DNA of 64,000 bases, taken from positions 3,380 to 67,379 of the forward strand of contig JAFTJQ010000069.1 in assembly GCA_017456285.1 (NCBI GenBank), in the 5' to 3' direction. Origin of the DNA: Lentisphaeria bacterium. GTDB taxonomy: Bacteria > Verrucomicrobiota > Lentisphaeria > Victivallales > Victivallaceae. Every line of letters starts with the position of its first letter. The first letter of the stretch is position 1. The position numbers and the translations under genes are program-made. Of the stretch, positions 1 through 64,000 are shown one piece after another. Below the pieces are notes generated by a model that had not been told where the DNA came from, did not search any database, and worked only from the letters and a program-made list of their open reading frames with translations.

Positions 1-1518
1 GCCGAACTCGATCACTGCGGCTTCAGTGTTGATGCGGAGATGTTTCTTGCCGCTATGACTGCTCAAGCGATAGTGGCAAAAAATCGAGAAGAGATTTTTG
101 AAGCCGGCTTATCGGTCTTGCCCGAAAATTCAAAGGTGCGTGAAGTTTTTGCCAAAGTCTGTGAAATTCATGAAAAAATTTCCGATATTAAGCAGGCTTG
201 GCGGTGCATTATCCGCCATTACGGAGATCGTGATGCCTCAAAAGCAATCACCAATTTGGCGATTGTCCTGCTTGCCTGGCTCAAAAGCGAAAACGATTTG
301 GTTAAAGCACTTTACTACTGTTCCTGCATGGGATACGATGCTGATTGTACCGCAGGTACTCTGGCGGCTCTGCTCGGTGCTTGGCGGGGAAGTAAATGCT
401 TCCCGGTCGAATGGAGCGAAAAAGCTACCGAAAATATCGTTTGCTGGATTGCAGTACGACACAAAAATTCAACATTGTCCGAAGTGGCAGTTGATACCGC
501 TTTGCTGGGCTTGGAAATGAGCATGAGCCGCAATGATTTATGCAAATTTACCAATGCTCCTAAATGTGAAAATATCAGAACTGCTCCCGGGAAAAAACTT
601 CGCTGGAGCGTAAAATATGCTGATGATGAACCTGTACTCTATGCAGAGAAATCAACCGATATCACTTTGATTTTAACTAATTATACCGCCAAAAATTTTT
701 ACGGGTCGATTAAACTTGACCTACCCGATAATATTATAACAACTTCGGAAATTCCGCACAACTTGGCGATAAAAGTCGGAGAATCAAAGGCGATAACTCT
801 CTCATTCAGGCGCAAAAACCCTCAAGCCCCCTTGCCTGATAAAAATCTATTTACTATAACTTTTGAAGCCGATGACGGTACAATTTGCCGAGAAATTTTC
901 GGCTTGAACGGTGCTCGTCAATACTTACTATATGGCCCATACTGGTCAGTTTATGACAAAGAAAAATACGATAGTTGTCCATTTTCAGGAGAGGGAAAAA
1001 ATCAAAACCCTGCTGCCGTCGGCTGCTGCGGAGATGCTTATTTCCATTACCAATATCACGATGAAGAATATTTGGACGAAAAGCGTTTGAGCAAAGAAGA
1101 CATCCTTGAAGAAGTTCCAATGTATTTAGAGAGCGGAGTTGACCTGCTTTCCGGAGACGACTTCGGGCGTTATCATGGTTCAGGATGTTGGTATTTAAGC
1201 AGAACTTTCTCAATTCCGGAGGGTGTCAGAGTTTGCATACATTTAGGGCGTACCGGGGCTTTAAAAGTTTGGCTCGATGGCGAACTTGCTGCTGATTGTC
1301 CGAAATATCACAACTATTCAGCCAGCGAAACCGATAGAATGTTTTTCACCGCCACCGGCAAAAAACAGCGTATTGTTATTAAATTAACTTCGCCGGGAGA
1401 TGAAAGATTTTTAGCGATGTATTTTCAACATGTTGACCACGATAAAGTTAGAGGAATTTCATATTTACTCGACTCTATGACTGATTATGTGCCGCAAAAT
1501 TATGTCGATTTCAAATAA
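1..1518 (+). CDS. ADP-ribosylglycohydrolase family protein with ~300-aa C-terminal beta-sandwich-like extension (5-prime partial, runs off window edge)
   Basis: Frame 1 is open from nt 1 (AELDHCGFSVDAE precedes the first Met at 40). GYDADCTAGTLAALLGAWRG resembles the C-terminal D-x-D-[ST] metal-binding helix of ADP-ribosylglycohydrolases. TAA stop at 1516-1518. Confidence 0.6.
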   Translation, partial: AELDHCGFSVDAEMFLAAMTAQAIVAKNREEIFEAGLSVLPENSKVREVFAKVCEIHEKISDIKQAWRCIIRHYGDRDASKAITNLAIVLLAWLKSENDLVKALYYCSCMGYDADCTAGTLAALLGAWRGSKCFPVEWSEKATENIVCWIAVRHKNSTLSEVAVDTALLGLEMSMSRNDLCKFTNAPKCENIRTAPGKKLRWSVKYADDEPVLYAEKSTDITLILTNYTAKNFYGSIKLDLPDNIITTSEIPHNLAIKVGESKAITLSFRRKNPQAPLPDKNLFTITFEADDGTICREIFGLNGARQYLLYGPYWSVYDKEKYDSCPFSGEGKNQNPAAVGCCGDAYFHYQYHDEEYLDEKRLSKEDILEEVPMYLESGVDLLSGDDFGRYHGSGCWYLSRTFSIPEGVRVCIHLGRTGALKVWLDGELAADCPKYHNYSASETDRMFFTATGKKQRIVIKLTSPGDERFLAMYFQHVDHDKVRGISYLLDSMTDYVPQNYVDFK

Positions 1519-1546
1519 AAATAATTTACATAGGAGATAATTATTT

Positions 1547-1825
1547 ATGAAACTTAAACAAATTTTTCTCGTATCTATTTTAGGCATAATTACCGCTTTA
1601 AGTGCAGAAGACCCTTTTGGGACAGTGATTCTTAACGGCGGAAAAATCATCCCCAGAAGTTTAACTATGGTCGCATCAAGTAGCGAACACATGAATTTCT
1701 GCTTCGCTCAAAACTTCCCCGATGGCTCAATTTATATGAACCATTCCGAGGGTATTCACACCATTAGAGAGTACAGCGTTTGGCGCCGCTCTTTTGATAA
1801 TGGCAAAACATGGATGTTACTTTGA
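1547..1825 (+). CDS. 92-aa signal-peptide protein fragment with one BNR/Asp-box (SFDNGKTW); probable remnant or upstream half of a frameshifted gene
   Basis: AGGAG-type RBS (taggagata) lies 8 nt upstream. N-terminal hydrophobic signal-like segment. There is a single S-x-D-x-G-x-T-W Asp-box, but far too little sequence for a propeller. Ends at TGA 1823-1825 directly after CTT. Confidence 0.35.
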   Translation: MKLKQIFLVSILGIITALSAEDPFGTVILNGGKIIPRSLTMVASSSEHMNFCFAQNFPDGSIYMNHSEGIHTIREYSVWRRSFDNGKTWMLL

Positions 1826-2312
1826 AATTCAGGATATTGCCGAAAGACCGTATCCGATTTTGCACTTGGTATTCAAAAGTCAGGCATCACCATACAAATT
1901 CGCCCATTACTTCAAAGATATTGAGGAGAATATCAGCAAAATTGAAGCCGCCTGGGAAGTCCGTATTTCCGATATGAGTTTGGATAATCCGCAATTCAGA
2001 GTGCTTGTGGGTTTCGCTAAAACCAAAAGCTTCACCTATGTATGCATCGGCAAAAATCACCTTTGGATTTTAGACAATAATAAACTTGCTAAAATTCCTT
2101 TCAATGCAGGAAATAATTTTAAATCTTTCATTCTTAAATCCGATGCCAATACAAATACATTCTCTCTCCATGAGGACAACAACCCGAAAGTTTTGTATAG
2201 CGGCAAATTGACTCCCGATAAAAATATGATTAACAAAATAAACTTCGGAGATGGTTCAGGACTCATTCACGGAGAAGTTGATTTATCATATTTCGGCTGC
2301 AATATAGAATAA
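1800..2312 (+). CDS. jelly-roll/LamG-like tail fragment ending in the FGDGSG motif; +1 frame relative to the preceding ORF
   Basis: No SD-like sequence before ATG 1800 (or TTG 1794). C-terminus KINFGDGSGLIHGEVDLSYF matches the C-termini of the 1083-aa and 931-aa secreted proteins in this window. Confidence 0.35.
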   Translation: MAKHGCYFEIQDIAERPYPILHLVFKSQASPYKFAHYFKDIEENISKIEAAWEVRISDMSLDNPQFRVLVGFAKTKSFTYVCIGKNHLWILDNNKLAKIPFNAGNNFKSFILKSDANTNTFSLHEDNNPKVLYSGKLTPDKNMINKINFGDGSGLIHGEVDLSYFGCNIE

Positions 2313-2319
2313 CAAAGAC

Positions 2320-2353
2320 AAAAAGCAACCGAGCAAAATCGGTTGCTTTTTTT
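2320..2353. terminator. bidirectional rho-independent terminator between convergent genes
   Basis: aaaaa-GCAACCGA-gcaaaa-TCGGTTGC-ttttttt. Perfect 8-bp GC-containing stem flanked by an A-run and a T-run. Confidence 0.7.
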
Positions 2354-2361
2354 CTCTCAAC

Positions 2362-4119
2362 TTAACTCTTGTACCACTTGGGGATACCATGATTGCGGAG
2401 GTAATCAAAAACTTTTTTGCGACGACTCACAATAACTTCCCGATTGGCAATCAAATTTATATCCCGATAGGGCAAGCCTGCTGTGGAAAATCGAGTAATT
2501 TTGTAATCTTTTTCACTCAAAGGATTAATAATTTCACTCGCCGACAAACTGCTGATAGTTCCTCCCTTTTTGCGGCCTACGGCAGGAGTTTCACCGACAG
2601 TAAGTTTAGCTCGAAGCAACGCGCCTCGATAGGCAAAATTGGCTGAATAACTGCAAATAACTCCGTTTGCTGTCAAATGTTTTGCCAATTCACGCACAAA
2701 ATCATAACTCCAAAGTTCGATATTGCAATCAGGCGAAAACCCGTCATGAAAAACCATATCATACTTATTTGTCAAACTTTTAATCGTCGTTCTCGCATCA
2801 GCCAAATACATTTTAATAGTGAAAAAGTTTCCGCTGACTTCTCCATTTTCAATCAATTGCTCAAGCAATTTTAATTCAAAACTTCCCTCTTCATAGATAT
2901 TTTTTGCCGCAATCAATACCCGCTTATCCAATTCCAGAGAATCAATAAAAAGATGATTTGATTTCAATTTCTCCGCTTCCAGTGCCGCCCCAAAAGCATT
3001 TACTCCAAGCCCGAAACCGACATCCAGCAAGCGGCAATCGGATTTTTTCAGCCGCTCAACAAGTTTGCAGGGAATAATAAACTTCTCTTTTGCCTCACTC
3101 GCAGCACCGACCATTGAGTGAAAATTCTGCTTGAACATCGCATTGTACATGGTAAAAGAACCGTCATTAGTTTTTATTTTAACGAAATCCTGATTTTCTG
3201 TCTCAGCCTCTTCAAAATACTTTAAGAAAAATTCTCTGAACTGTCCTTTTTTCATCAACCACTTCGGTCCGACAATATCCTGCAAATCACTGTCCGCATT
3301 CAATCTCATAATTAAGATATTTTCAGGTAATTTACGCAAGAATTTTTTAGCAATTTCCGCATATTCATACTCATTAAGAAGCGGAGTAATCTCCCGGTAT
3401 TCCGCAAAATTCCGATACAATGGAGTGTTTTTAAGCAGCATTAATTGATGAAGTTTAATTGCCTCAAATCCTAATTTCGCTATATCCTCGGCACTTCGGA
3501 GCATGGTATTTACATCCTCCCCGGGCAACCCTAAAATTATATGACAGCCGATATGGAGATTCTGAAAATTTTTAATTCTTTTCATGCAATCAATTACACA
3601 CTTGAAATCATGACCTCGATTTATTCGCTTCAAAGTTGCATCACAACTTGTTTGAACTCCCAACTCCAACCAAATTTCGTAGCGGCTGCTTAAACTTGAC
3701 AGGTACTCCAAAACTTCGTCAGGCAATGAATCCGCCCTCGTCCCGATTATTAAAACTCGGAAATCCGCTTCACTTAAAACGGTCTCATAGAGTTTTTTTA
3801 GCCTCGCCAATGGAGCAAATGTCGATGTAAAACTTTGGAAATAAGCAATATACGGCCCCTGATCATTATATCGCTCAAAAATATACTTTTTTCCTGCCTC
3901 AACTTGCTTAATCAAATACTCCGTCTCGTTAAGTTGTTCATAGGCAAATAATTGCTGCAAGTGTCGCGCTTTGCTGCCGTCCTCGGAACAGAATATACAA
4001 CCGTCTCCGAATTGATTTTTTCGATTCGGACACCCCAAATTAAGGTCTATCGGCAAACGATAAAGCTTCTTTCCATATTTATTTTCAATATAATTACTAA
4101 AAAAATTCAAATTCTTCAT
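2362..4119 (-). CDS. fusion protein: TIGR01212/COG1242-type radical SAM domain (N-terminal) plus MnmC2/MnmD-like (DUF752) SAM-dependent methyltransferase domain (C-terminal)
   Basis: N-terminal LNLGCPNRKNQFGDGCIFCSEDGS (CxxxxxxxxxxCxxC typical of the YhcC/YtqA family). C-terminal TNDGSFTMYN..FHSMVGAASEAKEKFI..LLDVGFGLGVNAF..VFHDGFSPDCNIELWS..ICSYS..GRKKGGTI matches hallmark blocks of the MnmC methyltransferase domain. Confidence 0.75.
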   Translation of the reverse strand: MKNLNFFSNYIENKYGKKLYRLPIDLNLGCPNRKNQFGDGCIFCSEDGSKARHLQQLFAYEQLNETEYLIKQVEAGKKYIFERYNDQGPYIAYFQSFTSTFAPLARLKKLYETVLSEADFRVLIIGTRADSLPDEVLEYLSSLSSRYEIWLELGVQTSCDATLKRINRGHDFKCVIDCMKRIKNFQNLHIGCHIILGLPGEDVNTMLRSAEDIAKLGFEAIKLHQLMLLKNTPLYRNFAEYREITPLLNEYEYAEIAKKFLRKLPENILIMRLNADSDLQDIVGPKWLMKKGQFREFFLKYFEEAETENQDFVKIKTNDGSFTMYNAMFKQNFHSMVGAASEAKEKFIIPCKLVERLKKSDCRLLDVGFGLGVNAFGAALEAEKLKSNHLFIDSLELDKRVLIAAKNIYEEGSFELKLLEQLIENGEVSGNFFTIKMYLADARTTIKSLTNKYDMVFHDGFSPDCNIELWSYDFVRELAKHLTANGVICSYSANFAYRGALLRAKLTVGETPAVGRKKGGTISSLSASEIINPLSEKDYKITRFSTAGLPYRDINLIANREVIVSRRKKVFDYLRNHGIPKWYKS

Positions 4120-4191
4120 AGCATTTTCTCAAATTTAATGTACATTAATGTAATACAACTTTTTTATTTTGCAAGAATGGATTATTAAAAA

Positions 4192-5751
4192 ATGTCAGAC
4201 AAACAAAAAAATTTTTTGAAAAGCACATTAGGTACGGCTTTTGCAACTTTCATCAGCCGAATTTTAGGTTTAATCAGAGTTATGCTCGAATCACGAGTAT
4301 TAGGCGGCGGTACTGTCGCCAGTGCATGGGGATTTGCCTTTACTATTCCGAACATGTTTAGAAGGATATTCGGAGAAGGCGCTTTAGGCACGGCATTAAT
4401 TCCGATTTTGGTGCAATTAGAGGCACAGGAGGGAATTGAAAAAACTCGCAAAAACTTGGGAATTGTGTTTACTTTTTTGAGTTTAATTTTGGCAATCATT
4501 GTTCTGTTAATTAGTGTAATTGCCATTATTTGCGAAAAGTTTGTCACTACTGAACATATAAAACTCGGACTTAAATTATTGCCGATTTTAATGCCTTATG
4601 CGTTTTTTATCTGCCTGGTCGGTGTGGCTCAAGCAATTTTGAATTGCCGAAAAGTTTTCGTCCTCCCGGCTTATGGGGCTTTAATCCTAAATTTCATGCT
4701 CATCAGCACTTTAGGGCTATTGGCTTATTGGCAGAAAGATTGGAAATTTGTTTTAGATTCTTTAAGCACTATGGTATTAGCCGCAGGAGTAATACATTTA
4801 GCGTTGATGATAATTTTAATGAAATACTATCGAATTTTCCCGGATTTCAAATTTTCTGAAATTGCTAAAAAACCGATTTTAATGACAATTTACAAAAAAA
4901 CTCTGCCGGGAATAATCGGCGGAAGTGTATTGCAATTAAGCCTGTTAATCGACCGCTTTTTGGCAATGTTTATCGGGACAGAAGCACTGCCCGCTATGAC
5001 TTATACAGAGAGAATTGTCTATCTGCCGATCGGAATTGTTGCAATTTCTTTCGGTTCGGTACTGCAAGTAAATATGGCAAAATCAGTAGCGGCTAAAAAT
5101 AATCAGGAGATTATTGATGATTTAATTTTCGGATTGCGGCATGTTTTTTTTCTCTGCGTACCGCTGACATTTTTTATTTTGCTCTTCCGATACGATATAA
5201 TTATATCGCTATTTTACAGCGGTAATTTTACAATGAACAATGTGCAAGCAACCGCTTGGGCGATGCTTTTCTACAGCCTCGGAATATGTTTTTTCTGCAC
5301 ATTGAAACTGGTAACTCCGTTATTTTTTTCAAGAGGAGACATGGTAACTCCGCTCAAAAGCAGTATTGCGGTTTTAATTTTCAATGCTATTTTGAGTTTC
5401 ACGCTCATGTTTCCCATGCAGCAAGGCGGTATAGCATTGGCAACTGCAATTTCAAGTTTGGCAAATAATGCGATACTGCTTTGGATTTTCAGCAAACAAT
5501 GTTTCCCTATTCCGCTTAAACGCACTCTCAATGCTCTGGTCAAAGCACTAATTGCAACTCTAATCGCCCTCAATATCTATTGGGCAAGTCGGATGTTTGA
5601 TTTAGCAAGTTACAGCCAGGCAATCAGATTTGTAATTTTAATCGCAGAAGCAGGAGTTTTCGGGATAATCTACTTGGGCTCAAGTGCGTTACTCAAAAAT
5701 CAGGAACTTTCTGAACTTTTCAACCATTTACTGCGGCGTCGCAAAAAATAG
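4192..5751 (+). CDS. murJ: lipid II flippase MurJ (MviN family)
   Basis: 519 aa, polytopic. N-terminal FISRILGLIRVMLESRVLGGGTVASAWGFAFTIPNMFRRIFGEGALGTALIP is the conserved MurJ N-terminus. Confidence 0.85.
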   Translation: MSDKQKNFLKSTLGTAFATFISRILGLIRVMLESRVLGGGTVASAWGFAFTIPNMFRRIFGEGALGTALIPILVQLEAQEGIEKTRKNLGIVFTFLSLILAIIVLLISVIAIICEKFVTTEHIKLGLKLLPILMPYAFFICLVGVAQAILNCRKVFVLPAYGALILNFMLISTLGLLAYWQKDWKFVLDSLSTMVLAAGVIHLALMIILMKYYRIFPDFKFSEIAKKPILMTIYKKTLPGIIGGSVLQLSLLIDRFLAMFIGTEALPAMTYTERIVYLPIGIVAISFGSVLQVNMAKSVAAKNNQEIIDDLIFGLRHVFFLCVPLTFFILLFRYDIIISLFYSGNFTMNNVQATAWAMLFYSLGICFFCTLKLVTPLFFSRGDMVTPLKSSIAVLIFNAILSFTLMFPMQQGGIALATAISSLANNAILLWIFSKQCFPIPLKRTLNALVKALIATLIALNIYWASRMFDLASYSQAIRFVILIAEAGVFGIIYLGSSALLKNQELSELFNHLLRRRKK

Positions 5752-5780
5752 AATCTTTTCCGTAAGTTGAAGTTATAAAT

Positions 5781-7064
5781 TTAATCCGCAGGATAAATTT
5801 TTACATTCAAGGCTTGAAGTTTTTCCAGCAACCGCTCATAACCACGGTAGGTAACATTGATATTATTAATCTGACTTACCCCCTTGGCACAGGAGCCTGC
5901 TATAATCATTGCCATACCTGCTCGAATATCAGGGCTCGGCAGATTTGCCGCATAGAGTTGCGATTTACCTGAAATTACCACTCGATGCGGATCGCAGACA
6001 ATCGCATTCGCCCCCATAGCAATCAGGCGGTCAACGAAATAAATTCTACTTTCAAACATTTTTTCAAAAAATAATACCGTCCCCTGAACTTGAGTTGCCG
6101 CCACAATCGTACAACTCATCATGTCAGAGGGATACTGCGGCCAAGTACCGTCGGAAATACAAGGAATTTGACCGTCAAAATCTTTCTTTACACAGGGATT
6201 CTGATTGCCGGGGACAAAAATTGTATTGTTTTCAGGGTGCAAATCAATTTGAACTCCGAGCCGTTCAAAAACTCGTCGGGTCATCCAGAAGTGACGGGTA
6301 GTTACCCCCTCAATAGTAATTTCACTATTATTCGCAACCGCAAGTGAAATAAAACTTGCTCCCTCAATATGGTCAGAAACGACTGTATATTCACAACCAT
6401 GAAGCGAATCAACTCCCTCAATCGTTATGACATTACCGCCCTGCCCTGAAATTTTAGCTCCCATTTTATTGAGCATATCCGCCAAATCAACCACATGCGG
6501 TTCACAAGCGGCATTGTACAATGTAGTCGTACCTTTTGCCAAAACTGCCGCCATCAAAATTTGTTCAGTAGCAGTCACACTTGCTTCATCTAAAAATAAT
6601 TCACGACCGCAAAGCCCATTTGCCGCAGTGAAATCATAGCAATTTTCGCTATTAATCGACGCCCCTAAAGTTTTAAGTCCGTAGATGTGACCATCAAGTC
6701 TTCTCCGTCCGATTACATCTCCCCCCGGGGGATAGAGAGTTGCTTTGCCGAATCTCGCCAGAAGCGGAGCGGCAAAAAGAATTGAAGTGCGGTTTTTGTT
6801 GCAAAGTTCACGAGAAATTTCACTTTTATCAACCTTGCGATTGGAGATAACCAGCCGATTATTGCTGAAATCATACTCTGCCCCCAACGCAACGGCAATA
6901 TCAAGCATTGTCCGTACATCCAAAATATCAGGAACATTATTGAGAATCATCTCATCATCAGTCAATAAAGTTGCGGCAATCATCGGAAGTACCGCATTTT
7001 TGTTTCCGCTGATACGGACACTTCCCTTGATCTCTGAACCGCCCTCAATTTTTACCGAATTCAT
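5781..7064 (-). CDS. murA: UDP-N-acetylglucosamine 1-carboxyvinyltransferase
   Basis: 427 aa. KIEGGSEIKGSVRISGNKNAVLPMIAATLL and overall EPSP-synthase-fold length; ends YRGYERLLEKLQALN, typical of MurA. Confidence 0.93.
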   Translation of the reverse strand: MNSVKIEGGSEIKGSVRISGNKNAVLPMIAATLLTDDEMILNNVPDILDVRTMLDIAVALGAEYDFSNNRLVISNRKVDKSEISRELCNKNRTSILFAAPLLARFGKATLYPPGGDVIGRRRLDGHIYGLKTLGASINSENCYDFTAANGLCGRELFLDEASVTATEQILMAAVLAKGTTTLYNAACEPHVVDLADMLNKMGAKISGQGGNVITIEGVDSLHGCEYTVVSDHIEGASFISLAVANNSEITIEGVTTRHFWMTRRVFERLGVQIDLHPENNTIFVPGNQNPCVKKDFDGQIPCISDGTWPQYPSDMMSCTIVAATQVQGTVLFFEKMFESRIYFVDRLIAMGANAIVCDPHRVVISGKSQLYAANLPSPDIRAGMAMIIAGSCAKGVSQINNINVTYRGYERLLEKLQALNVKIYPAD

Positions 7065-7087
7065 AAAATTGCTTTCCGATCTGTTTT

Positions 7088-9634
7088 TTAATTAGCAACG
7101 ATATTTACCAAACGACCGGGGACACAAATTACCTTGCGAATAGTTTTAGTTGCAATTGCATCGGCGACAGCAGGATCACTCAAAGCAACTTTCTCCATCT
7201 CTTCTGCACTGAGATTTGCTCCCATCATCAAGCGGGCTTTTGCTTTGCCGCAAACTTGAACGAGAATTTCAACTTCGTCAATGACCAAATATTTCTCATC
7301 AAATTCAGGCCATGCTTCGTAAGCAATTGTATTCTCGTGTCCGAGTGTTTCCCACAATTCCTCGCCCAAGTGCGGTGCAAAACAGCTCAACATTTTAACA
7401 AACTTCTCTGCCATTTCACGGGGAAATTCACTTACAGTAGCATATTCATTGACGAAAACCATCATCTGACTGATTGCAGTATTGAAGTTCAAAGTCTCCA
7501 AATCCTCTGTAACTTTTTTCACTGTCGCATGGAGCAAACGGAGTTCATCTTTGGTAAGTTCACGGTCAATAATTTTAGCTTCACTAATCATGCGGTGTGA
7601 GCGTTTAATAAAGCGGAATACACCCTCAACGCCTTTGGTATTCCACGGTTTAACCGCTTCCAATGGCCCCATAAACATCTCATAGAGACGCATTGAATCG
7701 GCACCGTACTCCTTGATAACATCGTCAGGATTAACGACGTTACGCAGTGATTTAGACATTTTAGCAGGAAATTCAGTAAGTTCCTCTTTGGTATCCTTGT
7801 GGAAAGGCTTACCGTCGATAAATTCAACCTGATCAGTCGGAATCAAAACTCCACGAGTGTTTTTGTAAGAAATTCCGAGAATCATACCCTGATTAAGCAA
7901 TCGCTTAAAAGGCTCTTTGGTTGAAACCAATCCCAAATCATAAAGAACTTTGTGCCAGAAACGAGCGTAAAGCAAGTGCAATACCGCATGTTCCGCTCCG
8001 CCGACATACAAGTCAACCGGCATCCAATAACGTTCCTTTGCCAAATCCCATGCCGCATCGTCATTGCAGGGGTCAATATAACGCAAGTAATACCATCATG
8101 AACCTGCCCACTGCGGCATGGTATTATTTTCACGCAAGCCCTTGCGTCCGTCCTTGCCGACATAGTTAAGCCAAGTTTTTGCTTTGCTCAACGGAGGTTG
8201 ACCGTCCGCACTCGGTTTAAAATCTTCCATTTCAGGCGGGCAAACAGGAAGTTCGCTCTCATCGACCAACTCAATTGAACCATCCTCATAATGGATAATC
8301 GGGAAAGGCTCTCCCCAATAACGCTGACGGCTGAAAAGCCAATCACGAAGTTTGTATTTAACTGCAACTTTGCCCAAGTTGCGGGCTGCAAGCCATTCTG
8401 CGGCAGTTTTTTTAGAATCTTCAACATTGAGTCCATTCAAATTCAAACCGTCATCATTGGCACTATTAATCATTTTTCCGTCACCGGTATAACAGACTTT
8501 GCCTGCTAAAATTCCCTCAACATCAACGCCTGCTTCAATCGGTTCCATAATGCACTTAATCGGCAAACCGAACTTCTGTGCAAACTCAAAGTCACGAGTA
8601 TCGTGAGCAGGAACCGCCATAATCGCTCCGGTTCCGTATGAACTCAAAACATAATCGGCAATCCAAATCGGAATTTGAGTATTATTTACGGGGTTAATCG
8701 CATAAGCACCGGTGAAAACTCCGGTTTTAGTTGTAGCAAGTTCGGTGCGGTCAAGTTCGCTTTTTTGAGAAGCTTCATACTGATATTTTTTAACCGCATC
8801 CATCTGCTCTGGAGTGGTGATTTTTTCAACCAACTCATGTTCGGGTGAAAGCACCATGTAGGTTGCTCCGAAAAGGGTATCGCATCTGGTAGTATAAACA
8901 GTAATTTTTTCACCCTTTGTAGTCGTAAAAATTACCTCTGCACCGGTTGATTTGCCGATCCAGTTACGCTGCATTTCCTTGATTCCCTCGGGCCAATCAA
9001 GTTCGTCAAGGTCATTCAAAAGACGCTCTGCATATTCGGTAATTTTGAGCATCCACTGCTTCATCGGGCGTTTCTCAACTGGGTGATTTCCACGCTCTGA
9101 ACGGCCGTTAATAACCTCTTCATTGGCAAGCACTGTTCCCAATGCAGGACACCAATTCACCGCAACTTCGTCCAAGTATGCCAAACCTTTTTTGTGAAGC
9201 TGCATAAAAATCCACTGTGTCCACTTAAAGTATTTACTGTCGGTGGTATTAATTTCACGATCCCAATCGTAACTGAATCCCAAAGCCTGAATCTGACGAC
9301 GGAAGTTATTTACGTTTTTCTCGGTGGTAATTGAGGGGTGAGTTCCGGTTTCAACTGCATACTGTTCAGCGGGAAGTCCGAATGCGTCCCAGCCCATCGG
9401 ATGCAATACATTAAATCCTCTCATACGTTTGTAACGGCACAAAATGTCAGTTGCAGTATAACCTTCGGGGTGTCCGACATGCAAACCTGCTCCTGACGGA
9501 TACGGGAACATATCCAAAACGTAATATTTGGGTTTATCGGAGAAATCAACTGCCTTGAAAGTTTTATTCTCCAGCCAGTATTTCTGCCATTTTTTTTCGA
9601 TTTCGGTAAAATTATATTCTGCCATTTTCTTCAT
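7088..9634 (-). CDS. leuS: leucine--tRNA ligase, single reading frame interrupted by one in-frame TGA at 8096-8098 (ORF halves 8096..9634 and 7088..8086)
   Basis: N-half has [16 protein letters not shown] (HIGH-type motif). C-half has [11 protein letters not shown] (KMSKS). Across the junction the minus strand reads ATG CCG CAG TGG GCA GGT TCA TGA TGG TAT TAC TTG CGT TAT = MPQWAGS*WYYLRY, the conserved LeuS block. Confidence 0.9.
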
Positions 9635-9675
9635 CCTTATATTTTAATTATTAAACAAATACTTATTCAAAAAGT

Positions 9676-9703
9676 AATATACAATCAACTGCATTTAATT
9701 CAA
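9676..9703 (-). promoter_or_regulatory. candidate sigma70-type promoter for leuS-murA
   Basis: Sense strand TTGAAT-N16-TATATT, about 40 nt upstream of the leuS ATG. Confidence 0.35.
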
Positions 9704-9809
9704 GCAAATAAACAAGAAAAAAAGCATATTTTTGAAGATTTTTTCAACACCTCAACTCTATGCTTTCATAGTTCTATGCCGCCATAACGCTATTTCAAAC
9801 CAAACGGCA

Positions 9810-10520
9810 TTAGCTTACAATTTTTTCCACGCATTCAATACCATTCTCGGAAATAGTCAACAGCGAAGCGGCAAATGGACTTTCACACAAAGCGCTCTGA
9901 ACAAAAAACTGTAGATTATTCTCCTCAAATAATTCTATCCCCTGATGAAAATGTCCCGATAACGCCCCACGATAATTCAATTCCGACATGAGCTGCAAAA
10001 TTTCTTCGGCATTGTCATAGGAATAGATACAACGCTCTCTCGGCAGCAACGGAGTGTGCTGAAATAAAAATTTGACCCCGTCAAACTCGGCATTTTTCCG
10101 CATTCTTTTTAAATCAGATAAACTGCGGTTCGCATTATAATTCGGAGTTTCCGCATCGTCAAAAGCAACGATTCTCACAAAATCTATATCCGTAACTTCC
10201 TTAAATGGAAAATACTTAACAAATCGCTCTTGCGAAATATCGTGGTTGCCTCTGATTACCACACACTCCATATTATCAGCAAGCGACAGGATGTCTGCAA
10301 TAATTGCAGTCAATCGCTCCGCCTCCTCCGCTTCGGGAAAATTTATTAAATCTCCGCCGACTAAAAGCAAATCTGCTTTTACTTCGGCATTTATTTTTTT
10401 TACCGTTTTTGCCAAAATTGACGGCATGTACTCCCCTCGCCTCTCAGGGCAAGCACTATTCGGAAAAAGTGAATAATGTAAATCACTGATAAATGCAATT
10501 TTAACTAAATCTCTTGCCAT
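9810..10520 (-). CDS. metallophosphoesterase (calcineurin-like)
   Basis: IAFISDLHYS, GGDLINF, VIRGNHD and LSGHFH blocks in canonical order. Confidence 0.7.
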   Translation of the reverse strand: MARDLVKIAFISDLHYSLFPNSACPERRGEYMPSILAKTVKKINAEVKADLLLVGGDLINFPEAEEAERLTAIIADILSLADNMECVVIRGNHDISQERFVKYFPFKEVTDIDFVRIVAFDDAETPNYNANRSLSDLKRMRKNAEFDGVKFLFQHTPLLPRERCIYSYDNAEEILQLMSELNYRGALSGHFHQGIELFEENNLQFFVQSALCESPFAASLLTISENGIECVEKIVS

Positions 10521-10523
10521 TTT

Positions 10524-11420
10524 TTACCTCATAATCATTTTACGCAATCTGTCAAATGCCAAACACATATCCTGAATGGAATTTGCTCCGCTTTTCAACT
10601 CATTCTGCACACTGCTCAAGCGAGGTGCTTTTCGTAATTTTTCAGCATACTCATCCCAATTTGCCGAACCGCTGAAAATAAGTTGGTGATTATCATTATA
10701 ACCGTCATTATCGTGCAAGTGGCAAGTAATTACATAGGGCAGCATTTTATCTAAAGTATATCCGTCAAATTTTAATTTGCCATGCCAAAGACGTTGGCGT
10801 TCAACATCATTATTTTCATCACGTTCACGCTTGATCATGGTGTCTGACATCATCAGAGCGTGTCCGGCATCAAAGCAAGCCCCCAATGCAGGAGATTGGA
10901 TATTTTTGAGATAAATAAGCAATTCATCGGCACTATTTGACGGTTCAAAAGCATTCTCAATCGCAATCGACAAGTGTTTTTTCTCTGCTTCAGGTAAAAG
11001 TTTCTCTAAACTCTCCGTTGCTAATTTACGCAACAACTCCTTTTGCTCTTCCCAAATATTCTCCACACAGCACCAAGCTCCGATGTGCATAACATAATTT
11101 CTAACTCCGAGAATTTCGGCAATCTCAAAAGCCCGAACATGATCCTGAAACATTATTTCACGACAACTTGAGTCAACTGTATTAAGGTCATAACCTTTGC
11201 CGCACAACCCGTGGATGTCAAAAAATTTAATATTATATTTCTCGCCTAATTTCTGAAAATACTCTATTGCTTTACTATCGGTAATCATTCGCTTAAGCAA
11301 AGCGGTATTAATGGTTAAATATTCTCCTCCGTTTTCAGCAAATTCAGCAAAAATTTTATCCCATTCGCTATCACTTATTTTGGTAAAATCAAAAAAATGA
11401 CTCGCTCTCCAAACTTCCAT
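10524..11420 (-). CDS. sugar phosphate isomerase/epimerase (xylose isomerase-like TIM barrel)
   Basis: 298 aa. IAIEN, CFDAGHA and CHLHDN blocks typical of the AP-endonuclease-2/xylose-isomerase-like TIM barrel family. Lies 3 nt upstream of the phosphoesterase gene. Confidence 0.65.
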   Translation of the reverse strand: MEVWRASHFFDFTKISDSEWDKIFAEFAENGGEYLTINTALLKRMITDSKAIEYFQKLGEKYNIKFFDIHGLCGKGYDLNTVDSSCREIMFQDHVRAFEIAEILGVRNYVMHIGAWCCVENIWEEQKELLRKLATESLEKLLPEAEKKHLSIAIENAFEPSNSADELLIYLKNIQSPALGACFDAGHALMMSDTMIKRERDENNDVERQRLWHGKLKFDGYTLDKMLPYVITCHLHDNDGYNDNHQLIFSGSANWDEYAEKLRKAPRLSSVQNELKSGANSIQDMCLAFDRLRKMIMR

Positions 11421-11516
11421 AATAAATCCTCAATTTATTGGTAAACTTTCAAAAAAAATAATTTACCTTTAATATATTTCCGAATCAAAAATTTTCAAGT
11501 TTTAGAAAATAATTAT

Positions 11517-11544
11517 TTGACTTTTGGCAAAAAACTATTATATT
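11517..11544 (+). promoter_or_regulatory. candidate sigma70-type promoter
   Basis: TTGACT-N16-TATATT, followed by AAGGAG RBS before ATG 11598. Confidence 0.4.
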
Positions 11545-11597
11545 ACCAGCAACACCGAAATAATTTATAATTTCAAAAAAAGGAGACCTCAAAAAAA

Positions 11598-12431
11598 ATG
11601 AAAAAACTTTTATTAGCTTTAGCCTCTCTATTTAATTGTTGCTGTATCAAAGCAAACGATGATACTCCCAAAACTTTTATCGTTGCTCACCGCGGTAACT
11701 CTTCCGAAGCCCCGGAAAATACTCTTGCCGCATTCCGCAGTGCTTGGGATAACGGTATTAATTATGTTGAAACCGACGTTTATCAGACAATCGATAATGA
11801 AATTATCTGTCTGCACGATAACAACTTAAATCGAGTTTCCCCCGGAGCCGGTGAGAAATTCGTTAGAGAAATGACCCTCGCCGAAGTAAAATCTTTCGAC
11901 GTCGGCAGCTGGAAAGGTGAACAATTTGCCAATGAGAAAGTTCCTACACTTGAGGAATTTTTTGCAGAACTTCCGTCTCATATAAAAGTTTTTTTGGAGA
12001 TAAAATCAGTAAATGATGATTTTCCGTTACTGCTTGCTGATTTGATGAAAAAATACAATATTGCTCAAGAGCGTATCGTCATTATCTCTTTCAAGGAAGA
12101 TGCTTTGCAAAATATCAATAAACTTACTCCCGGCTTCAAAACCAATTTGCTTTGCACAATCAAAAATTCTGAAGAAAATCCCGAAAAACTTGAACTCTCC
12201 GCAGATGATTTGATCAAAAAACTTAAAGCTCTCGGGGTTAGCGGTGTCGATGCAAATGTCGGTACTGCCATCGATAAAAAATATATCAGCCAAGTTCAAA
12301 AAGCCGGTTTGGAATTTCATGTTTGGACTATTGACAAAATTGAAGTTGCTCAAAAACTTTATGATGCAGGTATCAACAGCATTACCACCAATCGTCCGAT
12401 TCAAATTAAAGCTGAGCTTAAAATAAAATAA
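11598..12431 (+). CDS. glycerophosphodiester phosphodiesterase (secreted/lipoprotein-like)
   Basis: IVAHRGNSSEAPENTLAAFRSAWDNGINYVETDVYQTIDNEIICLHD is the GDPD active-site region. N-terminal signal-like peptide. Confidence 0.85.
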   Translation: MKKLLLALASLFNCCCIKANDDTPKTFIVAHRGNSSEAPENTLAAFRSAWDNGINYVETDVYQTIDNEIICLHDNNLNRVSPGAGEKFVREMTLAEVKSFDVGSWKGEQFANEKVPTLEEFFAELPSHIKVFLEIKSVNDDFPLLLADLMKKYNIAQERIVIISFKEDALQNINKLTPGFKTNLLCTIKNSEENPEKLELSADDLIKKLKALGVSGVDANVGTAIDKKYISQVQKAGLEFHVWTIDKIEVAQKLYDAGINSITTNRPIQIKAELKIK

Positions 12432-12463
12432 AATAATTGAACGCAAATTCAATTCAGTAACAT

Positions 12464-12510
12464 AAAAAAATAAGGGCTGCTGCAAAATTTCAATTGCAGC
12501 AGCCCATTTT
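12464..12510. terminator. bidirectional rho-independent terminator
   Basis: aaaaaaataa-GGGCTGCTGCAA-aatttcaa-TTGCAGCAGCCC-atttt. 12-bp perfect stem between convergent genes. Confidence 0.75.
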
Positions 12511-12533
12511 GATTTCTATAACGAAAGTAAAAG

Positions 12534-13862
12534 TTATTCGATTTTTAAGTTACGATAATCCGCAACGTGTTTCGCCTTTCCTGCGGTTCTCTCCAATGAA
12601 TTCGGAGGTACTAACTGGATTTCAAAATGCAATCCCGTAATTGCCGAAATTTCACGGTCAATTCGATTCTTGAGTTTCTGAAGTTCATCCATTTTATCAG
12701 AAAATGTTTCAGGAAGCATCTCGACTTTGACAATTGCATTATCCAAATTATTCGGACGATAAAGTTCGATCAAATAATGCGGTGCGATGCCGCTTACTTT
12801 CAAAAGCGCTTCCTCAACTTGCGACGGGAAAACATTCACTCCGCGGATAATCAGCATATCATCTGAACGCCCCTTAACTCGACTCATTCTGCGTGTAGTA
12901 CGTCCGCAAGGACATTTATCGTAGTACAACCGTGCCAAATCTCTGGTACGGTAGCGGATAATCGGACACGCTTCTTTGGTAAGTGCAGTAATAACAAGTT
13001 CGCCCTCTTCTCCCTCTCCGACCGGCTCCAGAGTTTCAGGGTTAACACACTCAACAATGAAATGGTCTTCCTGGATGTGCATTCCTCTACGGGCAGCACA
13101 CTCGCCTGATACACCGGGCCCGATAATTTCAGAAAGACCGTAGTTATTAAATGCTTTAATTCCGAGTGCATCCTCGATTCTTTCACGCATCTCTTCAGTC
13201 CACTGTTCACCGCCGAAATGGGCAAACTTCCAAGCGAGATCGCTTTTTTTAAGTCCTTTTTCCTTAATCACTTCCGCAATATTGAGAGCATAAGACGGCG
13301 TACAGATAACTGTATCTACTTTGGCATCTTGAAGCAGCATAATCTGCTTCTGGGTATTGCCGCTTGAAGCAGGAATAATTGCCGCCCCGACCTTCTCAAT
13401 TCCGTAATGAAGTCCGAATCCTCCGGTAAAAAGTCCGTAACCGAACGAAACTTGAGCAATCTGGTCAGATGTTAATCCGCCTGCAACCAAAAATCTGGCA
13501 CACAAAGTTGACCAAGTATCCAAATCTTTTTTGGTATAACCGACGAAAGTCGGTTTGCCCGTTGTTCCGCTTGAGGCATGGATTCTGGCAAGTTCACTTC
13601 TCGGCACTGCAAAAAATCCGAAGGGATAATATTCTCGCAAATCAGCTTTGGTTGTAAACGGAAGTTTTTTCAAATCATCCAGTGAATTAATTGAATCACT
13701 ATCAATTTTAAGTTCAGCAAATTTTTTCTTGTAGAAATCAAGCACTGACGCCCTTTTGACAGCATCTTTCAGGCGTTTCAGCTGCAACGATTCCAATTCA
13801 CTGCGTTCCATGCACTCCCATTCGGGCTGATAAATTTTATTTGGAATTACAAATTCCGACAT
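12534..13862 (-). CDS. phenylacetate--CoA ligase family protein
   Basis: 442 aa. IHASSGTTGKPT AMP-binding motif and PaaK-like length and termini. Last gene of the ior-ACT cluster. Confidence 0.85.
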   Translation of the reverse strand: MSEFVIPNKIYQPEWECMERSELESLQLKRLKDAVKRASVLDFYKKKFAELKIDSDSINSLDDLKKLPFTTKADLREYYPFGFFAVPRSELARIHASSGTTGKPTFVGYTKKDLDTWSTLCARFLVAGGLTSDQIAQVSFGYGLFTGGFGLHYGIEKVGAAIIPASSGNTQKQIMLLQDAKVDTVICTPSYALNIAEVIKEKGLKKSDLAWKFAHFGGEQWTEEMRERIEDALGIKAFNNYGLSEIIGPGVSGECAARRGMHIQEDHFIVECVNPETLEPVGEGEEGELVITALTKEACPIIRYRTRDLARLYYDKCPCGRTTRRMSRVKGRSDDMLIIRGVNVFPSQVEEALLKVSGIAPHYLIELYRPNNLDNAIVKVEMLPETFSDKMDELQKLKNRIDREISAITGLHFEIQLVPPNSLERTAGKAKHVADYRNLKIE

Positions 13863-13872
13863 TCTTCAACTC

Positions 13873-14301
13873 CTATTTGAAAAGATTAAAAGCCTCGATC
13901 GCTTCAATGTTTTCTTTTTTGAAAATCTCCAACGCATTAGCAGGATCATCAAATCTGAACACCATTACCGCAGTTTCATCATGTCCGAAAGTGAAAGCAT
14001 ACATATACTCGACACTCAACTGATATTTGTCAATAACTTTAAGCAATTCAGCCAAACCACCGGGATGATCAACTACCGGCAAAGCCACTACATCGGTTAC
14101 TTTGACAATAAATCCTGCCGCTTCCAATACTTCTTTAGCCTTTTCCCACTCTTTAATTAAAAGACGGAGAATTCCGAATTGCTGGGTGTCTGCCAATGAA
14201 AGGGTACGGATACTCAAATCATTGTCCTGCAAAACCTTGCAAATAGGATAGAGTGAACCCGGTTTGTTCTCGACAAATAATGACAATTGCTTAATCAACA
14301 T
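13873..14301 (-). CDS. ACT domain-containing protein
   Basis: 142 aa. Two beta-alpha-beta-beta-alpha-beta-like halves (LSLFVENKPGSL.., LPVVDHPGGLAELL..) in the conserved position between iorB and paaK. Confidence 0.6.
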   Translation of the reverse strand: MLIKQLSLFVENKPGSLYPICKVLQDNDLSIRTLSLADTQQFGILRLLIKEWEKAKEVLEAAGFIVKVTDVVALPVVDHPGGLAELLKVIDKYQLSVEYMYAFTFGHDETAVMVFRFDDPANALEIFKKENIEAIEAFNLFK

Positions 14302-14342
14302 AACTAACCTCCTGTGTGTTGTGTATTGTTTTTATTCCTAAA

Positions 14343-14813
14343 TTAACCACGTCCGAGTTTAAATGCTTCAATATTAACTTCATGCACTTTTTCGGGAAGA
14401 AAACGCTTAATTACTTCAATAAAACGCTCCTCGGGAATTTCTGTCAAATGCTTACTTAATGCCCCCAAAAACATCGTATTTGCCGCTTTGGGATTGCTCA
14501 ATTTGTCCAATGGCAAATCCGCAGGGGTAATCAAAATACCACCCTCACGCAATTTAGAGATATTCACTTCAACTTGAGTCGGCTCAAGCACCACCAAATA
14601 ATCGGTTTCACCATGAGGAATCATCGGACTGAAAACCTCCGCGCCAAAACGAATTTCACTTGAAACTGAACCGCCTCGCTGACTCATGCCGTGAACTTCA
14701 CTTTTTTTGACATCATAATCCAAAGTAAAAAGTATCTCCGCTAAAATATCACTTGCTTTCAATACTCCCTGCCCGCCTAATCCGGCAAAAATTATATTAG
14801 TAACTTTCTTCAT
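14343..14813 (-). CDS. iorB: indolepyruvate ferredoxin oxidoreductase subunit beta
   Basis: IIFAGLGGQGVLKASDILAE plus GMSQRGGSV, the gamma-domain motif of 2-oxoacid:ferredoxin oxidoreductases. Adjacent to iorA. Confidence 0.8.
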   Translation of the reverse strand: MKKVTNIIFAGLGGQGVLKASDILAEILFTLDYDVKKSEVHGMSQRGGSVSSEIRFGAEVFSPMIPHGETDYLVVLEPTQVEVNISKLREGGILITPADLPLDKLSNPKAANTMFLGALSKHLTEIPEERFIEVIKRFLPEKVHEVNIEAFKLGRG

Positions 14814-14817
14814 TTCA

Positions 14818-16386
14818 CTATTTTCCTTTACGTTTAACCATACCCAAAATGCAGGGACGGCGGACGATTATCACGCTCAAATCATTTGATGCCAAACGTT
14901 TTTTCAACAATTCACAATAAGCATCGTATTCGGCTGTCGAGTCAATAATATCAACATTATCAACTCCCATTGCTTTGACCACATCCTCGATAACTAATTT
15001 TTTAGATGGGCTGTTGTCCAAGTGGAAACCTGTTCCTGCATGCTCCTGCATTCCGGTCATAGCGGTAATTGAATTATCAAGAATAATCACCACATGCCCC
15101 GTCGCAGGACGGTTATAAACCATTTCGACAATACCATTAATACCGGTGTGCCAGAATGTGCTGTCGCCGATTACACTCACGACCTTGCGAGCCTGCTCCT
15201 CCGCCATTACATGACGCATTCCGAGTCCGGTTGTAATTGAAGCACCCATGCACACGCAAGTATGCACCGCTTCATACGGCGGCAATACCCCCAAAGTATA
15301 ACAACCAATGTCTCCTGCAACAATCAAATCAAGTGCTTTCATGCCTTCATAAGACTTGCGGTGCGGACACCCTACGCACAATTGCGGCGGTTTACCCGGT
15401 ACCGGTGCTGCTTCAGGAGTAACATCTCCTGACAAAATTCGTCTGACCCTATTTACATTAAGTTCACCGTAGCGGTAAATCTCATTTTTGCCGACAACTT
15501 GAATGCCATTTGCCAAGCAAGTTTCAGTTACAATCGGGTCGCCCTCCTCAATAACATAACATTTTTTTACCTTTGAGGCGAAGTTTCTGATTCTCTCAAG
15601 CGGCAACGGATAGGTCAAACCGAGTTTAAGAATTGATGCTTCAGGAGCGGCATCCTCTGCGTGCATATAAGAAATTCCCGTAGCAATGATACCGATTTCA
15701 GAACTTCTCATTTTTTCAACAATAAACTCACCTGCCTCATTCAATTCAGCAATCTCTGCCAAGCGGTTACGCATTTTGCGATGTGCAATTCTGGCGTAAG
15801 CTGGAATCATCACATTGGATTTAGCATCTTTCTCGTAATTAATTACGGCTGCAGGATAATCATCCTCACGAGGCACAACCAAAGTTTTTGAGTGACAGAC
15901 TCTGGTGGTCATACGGAAAAGTACCAGAGTTTTGAACTTTTCGCTCAACTCAAACGCCTTGATAAGAAAATCATAGCACTCCTGCGATGAAGCAGGTTCA
16001 AACATCGGCACGCCCGCACTGATTGCATAACGGCGATTGTCCTGCTCATTCTGACTTGACGCCAAGCCGGGGTCATCTGCACTGATAAGCACCAAACCAC
16101 CGGGGACACCTGAATAAGCAATGGTAAAAAGCGGGTCTGCCGCTACATTTACACCGACATGCTTCATGGTTGCCAAAGTACGACCTTTAGCAAAAGCACC
16201 ACCGATTGCTACTTCGAGAGCTGTTTTTTCATTCGGAGCCCACTCAGCTTTGCCGCCGAGTTTAGAAAATTCGTCAAGGATTTCGCTTGACGGAGTACCG
16301 GGGTACCCTACTCCCAAATTTACTTTGCAATATTGAGCCGCCATTGCGACAGCCTCATTACCGCTTAATAAAAGTTTCTTTGTCAT
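14818..16386 (-). CDS. iorA: indolepyruvate ferredoxin oxidoreductase subunit alpha (TPP-dependent)
   Basis: LLSGNEAVAMAA..GYPGTPSSEI N-terminus, CVGCPHR Cys motif, GDIGCYTLG and GDSTFWHTG TPP-binding blocks. Confidence 0.85.
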   Translation of the reverse strand: MTKKLLLSGNEAVAMAAQYCKVNLGVGYPGTPSSEILDEFSKLGGKAEWAPNEKTALEVAIGGAFAKGRTLATMKHVGVNVAADPLFTIAYSGVPGGLVLISADDPGLASSQNEQDNRRYAISAGVPMFEPASSQECYDFLIKAFELSEKFKTLVLFRMTTRVCHSKTLVVPREDDYPAAVINYEKDAKSNVMIPAYARIAHRKMRNRLAEIAELNEAGEFIVEKMRSSEIGIIATGISYMHAEDAAPEASILKLGLTYPLPLERIRNFASKVKKCYVIEEGDPIVTETCLANGIQVVGKNEIYRYGELNVNRVRRILSGDVTPEAAPVPGKPPQLCVGCPHRKSYEGMKALDLIVAGDIGCYTLGVLPPYEAVHTCVCMGASITTGLGMRHVMAEEQARKVVSVIGDSTFWHTGINGIVEMVYNRPATGHVVIILDNSITAMTGMQEHAGTGFHLDNSPSKKLVIEDVVKAMGVDNVDIIDSTAEYDAYCELLKKRLASNDLSVIIVRRPCILGMVKRKGK

Positions 16387-16439
16387 TCAAATTCTTCCTT
16401 TTTCTTTAATCTATATAAATATAATTCAACTTATTTTTT

Positions 16440-17963
16440 TTACAACTTAATTTTTTCAATTGTATCCTGAATAATTATCTCCAAGTCTTCAATTGAGTTC
16501 TCCATTTTCTCTGATTCGTCCTCGCTTATTTCGTAAGCAGGGTCATTCAAAAGCCGCAAAATACTGCTTAAATGCAAAGATGCTTCGGCGATTTTTTTGA
16601 GTTCCGCCTCTATTTTAGCATTTTCGTCAATATCGGTGCTTTTCAAATACTCAAAAAAGTCGTTGCGGTTGTCGGTTATCTCCAAAATTAAACTACGCAA
16701 AGCCATTTTGTCCTTGTCCGCAACAGGGTCATAAGCAGAAATAAAATTCTCAAAACGATCCTCTAAATAATTCAGAAAAACCATCTCTTGCGCCTCGTCG
16801 GCATAACTCAATGCCTCCTTATTAAACATCCTCGCAAAAAGTTCATGAAATTCATGGTTATTCACTGAACAAAAATCAAGCATGTATGCATCAATTTCAT
16901 CAAGCGACAATGTACTGCCGATCTCAAGCAAAATATCCTCAATCGAACCGATTGCCCCCTTTGAAATACCAACTCCGTCAGGAAGATTGTAGGGAGAATA
17001 ATCATCGCTATCTTCGCTCTCATGGTGATGATGATGCTCTCCATGACAATCACAATCATCATCATGGCAATCATGGTCATGCCCAAAAGCACTTCCCTTT
17101 TTTACAAAAAGTGCATGACCCTCATCAAATGCTATCTCCAAATCCTCTGCCATTTTCAAAAATTCATCCAGCGAAGCACCGTTTTTGCCGAATAAAGAAT
17201 CATCTCTACCCTCAAAAAATCCCCATGCCAATTGCTCATGCAGTTCCAAATAATTCGCAAATCTTTCAATAACTTCGCCCAAAGCCGCAGTATAAAAGTC
17301 AACAAACTTCTCAAGATTTTTCTCTTTGCGTTCCTTGCCCGGAAGATACTGAATTTCAATAACACCCTTATCATAATTTTTAATTTTACAAAGCAACGCA
17401 TCGTCTGACTCAAAATTACAAGATTGATAAAAATCACTCATATCAAAGACATTCAAAGTAATTTTATCTCTCTCAATTTTCATCTCCCGCAAGTTTTTAT
17501 TCTCTTCGCTCTCGGCAATGAAAAAGTCTGAAATCTGCTCTGCTCCCATAAGAATATGGTAGGGAAAAAGTTCCTGAATTGAATCTTTTAAGCATACAGT
17601 TTGAATTTTTTTTGCGGCTTTTTTGTCAATTAATTCAATCTCTGACGGGAAAATTTCCGCATTCACAAACGGCAAAAAACGATGACCGGGAATCAAAATA
17701 TTGTCATCAATCTCACGTTCACTCGGAGTAATTACGAAACTCTTGCCATTAAAAAAAACATTTTTGGCAGTAAAATTATCATCTTCATCATAAAAAAAGC
17801 GTTCATCAACTTGCAGTGAAGAACTGATTCTATCGCTTAACCTATTTTCTTTGTCCTCAAATCCTAAAAAATCAATAATATCTTTCACGCAAAATTGCCC
17901 GTTATTTTTTTTAGCAACGGCAACTACTGCATCTTCAATTTTCGTTGTATTAACATTCTCCAT
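16440..17963 (-). CDS. acidic hypothetical protein with His/Cys/Asp-rich cluster (HDHDCHDDDCDCHGEHHHHHESEDSDD)
   Basis: Long uninterrupted ORF. ATG at 17963 is preferred over the TTG at 18008 because the predicted promoter (-10 at 18013-18018) would start transcription downstream of 18008. No family recognised. Confidence 0.55.
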   Translation of the reverse strand: MENVNTTKIEDAVVAVAKKNNGQFCVKDIIDFLGFEDKENRLSDRISSSLQVDERFFYDEDDNFTAKNVFFNGKSFVITPSEREIDDNILIPGHRFLPFVNAEIFPSEIELIDKKAAKKIQTVCLKDSIQELFPYHILMGAEQISDFFIAESEENKNLREMKIERDKITLNVFDMSDFYQSCNFESDDALLCKIKNYDKGVIEIQYLPGKERKEKNLEKFVDFYTAALGEVIERFANYLELHEQLAWGFFEGRDDSLFGKNGASLDEFLKMAEDLEIAFDEGHALFVKKGSAFGHDHDCHDDDCDCHGEHHHHHESEDSDDYSPYNLPDGVGISKGAIGSIEDILLEIGSTLSLDEIDAYMLDFCSVNNHEFHELFARMFNKEALSYADEAQEMVFLNYLEDRFENFISAYDPVADKDKMALRSLILEITDNRNDFFEYLKSTDIDENAKIEAELKKIAEASLHLSSILRLLNDPAYEISEDESEKMENSIEDLEIIIQDTIEKIKL

Positions 17964-18012
17964 TAGTAAACCCTGAAAAATCAAAATTAAAATAAAAAAA
18001 TTACACAAGAGA

Positions 18013-18040
18013 AATATAGCATATTACACCGAAAGTTCAA
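18013..18040 (-). promoter_or_regulatory. candidate sigma70-type promoter
   Basis: Sense strand TTGAAC-N16-TATATT. Confidence 0.4.
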
Positions 18041-18142
18041 GTTAAACAAGTAAAAAAATCTGATGATTTTCAAAGATAACGCAAGAATTTTGAGAATTAT
18101 CAGCAAACTCATGACTGCATAGATGCATTATTCGGGGACAAA

Positions 18143-18180
18143 CAAAAAAAAGGTCGGCACACGACTTATGCTCCGACCTT
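18143..18180 (-). terminator. rho-independent terminator of the 1083-aa gene
   Basis: Sense strand AAGGTCGG-N15-CCGACCTT followed by T8. Confidence 0.7.
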
Positions 18181-18200
18181 CCGAAAAGTTCTCAAAAATT

Positions 18201-21200
18201 TTAGTTTACCTGATAAACTCCGATAGATTCAATATCAACTACGCCTGCAACAGTTCCAGAACCATCGCCGAAATTAAATCCGTATTGTTTACCTGCAACC
18301 TTTAAGATTTGTTCGCCAATCATTTTTCCGTTTACCCAGAAAATATTTTTGCCGTCTGCCGCATTGAAATACCATGCAACATCTAACGGAACACCAACTT
18401 TTATGACGGAATTTCTAAATGAACCGTATCCGGCTAAAATAATTCTACCCGGTGCAAAGAAGAGCGAACTTGAACTAACTGCATCTGCTCCTGCATTCAA
18501 ATTTAAATGAAAAATATTTCCATCTGCCCCATTCGGTTCGACCAAGGTAATTTTAGCTTTTACCAAAAGCGGTTTATTGCTTTTCAAAACTGTGTCAGCA
18601 CCAATCATAGAGAGCATGCTATACACACTCTTATTATCCGCACCGTTATTAATTCGGAGTTTTCCGTCGGACATGGTCAAATTTCCGCTGGGATAATTAC
18701 TGCTGAATTTTGAACCGCCGATAAGACCCTCACTTGCATTATAAGTGATAATAGGACTTAAATTTTCAGGCACTTTCGGTTCAACGTAAGTAAGTTTCTT
18801 TTTTGCCGCCTCAACCTTGTCCGCAGGTGCAAACATGCGGACTTTCAGTGACTTGACTGCATCTTTATTGCCATTAAAAACTACGATTCCTGAATTGCGG
18901 ATAATATTGTTAGTTACCTCATTCAGCTTACGCATTTCAGCACTGTCACGCAACTGCATAGAGACATTTTGAATCGGAATTTCCACAAAAACATCGCCGA
19001 CAAAAACAGTTGCTTTAGCAGTATCATCCATTTCGACTCGAATGGTAACTTTTTCACTCGGTTTCAAGGACATCGGCGGCGCGTCATTAAACTCAATACC
19101 GTTATCTTTGACCTTGAAATTACACATAAGTCCGCCGTTTGAAACGTAAACATCGGAAGTCCCCTTGCGATTGTCAAGTTCAAGTTCGGCTGAATAACTG
19201 TAGTTGTAATAAGCATAAATTCCGGCACAAACTTGAGTTTCACCTGCTTTAGTCACAAAATCCCACGGCTCTGCCTTTCTGGGTGTCGGCGGAGGTCCTA
19301 AACGCAAATCAACTGCGAAATCTTTGAGATTTGCATCCCCTGCAGGACGATTAACAGTCAAGTTCTTCCAATACGAAGCACCTTTGCCATTATCGCTCAA
19401 TGAACCGACAATCAAACTGCAATTTGAAGCATAAGGAACACTGATGATAACTCCGTTCAAACGAGTTTTAGCATCAGCTGACGAACTCATTTTGCCTGAA
19501 ATAATTGCTTTGCCATTGCAATAGACAGTGATTTTATTTTTATCCGCTTTGACCTGATATTTTTTGAATGATGTTGTGTCAAAAGGTACGCTTTTGCCGC
19601 AATAAGCCAAACCGACTTTGTTATTGCCGAAAGTAATCATTTCAGTTTTACCTGCAAATGTAACTCGAATCATTGCCGCTTCAGGAGCATCGGTATTTTC
19701 TGCTTTCAATTCAAATGACAAATCCGCATACTCATCGAATGAACCCAAAGGATAAACCAAATTGCTGTAACCAGTCCCATTGTCAAAAATTCTGTAACTA
19801 TTATCAACAATTTTCTCAACTTCACTATTATTGCGATTACCTGCGAAAATTCTTCGCCACGGGAATTGGTTATTGCCTTTTTTCAGGGCATCGCCTTTCA
19901 TAATTACTTGCGGAACTTTTTTATTAGAACTATTTTTGTTACGGAAAGTTACAGTATTTAAGCCCGGCTTGAATGCACTGTCAGACACTTCGTAACTGTG
20001 AGTATCGCCCATGCTGGCAATGTGCTTCAAAACAACACCATTTACCTTTACTTCCACGCTATTCGGCAAAGCATCTGCAAGCAAGGTTGCCACGGCATGA
20101 ACCTCTTTGCCTTCAGCACGAAGTTTCGTAAGGTCATCGCCGAATTCCAACTTAAAGTTGCGGCTTTTTCCCGGAGGCAAAATTTTCGGAGTTACAGGGC
20201 TTAATTCCGGAAGTTCATTGTATTTTTCGCCGGTCGCCAAATTGTGCGACGGTCTCCAATGTACCATACCAGATACATGGTAACGCTTGTCATAATTTTT
20301 TAATGCTTCGAAACTTTCCGGCACCACGGCTTTGATACTCGGCTCTTCAAAGACGTTAAAGAAAAAGAGTCCGTCCATGCCTGCTGCCAAAGCCGCCGCT
20401 TCACGGGCAAAATAACTTCTTTTGTCATGGCGATACAAGCGTGGCAGACTGACGAAGCAAGGCATTGAAATTGAGGGATAGCATTTTACACCGTACTTGT
20501 GACACAACTTTACACTCTTGCCCCAATATTGCAAGTGATGATTATCTGCTGCAATTACGATGTCAAAAACACCCTCTTTCATCAAATTTTCCCAATCAAA
20601 ACCGACTGCACGACTATAGCCGACGGAATCAGGAACTCGGATTGCAAAAAGAATCGGTTTCTGTCTTTCACGACCGATTTTCTCGGTTTCACGGCGAATT
20701 TTGCGAAGCATGTCGCTGAACATTTCACGCTCGCTGTCGCTTGCTTCCGCACCCCAGCCGACTGATTTGAAAAGCCCCAGCCAGCGATAGAGGTCGACAT
20801 AGACTGCATCGACTTCATAATTTCTGGCGACATCAATCACGATATTCGCAAATTTATCACGAATTTCCTTGTGGGTGAAATCCCATGATGACCAAGTTGC
20901 ATGCGGCGGTTGTTTTTCATAAGACCCGATAAGCAAATGTGGATTTTTGCGTTTTGATTCAGGGAATCCCGGCCAAGGTTTAGTCGGAGTATCTCCTGCA
21001 TCGTGAGTATCATTAATACGGAATCCTGCCCAAAATTCGATATTGTGCTTTTTGCAGTATTCCAATTGAAGTTTCAGGGGGTCTGTACCCATTTTCAGGA
21101 GTTCCTGAAGAATATTTTTCATCCCCGGCTTTGCATAAGCCCAGGTAATCCCGTCTTTGGTCGGAACAAAAAGTTGGTCAAAAGAACCGTAAGTAACACT

Positions 21201-21446
21201 GAAAACAATAGTATCAACCGGATATTTGTGCATAAAAGAGGTGCGAAGCGCTAACTGTTTTTGTGGATTGACAGTTTCATTCATCGGAATTGAACCACTG
21301 AAATCATCGCCGTCATTATCGACAATAATTTTGCGTTGACGCTCAAGAGCCGCCTTTTTCATTGCAGCCCATTCGCTGTCGGATAACTCTGCCCCCTGCA
21401 CGCAAACAAAAGCGGCAAAAAGCAACAACATTAAACTTTTTTTCAT
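18201..21446 (-). CDS. large secreted protein: N-terminal GH-like (TIM-barrel-like?) catalytic region plus C-terminal jelly-roll/LamG-like repeats; paralogue of 25782..28577
   Basis: Signal peptide MKKSLMLLLFAAFVCVQG. Blocks shared with the 931-aa paralogue include RINDTHD/RFNDTHD, FKSVGWGAEA/LKTVGWGAHA and PILFAIRVPDSVGYSRAVGFD/PVLVAIRVPDSIGYCRAIGID, plus the FGDGSG tail. The second ATG (21446) has better SD spacing (aaaggatgattATG) than the ATG at 21452. Confidence 0.6.
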   Translation of the reverse strand: MKKSLMLLLFAAFVCVQGAELSDSEWAAMKKAALERQRKIIVDNDGDDFSGSIPMNETVNPQKQLALRTSFMHKYPVDTIVFSVTYGSFDQLFVPTKDGITWAYAKPGMKNILQELLKMGTDPLKLQLEYCKKHNIEFWAGFRINDTHDAGDTPTKPWPGFPESKRKNPHLLIGSYEKQPPHATWSSWDFTHKEIRDKFANIVIDVARNYEVDAVYVDLYRWLGLFKSVGWGAEASDSEREMFSDMLRKIRRETEKIGRERQKPILFAIRVPDSVGYSRAVGFDWENLMKEGVFDIVIAADNHHLQYWGKSVKLCHKYGVKCYPSISMPCFVSLPRLYRHDKRSYFAREAAALAAGMDGLFFFNVFEEPSIKAVVPESFEALKNYDKRYHVSGMVHWRPSHNLATGEKYNELPELSPVTPKILPPGKSRNFKLEFGDDLTKLRAEGKEVHAVATLLADALPNSVEVKVNGVVLKHIASMGDTHSYEVSDSAFKPGLNTVTFRNKNSSNKKVPQVIMKGDALKKGNNQFPWRRIFAGNRNNSEVEKIVDNSYRIFDNGTGYSNLVYPLGSFDEYADLSFELKAENTDAPEAAMIRVTFAGKTEMITFGNNKVGLAYCGKSVPFDTTSFKKYQVKADKNKITVYCNGKAIISGKMSSSADAKTRLNGVIISVPYASNCSLIVGSLSDNGKGASYWKNLTVNRPAGDANLKDFAVDLRLGPPPTPRKAEPWDFVTKAGETQVCAGIYAYYNYSYSAELELDNRKGTSDVYVSNGGLMCNFKVKDNGIEFNDAPPMSLKPSEKVTIRVEMDDTAKATVFVGDVFVEIPIQNVSMQLRDSAEMRKLNEVTNNIIRNSGIVVFNGNKDAVKSLKVRMFAPADKVEAAKKKLTYVEPKVPENLSPIITYNASEGLIGGSKFSSNYPSGNLTMSDGKLRINNGADNKSVYSMLSMIGADTVLKSNKPLLVKAKITLVEPNGADGNIFHLNLNAGADAVSSSSLFFAPGRIILAGYGSFRNSVIKVGVPLDVAWYFNAADGKNIFWVNGKMIGEQILKVAGKQYGFNFGDGSGTVAGVVDIESIGVYQVN

Positions 21447-21496
21447 AATCATCCTTTCTGTTGGGTAATTTTTTTGAAATCGAAGTTACTGTAGAT

Positions 21497-21525
21497 ATTA
21501 TAGCACACCTTTCTAAAAAAAGCAA
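21497..21525 (-). promoter_or_regulatory. candidate sigma70-type promoter of the 1083-aa gene
   Basis: Sense strand TTGCTT-N17-TATAAT. Confidence 0.45.
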
Positions 21526-21573
21526 CTTTTTTACTGTATAAAAAATCAAAAAAAAGTGTGAGTTTTTTGAAAA

Positions 21574-21608
21574 TAAAAAATTCCTCCGAAAATTTATTCA
21601 GGAGGAAT
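21574..21608 (-). terminator. rho-independent terminator of pseudopilin gene P1
   Basis: Sense strand ATTCCTCC-N13-GGAGGAAT followed by a T-run. Confidence 0.65.
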
Positions 21609-21632
21609 TCAAATAATCAACAAATTACCAAA

Positions 21633-22400
21633 CTATAATTTATGATAATAAAACGGATAATTTTTGTTGTAATCAGCTTTATCCTTAACTAAATCAGCCG
21701 CATTTTTTTCGCCTGAAGTTTTCGGAGGCTCAACTGCTGCGGCACTGCCGTCAATAAAACACATATTGATTTTGCCGCCGTGACGGGCAGCCATACCATT
21801 ATTCCAACCGCTGATACAGACAGATGCACCCTGATTGCCGTGAGTTGTCGGATTGAAAGTTGAATCATGAGCGTAAAATACATCACTTGCTGACTTAACA
21901 TTTTTAGCATTGATGTACTGTTCAGGTTTAGCACCTGACCACTCTGCACCGTTTACTCCGGTATAACTAACAACTCCCTGAACCCACGGAACACGATTTT
22001 CCGCCCAAGCATGGCCGTCGCAAATGGTTACACCGTAACCGTAGAGCAAAGCGATATCAGTAGCAGATGAAATCAAGGAAGTTGAGGGGCAATATGCCTC
22101 TTTTGCCGCCTTTGCATAGCTGATATACTTCAAGTAACGCAATTGAGAGTTCCAACCTGTGACAGAAGCGCCGATGTCAGGAACCCAAGTTTTGAGCGGA
22201 TGAAGCACCCACATACCATTATTATCATCAGCATACATCGCACCTGCCAAAGCCATCTGCTTTAAGTTGCTGACACATGAGATTGCACGGGCTTTTTCAC
22301 GAGCTTTATTGAGGGCGGGAAGCAACATTCCTGCGAGAATCGCAATGATTGCAATAACCACCAACAATTCAATTAATGTGAATTTTAATAATTTTTTCAT
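21633..22400 (-). CDS. prepilin-type N-terminal domain / H-X9-DG (DUF1559-like) pseudopilin-like protein P1
   Basis: [43 protein letters not shown]-terminal [13 protein letters not shown] has exactly 9 residues between H and DG. Confidence 0.85.
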
Positions 22401-22489
22401 TTTTGTTCTCCTTTTATTAATCTTTTTTTTACTTTTATCAGCAGAAAAAAATAATTTTGCCGATAATTTTACAAATAATTATTTTAATA

Positions 22490-22523
22490 TTTCACCGAAA
22501 TTGAAGTAACGGTTGTCACTGCA
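22490..22523 (-). promoter_or_regulatory. conserved leader stem-loop plus GTGAAA element, copy 1 (upstream of P1)
   Basis: Sense strand tgcagtgac-AACC-gttacttca-atttcg-GTGAAA. Lies 29 nt downstream of the -10 box and 89 nt upstream of the ATG. Confidence 0.5.
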
Positions 22524-22552
22524 AACGAGGAAATAAAAAATAACTTATCTAT

Positions 22553-22580
22553 ATTATAGTATATTTTTAGAAAATGTCAA
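22553..22580 (-). promoter_or_regulatory. near-consensus sigma70 promoter of P1
   Basis: Sense strand ctaTTGACAttt-(N16 spacer)-TATAAT. Confidence 0.55.
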
Positions 22581-22684
22581 TAGTTTTTAATTAAAAATTT
22601 TGTATTTTTTTTGTAATTTCAATTGATTTTTTGCCGAATTAAACTAATATTTATAATAGTTTAATATAACAACAAGGAGTATCT

Positions 22685-23296
22685 ATGCAAAAAATAATAA
22701 TTTTTACTACCGCCGTTTTGAATAATACCAACCGAACCTCTAATCAATTTATTGAACTTATCAAAGATTTTTGGCAAAATTATCAAGGGAAAATTTTCCA
22801 TTTCGGCAAAATACTTTTGATAATACTGCTCATTATCCTATCAGCAATCATCATCTCAAAAATTCTCAAAAAAATTATGCTTAAACCCAATCTCAAAATA
22901 CCGATAATTGATGCAACTATTCAAAAAATTTTGTATAATCTCGCCCGAAGTTCAATATGGTTTGTGAGCTTATTGATAACTTTGAAGCTAATAGGCGTCA
23001 ATAGTGCAAGCATTCTGACAATTGTCGGTGCTGCGACATTGACAATCGGATTAGCATTAAAAGACACCATGAGCAATATGGCTTCCGGGCTGCTGCTATT
23101 AATTCTACGACCCTACAAAGTTAATGATCATGTTGACTGCGGAACAATCAGCGGCACAATCAAAGAAATCGGCTTATGTACTACAATTTTAAGCGGAGAT
23201 GATTCGAGTTTCATCAGCGTTCCAAATTCTATGATTTTCAGCCGTCCGATTGTTAATCACAGTCGCAAAATTACGGATGAAGAAAACTTAATTTGA
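22685..23296 (+). CDS. small MscS-family mechanosensitive channel
   Basis: GAATLTIGLALKDTMSNMASGLLLLILRPYKVNDHVDCGTISGTIKEIGLCTT matches the pore helix TM3 plus beta-domain signature. At 203 aa it is short for the family. Confidence 0.65.
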   Translation: MQKIIIFTTAVLNNTNRTSNQFIELIKDFWQNYQGKIFHFGKILLIILLIILSAIIISKILKKIMLKPNLKIPIIDATIQKILYNLARSSIWFVSLLITLKLIGVNSASILTIVGAATLTIGLALKDTMSNMASGLLLLILRPYKVNDHVDCGTISGTIKEIGLCTTILSGDDSSFISVPNSMIFSRPIVNHSRKITDEENLI

Positions 23297-23302
23297 GCAG
23301 TA

Positions 23303-25426
23303 TTATTCTACCGGAGTAATCGGATCGCGAAGTAATTTTCGATTACATCCCAAGGTGCTTTCACTCCAGTACAATTTCTGAGTCAATGCCAGATGCTCAC
23401 GCTCAATTTCTTCATAATTAAATTCATCACTCCAAAGCATTTTCAAATTAAAAAGATGCTCGCCAAGTTCCGTTACATGGTAAAAGTGTTCCCCCTCAAC
23501 GACAAAAGGCTGGTGATAAAAATATAATGTAGAGCGAACCAATGTTACTCCGATTGTACCATTTTCATCAACATCAACCGAGGTAAAATTACCCATAATC
23601 GTAAAAGTTCTGCCCTCTGCATTTGATACTGACACAAAATTTCTAACCGGATACTCTTCCCCATTAAAAGGACGCTCCAACACTCCGCCTGAAATGCCGT
23701 CCTGACGTTTGACCGCTTTGAAGTTTTCGGGGAGTTTAAACTCGATTTTAACAAGTTTCTGCTCCGCAGTCAATAATAGCTGCATAGAGAGTTCCTGCAT
23801 GGCTTTATCGGCAAATTTACGCACTCTGCACTTCAAAGAACCAGATTCAGCCGCTCGATAAAAGTCAACTTTTTCACTGAAAAGATTTCCGACATTGCCA
23901 TTTTGAGTGTGGTAAAGCGAAAACTTATCGGCATTAACTCTGGCAAATGAATTGACATCATGCGTCCAAGTGTCGCTTTTATCCTCATAAGCAACAACCT
24001 GATATGTTACGCCATTAAAATCATTTTTCGGTACTTCAACTGCTTGAGGAAGTTTATTTGCCGGCTCAACTGCACGAATTTTCAGTACTTTCCGAGAGTG
24101 CTTCGGCACAGTCAAATCCAAAGCAAAACGCCACCACGGCGAAGCAGATTCATTCAAAATTTTCTGCTTCGGAATAACTCTCCCTGCCTCATCAATAAAC
24201 TCATAATCCGCCTCTTTCTGATTCATATAGGTTACATACCCCAGCCACGGTTCACACTCGAAAATACCGTTGTAATCCAAATTGCCGGGATTATCCAAAA
24301 TTAATCGCTGCAATTCATCAGGGGCAATTTCTTTATCGTTTTTGAGGCGAATTGCATCGTCGATTAAATCTCGTGCAAAACTTCTTGCCATACCCAAATC
24401 ATCATAAATATCCTCATAAGCCACTCTCGATGATGTCCCCGGCAGAATATCATGGAAAGTTGCAAATAAAACCTTTTTCCAAGCTTTTTCCAATTGATTT
24501 TCAGTATCAACGGGGAAAAATTGAGGTTCTTTTTTGTACATTGATCCAGCGTCAACCAAAAGTGTTTCAGCGTTTTTCAGTTCTTTTTTGATTCTTGAGA
24601 CGGCAGAGTAACAGCCGATTGCATGGTGCTGAAGTTCGCCCTTGTAAATCGGAAGTTCCGCATCTCGAACCGCCGCAAAAAATTCATCGGGAGTGCTGAA
24701 ACAAATCTCTACCCCGGGAACGCAATCAGGATGTTCAAGCAAATACTCAATCTCACCTCGAGTCGGGCCGCCGCCGTGATTACCCAAACCGACAAAACAC
24801 ATCGCATGACCGACCGCTTTAGCACTATCAGAGAGCGAGTGTTCAATATTGCTGCGAATGTATTCTTTGTAAGCCACTCCGGCGGTTGTATAACCTCGAT
24901 GAATTCTGAAACTCAAAAGGTCTGCCCCCTGATCGGTCTGCCAATGAAAAATCTGTGAAGGCAAATCGGCTTTTTCAATTCGATTCGGGCGGTGAAAAAC
25001 ATAGTTCTCAATGCCGACTGCATTGTAAAAATCAGGCAAAGTCGCCATGTGCCCGAAACTGTCAACATTATAACCGGTTTTAACTCTGAAGCCGAAACGG
25101 CTTTCAAAATATTTTTGACCGATTTCACCGTGTTTCAAAATAGTTTCAGCGGCAGGGAGATTGCAATCAGGCTGAATATAAAATCCGCCGACTACACTCC
25201 AGCGACCATTCTCAACGTGTTTGCAAATTCTTTTGAATACATCAGGAGCGAGTTTTTCCACTACTTCATAAAACCAAGACTCTCCTCGGGTAATTTTAAT
25301 TTCAGGATAATCATCCAAGCAGTCACAAGCGGTTCTGGCAGTTGCGATGACCTCATCCACGCCCTGACTTTTTCGCCAACCCCAAACCGGGTCTAAATGG
25401 GAATTTAAAATAATGTGTACTTTCAT
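23303..25426 (-). CDS. glycoside hydrolase family 38 (alpha-mannosidase-like), cytoplasmic
   Basis: VHIILNSHLDPVWGW N-terminus and GGFYIQPDCNLPAAETILKHGEIGQKYF..GYNVDSFGH block typical of GH38. Confidence 0.75.
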   Translation of the reverse strand: MKVHIILNSHLDPVWGWRKSQGVDEVIATARTACDCLDDYPEIKITRGESWFYEVVEKLAPDVFKRICKHVENGRWSVVGGFYIQPDCNLPAAETILKHGEIGQKYFESRFGFRVKTGYNVDSFGHMATLPDFYNAVGIENYVFHRPNRIEKADLPSQIFHWQTDQGADLLSFRIHRGYTTAGVAYKEYIRSNIEHSLSDSAKAVGHAMCFVGLGNHGGGPTRGEIEYLLEHPDCVPGVEICFSTPDEFFAAVRDAELPIYKGELQHHAIGCYSAVSRIKKELKNAETLLVDAGSMYKKEPQFFPVDTENQLEKAWKKVLFATFHDILPGTSSRVAYEDIYDDLGMARSFARDLIDDAIRLKNDKEIAPDELQRLILDNPGNLDYNGIFECEPWLGYVTYMNQKEADYEFIDEAGRVIPKQKILNESASPWWRFALDLTVPKHSRKVLKIRAVEPANKLPQAVEVPKNDFNGVTYQVVAYEDKSDTWTHDVNSFARVNADKFSLYHTQNGNVGNLFSEKVDFYRAAESGSLKCRVRKFADKAMQELSMQLLLTAEQKLVKIEFKLPENFKAVKRQDGISGGVLERPFNGEEYPVRNFVSVSNAEGRTFTIMGNFTSVDVDENGTIGVTLVRSTLYFYHQPFVVEGEHFYHVTELGEHLFNLKMLWSDEFNYEEIEREHLALTQKLYWSESTLGCNRKLLRDPITPVE

Positions 25427-25478
25427 TTTCTCTCCTTAACTTGCAAACAAAAGTGAATAATTTATTCGTCATACTTAT

Positions 25479-25507
25479 AATATACATCCTGCAAACAATT
25501 TTTTCAA
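25479..25507 (-). promoter_or_regulatory. candidate sigma70-type promoter of the GH38 gene
   Basis: Sense strand TTGAAA-N17-TATATT. Confidence 0.4.
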
Positions 25508-25511
25508 GATA

Positions 25512-25545
25512 ATTTACCTGGAAATTAGTATATTTACCTGCAAAT
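25512..25545. promoter_or_regulatory. tandem direct repeat (operator-like) abutting the -35 box of the GH38 promoter
   Basis: ATTTACCTGGAAAT (25512-25525) and ATTTACCTGCAAAT (25532-25545). 13 of 14 positions identical, period exactly 20 bp. Confidence 0.35.
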
Positions 25546-25627
25546 GTATGAAGGCTTAAAGGCAGAATATTAAAAATTAAATGAAAAAAGTTGTTGCCTT
25601 CGTCCATGAATATGGATAAAAATTTTG

Positions 25628-25716
25628 AGATGTGAAAATTTGAAAAATTTTCGCATCTCTTTTGGTCAAGGTCGCTGACCTTGCGTGGGGGTGTGGGGAC
25701 GGCGTTAGTCCCCACA
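25628..25716. repeat. inverted-repeat arm A (three-hairpin intergenic element)
   Basis: The reverse complement of 28728-28809 aligns through the blocks gatgtgaaaattt, ttttcgcatctct, ccttgcgtggg and gtccccaca. Internal hairpins: gagatgtgaaaat/attttcgcatctc, caaggtc/gaccttg, tgtggggac/gtccccaca. Confidence 0.7.
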
Positions 25717-25781
25717 GAAAAAACAACAGCGACCAACGCACTTATGACCATTCAACGGGAACGCCATGTATCCCCCCAAAA

Positions 25782-28577
25782 CTATTTTGTAACAAGTTCA
25801 AATTTAAGCGATTCAAGTTCGACTTTGCCTGCAACTTGAGCTGAACCGTCGCCGAAAGTGATATAACTTTTTTTGCGATGATTTTGAATCGGAACTTTGC
25901 CTGTGCCAATTAATTTACCGTCAAGCCAAACCGCCCCTACCCCCGTAACAGGATCAAATGCCGCCCGATATTCATGGGAAACTTTGCAACTGTCAGGCAC
26001 GATAACTTGACGATTCCACGGGAGCAAAAGTTTATCTTTGCCGTGGCGGACAACCATTACATAATAGTTATCCTTTACTTTGACAGTAACTGCAACCGTG
26101 AAACTCAAATCGCCGACAGTTGATTCTTCAAGTTCCCTGCTCTTCCAAGTAATTACAAACGGGGTATCGAGATTATCCATCCACTTATCGTGAATTAACT
26201 CAAAATGCTGGAAAGTAGCAGGTTTTTTTTGAGAGGTATGATCCAGAATAATTTTATTATCCTCGACACTTAAAAATTCTTTACCGTAGCGGTTGCGGAT
26301 TTTTTTATCAATCGCCAACTTACCGTCTTTGGCTGTAATTTCGGTCAAAACTGTTTTCGGTGCGTCATTAATATTTTTGGCAACTTCGGCTTTACCGTCA
26401 TCAAAGGTAATGGTCAGAGCGAAGTCATCAACTACCACCGCACCATCAGCCACAGTAATATTTTTCCAATCAGAATAACCTACACCCTCTCTTGACAATG
26501 AGCCAAAAAGCACCATATCAGAATCCATCCACGGAGTTGATTGAGAAGCCCCGACTAAATTTTTGCCTTTTTCTTTGGTTGTAGAAATAAACGGAGCAGT
26601 CAAAAGGAGTTGACCGTCAGCTTTGAGGGTAATCTCTTTGCCGTTTGAAGAAACCAAATAGCGGTGAAATTTATCAATGGTATTAAATTCAACGCTCTTA
26701 TCGGCATATTTGAAAGTGATTTTATTTGGTTCAAAAGAAACAACTTCAACCTTGCCACCTGAAACAACTCTCAAAACTGCAGTATCTTTTTCACTATTTT
26801 CGCCATTCTGCATGGTAAAACCGACCGCAAAAGCCCCATTACGCTTCGGCAAAGGATGGCTGAAATTCGGAGAAACAGTATCGCTGTAATCATTAATTCT
26901 GCAAGCACCGTCAGCCATTAATTCTGCTTTTTTGCCGTCATAAGCAAAAAGCCGACGCCAGAACTTCTGATTTTTTCCGCTCAAGTGATAGTTTCCGCGA
27001 TAGATTTCAGTACTTTTGAACATCGGGAATTTAGAATTTTCGTCTAATGAAATTACAAAATCATTATCGCCTTTTTTGAGTAATTCAGCTGGAATTTTTA
27101 CTGAAAAAACTTTATTATCCATGACGGCAGGGAGTTTTTTGCCATTAACGGTCAAGTACAACTTTGCCTCTTCATTGGCTCTGCCGGAAAAGTATGCCAT
27201 AACTTCGGGGTTGCGTTTTTTGACCGCAGGAAGTGTCAAATCATCACCGATAGAGAGATTAAATTTGTAATTCTGCTTGTTGGTGATAAGTTTGGGGTTA
27301 TGCGGTTCCAAATCAGGCAAGTTATTAAAAGTGCTGCCATATCGAACATAGTGATCCGGCTGATAACCGCCAGAACCTCGAACCCGCAAGTAATAGACTT
27401 TATTATGAGTCTGAACTCGTTCAGGATTGGTGGTCATAACTTTTTTGACACCGCTTCCCTCCTTATTAAAAAAATAAACTCCGTCTGCACCGCTTGCTAT
27501 TACCTGACTGATTCGGGCGTAATAAGAGTCATCGCTATTGCGGCTTGCAACGGGAAGATTTTTCTCACGGATTCTTGATTCATCGAGAGAAGCATAAAAT
27601 TTGACATTATATTTTTTTGCCAAATCGACACTGGTTTTCCACGGATTCAACTGGAAGTAACTGCTGGTAATCAGAATATCGGCAAAACCTGATTCCAGCC
27701 ATTTTTCCAAATCAATACCGATTGCACGGCAGTAACCGATTGAATCAGGAACTCTGATTGCAACCAAAACCGGACGATTGCGTTTTTTACCTGCCTCGTC
27801 AATAACGGAGCGAAGTTCCTTTACATAATCGGTCAATAAGTCCAACTGCTTCTGGGTTGCATGTGCCCCCCAGCCGACTGTTTTAAGCAACTGGGCGTGA
27901 CGCATAAAGTCAAATTCGAGACCGTCAGCATCGTATTTTTCAAGGAGTTCCTTAACCGCATTTTTGAGAAGCTGCCGAACTTTCGGGTTTTCATAGTCGT
28001 AGGCAGTCCATGAACCAAATGGCGGTCTTTTTCCGGGAGCAGAACTGCCGAAAATAGCATCAGGGTTATCAAGTTTGAACTTAGTCATCATCCAGTGCGG
28101 TTTTTCAAGTGTACCCACGACATCGTGGGTATCATTGAAACGGATTGAGATAAAAAATTCCTTGTTGTGCTTTCTGCAATGTTCCTCGACAATCGCCAGA
28201 GCAGAAGTACCCATAGCATCTAATTCAGGGGCAATGTGGCGAGTATTCGGCACATGTACTTCCCAAGCCCCCTGAATATCAATAAATTCAACACTGTCAA
28301 GTTTACAGGCATAAGAACACAAACTTGTACTCAAGGCACAATAAGAAATTGTATCAACATCACTATTGATAGTATTATTAATACGACGTGAGAGAAAACT
28401 CTCTTTGGTCAGCTTCATATCTTTTGGGAAATAAGTAATGTCGCAACCGTCAGTATTGTAAATAACAGTGCGTTTACGATTGAGTGCAGCCTGTCTTTTT
28501 GTCTCAAATTCATCGGCAGTTGCAGCAACAACAATAGTTGCCAGCAACAAAAGCGAAAAAAGTTGTTTAATTCTCAT
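25782..28577 (-). CDS. large secreted protein, paralogue of 18201..21446 (GH-like N-terminal region plus jelly-roll/LamG-like repeats)
   Basis: Signal peptide MRIKQLFSLLLLATIVVAATA. Shared blocks as listed for the 1083-aa protein. C-terminus ITFGDGSAQVAGKVELESL. Confidence 0.6.
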   Translation of the reverse strand: MRIKQLFSLLLLATIVVAATADEFETKRQAALNRKRTVIYNTDGCDITYFPKDMKLTKESFLSRRINNTINSDVDTISYCALSTSLCSYACKLDSVEFIDIQGAWEVHVPNTRHIAPELDAMGTSALAIVEEHCRKHNKEFFISIRFNDTHDVVGTLEKPHWMMTKFKLDNPDAIFGSSAPGKRPPFGSWTAYDYENPKVRQLLKNAVKELLEKYDADGLEFDFMRHAQLLKTVGWGAHATQKQLDLLTDYVKELRSVIDEAGKKRNRPVLVAIRVPDSIGYCRAIGIDLEKWLESGFADILITSSYFQLNPWKTSVDLAKKYNVKFYASLDESRIREKNLPVASRNSDDSYYARISQVIASGADGVYFFNKEGSGVKKVMTTNPERVQTHNKVYYLRVRGSGGYQPDHYVRYGSTFNNLPDLEPHNPKLITNKQNYKFNLSIGDDLTLPAVKKRNPEVMAYFSGRANEEAKLYLTVNGKKLPAVMDNKVFSVKIPAELLKKGDNDFVISLDENSKFPMFKSTEIYRGNYHLSGKNQKFWRRLFAYDGKKAELMADGACRINDYSDTVSPNFSHPLPKRNGAFAVGFTMQNGENSEKDTAVLRVVSGGKVEVVSFEPNKITFKYADKSVEFNTIDKFHRYLVSSNGKEITLKADGQLLLTAPFISTTKEKGKNLVGASQSTPWMDSDMVLFGSLSREGVGYSDWKNITVADGAVVVDDFALTITFDDGKAEVAKNINDAPKTVLTEITAKDGKLAIDKKIRNRYGKEFLSVEDNKIILDHTSQKKPATFQHFELIHDKWMDNLDTPFVITWKSRELEESTVGDLSFTVAVTVKVKDNYYVMVVRHGKDKLLLPWNRQVIVPDSCKVSHEYRAAFDPVTGVGAVWLDGKLIGTGKVPIQNHRKKSYITFGDGSAQVAGKVELESLKFELVTK

Positions 28578-28627
28578 AATACTATCCTTTCTGTACTTAA
28601 ATTAACTAAATTAGTTGTCCCAAAATT

Positions 28628-28656
28628 AGTATAATCTATAACTCACAAAAAGTCAA
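28628..28656 (-). promoter_or_regulatory. candidate sigma70-type promoter of the 931-aa gene (inside the IR-bounded cassette)
   Basis: Sense strand TTGACT-N17-TATACT. Confidence 0.45.
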
Positions 28657-28727
28657 TATTCAAAACAAATTTATCAACAAAAAAGTTGTATCATTGTCCT
28701 ACTGCTTCATAATACAACTTCTTTTTT

Positions 28728-28809
28728 TGTGGGGACTCCTGCCCCTCCCACGCAAGGGCAAAAAGCCTTTGCTCAATAGAGATGCGAAAATCAAAAATTT
28801 TCACATCAC
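28728..28809. repeat. inverted-repeat arm B
   Basis: Reverse complement matches 25628-25716 (about three quarters of positions by eye, two small indels). Confidence 0.7.
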
Positions 28810-28822
28810 TTCAAGTTGCTTT

Positions 28823-28855
28823 CAAAAAAAATCCCACTTGAATTTCAAGTGGGAT
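28823..28855 (-). terminator. rho-independent terminator ending the pseudopilin/glycan operon
   Basis: Sense strand ATCCCACTTGA-aat-TCAAGTGGGAT followed by T8. 11-bp perfect stem, 20 nt after the symporter stop codon. Confidence 0.8.
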
Positions 28856-28875
28856 TAGAGGTTTTTGAATGGGTT

Positions 28876-30900
28876 TTACTCGGTTTTTTCGACGAAGCCG
28901 TCGTCATCATCGTCTTCGGGATTATTAGTACGATTTTTTAGCAGAATAAACATTTTTCGCAAGTCCTTAAATGTTCCAAATGTCATCCAAACCGCGGTTA
29001 TAGGTGCCAAAACTGCCTGCAATATCAAGTTAATCCAGAAAAACTCAAACCACCAATCATCTTGCCACATACAGATATAATTCGGGAATAGATACCCCAG
29101 AGCATTCCATGTAGTTATTACCAAAAATGCCAAACCCCAGCCGTACACCCAGCAGGATACACTCAAGGAGATAATTTTATCCCGAAGCGTAAACTCTTCG
29201 TCAAATCCCAAAAATAATCGCTTATACCATGCGATATGTTCCGCACTTTCGGATTTGATTGCCTCCTCGTCCTGGTATTCGCCACGGTGGAGCATTTTCG
29301 CCATATTAAACGGTTTCTTGCAAGTAATAAGAGAAACTACGATAAAGGTTATTTGTGCACAAACGCAATTCATTAGACTCAAATATGCCGAGTTTATCGG
29401 ACACTTATCTGTTGCCGCAAGCAAGGTTGCGTTATTCGGGAAAACTTCAAGCAGCAGCTCTCTGACGACCGCCCACATTCTCGCATCTACCAAGAGAATT
29501 GAACATAATGCCAAAACAATTCCAACTATCGTACCTGCCCAAGCACCCTCTTTAGTTGCTCTTGACCAATAGAGTCCGCCGATAATTGCAATTCCTGCCC
29601 CTGCCCCGAAGATCATACCGGTAAGCATCTGGAACATTTGAATATATTCACTCTGTTGATAGAATACGCTGAATAGAAATGCGAAAATTGCCACCCCTGC
29701 CAATGAACAACGAAGCATCAGCAAATGAACTTTCGGCGACAACTTTTTACCATAAATCGGCATCACAACATCCTGTACGAAAATTGCTCCCCAACTGTGG
29801 ATATAGGTTGTATCGGTTGACAGCATGTAGAAAAACAAAACCGCTGCGACCATTCCCTTGAATCCAATCGGCAGAATGGTTTCAAGTGCTTTCGGCAGCA
29901 TCATCTGATCAATGACCGCAGGTGCGAAGTTACAACTCTCTTTGAGATAAGCAAAAATTTGTGCCGACTCTTCTTTGAATTCGGCATTAATAACGATTAT
30001 CAATCCCCCCAACGCAAAAAGCAGATTAAAAAGATTCAAGGAAATCGTTCTCCAAGTTGAAAGAATATTACCCATTTTCGCTTCGTGCGGAGTAATTGCT
30101 GAACCATTATACCCCTGATTGCCCTGCCAAGAACCGTAAGTGGTAATCAGGAAAAACACATTAATCAGCCAGAAGAAAACATTGAAATCAGAAATTTTGG
30201 CAGTATCAAACGGATTGATAAAACTTTTCCCCGCCTCCTGACTGCATAATGCCTCATGAAACTGTGCCTTGTCAAAAATTACCAGCAGCAGAACGCAGAC
30301 AACCACGCACATCACATAGCAGAAAAGTGCCTGAACTGTGTCAGTAACCATATTTTGAATCTGTCCGCCGATCATTGAGATTAAACATGCTCCCCCTAAA
30401 AAGAAAAATATCAGCAATGGATAGGTCGGTATTCCGCACAAAGTCAAGGGCAGATCCAAAAAGCAGATAAAGAAATTAGAGGCAATCGCCGGGAAAATTC
30501 CATAATTTACCACCCCTGCAAAAAAGCAGACAATTCCCATAAAAATTCGGTATTTTCGTTCATAGCGGATTTCAAAAAACTGTGCCATGGTCAATGCTCT
30601 CGTTTCGCGGTAACGGTAAAAAACATACCCTGACAAGGCCAAAATTGTCATGATAATTACTGTTCCGTGGTGCCACCAATTAATCGCCCAGCCTGCATGG
30701 TAATAGGATTGCGACACCGCCACTACCGTAATAAGTCCAACCCCTGCCATACCATTACCGCTGGTAATGAGATAACGTCCGCCGGTTCGCCCTGCCACCA
30801 GAAAATCTTTAACTGTTTTCACATACTTCTGGGTGTAAAAAACCGTCCCGACAAGCACCAAAATCGGCACAATCAAAATCAACCAATCAATTAAGACCAT
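28876..30900 (-). CDS. sodium:solute symporter (SSF) family transporter with C-terminal extension and acidic tail
   Basis: 674 aa with more than 12 hydrophobic spans. N-terminal region (VAGRTGGRYLITSGNGMAGVGLITVVA) resembles SSF. Tail is NPEDDDDDGFVEKTE. Confidence 0.6.
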   Translation of the reverse strand: MVLIDWLILIVPILVLVGTVFYTQKYVKTVKDFLVAGRTGGRYLITSGNGMAGVGLITVVAVSQSYYHAGWAINWWHHGTVIIMTILALSGYVFYRYRETRALTMAQFFEIRYERKYRIFMGIVCFFAGVVNYGIFPAIASNFFICFLDLPLTLCGIPTYPLLIFFFLGGACLISMIGGQIQNMVTDTVQALFCYVMCVVVCVLLLVIFDKAQFHEALCSQEAGKSFINPFDTAKISDFNVFFWLINVFFLITTYGSWQGNQGYNGSAITPHEAKMGNILSTWRTISLNLFNLLFALGGLIIVINAEFKEESAQIFAYLKESCNFAPAVIDQMMLPKALETILPIGFKGMVAAVLFFYMLSTDTTYIHSWGAIFVQDVVMPIYGKKLSPKVHLLMLRCSLAGVAIFAFLFSVFYQQSEYIQMFQMLTGMIFGAGAGIAIIGGLYWSRATKEGAWAGTIVGIVLALCSILLVDARMWAVVRELLLEVFPNNATLLAATDKCPINSAYLSLMNCVCAQITFIVVSLITCKKPFNMAKMLHRGEYQDEEAIKSESAEHIAWYKRLFLGFDEEFTLRDKIISLSVSCWVYGWGLAFLVITTWNALGYLFPNYICMWQDDWWFEFFWINLILQAVLAPITAVWMTFGTFKDLRKMFILLKNRTNNPEDDDDDGFVEKTE

Positions 30901-30902
30901 TT

Positions 30903-33842
30903 TTATCCTTTCTTTACTTTTATATTTTTAATTGCTGTTTTTTTGATACAATAATTTTCTTGATAATCGGGAGTTCTGCCGCCAGTAAAAACATTCGCAA
31001 CCTTACCGAAAGTTCCCGGAGAAACTGAACCATTTATCAAAATTTCTTTATTCACATGAAATGGTCCCATGAAGTTTCTCAAATTGGAAATAAGTTCAAA
31101 CTCTAACTTATTTTTCCCATTTTTAAGCAGATTTGCCGGGATCTCTATTAAACTCGTATCGTGGTTATCGATGGCGACGAAACTATCATTTACCCAAAGT
31201 TTAGCGGCGTTTAAGTTCTCAAGTTCGAATGCTAAAATTTTGTAATCTTCGGCATTATTTGTGATCTCAAATTGAGTTTCAACTCGCATTTTCCCAGCCC
31301 AAAACGGCAGACTATTCCGGTGTAAATCCTGTAATTTTTGAGTTTTATCAAAATTACAAAGAGTCATTTTTCTATCAGCGATTACACACCTTGCACCGTC
31401 ATCAATATAATTGCACTTGACCCCGAATTTTCCTGCCAGATAAATTTGCTCAATTTCCATATCGAAACTTAATGAATTAACTGCGGTTTCAAAATATTTG
31501 CACTTCTCAAGCTGCTCATAAACTTCTTTACTTTGGTTAAAGACCGTATGGAGAGTGAGAGTATTTTTCCCTTTTTGCAAAAATTTCTCATCCAGTCGGC
31601 ACATCTGCAAACTTTTATCAAAAAGAAAGCCTCCCTTTTGCCACTCAAATTGGTGATTATTGAGTTCAAAAGTGAAAATATCAGGTGTTTCAACGACAAC
31701 ATTAATCTCATTTGACAACTCAAAATCATCATCAATAAAAAATTCAAACTCCAAATCACACTTTGTAGAGTTACCCCTTTTAAGTAATTCCCATTGCACT
31801 ACTGAAATATCATCAGCAATAAACTCGCCGTCATTAATTGAATAACGGACATTATCCAACGGCAAATAATTCTGCGGAACTTCCTTAAAATAGAAATTAT
31901 CAATTTTTATCTCTGACTTATCTCCGACAGTTTTTTTCGCAACTTCCGATTCGATTGAATTTTTATCCGCAAAAACCCAAATTGCCTGCGATGGCAAAAT
32001 TTCCAACTCATTTTCGGCAAAAAACGGCTCTTTCGCTCCAGTAAGTTCATCAATTTGATATAATCTACAATTTTTTTCTTTCGGAAAATGAATACGTCCC
32101 TCAAAACTTCTTTCCTGACTGTGATTAACAATCATATACAAATTACCATTCTCGTAAGCAAAAGAATTTGAGCGAATTTGAGATTTTTCTCCCTCAACTT
32201 CAATAATTCCCTTAATTTCCTCATCTAAAAGGGGTAATGAATTAAACCATGCAATTTCATCCTCGGTACATTCAAGTTCCCCAACTTTTTTCAGCATTCC
32301 ATGTGTCCGATAAATTTTTCCCTCAAATTGCCGCAAAAGTTCATAAGTTCGCTCCTGCAAGCGGTCAATTTTAGGAAGAATTATTGTATCATAACTGAAT
32401 TTACCCAACTTCAAAATTCCATTTTCAATTTCTCCGAAACACTCCAAATGCGGTTCAAAACCGAAGTGAAACGGTACTTGCATATCGCCTAAAAATTCAG
32501 TAATTTTTTCAGTTGATTTGATAAAATTTGCAATTTTTTCCTCATCATTATTGCCATGATAATTTGCCCAAACTGAATTTTGTGCATGAAGCAATAGAGT
32601 TGAAACTTGCTCCTCCCCCTCGGCAATAAATTGATTCGTGCGCGAAAACTCGTCATTCAAACTTTTTAATTCCGCAAAATACGGTACATGCACACCGAAT
32701 GACGGCGGATAATCACGCTTGCGTAACCCCCTTAAGCTATATGCGAAAAGGTGGTGGCAAAGAAAATTCACCCCGTGAACTTGCAAAATATGATAATAAT
32801 AACGCATATTATCGAAACTCAAATCCCAGCCCAGACACGCAAAAACTTCGACCATTCGCCGACTTATACCGAATTGTGCCGCCACACTCGTCATCTGACG
32901 AATCAGAAAAGCATTGGGTGCAATCCGCCCCAAATGGTCAATCCCCGCAATATCGAAATATGGATAGTGAAATGAAACCGCTCCGCTGCTGTAACACTGC
33001 TCGGCATAATTAATTTCCTGCACCATGTGTCCGGTGAGAATCCAATTATGTTCTCTGCACCAATTGTGAATTTTTTTGGTATAATTTTCGGCAAAAAGTT
33101 CGCCTGCAAGTTTATAATATTTGCTTCTGAACTCTTCACACCCCTCAAAATCATACCACAACTTAATTAAATTATCGAAAAGATTTTCACCGTATTTTTT
33201 CTGAAACTCATCGGCATAATATTTTGAATAAAATGCCCTGCCGATAACAATTTGCGGTTCATCAGTAAATATTCCCTTAATATTTTTTCTGATATTTTCG
33301 GGTAAATTATCGTAATAATATTGATGGGTATTTTGGATAAATTGAGTAGTTGCTTCGCTATTAAAAATATCGACATAGCATGGATTAACTTCATAAGCAA
33401 CAATATAACAATTCTGTGTATCACTTGAAATATCCACCCTTTTGCCGTCTTTTTTGCGGTAAACTGCGACAATTTTTGAAAAATCCCCCTCGAATTTATC
33501 CTCGTAAACGCTCAAAAACTTCTGCTGAAAATCTTCTCCGAGACCATTTACACGCCCATCAGCATAACCGCTCGGCCAGCCGTTTTCATCATACAGATAA
33601 GCATCCATGCCAAATTCAGCGGCCTCATCGACGCAAGCAGAAACACACTCTAAATATTCCTTGCTCATATATGGAGTTTGCAAACCACCCCTTGCGTGCA
33701 TGAAAAAACCGCCGAATCCTGCTTCATGCATTGAACGGATTTGAGATCGTAATTCATCCGCCGACAAGCGGTCATTCCAACTCCAAAAAGGAATCGGTCT
33801 CATCGAATTATCAATAGCTTTATCAGGGGTAAATAATTTCAT
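30903..33842 (-). CDS. large cytoplasmic glycoside-hydrolase-like protein (GH106-like / jelly-roll domain family; family uncertain)
   Basis: N-terminus MRPIPFWSWNDRLSADELRSQIRSMHEAGFGGFFMHARGGLQTPY is the recurrent start of this GH-like family. No signal peptide. Confidence 0.45.
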   Translation of the reverse strand: MKLFTPDKAIDNSMRPIPFWSWNDRLSADELRSQIRSMHEAGFGGFFMHARGGLQTPYMSKEYLECVSACVDEAAEFGMDAYLYDENGWPSGYADGRVNGLGEDFQQKFLSVYEDKFEGDFSKIVAVYRKKDGKRVDISSDTQNCYIVAYEVNPCYVDIFNSEATTQFIQNTHQYYYDNLPENIRKNIKGIFTDEPQIVIGRAFYSKYYADEFQKKYGENLFDNLIKLWYDFEGCEEFRSKYYKLAGELFAENYTKKIHNWCREHNWILTGHMVQEINYAEQCYSSGAVSFHYPYFDIAGIDHLGRIAPNAFLIRQMTSVAAQFGISRRMVEVFACLGWDLSFDNMRYYYHILQVHGVNFLCHHLFAYSLRGLRKRDYPPSFGVHVPYFAELKSLNDEFSRTNQFIAEGEEQVSTLLLHAQNSVWANYHGNNDEEKIANFIKSTEKITEFLGDMQVPFHFGFEPHLECFGEIENGILKLGKFSYDTIILPKIDRLQERTYELLRQFEGKIYRTHGMLKKVGELECTEDEIAWFNSLPLLDEEIKGIIEVEGEKSQIRSNSFAYENGNLYMIVNHSQERSFEGRIHFPKEKNCRLYQIDELTGAKEPFFAENELEILPSQAIWVFADKNSIESEVAKKTVGDKSEIKIDNFYFKEVPQNYLPLDNVRYSINDGEFIADDISVVQWELLKRGNSTKCDLEFEFFIDDDFELSNEINVVVETPDIFTFELNNHQFEWQKGGFLFDKSLQMCRLDEKFLQKGKNTLTLHTVFNQSKEVYEQLEKCKYFETAVNSLSFDMEIEQIYLAGKFGVKCNYIDDGARCVIADRKMTLCNFDKTQKLQDLHRNSLPFWAGKMRVETQFEITNNAEDYKILAFELENLNAAKLWVNDSFVAIDNHDTSLIEIPANLLKNGKNKLEFELISNLRNFMGPFHVNKEILINGSVSPGTFGKVANVFTGGRTPDYQENYCIKKTAIKNIKVKKG

Positions 33843-35689
33843 TATCTCTCCTGCAATCTAATTTCATGTGAAGTAAGAACTTCCCCATTTTCAAGGACGA
33901 TACTTACACGAATTAAGTTTTTCAATTTCTCGACATGGAGCATACTGAATTCAATATCGCTTTTGAATGGACCGTCATTACACACTACGGCAAAAGGCAG
34001 TTTTTCCGCTTCGGTACATTTTTTATCACTGCCGAAAAGCTGTGCCTGATTTGAATTTGCAGGGGTAATCGAAGCAATATGGGTGTGCCCTGCAAGAAGT
34101 AAATCGGCTTCAGCAAGCGGTTTTTCGCCGATAAAAACGCCATCTAAAATCATTTTTACTCTCTGACTGTATCGGGCTTTGGGGGCAATTATCGGCATGT
34201 GACTTAAAATCACACATGCTTCGGCACTTCGGAAACTCTCACTTTTAACCAACTCTCTCAAATACAAATTCTGCTCTTTCGCAAGTTCAATCATCTCTGC
34301 AAAGGGCCGATCATCTCCGCAATCAATCACCACAAAAATCACCTCTCCATAACGGAATGAATAGTAACTTTTGCCGCTTCTATGCGGATAGACTTCAAAG
34401 AAACTCAACGGCGAATACCCGTAAGTCTCATGGTTGCCGCGAATGTGGAATATCGGTCGATTTTTGGCAAAATCAGCTTGATTTTTGACAAGACAACTGT
34501 AAAAATCATTTTGAAAATCGGCATAATCAATCATATCTCCTAAATTTACTGCAAAATCGGCAGATTGGGTTTGAGGTAAATTCATAAACTCCCGGAGTTT
34601 ACCGCCAAAACTATGGAAATCAGTAAAAAGCACAAATGAAAACTCTTTTTTATCCCTTTCAGGCACTGAAAAACTTTGCCAATTATCCTCGTAATTTTTC
34701 CAACTTTCACTCCCGTAATCAAAAGTTTGAACTTGATATTCGTAACTTTTCCCGGCTTGCAAATTGGTCAAAACTGCATGATGTCGAGTGTAAACACCTG
34801 CCGAAGCACCATGGGCAAGATTGCTTTTGACCGTGAAAATTTTGTTGCTTCCCTTTTCACGATAGAGCACTCTGCCCCAAACTTGATGAAAAGTTTTCCA
34901 ACTGACTGTTACTTGATTTTCGCCCATATCGTGCAAATAAGGGGGGTATTCAATCGCCCAAATCGGGGCAGAATATTTTTCACAAAGTTGCTCGTACTCA
35001 CTGCGATTTAACTTTTTATCGCAGAAAAGAGCAAATTTAGCACTTGCTGCCGAATTGTAATCGCCTAAAATAAGTTCTCCGAAGCGTTCAATTCCCTTAA
35101 ATCTGCTTCCGACCTGCGACCAGACGAGTTGTTTTTTCTCATTTTTTTTGTAACAGCCGATATTGAATTGAGTTGTGTGATTGACAAACTTCAACTTATC
35201 AAGCGGAATTTTAAACTCCAGCGAATAAAAGTTATCGCCGATACTGCTTGCAACTTCCCATGAAGTTAAATCATAATCAGAAGCAAACTTTATCCCTGCG
35301 GGATTTGAGGCAACTTGATAACGGTAATCATTATCAAGCACCAATGAACCGAAGAAAATTTCAACCACATCGCCAGCCCACAAGTTTTTATTATCAGCAG
35401 AACTGCAAATGTCAGCATTTTTTTCAAAAACTTTTACGGCAACATAGAGAAACTTGCCGTCTGTAAGCACCCTTGCTTCGCCCTTTTCAGGGGTAAATTC
35501 TTTTGCTCCATGGAGCAGAAAGTCGCTAATTACTTCCGCTTGACTCCACGCACTTTCAGTAATTTTCCCATCAAGGACAATATCGGCATTTTTCAAATAA
35601 ACTGCCGCAATACTTTTCCCCTGCAAAGATACTCCGCAAAGTGTAATTACACTAAAAAAAGTTATCAAAAAAAATTGCTTTAACATCAT
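33842..35689 (-). CDS. secreted CBM9-like domain plus purple-acid-phosphatase-like metallophosphoesterase
   Basis: Signal peptide. VLDGKITESAWSQAE (CBM9/DOMON-like). FSFVLFTDFH, NLGDMIDY, IRGNHE and LAGHTH metallophosphoesterase blocks. Overlaps the next gene by 1 nt (TAATG). Confidence 0.6.
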   Translation of the reverse strand: MMLKQFFLITFFSVITLCGVSLQGKSIAAVYLKNADIVLDGKITESAWSQAEVISDFLLHGAKEFTPEKGEARVLTDGKFLYVAVKVFEKNADICSSADNKNLWAGDVVEIFFGSLVLDNDYRYQVASNPAGIKFASDYDLTSWEVASSIGDNFYSLEFKIPLDKLKFVNHTTQFNIGCYKKNEKKQLVWSQVGSRFKGIERFGELILGDYNSAASAKFALFCDKKLNRSEYEQLCEKYSAPIWAIEYPPYLHDMGENQVTVSWKTFHQVWGRVLYREKGSNKIFTVKSNLAHGASAGVYTRHHAVLTNLQAGKSYEYQVQTFDYGSESWKNYEDNWQSFSVPERDKKEFSFVLFTDFHSFGGKLREFMNLPQTQSADFAVNLGDMIDYADFQNDFYSCLVKNQADFAKNRPIFHIRGNHETYGYSPLSFFEVYPHRSGKSYYSFRYGEVIFVVIDCGDDRPFAEMIELAKEQNLYLRELVKSESFRSAEACVILSHMPIIAPKARYSQRVKMILDGVFIGEKPLAEADLLLAGHTHIASITPANSNQAQLFGSDKKCTEAEKLPFAVVCNDGPFKSDIEFSMLHVEKLKNLIRVSIVLENGEVLTSHEIRLQER

Positions 35690-35694
35690 TAATT

Positions 35695-36921
35695 TTACTT
35701 TCTATTGCTTAGAACGCCAACTAAAATCATTGCCATTGCAATCGGTGCATTAGTCCAACCGCTGTAAATGCTTCCAGCTCCACCCTCGTAGCAGTTTCCG
35801 CCGCCGTAAGATTTTGCCTGACAATCATACATGCCACGCCAGCAGCCTTTGAGTTCAACTCGTTCACTGCCGTCATCCTGAATTGAAGCAAGGAATTTAC
35901 CAAGTTTCTGTGCTGTTTTGAGATACTTCGGATTATTCCAAGCCGCTAAAGCCATACCGCAATAGACCCAGTTGACGGTGTAAATCAAATCAACCAAGTG
36001 TCCGCCGATCGGGGCTTCGTAATGCTCTGCCGGTGGAATACCATACGGATTTTTGTCAATTCTGGTCATTAAACTATTGTAAATTTTATCCGCAAGTTTT
36101 TCGCCTGCTTTGGCATGTTTCGGGAAAAACAACATCGCGCCTGCCAAAATCATTAAGTAACCCAATTCGCTCGAATTAGTAACATCTATTTTTTCGCTTA
36201 TCCAAGCAATGTAGCGGTCAATCGCTTTCTGACACTCCTGATACTCAACTGATTTTTTATCAGAAATATCCTGATAGAGTATGAGTGAAGTCATAACCGG
36301 CACCGCCCAGTGCGGCAATTCCAAACGCCCTGCATAGACTCGATTCGGGTCTTTTTCTGAATCTTTCATCTCTCCCGGATTGTTTTCGTCAAAAACATTA
36401 TTGAAAACTCGAAGCAAGTCAGCGGCAAGGAGTTTACCCCATTTAGTCATCTCATAGGTGCGGTCAAGTTCCTTATCCAGTTTCGCCATAAGCAACTGAA
36501 TAGTGCAGACCCAGCCATTATCGTCAATCCACAAATTGAAGTTGCGTTGAATGTGAGTCCAAGTCCAACCGCCGATAAGTGAACGCTCATCCATGCGATT
36601 CAATAGACCGCTTCGAAAATAGAGAAAGTCCAACAAATCTTTGGCAGTTTTCGCATCCTGCTTTCTATCCATGTATTTACCTGCCAGATAGTAAAGCAAA
36701 GCGACTTCAAAATTGCAATCACTGCGTCTTTGCTCCAGCACTTCCAAACCGTCAGCGTATGAAGTTACCACAGGGAAATGGTCGTGAATCTCCTGCAAAG
36801 CAGTGTTGTTTTTTGTTAAAAGCAATCTCTCTCCGACACCCCATGTGCCTCCTCCCGTCATAATCGGGGAGGAGCGAAACCAATTCATATTGCGGATGGC
36901 ACTACGAAAATAAGTATTCAT
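35695..36921 (-). CDS. hypothetical protein, possibly (alpha/alpha)-barrel glycan-active enzyme
   Basis: 408-aa ORF in tight operon spacing, no signal peptide, helix-rich with repeated W/Y-rich segments. No family recognised with certainty. Confidence 0.4.
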   Translation of the reverse strand: MNTYFRSAIRNMNWFRSSPIMTGGGTWGVGERLLLTKNNTALQEIHDHFPVVTSYADGLEVLEQRRSDCNFEVALLYYLAGKYMDRKQDAKTAKDLLDFLYFRSGLLNRMDERSLIGGWTWTHIQRNFNLWIDDNGWVCTIQLLMAKLDKELDRTYEMTKWGKLLAADLLRVFNNVFDENNPGEMKDSEKDPNRVYAGRLELPHWAVPVMTSLILYQDISDKKSVEYQECQKAIDRYIAWISEKIDVTNSSELGYLMILAGAMLFFPKHAKAGEKLADKIYNSLMTRIDKNPYGIPPAEHYEAPIGGHLVDLIYTVNWVYCGMALAAWNNPKYLKTAQKLGKFLASIQDDGSERVELKGCWRGMYDCQAKSYGGGNCYEGGAGSIYSGWTNAPIAMAMILVGVLSNRK

Positions 36922-36922
36922 T

Positions 36923-39685
36923 TTATTTTGACACCTTTACTAATTGTTCCATTAAATCAGCCAATTTGCTTTTGAATTTAAGCAAATCCTTGTCAGTAAT
37001 ATTGCAAGTACGGGCATTTCCTGACCACTCAAGTTTGAGCATATCCAAAATTTTCCTGCTTGCTTCATGGTTCGGATTTGCTTTGGCAAGTTCCTCTGCA
37101 TAAGTCAGGTAACGACCGTCATTATAACTCTCACGCAAAAGTTCCATTCTCAATGACGGAATAAGTTGATTATCCTCACGATACATCAATATACCGTCCG
37201 CAGGGGCTCTGCGGGTTGAAGTCCACGGCTTTGTATCATAAACCATTCCGGTACCGTAGTGGAGTTCCCAGAGGAAAGTTGATTCAAGTCCCAGTTGATA
37301 CATTTTGTAGAAATGCAATCTCAAACCGACATTATTGGGATAATTCATCATATTGAATGAAATTGGTGAAAAATCATTATTCCAATACCAGCCGACACGC
37401 TTGCCGCGGGATTTCAAGCCCTCAATATCGCAAAGAACATTGTCGCCGGGGAAGTAGTTGCTATTGAAAATAAAGTAATCGACTATCTTTTCACCGCCGG
37501 GGACATCATCTCCGTGATTCGGGAAGCAGTAGCAAGTCATGAGCTTCATGCCTGTCAATTTTTTAAGTTCAGTAAGCAAATTAATAAGTTCTGAATTATC
37601 CGGCTTCATTTTAAAAACTCTCTCCAACTGCCACGGAGTTTCAAGTTCGTCGTAATAAATATAAGTCTCTTTGCTTGCTTCGGGCTTAATTTTTTTGACA
37701 ATTTCCGCATCTTTTTCAAAGAATGGGAACTTATCTCTGACAAATGCTTCGGCACTGTCAAATTTACGATTTTTGACATACGGATAGATGTTTTTCAACC
37801 AGCCGTAGTACCACGGCAGAGAACCTGAAAATACCAAATTGAACTTGTCATACATCGCTTCCCATTCAGGATAAAGTCCCCATTTCTCCTCATCAAGCCA
37901 TTCGGGACGGCTGTTTCCGGTATGAGGCATAAATCCGTAGTCAATAATGATATTACGCATAGTGTGATTCAATTCATCTTCGGTAATATTTTTGAATTGA
38001 CCATACTTAATCCACGGCTTTGCCATGTAAGACATAAAGACAAACATCTTCGGTTTAGCGGGCAAATTAAAGTTGCGGACTTTCAAAGTTACCGGAACTG
38101 TAATTTCTGAACCGTCGCTGTCTGCAACGACGAATTTTCCCTTGTAAATACCGGCTTTGGTATCTCTCGGCACTTTGACGGTTGCAAAATAACTTATTGA
38201 GTTATCCGCCACGGTCAAGTCGGTAGTTAAATGCTTACTCAATGGGTCGGGAAAAATTCCCTCTCCTTTTATTTCAAAGTCAAGTACCCGATGAACGCTC
38301 AAATTTGCTTTATCAAAATTCTCAATTGAAAATTCTTTCACGGTCAAATTTTTAACATCTTTGTCAAAAGGCATAACTCTAACTTGAAAACTTGCAGTTT
38401 CATCACCTGCGGCATCGAGTGAAACGCTCTGGGGAAGCGGCATTTTTTCTTCCAGAATTTTTCCGCTTGCTTCTTTATTCATAGATGAAGCAGTATAGAG
38501 GAAAAAGTTTTTCTTGAAAAAATCTTTTTTATTCGCATTCGCCACTGCCATGAAGCGGTGAAGAGTCTTTTTATTTTCTTCAAGAACTTTGGCAGGATTC
38601 TGGGCGTTTTCAAGTTCAGCTTTTAAATTCTTAAAATATTCAACTTTGGTTTTTGCATAGAGTTTATCAAGTACCTCAAACAGCCCTTTAACTGAATTTC
38701 CGGCATAACGGTATTCAGGTGATCTCCAAAGCACCTCTTCGCCGTTGCGAATTTCGAAGTAAAATGGGATGCTGTGATTAACATAAGTAAAATTAAAATC
38801 CACCTTATTTACACCGACATCCAATTTGATTGTGCCGATTTTGCTGTCAATTTTAGCACTTCTGCAAACATACAAATCGCCTGCGATAGCATCTTTGCCC
38901 AAGTTGCGAAGTGTAAAAGTCTTGCTGAACTTAAATGAATCAGCAGTAAAAATATCAGGCATATCAACTGCGACAGATGATTTATTCAAAATCACTTTTG
39001 CATATTGACTCCAGTTGTGGAAACTATCTCCGATTTGAGATGCCGCAGCATACTCATCAAATTCCGCATTGCCACGACCGATCAAAGCAACAAAACTTCT
39101 ATCAGGGTAAATCGGCACTTGTGATAATGGAATTGCCATCTCCATGAACCATCTGCCCTCACCATTAGAGACGGCGACTTTGACATCTTTCATATTGATA
39201 GTAACTTTTTCCGCATTGCGGTTATGGAAATCAGTTTGACCGAAGCGATCAACGAAAATCGCCTGACATGAACCTGAAGCCGCCCCTACTCCCGCAGAGA
39301 AAATTCCGGTGCTGAAAGCAAATTCCATACCGTCATTTTCCCAGCAGAAACGTTTAGCTGTGCCTCCGGGGACATTGGGATTAACTGCTTCAATTCCGTA
39401 ATATAAATAATTATCATCAGCGGCAAGTTTTACATAAGTCGGATATTTTTCTTCGGTGCGGTTATATTGAGCGGCACATTTACCGAGAAGAAACATCTTA
39501 ATATTCTGTGAATTTTTCCACAATGGTTCATCAAGTTTGCCGTCAATTACAATTTCACTATTACTATAAGGAACATTTACTGAACTTTTTTGTTCAATCA
39601 AAACCTCTCTTGCCAAGCTATGTTGAGCAGCAAATAGTCCCGAAAAAAGACAAAGTCCCCCTATAACCCTATTTAAAATCTTCAT
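36923..39685 (-). CDS. secreted CBM9-like domain protein, putative glycoside hydrolase (DUF4091-like C-terminal region; uncertain)
   Basis: Signal peptide MKILNRVIGGLCLFSGLFAAQHSLA. VIDGKLDEPLWKNS CBM9-like motif. 920 aa. Confidence 0.4.
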   Translation of the reverse strand: MKILNRVIGGLCLFSGLFAAQHSLAREVLIEQKSSVNVPYSNSEIVIDGKLDEPLWKNSQNIKMFLLGKCAAQYNRTEEKYPTYVKLAADDNYLYYGIEAVNPNVPGGTAKRFCWENDGMEFAFSTGIFSAGVGAASGSCQAIFVDRFGQTDFHNRNAEKVTINMKDVKVAVSNGEGRWFMEMAIPLSQVPIYPDRSFVALIGRGNAEFDEYAAASQIGDSFHNWSQYAKVILNKSSVAVDMPDIFTADSFKFSKTFTLRNLGKDAIAGDLYVCRSAKIDSKIGTIKLDVGVNKVDFNFTYVNHSIPFYFEIRNGEEVLWRSPEYRYAGNSVKGLFEVLDKLYAKTKVEYFKNLKAELENAQNPAKVLEENKKTLHRFMAVANANKKDFFKKNFFLYTASSMNKEASGKILEEKMPLPQSVSLDAAGDETASFQVRVMPFDKDVKNLTVKEFSIENFDKANLSVHRVLDFEIKGEGIFPDPLSKHLTTDLTVADNSISYFATVKVPRDTKAGIYKGKFVVADSDGSEITVPVTLKVRNFNLPAKPKMFVFMSYMAKPWIKYGQFKNITEDELNHTMRNIIIDYGFMPHTGNSRPEWLDEEKWGLYPEWEAMYDKFNLVFSGSLPWYYGWLKNIYPYVKNRKFDSAEAFVRDKFPFFEKDAEIVKKIKPEASKETYIYYDELETPWQLERVFKMKPDNSELINLLTELKKLTGMKLMTCYCFPNHGDDVPGGEKIVDYFIFNSNYFPGDNVLCDIEGLKSRGKRVGWYWNNDFSPISFNMMNYPNNVGLRLHFYKMYQLGLESTFLWELHYGTGMVYDTKPWTSTRRAPADGILMYREDNQLIPSLRMELLRESYNDGRYLTYAEELAKANPNHEASRKILDMLKLEWSGNARTCNITDKDLLKFKSKLADLMEQLVKVSK

Positions 39686-39720
39686 TTTTTATTCCTTTTT
39701 ATAAGTTTTTTGAACTTATT

Positions 39721-40461
39721 TTACTTTAAGTCAACCCATTTCCAGTCGTAGAACATCGGCTTCCAGTAGGTGTATGATTTCTCACAAACAACTTCGCCGT
39801 CCAAAGCCTCGGTGTGACCGTCAAACATCAGGAAATTAATCTTGCTGTCGTGACGATTCTCCATCGGCGACCAACCGCTTCCGGCATGGACAGTAGAGTC
39901 ATTGACATCATAGTAACCGCCTCTCGCAGAAATAAGGAAAGATGATCTGCCCTTGACTGCACTTTTAGTTTTAGTCGCATTTGAAGCAGAATCTCCGACA
40001 AAAATATGTGCTTCGGGTTTCTGTCCGTGTTCTGCTAACTCATCACGGGTGAAGCGAATTTTTTTCGCATGGCTGTAATTATCCATAACCGCTTCATAGT
40101 GCATACCGTAGGACTGCTGCAAATAAGAGTCCGCATTGGCAGGCTTTTTGCCGAAAGCATAAGTATCTTTCGCCGCAGGACAAATCAGCATATCGGGGTC
40201 AAGTTTGTAGTTGTACCACAAGTAATAAACCCAATTCTGCATAATGTCTCGATCATAAATACGGTAAGCCGCCAAGTAATGACCGTCATTCTCATCTGCA
40301 TAGTGCATTAAATAGACATAGATATTTTTGAGATTATTGTCGCAACTTGCTTTCATTGCACCGTTTTTGGCATTCACACAAGTCGGCAAAACGAGTGTGA
40401 ATGCAACAATGAAAACAGCAATAATACAAATAAGTTCAACTAATGTGAATTTATGTTTCAT
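39721..40461 (-). CDS. divergent prepilin-type N-terminal / H-X9-DG pseudopilin-like protein P2
   Basis: MKHKFTLVELICIIAVFIVAF and RH-DSKINFLMF-DG. Confidence 0.8.
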   Translation of the reverse strand: MKHKFTLVELICIIAVFIVAFTLVLPTCVNAKNGAMKASCDNNLKNIYVYLMHYADENDGHYLAAYRIYDRDIMQNWVYYLWYNYKLDPDMLICPAAKDTYAFGKKPANADSYLQQSYGMHYEAVMDNYSHAKKIRFTRDELAEHGQKPEAHIFVGDSASNATKTKSAVKGRSSFLISARGGYYDVNDSTVHAGSGWSPMENRHDSKINFLMFDGHTEALDGEVVCEKSYTYWKPMFYDWKWVDLK

Positions 40462-40483
40462 GTTATTTCCCTCTTATGAGAAA

Positions 40484-41266
40484 TTAATCGCGTGTTTCCC
40501 ATTTCCAGTTAAAGTAACGAGGCTTCCAAACTGCATAATTATCAGCCATTAAAGCATTTTTATCTAATGATGTAGTATGTCCGTCAAACATTACAACATT
40601 ACATTTTCCACCATGGCGAAGTGCGGCAGGATATGCTTGTGCAGGAGTAAGATTTTTCTCGATAACAGTATTGGTATCATAATCATATAAGCCGCCATTT
40701 GCATTTACTACCATAGTAATGTCAGTATTTGGACTATCTAAAGCAGTTTTTGTCTTTGAAGCATCTGCAGGAGTATCAGCAGCATAAATTAAATCAGACA
40801 TACTTGCCTTTTTCCCTGACAAGGTATCGGAAGTAAAATATTCAACATAAACATGTCCTGCCAGTTTTGTACCATATCCATGAGCAATAGCGGCTTCATG
40901 TATGCCGTAAGAATAGCTTCTTCCTGCATCTTTTCCGGACGGAATATTATCTGCGGGATAGGCATCACTTGCTGATGGACAAACAAAGCCTTTAAACGGT
41001 GCTCCATAAAGAGAATTACATAACATTGCATATGATGATCCTGTTGATTTGGCATAGACATTATAAGGAGGCAAGAAATAACCGTTAAAATCATTTTGAT
41101 AGAATGCGTTATAAGTTCCGAGTTGTTTCAAATTGTTTGTACAAGAAATTGCACGTGCTTTTTCACGGGCTTTGTTAAGTGCGGGAAGCAACATTCCTGC
41201 GAGAATCGCAATGATTGCAATGACAACCAACAATTCAATTAATGTGAAATACAATGATTTTTTCAT
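40484..41266 (-). CDS. prepilin-type N-terminal / H-X9-DG pseudopilin-like protein P3
   Basis: [42 protein letters not shown] and [13 protein letters not shown]. Confidence 0.85.
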
Positions 41267-41301
41267 TTTTTTCGTTCCTTTCGTTGTTTTTTTTACCTAA
41301 T

Positions 41302-41327
41302 ATTTGCAGTAATTTCTCTCTGCAAAT
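41302..41327. promoter_or_regulatory. perfect 8-bp inverted repeat in the leader of P3
   Basis: ATTTGCAG-N10-CTGCAAAT. It shares the half-site ATTTGCAG with the direct repeats upstream of the GH38 gene. Confidence 0.3.
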
Positions 41328-41404
41328 ACCCGAAAATTTGAACTTAATTTTGGTTTTGGTTATTCAAATTTTCTTCTCTTAATTTCGTTTTTGCAATATT
41401 TTAT

Positions 41405-41438
41405 TTTCACCGCAATTGAAGTAAGGGTCATCACTTCA
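41405..41438 (-). promoter_or_regulatory. conserved stem-loop plus GTGAAA element, copy 2 (upstream of P3)
   Basis: Sense strand tgaagtga-TGACCC-ttacttca-attgcg-GTGAAA, 138 nt upstream of the ATG. Confidence 0.5.
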
Positions 41439-41563
41439 GAATTGACTTAAAAATTTTTAACTGCAAAAACTTAACTTGCTTGGTATTTAACCAATTTGCA
41501 CTTTTATAAGGTTTTAACCCCCTTTCTTGTTTTCGTTAATATTAGAAATAACTATACTTTATA

Positions 41564-43594
41564 CTACTTTTCAAAAGTATAAATAAAAACGCTTCCAAGC
41601 CGCCCTGCTCCGCCGACAGCAACTTTGCTTCCGTCAGAATTTACTGCGACACAACTTAATTCAGTATTTGAAGTAATAACTTCATGCGGAATCTCTTTGC
41701 AGACCCGCCCCAAGTCACGCAAACCTCTTTTGCCGTCATAAGCTACCAAATGCCCCAAATCATCAGCATCACCCATTACCGCATAGGCAACTAACCCGTC
41801 CGCAGAAACTGCGATGTCATGCACTTCACCCTCGGCACCGACTGCACCGAGAGCAAAAACGCTTCCGTCAGCCACATTCACCAGCGAAAACACGCCGTCT
41901 TTACTTCCGACGAAGTATCTGCCATCTGCCATAACTCCTGCCGCAGTTGCTTCGGAAAGGAACTTTCTCCCTGCCCGATACGGCAATTCAATATCAGAAT
42001 CAAATTTCGGCAAAACTTTTGCGTCAAAATCGATTTTTTCAGCAGTTTCAGCATATTCGCCATTTTCAAACTTAAATGTTTTGCCCCCGACTTCGGCATA
42101 AACAACGTCGCCAACAAATTTAATATTCTTAATTGTATGGTCAGAATCACTTTCAAGTTTCTCCCAAACCTTGAATGCCTGACACTCTGCAAACTCAACT
42201 CGACTTTGTGCATTTGCACTACGCCAAGCCGAATCTTCAATCATATATTTGCGGAAAGCAAAATACTTTTCAGTCACTTTATCATAATCGCCCAATGGAT
42301 AATAATCTTTGCCGTCAACAAATGAACAATAGTTCCACGGATCTCGACTCTTTTCTTTCGCTTCATTGCGTTTTGCATAAATTTGTCGCAAATCAAGCGC
42401 CATCATCCATGACATATCCTCTCCGTGATTTCCGCTCGGCACATAGAGAATATCATTTTTATCAATTCCGACATGGCAAACTGTTCCGGCAGTCATTTCT
42501 GTATCACCGACAACCCCCATAAATTCAGGTTCTTTACCATTCAGAAAATCGTAGCGGAAGAGATGCAAAATTCCACCGGGATAACAATTTGCACTCTCTC
42601 TGACAACCATATACCACAAAACATTATTTGAATCAAAAGCATGACCTTTCTGTAATTGCGGCGGAGTATTCCGCCAATCTCCGCGGGGTGCAAGCGATGC
42701 AGCGACTTCAAAACTCTCTTTATCAGGGTCTAAACAATAGAGTTTGTCGCTGAAGTGCATACTGAAATAGCACTTGCCGTCCTTGCCGACTTCCCAGTGA
42801 GCAATCAACCTGTGTAAATCCCAATTGTACAAATCCTCCGCTTCTCCTCCGGCAATTCCCAAGTCCTTGATTTCCAAAGTATCAATATCAATTCGCCAAA
42901 TATGTCCGCTGCGGCTGGAGGTATAAATTCCATTTCTATTATCAGAAAAAACCCCGTAAGACCCCATTTCGGTAGTCTGCCCCAAATTCATAACGGACAT
43001 ATTATTTAAGTCAATCCGATAAAGATTTCCTTTGAGGAAAGTTGTACAGAAAAAAGCATTATGCTTCGCATCATAACATCCCCCGTAAATTGAATCGTGC
43101 TTAACCGGAATACCTAAATTCTTTACACTGCCGTCAGCAGGATTATAGATAATTAAGTGCGACCCCTGATATGCCTCATGAATATGCTCATACATTGAGT
43201 CAAAAAGCCAATAAGGATGCTTCGGCGAACGAGCGGTGGTGTGAGTAGTCATCAAAATTCTGCCGTCGGGCAATTCGGTGAGTGAAGTATGAATTTTACT
43301 CGGCGGGATCTCCCTCGGATTAACAAAAAATTCTTCACTTGCATCGAAAATAAACTTCAACTCTCCACTCAAAGTATCATAATGAAATAATCTAACTGAT
43401 AATGGTTGAGATAATTCTCCGCATAATGCCACATACGCATCACGCTCATTTTTGCATAACATAAAGTCCCAAATTGCATTATGCTTGCTGTCGGAAGGAA
43501 ATTTTTTCTGCCTAACAGTACCGCTCGGCAAGAGATCAAAAAACTCCTTCGGCATATCTTTGCAAAAATATTTTTCTTTTAATTCAGCACTCAT
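41564..43594 (-). CDS. hypothetical cytoplasmic protein, beta-propeller-like
   Basis: 676-aa ORF, no signal peptide. Repeated short beta-strand-like segments (GxIYxxxxxGHIWRID-type). No family recognised. Confidence 0.45.
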   Translation of the reverse strand: MSAELKEKYFCKDMPKEFFDLLPSGTVRQKKFPSDSKHNAIWDFMLCKNERDAYVALCGELSQPLSVRLFHYDTLSGELKFIFDASEEFFVNPREIPPSKIHTSLTELPDGRILMTTHTTARSPKHPYWLFDSMYEHIHEAYQGSHLIIYNPADGSVKNLGIPVKHDSIYGGCYDAKHNAFFCTTFLKGNLYRIDLNNMSVMNLGQTTEMGSYGVFSDNRNGIYTSSRSGHIWRIDIDTLEIKDLGIAGGEAEDLYNWDLHRLIAHWEVGKDGKCYFSMHFSDKLYCLDPDKESFEVAASLAPRGDWRNTPPQLQKGHAFDSNNVLWYMVVRESANCYPGGILHLFRYDFLNGKEPEFMGVVGDTEMTAGTVCHVGIDKNDILYVPSGNHGEDMSWMMALDLRQIYAKRNEAKEKSRDPWNYCSFVDGKDYYPLGDYDKVTEKYFAFRKYMIEDSAWRSANAQSRVEFAECQAFKVWEKLESDSDHTIKNIKFVGDVVYAEVGGKTFKFENGEYAETAEKIDFDAKVLPKFDSDIELPYRAGRKFLSEATAAGVMADGRYFVGSKDGVFSLVNVADGSVFALGAVGAEGEVHDIAVSADGLVAYAVMGDADDLGHLVAYDGKRGLRDLGRVCKEIPHEVITSNTELSCVAVNSDGSKVAVGGAGRLGSVFIYTFEK

Positions 43595-43655
43595 TTTTTT
43601 TACTTTCCCTAATTTTTTTATATTTCCTAATACGAATAGGAAAATCTCTATATAT

Positions 43656-43683
43656 ATTATAGCTCAACTTTTTTAAATGTCAA
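43656..43683 (-). promoter_or_regulatory. near-consensus sigma70 promoter
   Basis: Sense strand ctaTTGACAttt-(N16 spacer)-TATAAT, the same extended -35 context as the P1 and P5 promoters. Confidence 0.55.
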
Positions 43684-43758
43684 TAGCAAAAAGGGAATTT
43701 TTTTTTAATTTTTTTAAAAATTGAATTGTATAAAGGGAAAAGCCGGATAATTCCACAA

Positions 43759-43794
43759 TAAAAAAGCGTGTTGTTTTGAACCAAAACAACACGC
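43759..43794 (-). terminator. rho-independent terminator of pseudopilin gene P4
   Basis: Sense strand GCGTGTTGTTTT-ggttc-AAAACAACACGC followed by a T-run. 12-bp perfect stem. Confidence 0.75.
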
Positions 43795-43832
43795 CAAGGA
43801 GAATAGATTTCAATGAAATCTACTTTAGTTTT

Positions 43833-44570
43833 TTAGAAAGTATCACCCTCTTCATAGATGTAACCTGCTTGTCCTGCACGGTGTCCGCCGAAGTCCCAAG
43901 CAGTTGCAGTTCCACCCTGAATCTGTTTTTTGGTGAGTGCTTCAACGTGACCGTCAAGCATTGCTGCATTAGCTTTGTTGTTATGACGGCAGTGAATTGC
44001 ACGAGCAGCCTGACCGCCTACACCGTCAGACCACTGCATTTTGTTGTAAGTGGTATTGGTGGTAACTGAGTCGATGAAAAGAATGTTGCTTGCAGTTGAT
44101 TTCGGCCAGTAGATAGCCTGTGAATACACTTGAGCATTGCCGGCAAAGTTTTCCATAAGCACGAAAACTGTACGGTTACATGAACCGTAAGCACCATTTA
44201 CATAAAAGAGGGTCGGATCTCCGGCATATTTAGCGCCTGAATGCCATGCAGGGCAAGCGAGCCAACCTTGCGGAACGACATAGTCTACACGGTCAGTGGC
44301 GTTATTCTGAATATAACCTGCACGAGCAAGAATTTTCGGCCAAGCCTTCATAGTTGTATTATCCAAACCATTGGCAATCAAAAGTCCGTTGTGATCGCCT
44401 GCATAAAACATAACATACTGCGAACACTGTTTGAGGTTGCTTTTACAACTTGCTGAACGAGCGGAAGCACGGGCTTTGTTGAGAGCCGGAAGCAACATTC
44501 CTGCAAGAATCGCAATGATTGCAATGACCACCAACAATTCAATTAAGGTGAAATTAAAGATTTTTTTCAT
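43833..44570 (-). CDS. prepilin-type N-terminal / H-X9-DG pseudopilin-like protein P4
   Basis: [42 protein letters not shown] and [13 protein letters not shown]. Confidence 0.85.
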
Positions 44571-44719
44571 TTTTTTGTCTCCTTGTTATTAGTTTTTTTG
44601 TGTTTTTTGACTGCCGTAAATTAGACAGTCCGGATTTATTTTTGAGTTTATTTATTTCCTTTTTCCTCCTTTTTGTTATATTCAGCATTGGTTAATGCCG
44701 AAATGGTTAATATTTATTA

Positions 44720-44754
44720 CTTCACAATAATAGAACTTACGGTTGTATGTTCTA
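44720..44754 (-). promoter_or_regulatory. conserved stem-loop plus GTGAAG element, copy 3 (upstream of P4)
   Basis: Sense strand agaacatac-AACC-gtaagttct-attatt-GTGAAG. The stem sequence differs from the other copies but pairing is kept. Confidence 0.45.
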
Positions 44755-44802
44755 TACTTTATTGTTTTTTTCCAAATTCTCCGTACCTATTGAAGTTATT
44801 GA

Positions 44803-46488
44803 TTATTTATTTTTCTTTTTATCTTCAAAGTGTTTAGTTCTTACGGCTTCGGCCTTTTCAATATCCTGACGTGCTTTCTCACTCAAGTTGTTATTGATAA
44901 ACTCTTTAACCTCGCTATCAGGCAAGTATCCGTAGTCATCATTCAAGTCTCTGCCCTCGGGTGAATTCCACGCACAAGTTACGATGTAAGACTTGTTTTT
45001 TACAACTTTCTCGGCAGGAATATTTACTCGGACGAAAGTAAAGCCATCCTCGCTCCAAATCTCATACCCGTCAGTGGTACTTTCCTCAATCGGGAAACCA
45101 TTAAGTTTGAGATCAACTATTTTTGCATTTTCGACTTGAATTTTGGTTATAATACCGAATCCCTCTTTGAGTTCCGGCTCTGCCACATCGGCTTTGAGGT
45201 TAATCATATTGCCCCAAACTTTTTTGACGGTCGGGGGAGCAACGGCAAAGAATTTTTTGAGGTTCTCGTGATTGAAGTAGGGAGAATTTTCGGTCTGCTT
45301 CAAAATAGTGTCAAAAGTAATCATGCCATTGGGTTTCTCGCCTGCAAACTTTTTGAAGTCTTCACGTCCGTAAATTGCCATATTGACAATGTAGTTGCTG
45401 ACATCCGGATAAGAAAACGCACTTGAAAAGAAATCCTGTTTTTTCCAAAGTTTACTGCGGTTTTCACGACGGTCGGCTTTGGTTTCACCGTGAGTAACGA
45501 TTAAGCCTTGAATGGTATTGACTTTGAAATCATTGACACGATTTTTTGAGAAGCCCTTATTTGCCTGACGCAAAAGTTCCTTCATCGGTTCAACCACGGT
45601 AAAGTTCCAGGTTGACTCAATGGTACAAATCATGGTGTGTTCACGGAATGAACCATACATCGCCGCATAAGTGTACGGCTGCCCCATATTACAGAAAGAC
45701 TTCCATGCATCAGTCATGGCAGGTCCCCAAATCAAACGCTCATCGTGCATTGAGAAATCAATTACACCGAATCTTTGTTTTTTAGCAGAATCAAGCAGTT
45801 TAATCAAAAGTTCTTTATCCCAAATATCGAGAGAAGAGTTGGAGGCGGCTCTGCCGATTGAGGCACGCTGAATTTGTCCGTTGTAGTGCATTGCGGTACC
45901 ATGAATATCCATGTGGAAATCAGGTTTGTACTTATCGACGAGTTTGCAATAAGCAATATATTCCGGGCCGTCTTCGGGTTTGAGAATTGATAAATCTTTG
46001 AGATTCATGCGGTTTCCTCGTCCCATTGAGTAGGGGTCAATTCGTCTGGAATTCCATGGAGCCTCATCGAGAAAGTAACCCTCGGGGTTATTATTGGGGG
46101 TAACGATGAGGATATTTTTCTTTAATGACTCTTTTGCCAAGGGGTCATCGCTCATTAACCAATCAAGAAAAGCCATGACACCTGCGGTCGCAGTTCTCTC
46201 TCCACCGCCGTGAAAAGCGGTAAGCAAAATCACATTTTTATTCTCATTCGGCACAGTTGTGTCAGTAATTTCAATTGCGTAAAATGGCAAACCTTTCGGA
46301 GTTTCGGCAACTTTTGAAAGTTTGAAGTTATCACCGTGCTTATCTGCCCAGTAGTAGAGATTGCCGATGTAATCTCTCAAGCTCATTCGCTTATGCGGGG
46401 TTTTCCACGGTTTCTCCATTTGCGACAAATCGGCGAGCATAATGGTTGAAAGGCAACACATCATACACAAAACAAAAATTTTTTTCAT
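44803..46488 (-). CDS. secreted M14-like zinc carboxypeptidase family protein
   Basis: Signal peptide. LLTAFHGGGERTA (His/Glu zinc-ligand region, atypical spacing), VTPNNNPEGY and DIHGTAMHY blocks in M14 order. Confidence 0.5.
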   Translation of the reverse strand: MKKIFVLCMMCCLSTIMLADLSQMEKPWKTPHKRMSLRDYIGNLYYWADKHGDNFKLSKVAETPKGLPFYAIEITDTTVPNENKNVILLTAFHGGGERTATAGVMAFLDWLMSDDPLAKESLKKNILIVTPNNNPEGYFLDEAPWNSRRIDPYSMGRGNRMNLKDLSILKPEDGPEYIAYCKLVDKYKPDFHMDIHGTAMHYNGQIQRASIGRAASNSSLDIWDKELLIKLLDSAKKQRFGVIDFSMHDERLIWGPAMTDAWKSFCNMGQPYTYAAMYGSFREHTMICTIESTWNFTVVEPMKELLRQANKGFSKNRVNDFKVNTIQGLIVTHGETKADRRENRSKLWKKQDFFSSAFSYPDVSNYIVNMAIYGREDFKKFAGEKPNGMITFDTILKQTENSPYFNHENLKKFFAVAPPTVKKVWGNMINLKADVAEPELKEGFGIITKIQVENAKIVDLKLNGFPIEESTTDGYEIWSEDGFTFVRVNIPAEKVVKNKSYIVTCAWNSPEGRDLNDDYGYLPDSEVKEFINNNLSEKARQDIEKAEAVRTKHFEDKKKNK

Positions 46489-46583
46489 GTTTTATCCTTT
46501 CTTTTTTATTGTTTCAAGGATTTTTTGTGTACACTAAAAAAATCGTAATTCATAATTTTTAATATCATCCATCATACATTGAT

Positions 46584-47741
46584 TTATCGATTAAGAGTTT
46601 TCCAGATCGGCTCTAAATCAACTATTTTCATATCAACCATTGCTTCGTCCAATGCTAAAGCATAGACGGCACTTTCAAGTCCCTCCTGACCACTGCATTT
46701 AGGCGGAACTCCTTGTGACATACTCGCAAAAAGTTCTTTCATGATATAATCATCACCGCCACCATGACCGTCACCGTCAAAATTATAGACCGTAGTTGCC
46801 TCATCGCCGATTTTTTTGCAGACCAGTTTTCGGGTGTACAAATCAGCAATAATCGTTCCCTCCATGCAGTTAAATCGCATGCGTCGTTCAGGAATTGCAT
46901 TACACATGGTCGCACAGAATGAAACCTGTATTCCATTACGATAGAGGGCAATTCCCATTTGGGTATCAAGCATATCATTATCGTCATTAAATGAACTATC
47001 AATCTGGTTATGACCGCCCCACACTGCAAAAGTTTCTTTGCCGTATTTCTCCTCCATGAATTTATTGCTGCTCATAAAAACTTTTTTGCTCCCGAATGCC
47101 GCAATTTTGCTTGGCAGAGATTGACAAAACCAATTAATCAAATCCAAATCGTGACAGCATTTTTCCAAAATATGCGGGCCTGAAATTGATTTTTTACGAC
47201 GCCAATTTGCCATGATATATCCCCCATGATACGGCGGGATATTTTCATTGGCTTCGATACTCAAAAGTTTCCCGAACTCTCCTGAATCAAGCAAGTTTTT
47301 AATCTTTTTATAGATCGGGGCGTAACGCAGAACAAATCCGGTTGCAAAAAGCAAATCAGTCTTTTTATGTGCGTCAAAAATCGCCTGACAATCTGAAATA
47401 GCTGTTGCCAAAGGTTTCTCACTGAATACATGCTTTTTGGCGGCAAAAGCACTTAAAATATGCTCCTTATGAAAAGCATTCGGCGAAAAAACCATTACCC
47501 ATTCAACCCCGTTGGTATTAATTGCTTCATCAGCGGAAGCACAGCGTTTGGTATTTTTTCCGTCAATCGCCCACTCTTCAAATGCCTTGTCAATAATTGA
47601 ATCAATCGGATCATAGACTGACAAAACTTCAATTTGTCGATTCGAATCTCTGAATAAATTTTTGACCACGTATCTGGCTCTACCGCCGCAACCGATTACT
47701 GCGACACCGATTTTTTTAGAATTTTCCATTTTTTTCTCCAT
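46584..47741 (-). CDS. Gfo/Idh/MocA family oxidoreductase
   Basis: IGVAVIGCGGRARYV Rossmann N-terminus, EKPLA motif, 385 aa. Confidence 0.8.
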   Translation of the reverse strand: MEKKMENSKKIGVAVIGCGGRARYVVKNLFRDSNRQIEVLSVYDPIDSIIDKAFEEWAIDGKNTKRCASADEAINTNGVEWVMVFSPNAFHKEHILSAFAAKKHVFSEKPLATAISDCQAIFDAHKKTDLLFATGFVLRYAPIYKKIKNLLDSGEFGKLLSIEANENIPPYHGGYIMANWRRKKSISGPHILEKCCHDLDLINWFCQSLPSKIAAFGSKKVFMSSNKFMEEKYGKETFAVWGGHNQIDSSFNDDNDMLDTQMGIALYRNGIQVSFCATMCNAIPERRMRFNCMEGTIIADLYTRKLVCKKIGDEATTVYNFDGDGHGGGDDYIMKELFASMSQGVPPKCSGQEGLESAVYALALDEAMVDMKIVDLEPIWKTLNR

Positions 47742-47813
47742 TTTTATCGTTTTTTGATTTGAAAAATAATTTATTTAAGCTACTATAATATACTACATAA
47801 AATTTATTTTCAA

Positions 47814-48668
47814 ATGGATAAAAACGTCATGAATAATGTAAAAAATAATCAAATTCAAATTCATCGAATTTTCGGCGAAATGTCGAAACTTCAAAAATCC
47901 TACGGACTGCGGATAATCAGCAGCCACATGGATATAAAATCATCTGTCAATTGTTATGATAAATTCCCAATGCGTAAGTTTGAATACTACTCTCTGAGTT
48001 ATCTGGTTTCAGGCAAAGCCAAATTCAAAACCGAAGAAACGGGAGAGATAATCTTTCAAGCCCCTGCGTTTGTGATTATGGCACCTAATGTCCTGAATTG
48101 TTACGGCAGTATCGACGGAACTATCTATCATGAGGATGCAATCTGCTTCACCGGAGAAATCGCCGATAATCTCGTAAAATCAGGAGTTTTGAAAGTCGGA
48201 GTTTTCCCGACCGCAATTTTGCGAAAAATGAATAAAATTACGGAATTATTCAACTCCCCCTCCGAACATGCTCAATTAAATGCCAATATGGAATTGCAGA
48301 AACTTATTTTTGAAATATACAACGAGCGGGTACAATCAAATTATCCGGATAAACCGATTCAAAAACTTATTCAGGAGATTTCCAATAATATACATCACTG
48401 GTATCAGGTAAGCGAATTAGCTGAACTTGTCGGAATGAGTCTGTCAACTTTTCGCAGAAACTTCCTCAAAGAAACCGGTATGCTCCCGAAACACTACATT
48501 GAAAACCTGAAACTTCGCCATGCCGCCAATGATTTAGTTAATAGCACTTTAAGTATCAGTGCCATTGCTAACAAGTATGGATACTTCGATCCCTATCACT
48601 TCAGCAGGCGATTCAAAGCTATTATCGGAACTTCACCTGAAAAATATCGAAAAAACTTGCAAAAATAG
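47814..48668 (+). CDS. AraC family transcriptional regulator
   Basis: C-terminal double HTH: VSELAELVGMSLSTFRRNFLKETGMLPKHYIENLKLRHAANDL..YGYFDPYHFSRRFKAIIGTSPEKYR. Confidence 0.85.
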   Translation: MDKNVMNNVKNNQIQIHRIFGEMSKLQKSYGLRIISSHMDIKSSVNCYDKFPMRKFEYYSLSYLVSGKAKFKTEETGEIIFQAPAFVIMAPNVLNCYGSIDGTIYHEDAICFTGEIADNLVKSGVLKVGVFPTAILRKMNKITELFNSPSEHAQLNANMELQKLIFEIYNERVQSNYPDKPIQKLIQEISNNIHHWYQVSELAELVGMSLSTFRRNFLKETGMLPKHYIENLKLRHAANDLVNSTLSISAIANKYGYFDPYHFSRRFKAIIGTSPEKYRKNLQK

Positions 48669-48678
48669 TTATTCGTCC

Positions 48679-48707
48679 TTGCAAATTTTTCGTATTTGGA
48701 TTATATT
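48679..48707 (+). promoter_or_regulatory. candidate sigma70-type promoter
   Basis: TTGCAA-N17-TATATT, upstream of the Nif3-like gene. Confidence 0.4.
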
Positions 48708-48752
48708 AACTCTAAATAAAATTTATTACTGAAAAAATAAAGGAATAATATT

Positions 48753-49535
48753 ATGAAAATCAAAGATTTAATTTGTGATATATGCCACTGGAATAACTTG
48801 AATTTCAATAATCCGGATACCGTCGATAAATATCACTTCGGCAATCCCGATAATGAAGTAACCCGAGTCGCCGTAACCATGTTTGCTTCAATTGAAGTAA
48901 TCAAAAAAGCAATTGATTTCGGAGCGGAACTTCTGATCGTACATGAACCGATTTTTAATAGCAACGAGGAGAAAATTAATCCCGATAATCCCGTACATCA
49001 GGAGAAAATTCGCTTGATCAACGAGGGAAATTTAACACTTTTCCGATACCACGACCACCCCCATTGCATGCAGGATGACTTCATTGATAATGCCACTATC
49101 AAATATTCAGGTTTGAAAGGGCGTGTTATCGGCAAACCATTTTGGGCAGTTACCGCATTTGAACTTGATGAACCGATGAACGGAGCAGAAGTGCGTAATG
49201 TTTTAGCTGATAAATTAAATGCTTCATGGAGCAGAATCGCAGGAAGCACCGACACTAAAGGAAAAAATATCGCTTTTGCCTGCGGAACTCCGGGACATAT
49301 CATGGAATTATTGCTCGATGACCACACTGATTTCATCGTGACCGGAGAAATCTGCGAATGGATTTACGGCGAATTGGCAAGAGATTTAGCCGCTATCGGC
49401 AAAAACAAAGCAATCATCGTCATGGGACATTGTCGCTCAGAATATGCAGGGATGATTGAAGTAAGTAACTTGCTTCAAGAAAAATTTCCGCAACTTGTTG
49501 TCAAGCATATTGAGAGCAAAGATGTTTACCGATAA
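48753..49535 (+). CDS. Nif3-like dinuclear metal centre protein (GTP cyclohydrolase 1 type 2 homologue family)
   Basis: LLIVHEPIF, FRYHDHPH and IVMGHCRSEYAG blocks. 260 aa. Confidence 0.65.
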   Translation: MKIKDLICDICHWNNLNFNNPDTVDKYHFGNPDNEVTRVAVTMFASIEVIKKAIDFGAELLIVHEPIFNSNEEKINPDNPVHQEKIRLINEGNLTLFRYHDHPHCMQDDFIDNATIKYSGLKGRVIGKPFWAVTAFELDEPMNGAEVRNVLADKLNASWSRIAGSTDTKGKNIAFACGTPGHIMELLLDDHTDFIVTGEICEWIYGELARDLAAIGKNKAIIVMGHCRSEYAGMIEVSNLLQEKFPQLVVKHIESKDVYR

Positions 49536-49561
49536 AACGCCGCACTTAAGAATATTAAGTT

Positions 49562-51406
49562 TTATTTAGCGTATTGAGCCATAATTTTCAAGAGATATTT
49601 CATTCCTTCAGGCGGCATAGATTCTTCGATGAAGTTACCATTTAAATCATACTGCTGCATAATTCCATAGACGGTCATGACAAAGACTTTGTCCCGACAA
49701 ATCAAAGCAGTTTCGAGGTAACTTGATGAAATTATATACGGTCTGTCGCTTGAATCAAAAAGATTTTTGCCGATAGAGTAATCACTTGTTTCATTGGTAC
49801 AGCCCAAAATATCCTGCATAATTGTCGTTGATACATCCATGGCAGAGGTGCGGTAATTTACAGTAGCGGATTCACGGTTAAGTCCGAAAATCACAAGCGG
49901 CACATGGGTTTGGTAGCGGGCGAAGTTGCTATTATGTCCCCAATTCTGCATTTGAGATTCTCCGTATTCATTGCCGTGGTCGGCGGTAATAATCACGATT
50001 GTATCTTCCCCGATTGCCTGACGGATATTATTCTCTTCAAAGAATTTATTGATGGCATAATCCATATAATAAGTAGCATCTCTGGTAAAATTAAGCATAT
50101 CTTTTTTAGTTTTGTCATCATTGGTGATATTGAGGTAATTAACTTTATTCATGGTGCTTCCGAACTTGCGTTGAAATCCCTCTTCAATTGAATTGCCGTG
50201 CAGTCCGTCTAAAAACAGGAAAGCAAAATACGGTTTTGATTTGTCCCGATTTTTGAGGAAATTTGATAAATTCTCGAAGCAGCTTTTATCTCTATCAAGT
50301 TTAGTTCTGCCTTTTGTATGCTGTTCGATATCGGGGATATTTACGAAAATCGTGCGATTAAATGGCGGTGAAGCAAGCGTCCCGCTTGAGAAAATTTTTA
50401 CCTCATAGTTATTCGCCGCAAATGAGTCAATCATTGCCGCTCCGGAACCGGAACGCAATGCCTGATCAAAATAGAATCCGGGAATTCCGTAGAAAAGACT
50501 GAACACCCCCGTTTTGGTACAATTCCCCCCTGAAAAGTGCTGCATAAATTTGGCACTTGGGAGGTCTTCCGACATCTGATAAAGTCGCGGCATGACCTCG
50601 GAATTAAACATATCGCCTCGCATACTGTCAACGAGGATAAAGAGGACATTTTTCTGCTTCTCGGTTTTTTTGAAATTGAGTTTATTCAGCGGATACTTCA
50701 TAATCTCACCCGAAACACTGCTCTGTACTTTCTGTGCGGGGGTATACCCCATTCTCATCAATTTTCTGGTAGCAGTCATGGCGTATTTAAGCGGCAGTGC
50801 ATCGGTACGAATCAAATACTCCCGATACCCGTGAAAAGCACACCAGGCATGCACCGCATTGAAAGTAAGAAACGCCATGCCGATAATTAAAAACCAGACA
50901 ATACAAATTTTAGGGAACTTGAATTTATCAGTGATTTTTTGGATACCCCATTCGCCGACGACAATTGCTCCGACAATTAAAATCAAGCTCAAAATCATCG
51001 TTAATGGAAAACTTACCAGCTCAAAAGCCGCAGGGGAACAAAATAATCCGATCATCGGGATATTAATATGAAAGCGGTATTGTGCATAAACAACAATATC
51101 GGCAAAAAGCAGAAAAATTAATAGCGAACTCAAACTGATTGCACTTATTTTGAAAGCCTTTTCCCCGCCGAAACGCACCAATTGCAGAATCATCCATAAC
51201 CCGAATGAAAAAGCCCCTAAATGTCCGATAGCAAAAATAATTGAATAACATATCCCTCCGAGTGTGGAATTATTTAAGTTAATAAAATGCAAGTAAACAC
51301 ATGACATCAGCATCCAAATAATCCCATTGATAAATGCAAATTGCATGGTCGAAGTAAATTTATATTTATTCAAAAAAATTTTTATTTTATCCCAAATTTT
51401 TTTCAT
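49562..51406 (-). CDS. DUF3413/sulfatase-like inner-membrane protein (YejM/PbgA-like, alkaline-phosphatase superfamily)
   Basis: About 5 N-terminal TM helices followed by NVLFILVDSMRGDM and ITADHGNEYGE sulfatase-fold blocks. Confidence 0.7.
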   Translation of the reverse strand: MKKIWDKIKIFLNKYKFTSTMQFAFINGIIWMLMSCVYLHFINLNNSTLGGICYSIIFAIGHLGAFSFGLWMILQLVRFGGEKAFKISAISLSSLLIFLLFADIVVYAQYRFHINIPMIGLFCSPAAFELVSFPLTMILSLILIVGAIVVGEWGIQKITDKFKFPKICIVWFLIIGMAFLTFNAVHAWCAFHGYREYLIRTDALPLKYAMTATRKLMRMGYTPAQKVQSSVSGEIMKYPLNKLNFKKTEKQKNVLFILVDSMRGDMFNSEVMPRLYQMSEDLPSAKFMQHFSGGNCTKTGVFSLFYGIPGFYFDQALRSGSGAAMIDSFAANNYEVKIFSSGTLASPPFNRTIFVNIPDIEQHTKGRTKLDRDKSCFENLSNFLKNRDKSKPYFAFLFLDGLHGNSIEEGFQRKFGSTMNKVNYLNITNDDKTKKDMLNFTRDATYYMDYAINKFFEENNIRQAIGEDTIVIITADHGNEYGESQMQNWGHNSNFARYQTHVPLVIFGLNRESATVNYRTSAMDVSTTIMQDILGCTNETSDYSIGKNLFDSSDRPYIISSSYLETALICRDKVFVMTVYGIMQQYDLNGNFIEESMPPEGMKYLLKIMAQYAK

Positions 51407-51518
51407 ATCAATTTTATCCTACGTTTGCTTAATAACTGATTTACTTAATATAATATGGATAATAGAAAAATGCAAATATTTAGCCGATTTAATTTTTTAT
51501 TTTTTTTGTCTGAAGCTA

Positions 51519-51546
51519 TTGACAATTTAAAATTTTGTGCTATACT
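51519..51546 (+). promoter_or_regulatory. near-consensus sigma70 promoter of P5
   Basis: ctaTTGACAatt-(N16 spacer)-TATACT. Confidence 0.55.
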
Positions 51547-51566
51547 ATTAGTAGGTTCACAATAAT

Positions 51567-51600
51567 TGAGGTGACAACTGTCACTTCAGGTACTGTGAAA
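51567..51600 (+). promoter_or_regulatory. conserved leader stem-loop plus GTGAAA element, copy 4 (upstream of P5)
   Basis: tgaggtgac-AACT-gtcacttca-ggtact-GTGAAA. 9-bp stem, 21 nt after the -10 box and 43 nt before the ATG. Confidence 0.55.
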
Positions 51601-51643
51601 AAGAGCAAAAACAATAAAAAAAAGAATAAATGAAAGGAAAATT

Positions 51644-52363
51644 ATGAAAAATTTATTCAAATTCACCCTCATTGAGTTGTTGGTGGTCATTGCAATCATT
51701 GCGATTCTTGCAGGAATGTTGCTCCCTGCCCTCAACAAAGCTCGTGAAAAAGCTCGTGCAGTTTCATGTACCAACAACAAAAAACAATGTTTGCTTGCAA
51801 TTAACATGTATTGCCAGGATCATAATGGTGCAATGATTCTTCGCTCAAGAAATCTTGCTCCTGCTAATTGTACTTGGTTCAATCGCTTGAAACAGAATGG
51901 TTACATGCAGGATCTGAAAATTGCTCAATGTCCGTCTTTACCGCACATGCCGATTAAAGATGATGATAATAATGCCGGCCGTCAAAATACCTTCGGCATG
52001 CCGAGAATGGTTGATGTTTGGTCTCCTTACTTGGGAACAAGTGCTATGACATTCCCCGCAGGTGAATCCAATGACTGCGGTATGATGAATATTTACAATA
52101 TGAAAAGCAGCAAAATGATCATGGCTGATGCAGCAAAGGCTGTTAACTCTGATCAAATTTGGCAATGGAACTTGAATGGTGTAGGTACTAATTTGGCAAT
52201 GTTCACTCACGGTGGCAGAAATAGCATTGGTTGGTCTGATGGTCATGTCGATTCAATGGATCCCAAAGCGGTAAGAGCTGCTTTAGATGATGATGATTAC
52301 AATGATGCATTTGCTTACTATATTTCAGGGGAAGCAGCGGCACAGAGTTTGGCTGCTAATTAA
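51644..52363 (+). CDS. prepilin-type N-terminal / H-X9-DG pseudopilin-like protein P5
   Basis: [42 protein letters not shown] and [13 protein letters not shown]. Confidence 0.85.
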
Positions 52364-52386
52364 TTTTGAAGTAGCATAATATTTTT

Positions 52387-52424
52387 AAGAGCATGAGATT
52401 TTTTTAGAATTTCATGCTCTTTTT
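52387..52424 (+). terminator. rho-independent terminator of P5
   Basis: AAGAGCATGA-N15-TCATGCTCTT followed by TTTT. Confidence 0.7.
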
Positions 52425-52632
52425 ATTTGCAAAGCAAAAAAATGAAGTTATATTACCGAAGTGTTAATCACCGAAGAAAAGGAAAAAATTATGAAATTAA
52501 AATCAATAAATCGCTTGCAATTCGGCGATGGTTAGGGGGGCAGTTTTCGGCGGAGCGGCTCTCTCTTACATCGGTTATTCTTTCAAATAATTGCCTCAAT
52601 TTTACAAATAAACACTCGGAGTAAAAAATTTT

Positions 52633-53787
52633 ATGACCACCATTGAATACGCGCAATCACTGTTGCAAAATGCACCGAAAGAAATTATCCTTGTTTCGGA
52701 TGATATTTTTCAATTACTATCTCTCACGCTCGGAAATTCTCAAGCCGATACAGTTGTTTTTTCAGGCAGGCACTATGCTGAACTTTTTCGATATGCCAAC
52801 TACGATGTGCAGACCGGAATTGAAGCCGAACCCTCGACCGAAACCGTCGAAAAAATGGCGAATTTATTACGAGAAAAAAATCCGCAGAATGTCGTTGCCG
52901 TCGGTGGAGGCAGTGTAATTGATGCCGCCAAAGCCGCCTATTTACTTTACCAAACTAACTGCAAACTCAATGACCTTTTCGGCGTAAATCGCTGGAGCAA
53001 TGCCAATTTCGGCAAAAAACTCAAGCGAATTGTTGCAATTCCGACTACCAGCGGTACAGGTTCGGAAGCTACCCCCTACTCCAATATCGTAGACCACTCA
53101 TCGGGGGTAAAAAAGTTAATTGCCGAGGAGCAAATCATTCCTGCAATTGCATTTTGTCCGCCCTTATTTCAAAAATCAATGTCAGAAGATTTGACCAGAG
53201 CCACAGGATGCGATGCTTTAGCACATTTAATTGAAGGTTTTCTCAATGTAGGGGCAGATTCAAAGCACCCTGAAGCCAATACATGGGCGAAAACGGGGAT
53301 TGCTTTAATCAAAGAGTTTTTACCGCTGGCACTCAAAAATCCTGATAACGAAACTGCCAGACGGGGGATGTTAATTGCTTCGACCTTGGGCGGAATGACC
53401 ATCCGCTTCAAATCTACCGGAGTGCCGCACCTATGCAGTTTTTCATGGTTCGGTCGAATCTCTCACGGCGAAGCGGTTGCACTACTGCTCCCTGCCGCAT
53501 GGGAATACTATTTAGCCAATCCGCAAGTTGCGTCAAGAACTATGGAACTATCGGAATTTTTCCCGGGGTCTTCTCCCAAAGAAGTAATTGCAAGTTTCCG
53601 AAAATTTCTTGACAGCATCGGCTTACCGTCAAAACTCTCGAAATGGCAGGGAATTACCATGGAACTCCTTGAAGCAACTGCCCGAAGCGGTGGTGAGAAC
53701 AAAATGAAATTAGACAATGCACCGCAACCTATTCCGCTGGAAAAAAGTTACGATATTCTTTTGGATATTATGAAAAAATCTTACTGA
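52633..53787 (+). CDS. iron-containing (group III) alcohol dehydrogenase
   Basis: VVAVGGGSVIDAAKAAY, PTTSGTGSEATP and His-rich metal-site blocks (DALAHLIE). 384 aa. Tandem stop TGATAA. Confidence 0.85.
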   Translation: MTTIEYAQSLLQNAPKEIILVSDDIFQLLSLTLGNSQADTVVFSGRHYAELFRYANYDVQTGIEAEPSTETVEKMANLLREKNPQNVVAVGGGSVIDAAKAAYLLYQTNCKLNDLFGVNRWSNANFGKKLKRIVAIPTTSGTGSEATPYSNIVDHSSGVKKLIAEEQIIPAIAFCPPLFQKSMSEDLTRATGCDALAHLIEGFLNVGADSKHPEANTWAKTGIALIKEFLPLALKNPDNETARRGMLIASTLGGMTIRFKSTGVPHLCSFSWFGRISHGEAVALLLPAAWEYYLANPQVASRTMELSEFFPGSSPKEVIASFRKFLDSIGLPSKLSKWQGITMELLEATARSGGENKMKLDNAPQPIPLEKSYDILLDIMKKSY

Positions 53788-53802
53788 TAAATTATCAACA
53801 TC

Positions 53803-53836
53803 ACGCTGAATAAAATTACTTATTCAGCGTTTTTTT
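53803..53836 (+). terminator. rho-independent terminator of the alcohol dehydrogenase gene, overlapping the 3-prime end of the convergent permease gene
   Basis: ACGCTGAATAA-aattac-TTATTCAGCGT followed by T6. Confidence 0.7.
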
Positions 53837-54947
53837 GTCTTTTTTCACGGATTTGTTTTAACTTTTTGAGAATGATGGCTTTGCCCATGAAAAATGCCAT
53901 AATCACGGTTGCGCCAACTTTTAAGCACCAAGTTAAACTACAGCAATCACTCTCATGGCTGTGATTAAAAATTTCAGTTCTCGGAATTTCTATTCCAAGA
54001 TAATTTACGAAACACCCTGCCACAACTGCCCAAAAACCAATTACCAAAATCGACATAATTGTCGCTTTGTTACCGAGCATGGACTTCATCGCCGCAATAG
54101 TTACCGTATTAGTCGCAGGCCCTGCTACCAAAAATATCAATACTGCACCGGGAGAAAAACCCTTCAAAAACAATGCCATTGCCACCGGCACAGAAGCGCT
54201 TGAACAAACATACAACGGAATGGCAATTACGGTAACAATCAAAAATTCCAATGCCATATTATTATTGATATAAGACGCTCCGAAATCAGCAGGTACAACC
54301 ATTTCGATTAATGCCGCCAAAAGGATTCCGACGAATAGTGACGGTGAAGTGCTATTCAACATTTTGCCGAAACCGTATGATAGAACAAATTTAACTGCAC
54401 CGAATAGAGTTCTTTTTTCTTTGACAACTTCCTGCTTCTCTGCCGCTTTTGAGTGACAGCAGCAACAGCAATGATGCTCTTTTTCTTCTTTTTGTGCCTC
54501 AACTTTTTCTGCTTCATCTTTGGGGGCAGAGCAGAATTTCTCAATTAGAAAACCGCCCGTAAGCCCGGTAAGAAATGCAAAAATCGGACGAAAAATCGCC
54601 AAACCCCAGCCAAGCATACTCCAAGTAACTAAAATACTGTCAATCCCCGTCTGCGGTGTTGCAACCAAAAATGCTCCGCTTGCTCCGCGACTTGCCCCCT
54701 CTTCGCGAATCGATGCCGCCACCGGAATAATTCCGCAGGAACACAATGGCAACGGCACTCCGAATAACACCGCTTTGAGAATAGGTTTCATACCTTTTCC
54801 GCTCAAGTGACGCTTTACCTGCTCCGGAGTAAGCAAAAATGCAATAAATCCCGCCAGAACATAACCGATTAAAAGCCACGGTGCAAGTTCAAAAAACACT
54901 GCAAAAAAGTTTAACACATACTCTTTCAAATACTCCAATATTTTCAT
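53820..54947 (-). CDS. ArsP_1/DUF318-type permease (SO_0444-like putative metal transporter) with HHCCCCCH loop
   Basis: LPLCSCGIIPVAASIREEGASRGA signature. Central loop is KEEKEHHCCCCCHSKAAEK. Polytopic. Confidence 0.65.
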   Translation of the reverse strand: MKILEYLKEYVLNFFAVFFELAPWLLIGYVLAGFIAFLLTPEQVKRHLSGKGMKPILKAVLFGVPLPLCSCGIIPVAASIREEGASRGASGAFLVATPQTGIDSILVTWSMLGWGLAIFRPIFAFLTGLTGGFLIEKFCSAPKDEAEKVEAQKEEKEHHCCCCCHSKAAEKQEVVKEKRTLFGAVKFVLSYGFGKMLNSTSPSLFVGILLAALIEMVVPADFGASYINNNMALEFLIVTVIAIPLYVCSSASVPVAMALFLKGFSPGAVLIFLVAGPATNTVTIAAMKSMLGNKATIMSILVIGFWAVVAGCFVNYLGIEIPRTEIFNHSHESDCCSLTWCLKVGATVIMAFFMGKAIILKKLKQIREKRQKNAE

Positions 54948-54969
54948 AAAAATCTCCTCTTTTTATTAA

Positions 54970-57126
54970 TTACAATTTGATAAACTCTGTTCCTATCTGC
55001 AAAAGCATTCCTGCTTGATAGACCACCAAAGTGAAAATATAAGCCACTAAAAATAATCCGCCGGCCTCAATAAATGCCATCTTCCACGAATTTAACTCCC
55101 TTTTCAAAATCGCCAAAGTCGCTAAACAAGGAATCGACAGCAAACAGAAAAGCATAATACAAAACGCCTGAAGCGGTGTATAATTTTTTACCAACTGCGT
55201 TCTCAATGATTCTGATTCTTCATCAGCTTCACCCTCGGCATAGAGAATCCCCATTTGTGCCACAAAGACCTCTTTTGCCGCCAATGCTCCGATACCTGCG
55301 GTAGTGATTTTCCAATCAAATCCCAACGGGGCAAAAACCGGTTCGAGGAAACGCCCTACTCTGCCTGAAATGGTGTACTCCATTTTCTCTGCCAACTGTT
55401 CATTCTCCAGCACAGAAACAGTTTCTTCTTTGGCTTCATCGCTTAAAGAGGTATTTTTTTCAACTTCAGCAATTGCCGCATCATAATCTTTGGAGAAACT
55501 CTTTTTCTCCGGGAAAGTATTGCAAACATACAAAATTATGCTGGTTGCCAGAATAATTGTACCTGCTTTCTGCAAATACATTTTGCCTCTATCCCACATG
55601 TGGAGCATTAAACTTTTGAACGTCGGCATACGATATGGAGGTAATTCCATTAGGTAAATTTCGCCGTCGCCCTTGAAAATGGTACTTTTCATAATTAATG
55701 CCGCAAATAACGCCACCAAAACCCCGATTAAATAGATTATCCACATCATCAGCGGTTGATACTTCGCCGCAAAAAAGGCAGGGATTATCAAAGCATAAAT
55801 CGGCAATCTCGCTCCGCAGCTCATTAACGGCAAAACCAAAATCGTAATCTTTCTATCACGCTCTGATTCAATCGTTCTTGTCGCCATGATTGCCGGCACG
55901 GTACAGCCGAATCCCAAAACCAGCGGCACAAATGATTTCCCCTGAAGTCCGAACTTACGCATGATGCCATCCATCACAAATGCAGCTCTCGCCATGTAAC
56001 CTGACTCCTCAAGTATCGCAATCGCAAAAAAGAGAAAGAGAATATTCGGGAGAAAGACAATTACGCCCCCTACTCCGCCGATAATTCCGTCGGTAATTAA
56101 ATCACGGAAATACGGCAAAACATCGGGATTCCAAAACGACTTGATCAGATCACCGAGCCAGCCGAAAAATTCTTCAATGTAGCCCATCAATGGATCAGCA
56201 ACATTAAAGGTAAAGTAAAACGTCAAATACATAATCAGCAAAAATAACGGCAACCCCAAAAATTTATTGGTCATAACCAAGTCAATTTTATCAGAAATTT
56301 CCCGACGACGCTCCTGCGTAAAAGAGATTGAATTTCTGCACGCCCCTGCGAGCATGGCATAACGGCAATCCGCCATAAAGGTATCTGCCTCAATCGCATG
56401 TTTTTTTCGGAGATGAGTAATTTCATCGGCAAGTTGTACATGGACGGCTTTGAATTCATCAAGTGCCATTACGGAATTATCATTCTCAAGCAATTTAATA
56501 GCAAAAAATCTGGCAGGGATATGAGCATATTTAGCGACATTGAGTTCATCAATTTTTTCCGCGATCGCATTAATTGCATCATCGATGTCTTTGCCGTAAC
56601 TAAGCATCGGAGTTCCGTGATTATCCAAATTATTGAGCGTATAGTGCAATTTTTTCATCAAAGAAAAAATTCCGCTGTTTTTGCTTCCGACAGTTTTTAC
56701 AATTGAGGCACCGAAGTAGCGTTCAAGTTTATCAATATCAAACTTCAACCCCTTTTTATCCGCATCATCACTCATATTAAATGCCAATAACATCGGAATA
56801 TGCAATTCAGCCAGCTGGGTAGTCAAATACAAACTTCTCTGCGGAATTGTGCTGTCAATCACATTCAAAATCAAATCAATTCCGCTATTTGTCAATTCCT
56901 GAAATGCCACCTTTTCCTCTGGAGAACTTGAGGACAATGAATAAATTCCCGGCAAATCGATAATTTCAATCTCCATATCATTGAGTTTGAAAAATCCTGA
57001 TTTACTCTCGACAGTTACTCCTGAATAATTCCCGACATGCTGACGGGTACCGGTCAGGAGATTAAATATAGATGTTTTTCCGCAATTGGGATTACCTGCT
57101 AATACAATTCTAAATCTTTTTTTCAT
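54970..57126 (-). CDS. feoB: ferrous iron transport protein B
   Basis: G-domain IVLAGNPNCGKTSIFNLLTG..DLPGIYSL followed by a polytopic membrane domain. 718 aa. Confidence 0.92.
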   Translation of the reverse strand: MKKRFRIVLAGNPNCGKTSIFNLLTGTRQHVGNYSGVTVESKSGFFKLNDMEIEIIDLPGIYSLSSSSPEEKVAFQELTNSGIDLILNVIDSTIPQRSLYLTTQLAELHIPMLLAFNMSDDADKKGLKFDIDKLERYFGASIVKTVGSKNSGIFSLMKKLHYTLNNLDNHGTPMLSYGKDIDDAINAIAEKIDELNVAKYAHIPARFFAIKLLENDNSVMALDEFKAVHVQLADEITHLRKKHAIEADTFMADCRYAMLAGACRNSISFTQERRREISDKIDLVMTNKFLGLPLFLLIMYLTFYFTFNVADPLMGYIEEFFGWLGDLIKSFWNPDVLPYFRDLITDGIIGGVGGVIVFLPNILFLFFAIAILEESGYMARAAFVMDGIMRKFGLQGKSFVPLVLGFGCTVPAIMATRTIESERDRKITILVLPLMSCGARLPIYALIIPAFFAAKYQPLMMWIIYLIGVLVALFAALIMKSTIFKGDGEIYLMELPPYRMPTFKSLMLHMWDRGKMYLQKAGTIILATSIILYVCNTFPEKKSFSKDYDAAIAEVEKNTSLSDEAKEETVSVLENEQLAEKMEYTISGRVGRFLEPVFAPLGFDWKITTAGIGALAAKEVFVAQMGILYAEGEADEESESLRTQLVKNYTPLQAFCIMLFCLLSIPCLATLAILKRELNSWKMAFIEAGGLFLVAYIFTLVVYQAGMLLQIGTEFIKL

Positions 57127-57250
57127 AACTTACCCTACAAAAAAATACAATATTAAGTAAAAATTATTTATTACAATAATATATCATATTTTTTCATAAA
57201 TACAAATTAGTTATAACTAAACTTTTAAGTTTTTTGCAATTTTTTTCAAC

Positions 57251-58456
57251 TTATTTTTGCTTTAATTCCAGTAGTGAAGCATATTCACCTTCAAGCACCT
57301 CTGACATATATTCATGGGCAAACTTTTCCGCGACTAATTTTCTACCGTTTTCGCCGAATTTAATTCGCAACTTGTCATTTTCAATTAAAAGCGAACTTTT
57401 TTCAATAATCATCGGCAGATTAGCCGCTAAATCACGATGCTTGTACTCGATTAAAAAACCGCTCTCATCGTTGATAATAACTTCCGGAGTGCCGTCCAGA
57501 TTGAAGCCCATTGCCGTGACCCCGGATGCCAAAGCCTGCACCACCGCTCTCGGCAAGCCTTCCCGCTGTGAAAAATGCCAGAGTATATCCATAAGTGAAA
57601 TATAGCGGTAAACCTGATCAGGTGATACCAACCCTGCGAAGTGAAATCTCTCACTGTACGGCGTCGCTTTAATTTGAGCGAGAATTTCATCATACATTTT
57701 GCCGTCACCGACGATTAAAAATTCGACATTATCGTATTTTTTTGCCAATTCCAAGGCGGCAGGGATAAAATATTCATAACCCTTAAATTCAAAAAGTCTT
57801 GCCACACTGCCGATAACAATTTTATCACGCTTTATCCCCAATTCAGCAGCTAACTTCTCATCATACTTAGAATTCAAAAAATTATCAATATCCATACCGC
57901 TGTAAACAACCATATACTTATTGCGAGGAGCAATTTTCGCCGCCACACACTGGTCAATCATCGCTTGAGCAACTGCATAAATGCGATCACAGAAAAAGGC
58001 GGCAAACCATTCTGATGCTTTGTAAATAAAATTTTTCCACGGCTTTTCGCTGACATGAAACGGTTGCCCGTGAACCGTATGAACTACCACCGGAGTTTTT
58101 GCCCAACGTGCCGCAATTCGCCCTAAAATTCCTGCTTTGGAAGCATGGGTATGAACTACATCAAACTTCTCCTGCTTCAAAAATTTATAGATAAATGAAA
58201 GTGCTTTAGCATCATTAATTAAATCAAGTTCCCGTACTAAAAACGGTGTATGAATCACTCGCAAGGAAGTCGTTTTTTCGATTTGCAACCGCTCAAGCAA
58301 ATCGCCCTCTCGTCCGAGTGACGGACCGGTAAGCAAGACGACTTCATGTCCTTTTTTCAAGTGGTCGAGGCAAGTAAAAAGAGTATTCTCCTGTGCTCCT
58401 CCGATTACCATTCTGGTAATGATGTGACAAATTTTCATTTTTTTATCTGGCTTCAT
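57251..58456 (-). CDS. glycosyltransferase family 4 (GT-B fold)
   Basis: KICHIITRMVIGGAQENT N-terminus. C-terminal E-x7-E-like region (SQREGLPRAVVQALASG). Confidence 0.75.
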   Translation of the reverse strand: MKPDKKMKICHIITRMVIGGAQENTLFTCLDHLKKGHEVVLLTGPSLGREGDLLERLQIEKTTSLRVIHTPFLVRELDLINDAKALSFIYKFLKQEKFDVVHTHASKAGILGRIAARWAKTPVVVHTVHGQPFHVSEKPWKNFIYKASEWFAAFFCDRIYAVAQAMIDQCVAAKIAPRNKYMVVYSGMDIDNFLNSKYDEKLAAELGIKRDKIVIGSVARLFEFKGYEYFIPAALELAKKYDNVEFLIVGDGKMYDEILAQIKATPYSERFHFAGLVSPDQVYRYISLMDILWHFSQREGLPRAVVQALASGVTAMGFNLDGTPEVIINDESGFLIEYKHRDLAANLPMIIEKSSLLIENDKLRIKFGENGRKLVAEKFAHEYMSEVLEGEYASLLELKQK

Positions 58457-60653
58457 AATTATAAAATTCCGTTAAGTTGCTTTGCTCTAAAAACTGCTGA
58501 TATTTTTCTCCGTTTAATTCAAGTTGCAAACAAGATAATTTATCATCATAATTTATTTTCAGATTAAAATTAGTTGCATTATTGAAATATTCAAGTGTTT
58601 TTTGTGAATTTTCAGAAAATTTTTTGAATTTTTGCAGTATCATCGGACTATTGCTGCTATCTAAATGCAATCGAGCTGAAACTTTATCAGAGAGTTCCGA
58701 GATAATTTTTCGCTCATTCCTGATTCGATTCTGCAAAATGCAGACATTGTGAATATATAAATTTTTGCTCAAACTGTTAAGTGCTTGAATCCCATTGGAA
58801 TCCAATTTATCCAGCACTACATAATCCAAAGACTTTATCCCCTTTGCCGCTAAAAAGCTGCAATACAATTGACTGCTCTCAAAATCCGCAGGGTTATACA
58901 AAATTGCATACTTGATATTAGGTTCATAGAGGCAGAAACTAAACTCCTGCTCTGAATTTTTCAAAACTAAAATGCCCGACTTGCAATTTAAATTATCCAC
59001 AAAAATTCCGACAATCATCAGCACAAATGCCCCCAAGCCTAAAAGCAGAAACTTCATCTTCTTTCCAAGTAAAAGCATAAATAAGCCGAAGTAAAAAAGA
59101 CAAACTTCCGCTATCCCGATTCGAGCAATCGCCAAATTACTGTCAATTAAACTTGCCCATTCACACAAATGCAGAAAACCTCGCATGCATTGCTCAAAAA
59201 AGCGAATAACGATATTCCCATGCCATGCACAGATACTTAATACTCCGCCGCCAAATAACAATAGCGAAACAAAACTCATACTGAATGCCAAAATCGAATT
59301 AACCAGCAACGAGATAATATAGGTCGTCCCGAAAAAATACAATCCGATTGCACTCCCTGATAAAAAGGCAAATACACACACCGATAGCACAAAGACAATA
59401 TTCCACAAAAACTTTTTGTACAACGCCAGATACCGCACCTTTTCGGGCATAAAATCCCGTTCCCGATGCAAATCAGTGTAAATATCCCTCATTCGCTCCG
59501 AAAGCAAAAGCAAAATTCCGGTAATGCCGAAACTGTAGAGGAAACCGATATCCGTCAGATTATATGGGTTAAAAATAATTAACAGTATTGCACTGATCAT
59601 CAAAATATTGATATTGCTTATTTTACGCAAAGTTCCTCTGCAAATTACAAAGCAGAGAATCATCAGAAAAGCACGCACCGCAGGCACATTCGCTCCCGTG
59701 GCAATTGTAAAAAGAAAAACCGGAATTATCGCCAAAAAATATTTAGTTCTGAACGGCAGAAATCCGAATAAATAGAGCAGAAAAAGAAACAACGTGCTTA
59801 CATGCATGCCACTCACTGCAAAAAGATGAATTGTTCCACTTTGTACAAAATTACTTTTCCACTTGCCGTCCAATGCACCCTTGCAGCCGAAAAAAAGTGC
59901 TGCGGTAATATTTTTCAAATCACGATCTTCAATGTCGCACAAAGTTTTATCCAAAATAAAATCTCTTAACATGGCAATTCCCTTTTTGAATGAGATTGCC
60001 TCTCCGTCAAGCAATTTATAGGAATCGCTGTCAGGGTAAATAAGTGCATAAATTCCCAAATTATTCAAATATTTGCGATAACTTCCTGCGGAAAAACCAC
60101 TTACAGCATTATCTTCGGCATCAAAGAAGCGATTTTCCTCAACAAAACTCAAACTCCCTGTAACCTTAAATTCCGTACCGACTTGCAATTTTTCCGCCTG
60201 CAATTTGTCAATGTACACGAGAATTTTTCCCTCGGACTTCATTATGTCGTCGTGAATATTGAGTTTTAGCGATTTCAATTTGCAAGTTAGAAATTTGCCG
60301 TTGTCAATCACAGAGTTTTCCACATAAAGCATATCGTCAGAAATAAGCGTAAACTCCCCTGCTCCGTCCCGCTCATTCAAAATTTTGCAATAGTGCTTAT
60401 CGCTCAAGTAATTATGCTTAAATGCAAAAATCATCGAGACCATAATAAATAAGAGCATAAAGGGCAAATAATATCTCCGCTTTGCCGCAATTATTAATGC
60501 ATAGAAAATCCCCAATATCGCTATGGCAAGAAAAATATTAATCCTATTAAGCACCAAAATTCCGAAAAGCAGCGTTTGAAAGAAAATGACTTTAATAATA
60601 TCAATATTTTCATCAAAAAAGGTTTGTAATTTTTTAATCGATTTCAAATTCAT
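58443..60653 (-). CDS. comEC: ComEC/Rec2 family competence protein (membrane domain; no obvious C-terminal metallo-beta-lactamase motif seen)
   Basis: SGTIHLFAVSGMHVS signature within a polytopic region. 736 aa. Overlaps neighbouring genes by 14 and 20 nt. Confidence 0.75.
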   Translation of the reverse strand: MNLKSIKKLQTFFDENIDIIKVIFFQTLLFGILVLNRINIFLAIAILGIFYALIIAAKRRYYLPFMLLFIMVSMIFAFKHNYLSDKHYCKILNERDGAGEFTLISDDMLYVENSVIDNGKFLTCKLKSLKLNIHDDIMKSEGKILVYIDKLQAEKLQVGTEFKVTGSLSFVEENRFFDAEDNAVSGFSAGSYRKYLNNLGIYALIYPDSDSYKLLDGEAISFKKGIAMLRDFILDKTLCDIEDRDLKNITAALFFGCKGALDGKWKSNFVQSGTIHLFAVSGMHVSTLFLFLLYLFGFLPFRTKYFLAIIPVFLFTIATGANVPAVRAFLMILCFVICRGTLRKISNINILMISAILLIIFNPYNLTDIGFLYSFGITGILLLLSERMRDIYTDLHRERDFMPEKVRYLALYKKFLWNIVFVLSVCVFAFLSGSAIGLYFFGTTYIISLLVNSILAFSMSFVSLLLFGGGVLSICAWHGNIVIRFFEQCMRGFLHLCEWASLIDSNLAIARIGIAEVCLFYFGLFMLLLGKKMKFLLLGLGAFVLMIVGIFVDNLNCKSGILVLKNSEQEFSFCLYEPNIKYAILYNPADFESSQLYCSFLAAKGIKSLDYVVLDKLDSNGIQALNSLSKNLYIHNVCILQNRIRNERKIISELSDKVSARLHLDSSNSPMILQKFKKFSENSQKTLEYFNNATNFNLKINYDDKLSCLQLELNGEKYQQFLEQSNLTEFYNYEAR

Positions 60654-61746
60654 CTCCGATTTGCGTAATTACTTCGCAGTTTTGCTCCCTCACATAGACA
60701 ATATCCTCCATGCGGACTCCGCCCCAATCAGGATAATACACGCCTGGTTCGACAGTTACAATTTCGCCTCCCTTAAGCACATCGGTCAAATTTTTACTCA
60801 AACGAGGACTCTCGTGAATATCCAATCCCACGCCATGACCGAGGCTGTGAAAAAATCCGTAATTTCTCCCTTTTTCATCGACACCGGTAAAAAATCCGTG
60901 CTTTTCAAGGGTATTTTTTGCCGCATTGTAGGAATTCTCCTTAATTGCTCCGCTGTAAATAAATTCTTTAGCAACTTCTCTACTCTCAACTACGGCATTA
61001 AATGCCCGTTTCTCAATATCAGATGCCCTGCCTTTTACATAAGTTCTTGTCAAATCCCCATAGTATCCGCTATTTTTTAAGCGTGGGAAAATGTCGATTA
61101 CCAGAACTTTATTTGCATAAATCGCCCCCGTTCCCTCATTGTGGGGCTGTGATGATTGCAGAAATGATGCGGCAATCGTATGATCGGGGATTGCTCCGTT
61201 TCTCAATAAAGTTGTATCTATTTCAGACTTAAGAATTTCCGATGTCAGGAGTTCATTATTCCAATAGAGAAAGCCGTCATTACCGATATTTGCTTCAGCA
61301 AGAACGACATACGCACGTTTCATCCCAAGTTCGGTAACTCGCATTGCTTCTTTGATTTGCAAAAGTTCAAATTCGCTTTTAAATTCCCTTTCAGGACAAA
61401 AAATTCCCTCAACACCCTCAAGTGCGATCCCCGATTCCCGTAATTTATCTCCTAAAAAAATCGGGAAATCACTCGGCACCATAAATTTATCAATTTTTTT
61501 AGTTGCCGCCAAAGCAAGCAAGATATCCAGAATGTAATTTCCTGCCTTAAATTCCTCATTGCGATAGACTTTCACATCTTTTTTGATTGAATTTACCGCT
61601 CTATCGAACTCCAAAGAAGAGAAAATCGCCCCTTTTTCCTCATCAGTTTCAAAATAAATAAAGTCATCAGGGACAAAAATTCCGGTCTTATAAAACAAAT
61701 TTGAGCATTTTTCACTGCTTCCGACAATTAATTTTGCTATTTTCAT
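60634..61746 (-). CDS. M24 family Xaa-Pro peptidase
   Basis: HSLGHGVGLDIHESP and VTVEPGVYYPDWGGVRMEDIV metal-ligand blocks. Confidence 0.85.
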   Translation of the reverse strand: MKIAKLIVGSSEKCSNLFYKTGIFVPDDFIYFETDEEKGAIFSSLEFDRAVNSIKKDVKVYRNEEFKAGNYILDILLALAATKKIDKFMVPSDFPIFLGDKLRESGIALEGVEGIFCPEREFKSEFELLQIKEAMRVTELGMKRAYVVLAEANIGNDGFLYWNNELLTSEILKSEIDTTLLRNGAIPDHTIAASFLQSSQPHNEGTGAIYANKVLVIDIFPRLKNSGYYGDLTRTYVKGRASDIEKRAFNAVVESREVAKEFIYSGAIKENSYNAAKNTLEKHGFFTGVDEKGRNYGFFHSLGHGVGLDIHESPRLSKNLTDVLKGGEIVTVEPGVYYPDWGGVRMEDIVYVREQNCEVITQIGDEFEID

Positions 61747-61842
61747 CTCTTTTTTTCACTCTCTCATTTGCAAAAGTTGAATACTTCATGTATCTTAATA
61801 TATAATATACATCAAATTTAAAAAGAAAAAAGGAAAATTTTT

Positions 61843-62469
61843 ATGATTTTATTAATTTTTGCGATAATTGTCGGCAGTTATTTGCTGGGGTCTATTCCTT
61901 TCGGACTTCTGATTGGAAAAATGAATGGTATCGATATTCGAAAAGTCGGTTCATGCAATATCGGCGCAACCAATGTCAGCCGTACCGTCGGCAAAAACTG
62001 GGGGAAACTCTGTTTTTTCCTTGATTTAATGAAAGGCTTTCTTCCGACCTTTATTGCGACGATGATTTTCAGCAAAAATGCGGAGTTAAAAAGTTTCGTA
62101 CCGCTTTTAGCAGGAGCGGCATCCATGCTCGGACACATGTTCAGCATCTATCTTAAATTCACCGGGGGCAAAGGTGTTGCCACGGGGGGCGGAATTATTC
62201 TCGGATTAGCACCGTGGACTTTTGTTGCGGCAATTGCAAGCTGGGCAATAGTTTTTTTGATTTCCCGCTATGTATCACTTGCTTCAATCGTGGCGGCGGC
62301 AAGTTTAGCAATTTATGCTATTATCTTCCGTTTTTTGGGGATTCAGTTTGTGCCGTGGACTTCAATTATCTTTTTTGCCGTTATCGGCTCAATTGCAATC
62401 TACCGCCACCACAGCAACATCAAGCGATTGCTTAACGGCACCGAAAACAAATTTGAACGTAAAAAATAG
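61843..62469 (+). CDS. plsY: glycerol-3-phosphate acyltransferase PlsY
   Basis: GSIPFGLLIGKMNGIDIRKVGSCNIGATNVSR and FTGGKGVATGGG motifs. 208 aa. Confidence 0.92.
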   Translation: MILLIFAIIVGSYLLGSIPFGLLIGKMNGIDIRKVGSCNIGATNVSRTVGKNWGKLCFFLDLMKGFLPTFIATMIFSKNAELKSFVPLLAGAASMLGHMFSIYLKFTGGKGVATGGGIILGLAPWTFVAAIASWAIVFLISRYVSLASIVAAASLAIYAIIFRFLGIQFVPWTSIIFFAVIGSIAIYRHHSNIKRLLNGTENKFERKK

Positions 62470-62483
62470 GAGTTTTTAATTAT

Positions 62484-63485
62484 ATGAATGTAACAGTTTT
62501 AAGTGACGGCTCATGGGGGACAGCCTTAGCATTAACTTTGCTCGACAATGGTCATCAAGTAACCATGTGGGGGCCTTTCCCTGACTACCTCGCCCAAATG
62601 GCTGAAACTCGCGAAAACAGCCGCTTTCTCAAAGGCGTAAAACTCCCCGACTCTCTGATTTTAGAAGCAGATATGGAAAAAGCTGTCGCCGATAGCGAAG
62701 TAATTTTGCTTGCAACTCCGACCCAGTTTGCCAGAAGCGTTATGGAGCAATTCAAAAAATTCCACAACCCCAAAAAACATCTGATAATCGATGTCGCTAA
62801 AGGCATTGAGAAAAACAGTTGGCTTCGCTTAAGCGAAATTGCTGAAGAAACTTTGGGCAACTGCCGTTATGTTGCATTGTCAGGGCCAAGCCACGCCGAA
62901 GAAGTCAGCCGCAAAGTACCGACTTTAGTCGTTGCGGCGTCTACCGATATTCACGATGCGGAAATTGTCCGTGATTTACTTATGAATAACTACTTTAGAG
63001 TCTATACTTCAACTGATATTTTGAGTGTCGAACTCGGCGGAGCATTAAAAAATGTAATGGCGATTGCCGCAGGAATCATCGACGGAATGCAGCTCGGAGA
63101 TAACCCGAAAGCCGCTCTGATTACCAGAGGAATTGCCGAAATGAGCCGATTAGGTGAAACTTTAGGCGGAAATGCGGCAACTTTTTCAGGGCTTTCAGGT
63201 ATCGGGGATTTGATAGTTACCTGCTGCAGCGGACACAGCAGAAACCGCCATGTCGGCGAGGAATTAGGCAGAGGCAAAAAACTTGCTCAAATCCAAGAGG
63301 AGATGGGTTTAGTTGTCGCAGAGGGTGTACCAACTGCAATCGGAGCAAAATATCTGGCAGATAAATTCAATGTCGAAGCACCGATTATCAATCAAATTTA
63401 CAATATTTTGTATAATGACAAATCTCCGCAAGAGGCGATTGCAGAACTTATGAGCCGTTCAGCAAAACAGGAAAATGAAAAATGA
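62484..63485 (+). CDS. gpsA: NAD(P)H-dependent glycerol-3-phosphate dehydrogenase
   Basis: N-terminal Rossmann segment, LSGPSHAEEV, LKNVMAIAAGI and GLSGIGDLIVTCCSGHSRNRHVG blocks. Confidence 0.92.
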   Translation: MNVTVLSDGSWGTALALTLLDNGHQVTMWGPFPDYLAQMAETRENSRFLKGVKLPDSLILEADMEKAVADSEVILLATPTQFARSVMEQFKKFHNPKKHLIIDVAKGIEKNSWLRLSEIAEETLGNCRYVALSGPSHAEEVSRKVPTLVVAASTDIHDAEIVRDLLMNNYFRVYTSTDILSVELGGALKNVMAIAAGIIDGMQLGDNPKAALITRGIAEMSRLGETLGGNAATFSGLSGIGDLIVTCCSGHSRNRHVGEELGRGKKLAQIQEEMGLVVAEGVPTAIGAKYLADKFNVEAPIINQIYNILYNDKSPQEAIAELMSRSAKQENEK

Positions 63486-64000
63486 TCAAAGCCATCGTAA
63501 CCGGGAAAAATTGTGAAGATATTTTGCCGATATTGGCAAAATATGATTTTTGTCTCGCCTGTGCCGGGAGTGAGGATTTCACACCTGATTTAGTTATTGC
63601 ACATGGTGGAGACGGTACTTTGCTCCATGCCGAGCGGGAGTATCCCAATATACCCAAACTTGCTTTGCGTGATATGCGAACTGCACCTACTTGCGAGGAA
63701 CACTCATACGAGACAATTTTGAATGATTTTTTTGCGGGAAAACTGGAACTCAAAAAATTGCCAAAACTCTATGCTGAACTTCACGGCAAAAAACTTTTGG
63801 CAGTAAATGATATTTATATCCACAATTTTGAACGCAGAAGTGCTTTGCGGTACAGAGTTTTTATCAATGACGAACTCTATGCCAAAGAGGTTGTCGGCGA
63901 CGGAGTTGGTTTATCAAGCGTTCACGGAAGTACCGCTTATTACAAAAGCATTACTCACAGTATTTTCAAAATCGGAATCGGGTTATCATTCAGCAACTCG
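63482..64000 (+). CDS. nadK: NAD kinase (3-prime partial, runs off window)
   Basis: My own translation from ATG 63482 (ATGA overlap with the gpsA stop): MIKAIVTGKN..DLVIAHGGDGTLLHAE..GDGVGLSSVHGSTAYYKS. Contains the GGDG and G-S-T-A-Y motifs. Frame is open to nt 64000. Confidence 0.8.
   Translation, partial: MIKAIVTGKNCEDILPILAKYDFCLACAGSEDFTPDLVIAHGGDGTLLHAEREYPNIPKLALRDMRTAPTCEEHSYETILNDFFAGKLELKKLPKLYAELHGKKLLAVNDIYIHNFERRSALRYRVFINDELYAKEVVGDGVGLSSVHGSTAYYKSITHSIFKIGIGLSFSNS

Follow-up and report, generated by a model that had tools for sequence, protein, structure and literature searches.

A lone in-frame TGA in leuS of a Victivallaceae-like draft genome, probably a sequencing or assembly error

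The leucine--tRNA ligase gene (leuS) in a draft genome of a gut bacterium is interrupted by a single in-frame TGA. Judged from the compared assemblies, this stop codon is very probably a sequencing or assembly error in a metagenome-assembled genome (MAG). The TGA is private to this one assembly, because two contigs of the same strain (L021 and L022) and an NCBI protein record (P0124) read cysteine at the same place, and the truncated product is on no other record. The stop is an artefact or, failing that, no more than a dead-end minority allele; the functional leuS of the organism is the TGC form either way.

The window, meaning the whole stretch of 64,000 nucleotides that was analysed, corresponds to C62:3380-67379 of a 2.42-Mb draft genome with 92 contigs and 40% G+C. 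Completeness is estimated at 98.3% and contamination at 1.1%, and the longest contigs reach 140 kb. The closest named leucyl-tRNA synthetases (LeuRS), at about 80% identity, come from Victivallis vadensis and from Lentisphaeria/Victivallaceae MAGs, and the source is therefore an uncultured Victivallaceae-like gut bacterium.

The interrupted gene and its relatives

The original prediction described a TGA at 8096-8098 between two LeuS reading-frame halves in the same frame, and the deposited sequence does contain it. Translation of the minus strand from 9634 to 7088 meets exactly one internal stop, the TGA at codon 513. Within 8130..8060 the minus strand reads ATG CCG CAG TGG GCA GGT TCA TGA TGG TAT TAC TTG CGT TAT. 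The two halves of the open reading frame (ORF), 8096..9634 and 7088..8086, share one frame and are 512 and 332-335 codons long; a TTG lies four codons past the TGA. The coordinates of the gene, of its two altered sites and of two further interrupted genes of the same assembly are collected in Table 1.

Table 1. Location of leuS, its altered sites and the other interrupted genes
Feature	Position	Strand	Remarks
leuS (leucine--tRNA ligase)	9634..7088	minus	848 sense codons, otherwise intact; sole genomic copy
In-frame TGA, codon 513 of leuS	8098..8096	minus	block MPQWAGS*WYYLRY
Second leuS substitution unique to this assembly, 31 nt upstream of the TGA	8127	minus	ACT Thr > AAT Asn; plus-strand G>T
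In-frame TAG	C16:59556-59558		1,001-aa protein cut into ~773 + 225 aa; TGG (Trp) in three other assemblies
In-frame TAA	C21:16161-16163	minus	312-aa CN_hydrolase (PF00795); GAA (Glu) in two other assemblies

Apart from the stop, the gene had been described as intact, with about 848 codons, a HIGH-type motif and KMSKS. The translation agrees, with one further private missense change 31 nt away; both the HIGH-type motif (in the form HVGH) and KMSKS are found. The features of a bacterial-type LeuRS are all there: the motifs, the editing (CP1) and anticodon-binding domains, and full length. The domains were read on P0001, a near-identical protein of the same strain. P0001 is an intact LeuRS of 845 residues, encoded on both L021 and L022, and contains the Pfam domains PF00133, PF09334, PF13603 and PF08264. 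It differs from the window only in having cysteine for the stop and threonine for the asparagine nine codons upstream.

The leucine--tRNA ligase of Victivallis vadensis (P0015/P0018) is similar: the N-terminal half is 80% identical, and all four Pfam domains and the motifs are shared. Apart from the deposited TGA and the Thr>Asn replacement, the gene is that of an ordinary Victivallaceae/Lentisphaerota LeuRS.

The stop was also predicted to replace a Cys or Ser codon. The replaced residue is cysteine: codon 513 corresponds to TGC in 11 of the 11 relatives whose leuS DNA was read, one of them a genome of the same genus with 94% protein identity. At the protein level, all 16 homologous LeuRS sequences read have the block SCWYY, with cysteine. 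No stop in leuS was found among 30 related genomes. At the second altered site (8127), the 27 homologues read have threonine (20), valine (6) or leucine (1).

Same-strain assemblies and private substitutions

The most direct evidence comes from two metagenome contigs of the same strain in different samples, L021 (ENA ERZ28654190) and L022 (ERZ28653727), which are 99.99% and 99.95% identical to the window. The alignment of L021 to the contig of the window spans 22,538 bp and has two mismatches, both inside leuS. These are the TGC>TGA change at 8096 and the ACT>AAT change at 8127. Separated by 31 nt and each a G>T change when read on the plus strand, they are the only two bases at which the gene differs from the intact same-strain gene. 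L022 sides with L021 at both positions. The plus-strand base 8096 is thus T here and G, giving TGC for cysteine, in L021, L022 and all relatives checked.

Protein records show the same pattern. P0124 has cysteine and threonine, as P0001 does, and the partial protein P0121 has threonine at the second private site. The truncated LeuS half of 509 residues was looked up, and no other record carries it. A look-up of another protein encoded in the window (54973-57126) gave no record. A comparison with sister genomes had been set beforehand as a check on the prediction. With TGC in the same-strain contigs (99.95-99.99% identical) and in all relatives checked, it favours sequencing or assembly error among the explanations originally offered. 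As a separate observation, L021 is identical to the window over 1547-2312, and the sequence there is not private to this assembly.

Substitutions found in only one assembly were then counted over about 111 kb (contigs C62, C15, C11, C16 and C21), compared with same-strain contigs of four ENA assemblies at 99.7% identity or more. This genome has four private substitutions in the compared stretch, three of them G>T, and the chance that two of four land within 31 nt is 0.0036. For a larger sample, the scattered private substitutions of all five assemblies were pooled, leaving out two dense divergent patches. The pooled set (n=35) consists of 16 GC>TA, 9 AT>CG, 4 AT>TA, 6 GC>AT and 0 AT>GC changes. 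Transversions thus make up 29 of 35 (83%; P = 6e-5 against an expectation of 50%).

The private substitutions are also clustered. For fifteen of the 35, another private substitution of that assembly, usually in the same class, lies no more than 150 nt away; only 1.3 such cases would be expected, and 20,000 permutations never gave as many as 15. Coding effects look unselected among the 20 private substitutions that were classified, four of which are nonsense. Three of these four fall within 14.7 kb of L022 alone. The number of private changes tracks fragmentation, with 15 in ERZ28653727 and no scattered ones in ERZ28654190. Evolved polymorphism would be rich in transitions, mostly synonymous and free of pairing inside one read length. 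The private substitutions instead have an excess of transversions, cluster at distances shorter than a read and bear no mark of purifying selection, and so look like read error.

Several side observations concern the same comparison. The nonsense share of 4/20, pooled over the compared stretches of five assemblies, exceeds the 5-11% expected of random changes, but the sample is small and chance may account for it; among GC>TA changes alone, 10.7% would be expected to be nonsense in this genome. L022 (ERZ28653727) has private nonsense changes at positions matching 3824, 13595/13600 and 15903 of the window, and the genes broken there are a radical-SAM gene, an AMP-binding ligase and a pyruvate:ferredoxin oxidoreductase-like gene. 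One of these changes is paired with a missense change 5 nt off, the same error signature as in leuS.

The two patches left out of the pool are of a different kind. At C15:21604-21722, about 120 nt downstream of tRNA-Val(TAC), nine mixed substitutions within 120 nt separate ERZ28654190 from this genome and ERZ28018778. This patch looks like a truly variable or recombined segment rather than read error. A similar patch of four changes is found in ERZ28018778 at C15:32543-32555.

Two kinds of artefact are on record. Internal-stop pseudogenes can arise through effects of assembler, platform and coverage (Cooley & Wright 2024, BMC Genomics, PMC11017572). The leuS case resembles them in having a lone internal stop in a pristine conserved gene at which near-identical genomes differ, in the presence of further internal stops in the assembly, and in the rise of private substitutions with fragmentation. 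Unlike the genomes of that study, which are mostly from isolates, this leuS sits in a MAG.

The second kind comes from oxidative damage in library preparation, which produces G>T artefacts (Costello et al. 2013, NAR, PMC3616734). The GC>TA class likewise covers both changes in leuS and 16 of all 35 private substitutions. Such artefacts usually have a low frequency at each site and are expected to lose at good coverage. Unlike a purely oxidative set, the substitutions here also include nine AT>CG changes, from which we infer that base-calling error took part as well. The label of the ENA contigs, 'XIEF21-1', suggests that they derive from the samples of Xie et al. 2021, a study in which PCR-free libraries were sequenced as 150-bp NovaSeq reads and assembled with MEGAHIT and IDBA-UD (PMC8199421); the label is the one indication of this origin.

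In the proposed course of events, the organism's leuS would read TGC at codon 513 and encode an ordinary contiguous LeuRS. One faulty read or damaged DNA molecule, with two G>T miscalls 31 nt apart, probably entered the consensus at a thinly covered or ambiguous spot in the assembly. Of the two miscalls, one would have created the stop (TGC>TGA) and the other the amino-acid replacement (ACT>AAT). A local cause must be assumed, because 98% completeness and contigs of up to 140 kb argue against a very low mean coverage. Three points are seen directly: no other compared assembly has the change, a further change of like type accompanies it, and sibling assemblies commonly contain private changes of this sort.

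Alternative explanations of the stop codon

That the cause lies in the reads or the assembly, rather than in a rare real allele, is highly likely on these patterns. The rare allele is the rival that survives best, though it is unlikely. In this model, both G>T changes exist in the DNA of some cells in one sample's population, as a just-arisen nonsense allele of leuS that the assembler chose by chance. It could have originated through oxidative damage or one error-prone repair patch. The allele would be without function, and cells carrying it would not persist.

The TGA as deposited fits this model, and two changes 31 nt apart on one strand could reflect a single mutational event. In living cells, 8-oxoguanine that escapes repair likewise leaves a GC>TA signature, which the leuS changes would match. 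Against it, leuS is single-copy and release factor 2 (RF2) is present, and no other record has the allele. Moreover, clustered private transversions, AT>CG pairs included, occur in all sibling assemblies, with rates of around 1e-4 per base. Such rates are far above plausible mutation loads per cell and typical of read error.

Another model takes the UGA as real and decoded, either as selenocysteine (Sec), by a suppressor or near-cognate Trp or Cys tRNA, or under a reassigned code, so that a full-length LeuRS is made. This is very improbable. Its appeal is that the stop falls exactly on a Cys codon, as in Cys/Sec pairs, while the remainder of leuS is intact. In bacterial Sec recoding, for example at the UGA of fdhF, the codon is accompanied by a SECIS hairpin and read with the help of SelA, SelB, SelD and tRNA-Sec. 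The leuS gene resembles such cases in its in-frame UGA where homologues have cysteine; unlike them, it lacks every one of these partners among those searched for.

A search of the genome gave no match to selA, and the best matches to selD (35.9 bits, cut-off 125) and selB (183 bits, cut-off 242) fall below threshold; the latter is most likely EF-Tu. Among the 41 tRNAs found by ARAGORN there is neither a tRNA-Sec nor a tRNA with a UCA anticodon; at 98% completeness a gap could still conceal such a gene, though this is unlikely. The best match to the Rfam tRNA-Sec model RF01852 is a tRNA-Ser(UGA), whose acceptor stem has 7 bp rather than the 8 bp of tRNA-Sec and whose score of 46.6 bits is below the cut-off of 47.

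Downstream of the stop, no SECIS-like hairpin was found: the 79 nt from the UGA have a minimum free energy (MFE) of -12.9 kcal/mol, worse than the shuffle mean of -16.2 kcal/mol (z = +1.28). An Rfam scan 3' of the UGA gave nothing credible and no cis element. Selenocysteine recoding was rejected on these uniformly negative results, and with it went the option of Sec in place of Cys that had been raised at the outset. The suggested suppressor tRNA did not materialize either, as no UCA-anticodon tRNA was found.

The code itself appears standard. The prfB gene, which codes for RF2, is intact (509 bits). Among 1,249 long ORFs the stops are TAA in 911, TGA in 170 (14%) and TAG in 168, so that the early impression of TGA as a rare stop was roughly right. 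TGAT, the context of the leuS stop, is the commonest context of natural TGA stops in the genome. Reassignment of TGA to Trp or Gly (NCBI tables 4 and 25) was rejected, since RF2 is intact, TGA terminates and a UCA-anticodon tRNA is not found. All forms of decoding also have to contend with the TGC in a same-strain assembly that is 99.99% identical.

One form of decoding needs no dedicated machinery. The TGA could be real and dominant in the strain's population in one sample, with enough full-length LeuRS made through near-cognate reading of UGA by tRNA-Trp or tRNA-Cys, which is hardly to be expected. UGA-U is normally an efficient terminator. If true, an essential synthetase would live on UGA-U readthrough without dedicated recoding machinery.

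Finally, leuS could be naturally split, like the LeuRS of Aquifex with its two subunits, or be a decaying pseudogene with a backup copy. The two long ORFs in one frame (512 and 332-335 codons) and the TTG four codons after the stop would suit a split, but it is scarcely conceivable: the same-strain gene and all related genes are contiguous, and with a single base setting it apart from a 99.99% identical genome, a split enzyme would have had no time to evolve. Decay fares no better, as the paired missense change is the only other lesion and a backup is absent. The second leuS that had been proposed was not found by tblastn of the genome, which matched only other class I synthetases at 24-29% identity, and leuS is present in one copy per genome in 30 relatives.

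Other interrupted genes and consequences for the genome

The leuS stop is not the only one of its kind in this assembly. A genome-wide scan for pairs of ORFs in the same frame split by one stop gave 165 coding-like pairs, 109 of which have both halves of at least 90 codons; since the scan is blind to short halves, its count is a minimum. Almost all of the 109 pairs were set aside as adjacent genes with a start codon just past the stop, or as antisense ORFs. Only three resemble broken genes, namely leuS (TGA), C16:59556 (TAG) and C21:16161 (TAA). The breaks are not specific to TGA, because all three stop codons are represented.

The stop on C21 is a G>T change on the coding strand. Both this TAA and the TAG on C16 are also found in ERZ28654190, an assembly that shows no difference from this genome across 26 kb. 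The matching part of its contig stops right at the C21 site, with 109 unmatched bases beyond. ERZ28654190 and this genome may share their sample or their reads. The two stops could be real strain variants, or errors of a shared read set.

These observations bear on how the genome should be read. A lone stop in an essential single-copy gene of a MAG mimics recoding, and here assemblies of the same strain explain it. A practical test follows from the comparison: private changes mark consensus errors when most of them are transversions, when they come in pairs no further apart than a read and when they disregard codon position. If four private substitutions per roughly 111 kb are typical, a rough extrapolation gives private base errors of the order of 100 genome-wide. 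Any inference about metabolism or essential genes from this genome should expect several spurious internal stops. In annotation, leuS should be treated as intact and not as a pseudogene.

What the first reader, a model, noticed from the sequence alone, without database searches (positions are those of the whole stretch)
51567..51600. Conserved stem-loop plus GTGAA element upstream of four H-X9-DG pseudopilin-like genes, with compensatory stem changes
Four of the five pseudopilin-like genes are preceded on the sense strand by the same ~34-nt element; the fifth sits 22 nt behind another copy. Each element is an 8-9 bp stem around a 4-6 nt loop, then 6 variable nt, then GTGAA(A/G). The copies are: 22523-22490 tgcagtgac-AACC-gttacttca-atttcg-GTGAAA; 41438-41405 tgaagtga-TGACCC-ttacttca-attgcg-GTGAAA; 51567-51600 tgaggtgac-AACT-gtcacttca-ggtact-GTGAAA; 44753-44720 agaacatac-AACC-gtaagttct-attatt-GTGAAG. 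Pairing is preserved by covarying positions. Pair 5 from the loop is G-C in three copies and C-G in the 44.7-kb copy. Pair 3 is G.U, G.U, G-C and U-A. A C x U mismatch in copy 1 is A-U in the others. For P1 and P5 a near-consensus promoter (CTATTGACA..TATAAT/TATACT) lies 21-29 nt upstream, so the element is transcribed as a 5-prime leader. For P3 and P4 I found no good promoter, so it may be intercistronic. The distance to the ATG varies from 43 to 149 nt and no U-run follows the stem. It therefore looks like neither a terminator nor a simple RBS-sequestering hairpin. I do not recognise it as a known riboswitch or leader. It could be a family-specific RNA (or DNA) regulatory or processing signal for this huge paralogous family of unknown function.
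Basis: seen in the sequence. Interest (0 to 1): 0.7.

Follow-up and report, generated by a model that had tools for sequence, protein, structure and literature searches.

The report
Invertible start-codon switch in pseudopilin genes
The "stem-loop" is not an RNA element but one of two DNA recombination sites that flip a 100-210 bp cassette carrying the ribosome-binding site, start codon and first 13 codons of each pseudopilin-like gene, so this gut Lentisphaeria bacterium can switch these genes on and off one by one.

Summary
The four copies exist exactly as described and are far above chance. They are not an RNA motif.

Each palindrome is the left site of a DNA inverton: 11-bp arm, invariant AC, 11-bp arm. 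The partner site lies inside the gene, in the codons for IELLVVIAI. Its centre GT is the start of the first Val codon.

The segment between the sites is 104-210 bp. It holds the Shine-Dalgarno sequence, the ATG and codons 1-13. The promoter lies outside it.

Public assemblies show the same loci in both orientations:
- Three of the four window loci (22.5, 44.7 and 51.6 kb) occur flipped at the predicted junctions, within 97-99% identical colinear flanks.
- A flipped-state N-terminus I predicted by simulation (MVNIYYFTIIELTVV) exists as a real protein.
- Ten of 30 protein clusters (>=90% identity) contain both ON and OFF N-termini.

Strand exchange maps to the central AC dinucleotide. GTGAA is the outer half of a bipartite half-site, mirroring the Phe-Thr codons TTCAC.

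The "compensatory" changes all come from one copy, and other copies have A.C mismatches.

No recombinase gene was found. This is a new member of the known inverton class, with repeats too weak for a generic seed-based inverted-repeat finder.

The parts
51519..51546 (+). Fixed promoter of the 51.6-kb gene (TTGACA-16-TATACT with TG). It lies outside the invertible cassette.
   Evidence: 11 of 12 match. The same promoter is kept upstream of the left site in ON and OFF relatives.
51566..51589 (+). The crossover dinucleotide AC is at 51577-51578.
   Evidence: The palindrome is also reported by the repeat finder as 51556-51576 / 51579-51599.
51595..51600 (+). GTGAAA box. It is the distal sub-motif of the inner-left half-site. 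It mirrors TTCAC at 51556-51560 and the Phe-Thr codons TTCAC at 51662-51666.
51579..51682 (.). Invertible cassette of P5 (104 bp). It carries the distal 5' UTR, the Shine-Dalgarno sequence, the ATG at 51644 and codons 1-13 ([13 protein letters not shown]).
   Evidence: Simulated. The OFF junction at 51682|51683 is seen in L093 (ERZ28594066), 98.9% identical downstream.
51672..51695 (+). Right recombination site inside the CDS (TTGAGTTGTTG-GT-GGTCATTGCAA, codons IELLVVIAI). The centre GT is at 51683-51684.
51644..52363 (+). Pseudopilin-like H-X9-DG/DUF1559 gene P5, ON orientation in the window.
22553..22580 (-). Fixed promoter of P1 (TTGACA-16-TATAAT).
   Evidence: 12 of 12 match
22501..22524 (-). 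Left recombination site of P1: TTGCAGTGACA-AC-CGTTACTTCAA.
22362..22511 (.). Invertible cassette of P1 (150 bp).
   Evidence: The OFF-right junction is in L095 (ERZ27316327): 207-1822 equals window 22362-20747 on the minus strand, and 1-220 equals 22305-22524 on the plus strand.
22349..22372 (-). Right recombination site of P1, inside the CDS.
21633..22400 (-). Pseudopilin-like gene P1 (ON).
41416..41439 (-). Left site of P3, with a degenerate core: CTGAAGTGATG-AC-CCTTACTTCAA.
   Evidence: Only the ON orientation was seen in the three orthologous sequences available.
41228..41426 (.). Predicted cassette of P3 (199 bp). Inversion was not observed.
41215..41238 (-). Right site of P3, inside the CDS.
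40484..41266 (-). Pseudopilin-like gene P3 (ON). Gene 5 (39721-40461) follows 22 nt behind and has no sites of its own.
44731..44754 (-). Left site of P4, with divergent but mutually symmetric arms: TAGAACATACA-AC-CGTAAGTTCTA.
44532..44741 (.). Invertible cassette of P4 (210 bp).
   Evidence: L094 (GCA_054290585.1) 686-902 equals window 44527-44743 on the plus strand, while both flanks are on the minus strand at 97-98.6% identity. The predicted flipped peptide MVNIYYFTIIELTVV is found as P0254.
44519..44542 (-). Right site of P4, inside the CDS.
43833..44570 (-). Pseudopilin-like gene P4 (ON).

Best explanation
Each element is the promoter-proximal recombination site of a short DNA inverton that gates translation of one pseudopilin-like gene.

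Anatomy:
- A site is two inverted 11-bp arms (consensus TTGAAGTGACA) around an invariant AC. In several loci there is also a distal TTCAC/GTGAA sub-motif 6 bp further out.
- The partner site is written into the conserved prepilin motif codons I-E-L-L-V-V-I-A-I (TTGARTTGTTG-GT-KGTYATTGCAA).
- A site-specific recombinase exchanges strands at the central AC/GT dinucleotide and inverts the 104-210 bp in between.
- That cassette carries the Shine-Dalgarno sequence, the ATG and codons 1-13. The promoter stays fixed upstream.

Consequence:
- In the ON orientation the gene encodes [15 protein letters not shown]....
- In the flipped orientation the start codon and signal peptide point backwards. The gene body is fused to the reverse complement of the leader (..EV[TI]VV-IAII) without a good ribosome-binding site, so the pseudopilin is not made in functional form.

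Shown: the sites, the inversion at the same loci, the crossover interval, and the promoter position.
Inferred: that switching is reversible within populations, that the flipped state is OFF, and that the enzyme is a serine-type recombinase.
For: 1. The reverse complement of every copy reads like the N-terminal coding motif, for example F-T-E-I-E-V-T-V-V. Left site and rc(right site) match at 20-24 of 35 positions, z 2.5-4.9.
2. Paralogues in Victivallaceae MAG JAZRSP01 show exactly the segment between the two centres reverse-complemented: L002 and L004 against L001 and L008.
3. The same locus occurs in both orientations. L010 against L011/L012 has flanks 99% identical and colinear, with a 110-bp segment at 96% on the opposite strand.
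4. The window's own loci are seen flipped:
   - P4 is flipped in L094.
   - P1 has an OFF junction in L095.
   - P5 has an OFF junction in L093.
   All three are at the junctions predicted. The predicted flipped peptide MVNIYYFTIIELTVV is a real database protein, P0254.
5. Ten of 30 clusters at >=90% identity hold both ON and OFF N-termini. Nine of 184 cluster representatives are OFF.
6. Position 11 stays with the outer arms and position 14 travels with the cassette. Exchange is therefore confined to the AC dinucleotide.
7. Contig L095 joins an ON-right junction and an OFF-right junction of the same gene (55 of 55 identical), which implies both orientations in one sample. L099 has the same layout.
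8. Promoters lie outside the cassette.
Against: - No recombinase gene was found in the window or in any fetched flank.
- No read-level data were available, so within-population switching rests on two hairpin-type contigs and on between-sample differences.
- The P3 locus was never seen flipped, and its left core is degenerate.
- The symmetric divergence of both arms of the P4 left site is not explained by recombinase binding alone.
- Several flipped genes keep an in-frame ATG ahead of an FTxxE-like or LLE-like motif. A second isoform, rather than a plain OFF state, is therefore not excluded.
Confidence: 0.92

Rival explanations
1. The element is a structured 5' leader RNA. The hairpin plus GTGAA is transcribed and acts as a regulatory, stabilising or processing signal, and selection on base pairing maintains the stem.
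For: - The hairpins fold better than shuffles in three of four copies.
- For P1 and P5 the hairpin lies about 20-30 nt downstream of a near-consensus promoter, so it is almost certainly transcribed in the ON state.
- The 44.7-kb copy has three both-sided changes that keep pairing.
Against: - All both-sided changes come from one sequence.
- Pair 8-17 is A.C in 6 of 13 sites, and G.U and A.C mismatches are equally common. This fits DNA dyad symmetry, not RNA pairing.
- The hairpin is split by inversion, and the 3' arm moves 100-200 nt away.
- The 3' half is explained base by base as the inverted repeat of the coding motif.
- There is no Rfam hit.
- A secondary role as a 5' hairpin in ON transcripts cannot be excluded.
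Confidence: 0.04
2. The orientation differences are rare, fixed evolutionary inversions or assembly artefacts caused by the inverted repeat. They are not programmed site-specific switching.
For: - Only consensus assemblies were available, with no read-level evidence.
- Some contigs that end in the cassette are short, and two have hairpin layouts typical of graph ambiguities.
Against: - The same precise junction at the AC dinucleotide recurs at at least four DNA-verified loci and in 10 of 30 gene clusters. These come from independent samples and assemblers, including contigs of 27-90 kb.
- The repeats share only 4-5 bp of uninterrupted identity. That is too little for RecA recombination, and a seed-6 repeat finder does not even pair them.
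- Flanks are 97-99% identical, so the flips are recent.
Confidence: 0.03
3. The inversion is real but is an N-terminus swap rather than an ON/OFF switch. The flipped state produces a second protein form with a different leader peptide, for example MVNIYY-FTIIELTVV, or MFIFDLLQLLEVIVV lacking the MKK leader.
For: - In the window genome the reverse complement of every leader keeps F-T-x-x-E in frame with the gene body.
- Several flipped genes have in-frame ATG starts that gene callers accept: P0013, P0014, P0026, P0067, P0070, P0173, P0183, P0254.
Against: - The flipped ATGs lack a Shine-Dalgarno sequence. P4 has GCCGAAATG flipped against AAGGAGACAAAAAAATG in the ON state.
- Flipped P1 has a stop codon immediately upstream, and flipped P5 has no ATG in the in-frame stretch after the last stop.
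- The alternative leaders have no basic n-region.
- In the sister MAG the F-T codons are not kept: GGTAAA, GACAAA, TTTAAA.
Confidence: 0.08
4. The palindrome is an operator for a dimeric transcription factor that represses the pseudopilin promoters.
For: A 9-11 bp inverted repeat sits at about +13 to +45 relative to strong promoters in P1 and P5.
Against: - P3 and P4 have the site but no promoter.
- The site has a partner in the CDS, and the DNA between them inverts.
- The only regulator in the window is an AraC-family protein at 47814-48668, not adjacent to any site.
Confidence: 0.02

Closest known systems
Partial intergenic / gene-overlapping invertons (Milman et al. 2023, PMC9881135; Chanin et al. 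2023, PMC10028968)
   Same: A short DNA segment bounded by inverted repeats, one repeat inside a CDS and one upstream. It is found in both orientations and changes what the gene encodes.
   Different: - Milman's screen required inverted repeats of at least 22 bp. Here the partners share only 4-5 bp of uninterrupted identity and about 60% over 35 bp.
- Most partial intergenic invertons are long shufflon-like domain swaps. Here a 104-210 bp cassette carries only the RBS, the ATG and 13 codons.
- Neither paper mentions Lentisphaerae or Victivallaceae. Pilin appears only as an enriched family name in Milman's tables and not at all in Chanin's text.
Serine-invertase crossover sites (Hin/hix, Gin/gix, Cin, Pin), from my own knowledge
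   Same: Two imperfect inverted half-sites of about 12 bp flank a 2-bp core where strands are exchanged. The non-palindromic core fixes relative orientation. The outcome is ON/OFF control of a surface structure.
   Different: - Hin flips a roughly 1-kb segment that carries the promoter and the recombinase gene. Here the promoter is outside and no recombinase is nearby.
- One site here is embedded in coding sequence.
- The half-sites look bipartite (TTCAC-N6-TGAAGTGACA).
- Many loci per genome share the system.
Clostridioides difficile cwpV and flgB switches (RecV), from my own knowledge
   Same: The invertible element lies downstream of a fixed promoter, in the leader of the regulated gene. 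One recombinase serves several loci.
   Different: Those switches lie wholly in the 5' UTR and act through termination or post-transcriptional effects. Here the start codon and signal-peptide codons are themselves flipped, and no terminator-like site appears on the gene strand in the flipped state.
Moraxella bovis/lacunata type IV pilin inversion (Piv), the R64 shufflon (Rci) and the Mycoplasma pulmonis vsa locus (HvsR), from my own knowledge
   Same: The inversion junction lies within the conserved 5' coding region of a pilin or surface-protein gene family.
   Different: Those systems keep the 5' end fixed and swap alternative 3' coding cassettes, which is antigenic variation. Here the 5' end flips and there is no alternative cassette, which is phase variation of each paralogue separately.
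E. coli fimS and Bacteroides invertible promoters (FimB/E, Mpi, Tsr), from my own knowledge
   Same: A short invertible element gives reversible ON/OFF control of surface structures in gut bacteria. In Bacteroides, global invertases act on many loci.
   Different: Those elements carry the promoter, and their repeats are intergenic and near-perfect.

Membership tests
Inverton (site-specific invertible DNA element) | The same segment is present in both orientations between colinear flanks. | tested here: met
   L010 against L011/L012. Window P4 against L094, P1 against L095 and P5 against L093. Ten of 30 protein clusters hold both N-termini.
Inverton (site-specific invertible DNA element) | Inverted repeats lie at the two boundaries, and the junction is at a fixed position within them. 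| tested here: met
   The left site and rc(right site) align around an invariant AC, with 20-24 of 35 matches at the four window loci. The junction maps to the AC in every pair. The repeats are unusually weak.
Inverton (site-specific invertible DNA element) | A dedicated site-specific recombinase is present. | tested here: inconclusive
   None was found among 40 window ORFs, by phmmer with Hin and XerD against all ORFs of all loci, or in extra flanks. Whole genomes could not be searched.
Inverton (site-specific invertible DNA element) | Both orientations coexist within one population (phase variation). | tested here: inconclusive
   Contig L095 combines ON-right and OFF-right junctions of one gene (55 of 55 identical). 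L099 has the same layout with 52 of 59 identical. No reads were available.
Serine-invertase type crossover site (hix/gix-like) | A 2-bp crossover core lies between imperfect inverted half-sites of about 12 bp. | tested here: met
   The layout is 11-bp arm, AC, 11-bp arm. Position 11 stays with the outer arms and position 14 moves. The sequences around the AC differ between partner sites, which would block a tyrosine recombinase needing a 6-8 bp identical spacer. That last step is an inference from general knowledge.
Serine-invertase type crossover site (hix/gix-like) | A resolvase/invertase-family enzyme (PF00239) is encoded in the genome and acts on the site. | not testable with these tools
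   No whole-genome access. None was found in the about 600 kb held.
   All three both-sided changes come from one sequence (win_P4). Pair 8-17 is unpaired in 6 of 13 sites. For cells with a change on both sides, 255 of 500 shuffles reach the observed value.
   In flipped loci the two arms are separated by the cassette. Distant DUF1559 genes (L013-L092) lack the element altogether.
Known Rfam family | A match to a curated covariance model. | tested here: not met
   No hit at gathering score in the window. No hit at E<=1 in 51450-51750.
Intrinsic terminator | A GC-rich stem followed by a U-run. | tested here: not met
   No terminator-like sites at the four window loci or in the flipped L010. In the flipped L094 the only one lies on the opposite strand, inside the gene.

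The most novel reading that the evidence does not exclude
One still unidentified recombinase with very relaxed, bipartite half-site recognition independently flips start-codon cassettes at dozens of DUF1559/H-X9-DG pseudopilin paralogues per genome. It uses the conserved prepilin-motif codons themselves as one recombination site. Gut Victivallaceae would then display a combinatorially phase-variable set of pseudopilins. The whole regulon would be invisible to standard inverton finders, because the repeats share only about 5 bp of uninterrupted identity. The flipped state may also yield a leaderless isoform rather than nothing.
Probability: 0.35. Interest if true: 0.8.

Novelty: new member of a known kind. 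Interest (0 to 1): 0.62.

Why it matters
- **Function of the family.** DUF1559/H-X9-DG pseudopilin-like proteins form one of the largest paralogous families in Planctomycetota-Verrucomicrobiota-Lentisphaerota genomes, and their function is unknown. If individual paralogues in gut Victivallaceae are switched by DNA inversion, the products are probably under fluctuating selection. Candidate pressures are phage, host immunity or substrate availability. That points to surface exposure. It also offers an experimental handle, because ON-locked and OFF-locked alleles can be compared.
- **A coding motif doubling as a recombination site.** A strongly conserved coding motif can also serve as a recombination site, so any gene of the family becomes switchable by acquiring just one upstream palindrome.
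- **A blind spot in detection tools.** Functional invertons can have repeats far weaker than the thresholds used by repeat-based detection tools. Surveys of phase variation in metagenomes may therefore undercount them.
- **A caution on RNA motifs.** Palindromic "RNA motifs" with apparent covariation upstream of paralogous genes can be DNA recombination sites.

Tried and rejected
- **RNA motif.** I folded the four copies and searched Rfam at two thresholds. I counted pairs on 13 left sites. This was rejected as the primary explanation. I did not build a covariance model, because the DNA evidence made it unnecessary.
- **Leader pairing with its own CDS.** I considered a long-range RNA helix when the complementarity first appeared. 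I dropped it once flipped loci were seen. The variable N6 regions do not co-vary with the CDS, and L008 has an uncompensated GTAAA against TTCAC.
- **Antisense mini-ORF encoding a prepilin-like peptide.** There is no start codon in P1 or P5, and the T-rich 'EVTVV' is a by-product of the palindrome.
- **Terminator formed in the flipped state, as in cwpV.** No terminator-like site was found on the gene strand.
- **Recombinase hunt.** All of these were negative:
  - Pfam on 40 window ORFs.
  - Five extra flanks.
- **Genome-contig scan with a single protein.** It returned only 9 loci from one MAG. That was enough to reveal the inversion but too few for a census.
- **Metagenome-contig scan with an N-terminally trimmed alignment.** It returned 80 distant DUF1559 loci, none with a left site or OFF signature. 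This is useful only as a negative control showing the system is clade-specific.
- **Literature.** I found no paper linking invertons with Victivallaceae or Lentisphaerae pseudopilins.

Full report
**1. The observation**

The four copies are present exactly as written: 22523-22490, 41438-41405 and 44753-44720 on the minus strand, and 51567-51600 on the plus strand. They are not chance. ACTTCA-N6-GTGAA with at most 1 mismatch occurs 9 times against 1.14 expected, and none of 100 shuffles reach 9. The longer consensus occurs twice against 0.03 expected.

Each copy folds into the hairpin described. The promoters claimed for P1 and P5 are real consensus matches, 12 of 12 at 22580-22553 and 11 of 12 at 51519-51546. 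P3 and P4 have none on the gene strand. Nothing matches Rfam. The five genes are DUF1559 / N-terminal-methylation-motif proteins. The fifth is divergent and has no Pfam hit.

**2. The clue**

Beyond the three sense-strand copies, one hit of the pattern search is unrelated (28800-28816). The other five lie on the opposite strand in the same loci. One is the mirror half of the 51.5-kb palindrome. Four are the reverse complement of the codons for F-T-L-I-E-L at the start of a pseudopilin gene.

Read backwards, each element encodes a prepilin-like N-terminus:
- F-T-E-I-E-V-T-V-V (P1)
- F-T-A-I-E-V-R-V (P3)
- F-T-I-I-E-L-T-V-V (P4)
- F-T-V-P-E-V-T-V-V (P5)

The real genes read F-T-L-I-E-L-L-V-V. 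The element is therefore an inverted repeat of a stretch 20-50 nt into its own gene.

**3. The DNA between the two repeats inverts**

A protein-guided scan of reference genomes returned nine loci from one Victivallaceae MAG, JAZRSP01.

- In L001 and L008 the layout equals the window: promoter, TTGAAGTAACA-AC-TGTCACTTCAA, leader, SD, ATG, ...TTGAGTTGTTG-GT-TGTCATTGCAA.
- In L002 and L004 the segment between the AC and the GT is reverse-complemented. The ATG and [15 protein letters not shown] now point towards the promoter. The gene body is fused to ...L-L-E-V-T-V-V.

Among the genes with a recognisable anchor in that MAG, five are flipped: L002, L003b, L004, L006 and L009.

**4. The same locus occurs in both orientations**

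A search of 5.8 billion proteins with P5 gave 98 ON and 9 OFF N-termini among the 120 best cluster representatives. Within clusters at >=90% identity, both forms coexist in 10 of 30 clusters.

At the DNA level, L010 (ERZ28018778, OFF) and L011/L012 (GCA_017507705.1 and ERZ27256853, ON) are the same locus. Both have the same downstream BNR and RNB genes. Flanks are 99% identical and colinear, and a 110-bp segment is 96% identical on the opposite strand.

**5. The window's own loci flip at the predicted positions**

I defined the sites and simulated inversion for each window locus.

| Locus | Left site | Right site | Cassette |
|---|---|---|---|
| P1 | 22524-22501 | 22372-22349 | 150 bp |
| P3 | 41439-41416 | 41238-41215 | 199 bp |
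| P4 | 44754-44731 | 44542-44519 | 210 bp |
| P5 | 51566-51589 | 51672-51695 | 104 bp |

The window belongs to a 75-kb contig of an NCBI 'Lentisphaeria bacterium' MAG.

- **P4.** The simulated flipped P4 peptide, MVNIYYFTIIELTVV-IAII, exists as protein P0254. Its contig L094 (GCA_054290585.1) matches window 44527-44743 on the plus strand. Both flanks match on the minus strand at 97-98.6% identity.
- **P5.** P0163 (MTVV-IAII) lies on L093. This contig joins rc(inner-left arm) to window 51683-52438 at 98.9% identity.
- **P1.** P0275 lies on L095 and shows the OFF-right junction at 22362.
- **P3.** It was seen only in the ON state, in three sequences. Its left core is degenerate.

**6. Where strands are exchanged**

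Comparing ON and OFF versions shows that position 11 of the 24-bp site stays with the outer arm. Position 14 travels with the cassette. The exchange is therefore confined to the central AC (GT on the CDS side), which is invariant in every site examined. On the CDS side these two bases are positions 1-2 of the first Val codon.

Two imperfect 11-bp inverted arms around a 2-bp non-palindromic core is the geometry of serine-invertase crossover sites. The bases flanking the AC differ between partner sites, which argues against a tyrosine recombinase needing a 6-8 bp identical spacer. That step is an inference from general knowledge, not a test.

**7. What GTGAA is**

In close relatives (L100, L101) and in P5, the left site is an extended palindrome: TTCAC-N6-TGAAGTAAYA-AC-TATYACTTCA-N6-GTGAA. 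The inner-right half-site has the same TTCAC as the Phe-Thr codons. GTGAA is therefore the distal part of a bipartite half-site, or a vestige of the duplication that made the repeat. It decays to GTAAA, GGTAAA or TTTAAA in the sister MAG, so it is not essential in all lineages.

**8. RNA against DNA**

On 13 left sites, 90% of cells pair. All three both-sided changes come from the P4 site. Pair 8-17 is A.C in 6 of 13 sites. A.C and G.U mismatches are equally frequent, as expected for DNA dyad symmetry. The hairpin does not exist in flipped loci.

The symmetric divergence of both arms in P4 is real and not fully explained. Quasi-palindrome templated correction is a plausible DNA-level cause, which is an inference. 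The P4 site is functional, because it is found flipped.

**9. Consequence**

The promoter is outside the cassette and is unchanged in OFF loci. No terminator-like site appears on the gene strand in the flipped state. The flipped gene lacks its SD, its ATG and its basic leader. Gene callers fall back on GTG (MTVV-) or on fortuitous ATGs without an SD. I infer translational OFF for the pseudopilin. Downstream genes would still be transcribed. These include GH123/CBM9-like proteins, a 1083-aa protein and BNR sialidase-like genes in relatives. A leaderless isoform is a minority possibility.

**10. Distribution**

Eighty distant DUF1559 loci from metagenomes (GC 0.36-0.71) have no left site and no OFF signature. 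Not every family member in the MAG has a site either, for example L006 on the minus strand and window gene 5. The system is a lineage-specific addition in low-GC Victivallaceae/Lentisphaeria.

**11. Relation to what is known**

Invertons, including ones overlapping gene starts, are an established class. I found no report for Lentisphaerae or Victivallaceae, or for pseudopilin genes of this family.

The distinctive points are:
- a cassette holding only the RBS, the ATG and 13 codons;
- one site written into a conserved coding motif shared by a huge paralogous family;
- repeats so weak that a seed-6 repeat finder never pairs them, well below the 22-bp criterion of one published screen.

I classify it as a new member of a known kind.

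**12. Gaps**

No recombinase gene was found. Within-population switching is supported only by contigs L095 and L099, which join ON-type and OFF-type junctions. Read-level analysis and reconstitution are the decisive tests.

Noticed in passing
L002 1530-1680: An orphan cassette of the same design but with an AT centre: TTGCAGTGACG-AT-TGTCACTGCAA, SD, ATG, MIKLSQFTFIEL, TTGAGTTGACA-AT-GGTTAGTACAA. A consensus promoter faces it from the other side (rc CTTGACAATTTTATTTTATATGCTATAAT). It is not joined to a recognisable DUF1559 body. It could be a decayed inverton or one serving another gene type.
   Followed up: partly
Proteins P0239, P0062, P0039 (Victivallis-type): Some relatives carry an upstream, in-frame direct duplicate of the N-terminal motif (MKKNFTLIERLVS... 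about 55-150 aa ...[13 protein letters not shown]). This is a same-orientation copy of the motif instead of an inverted one. It may be a different rearrangement or insertion at the same hotspot.
   Followed up: no
L095 1-220 and L099 1-170: Two short MEGAHIT contigs read rc(gene body), cassette, gene body. This layout needs both ON-type and OFF-type junctions in one sample. In L095 the two bodies are identical (55 of 55). In L099 they differ at 7 of 59 positions, which could mean two strains or exchange between paralogues.
   Followed up: partly
It was never seen flipped, so it may be a locked-ON relic.
   Followed up: partly
window 7088-8086 and 8096-9634 (minus strand): Leucyl-tRNA synthetase appears split into two adjacent ORFs. 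One holds the N-terminal catalytic and editing domains, the other the C-terminal anticodon-binding domain. They are 9 nt apart. This could be an assembly error, a frameshift or stop, or a genuinely split gene.
   Followed up: no
window 39721-40461 (minus strand): The fifth pseudopilin-like gene has a divergent N-terminus (KFTLVELICIIAV), no Pfam hit and no recombination sites. It sits 22 nt behind P3, so it can only be affected indirectly.
   Followed up: partly
window 28876-44570 (minus strand), L094, L010: Switchable pseudopilin genes head or punctuate long same-strand gene strings. These encode large secreted-looking proteins, GH123/CBM9-like enzymes, a metallophosphatase and, in relatives, BNR sialidase-like proteins. 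A sulfatase (49562-51406) and a GH38 mannosidase (23303-25426) are nearby. This suggests a link to glycan foraging.
   Followed up: no
L101 1-1254: A BREX gene (BrxL) and a HipA-like kinase lie a few kb upstream of a switchable pseudopilin gene in GCA_054290585.1. This is probably coincidental.
   Followed up: no
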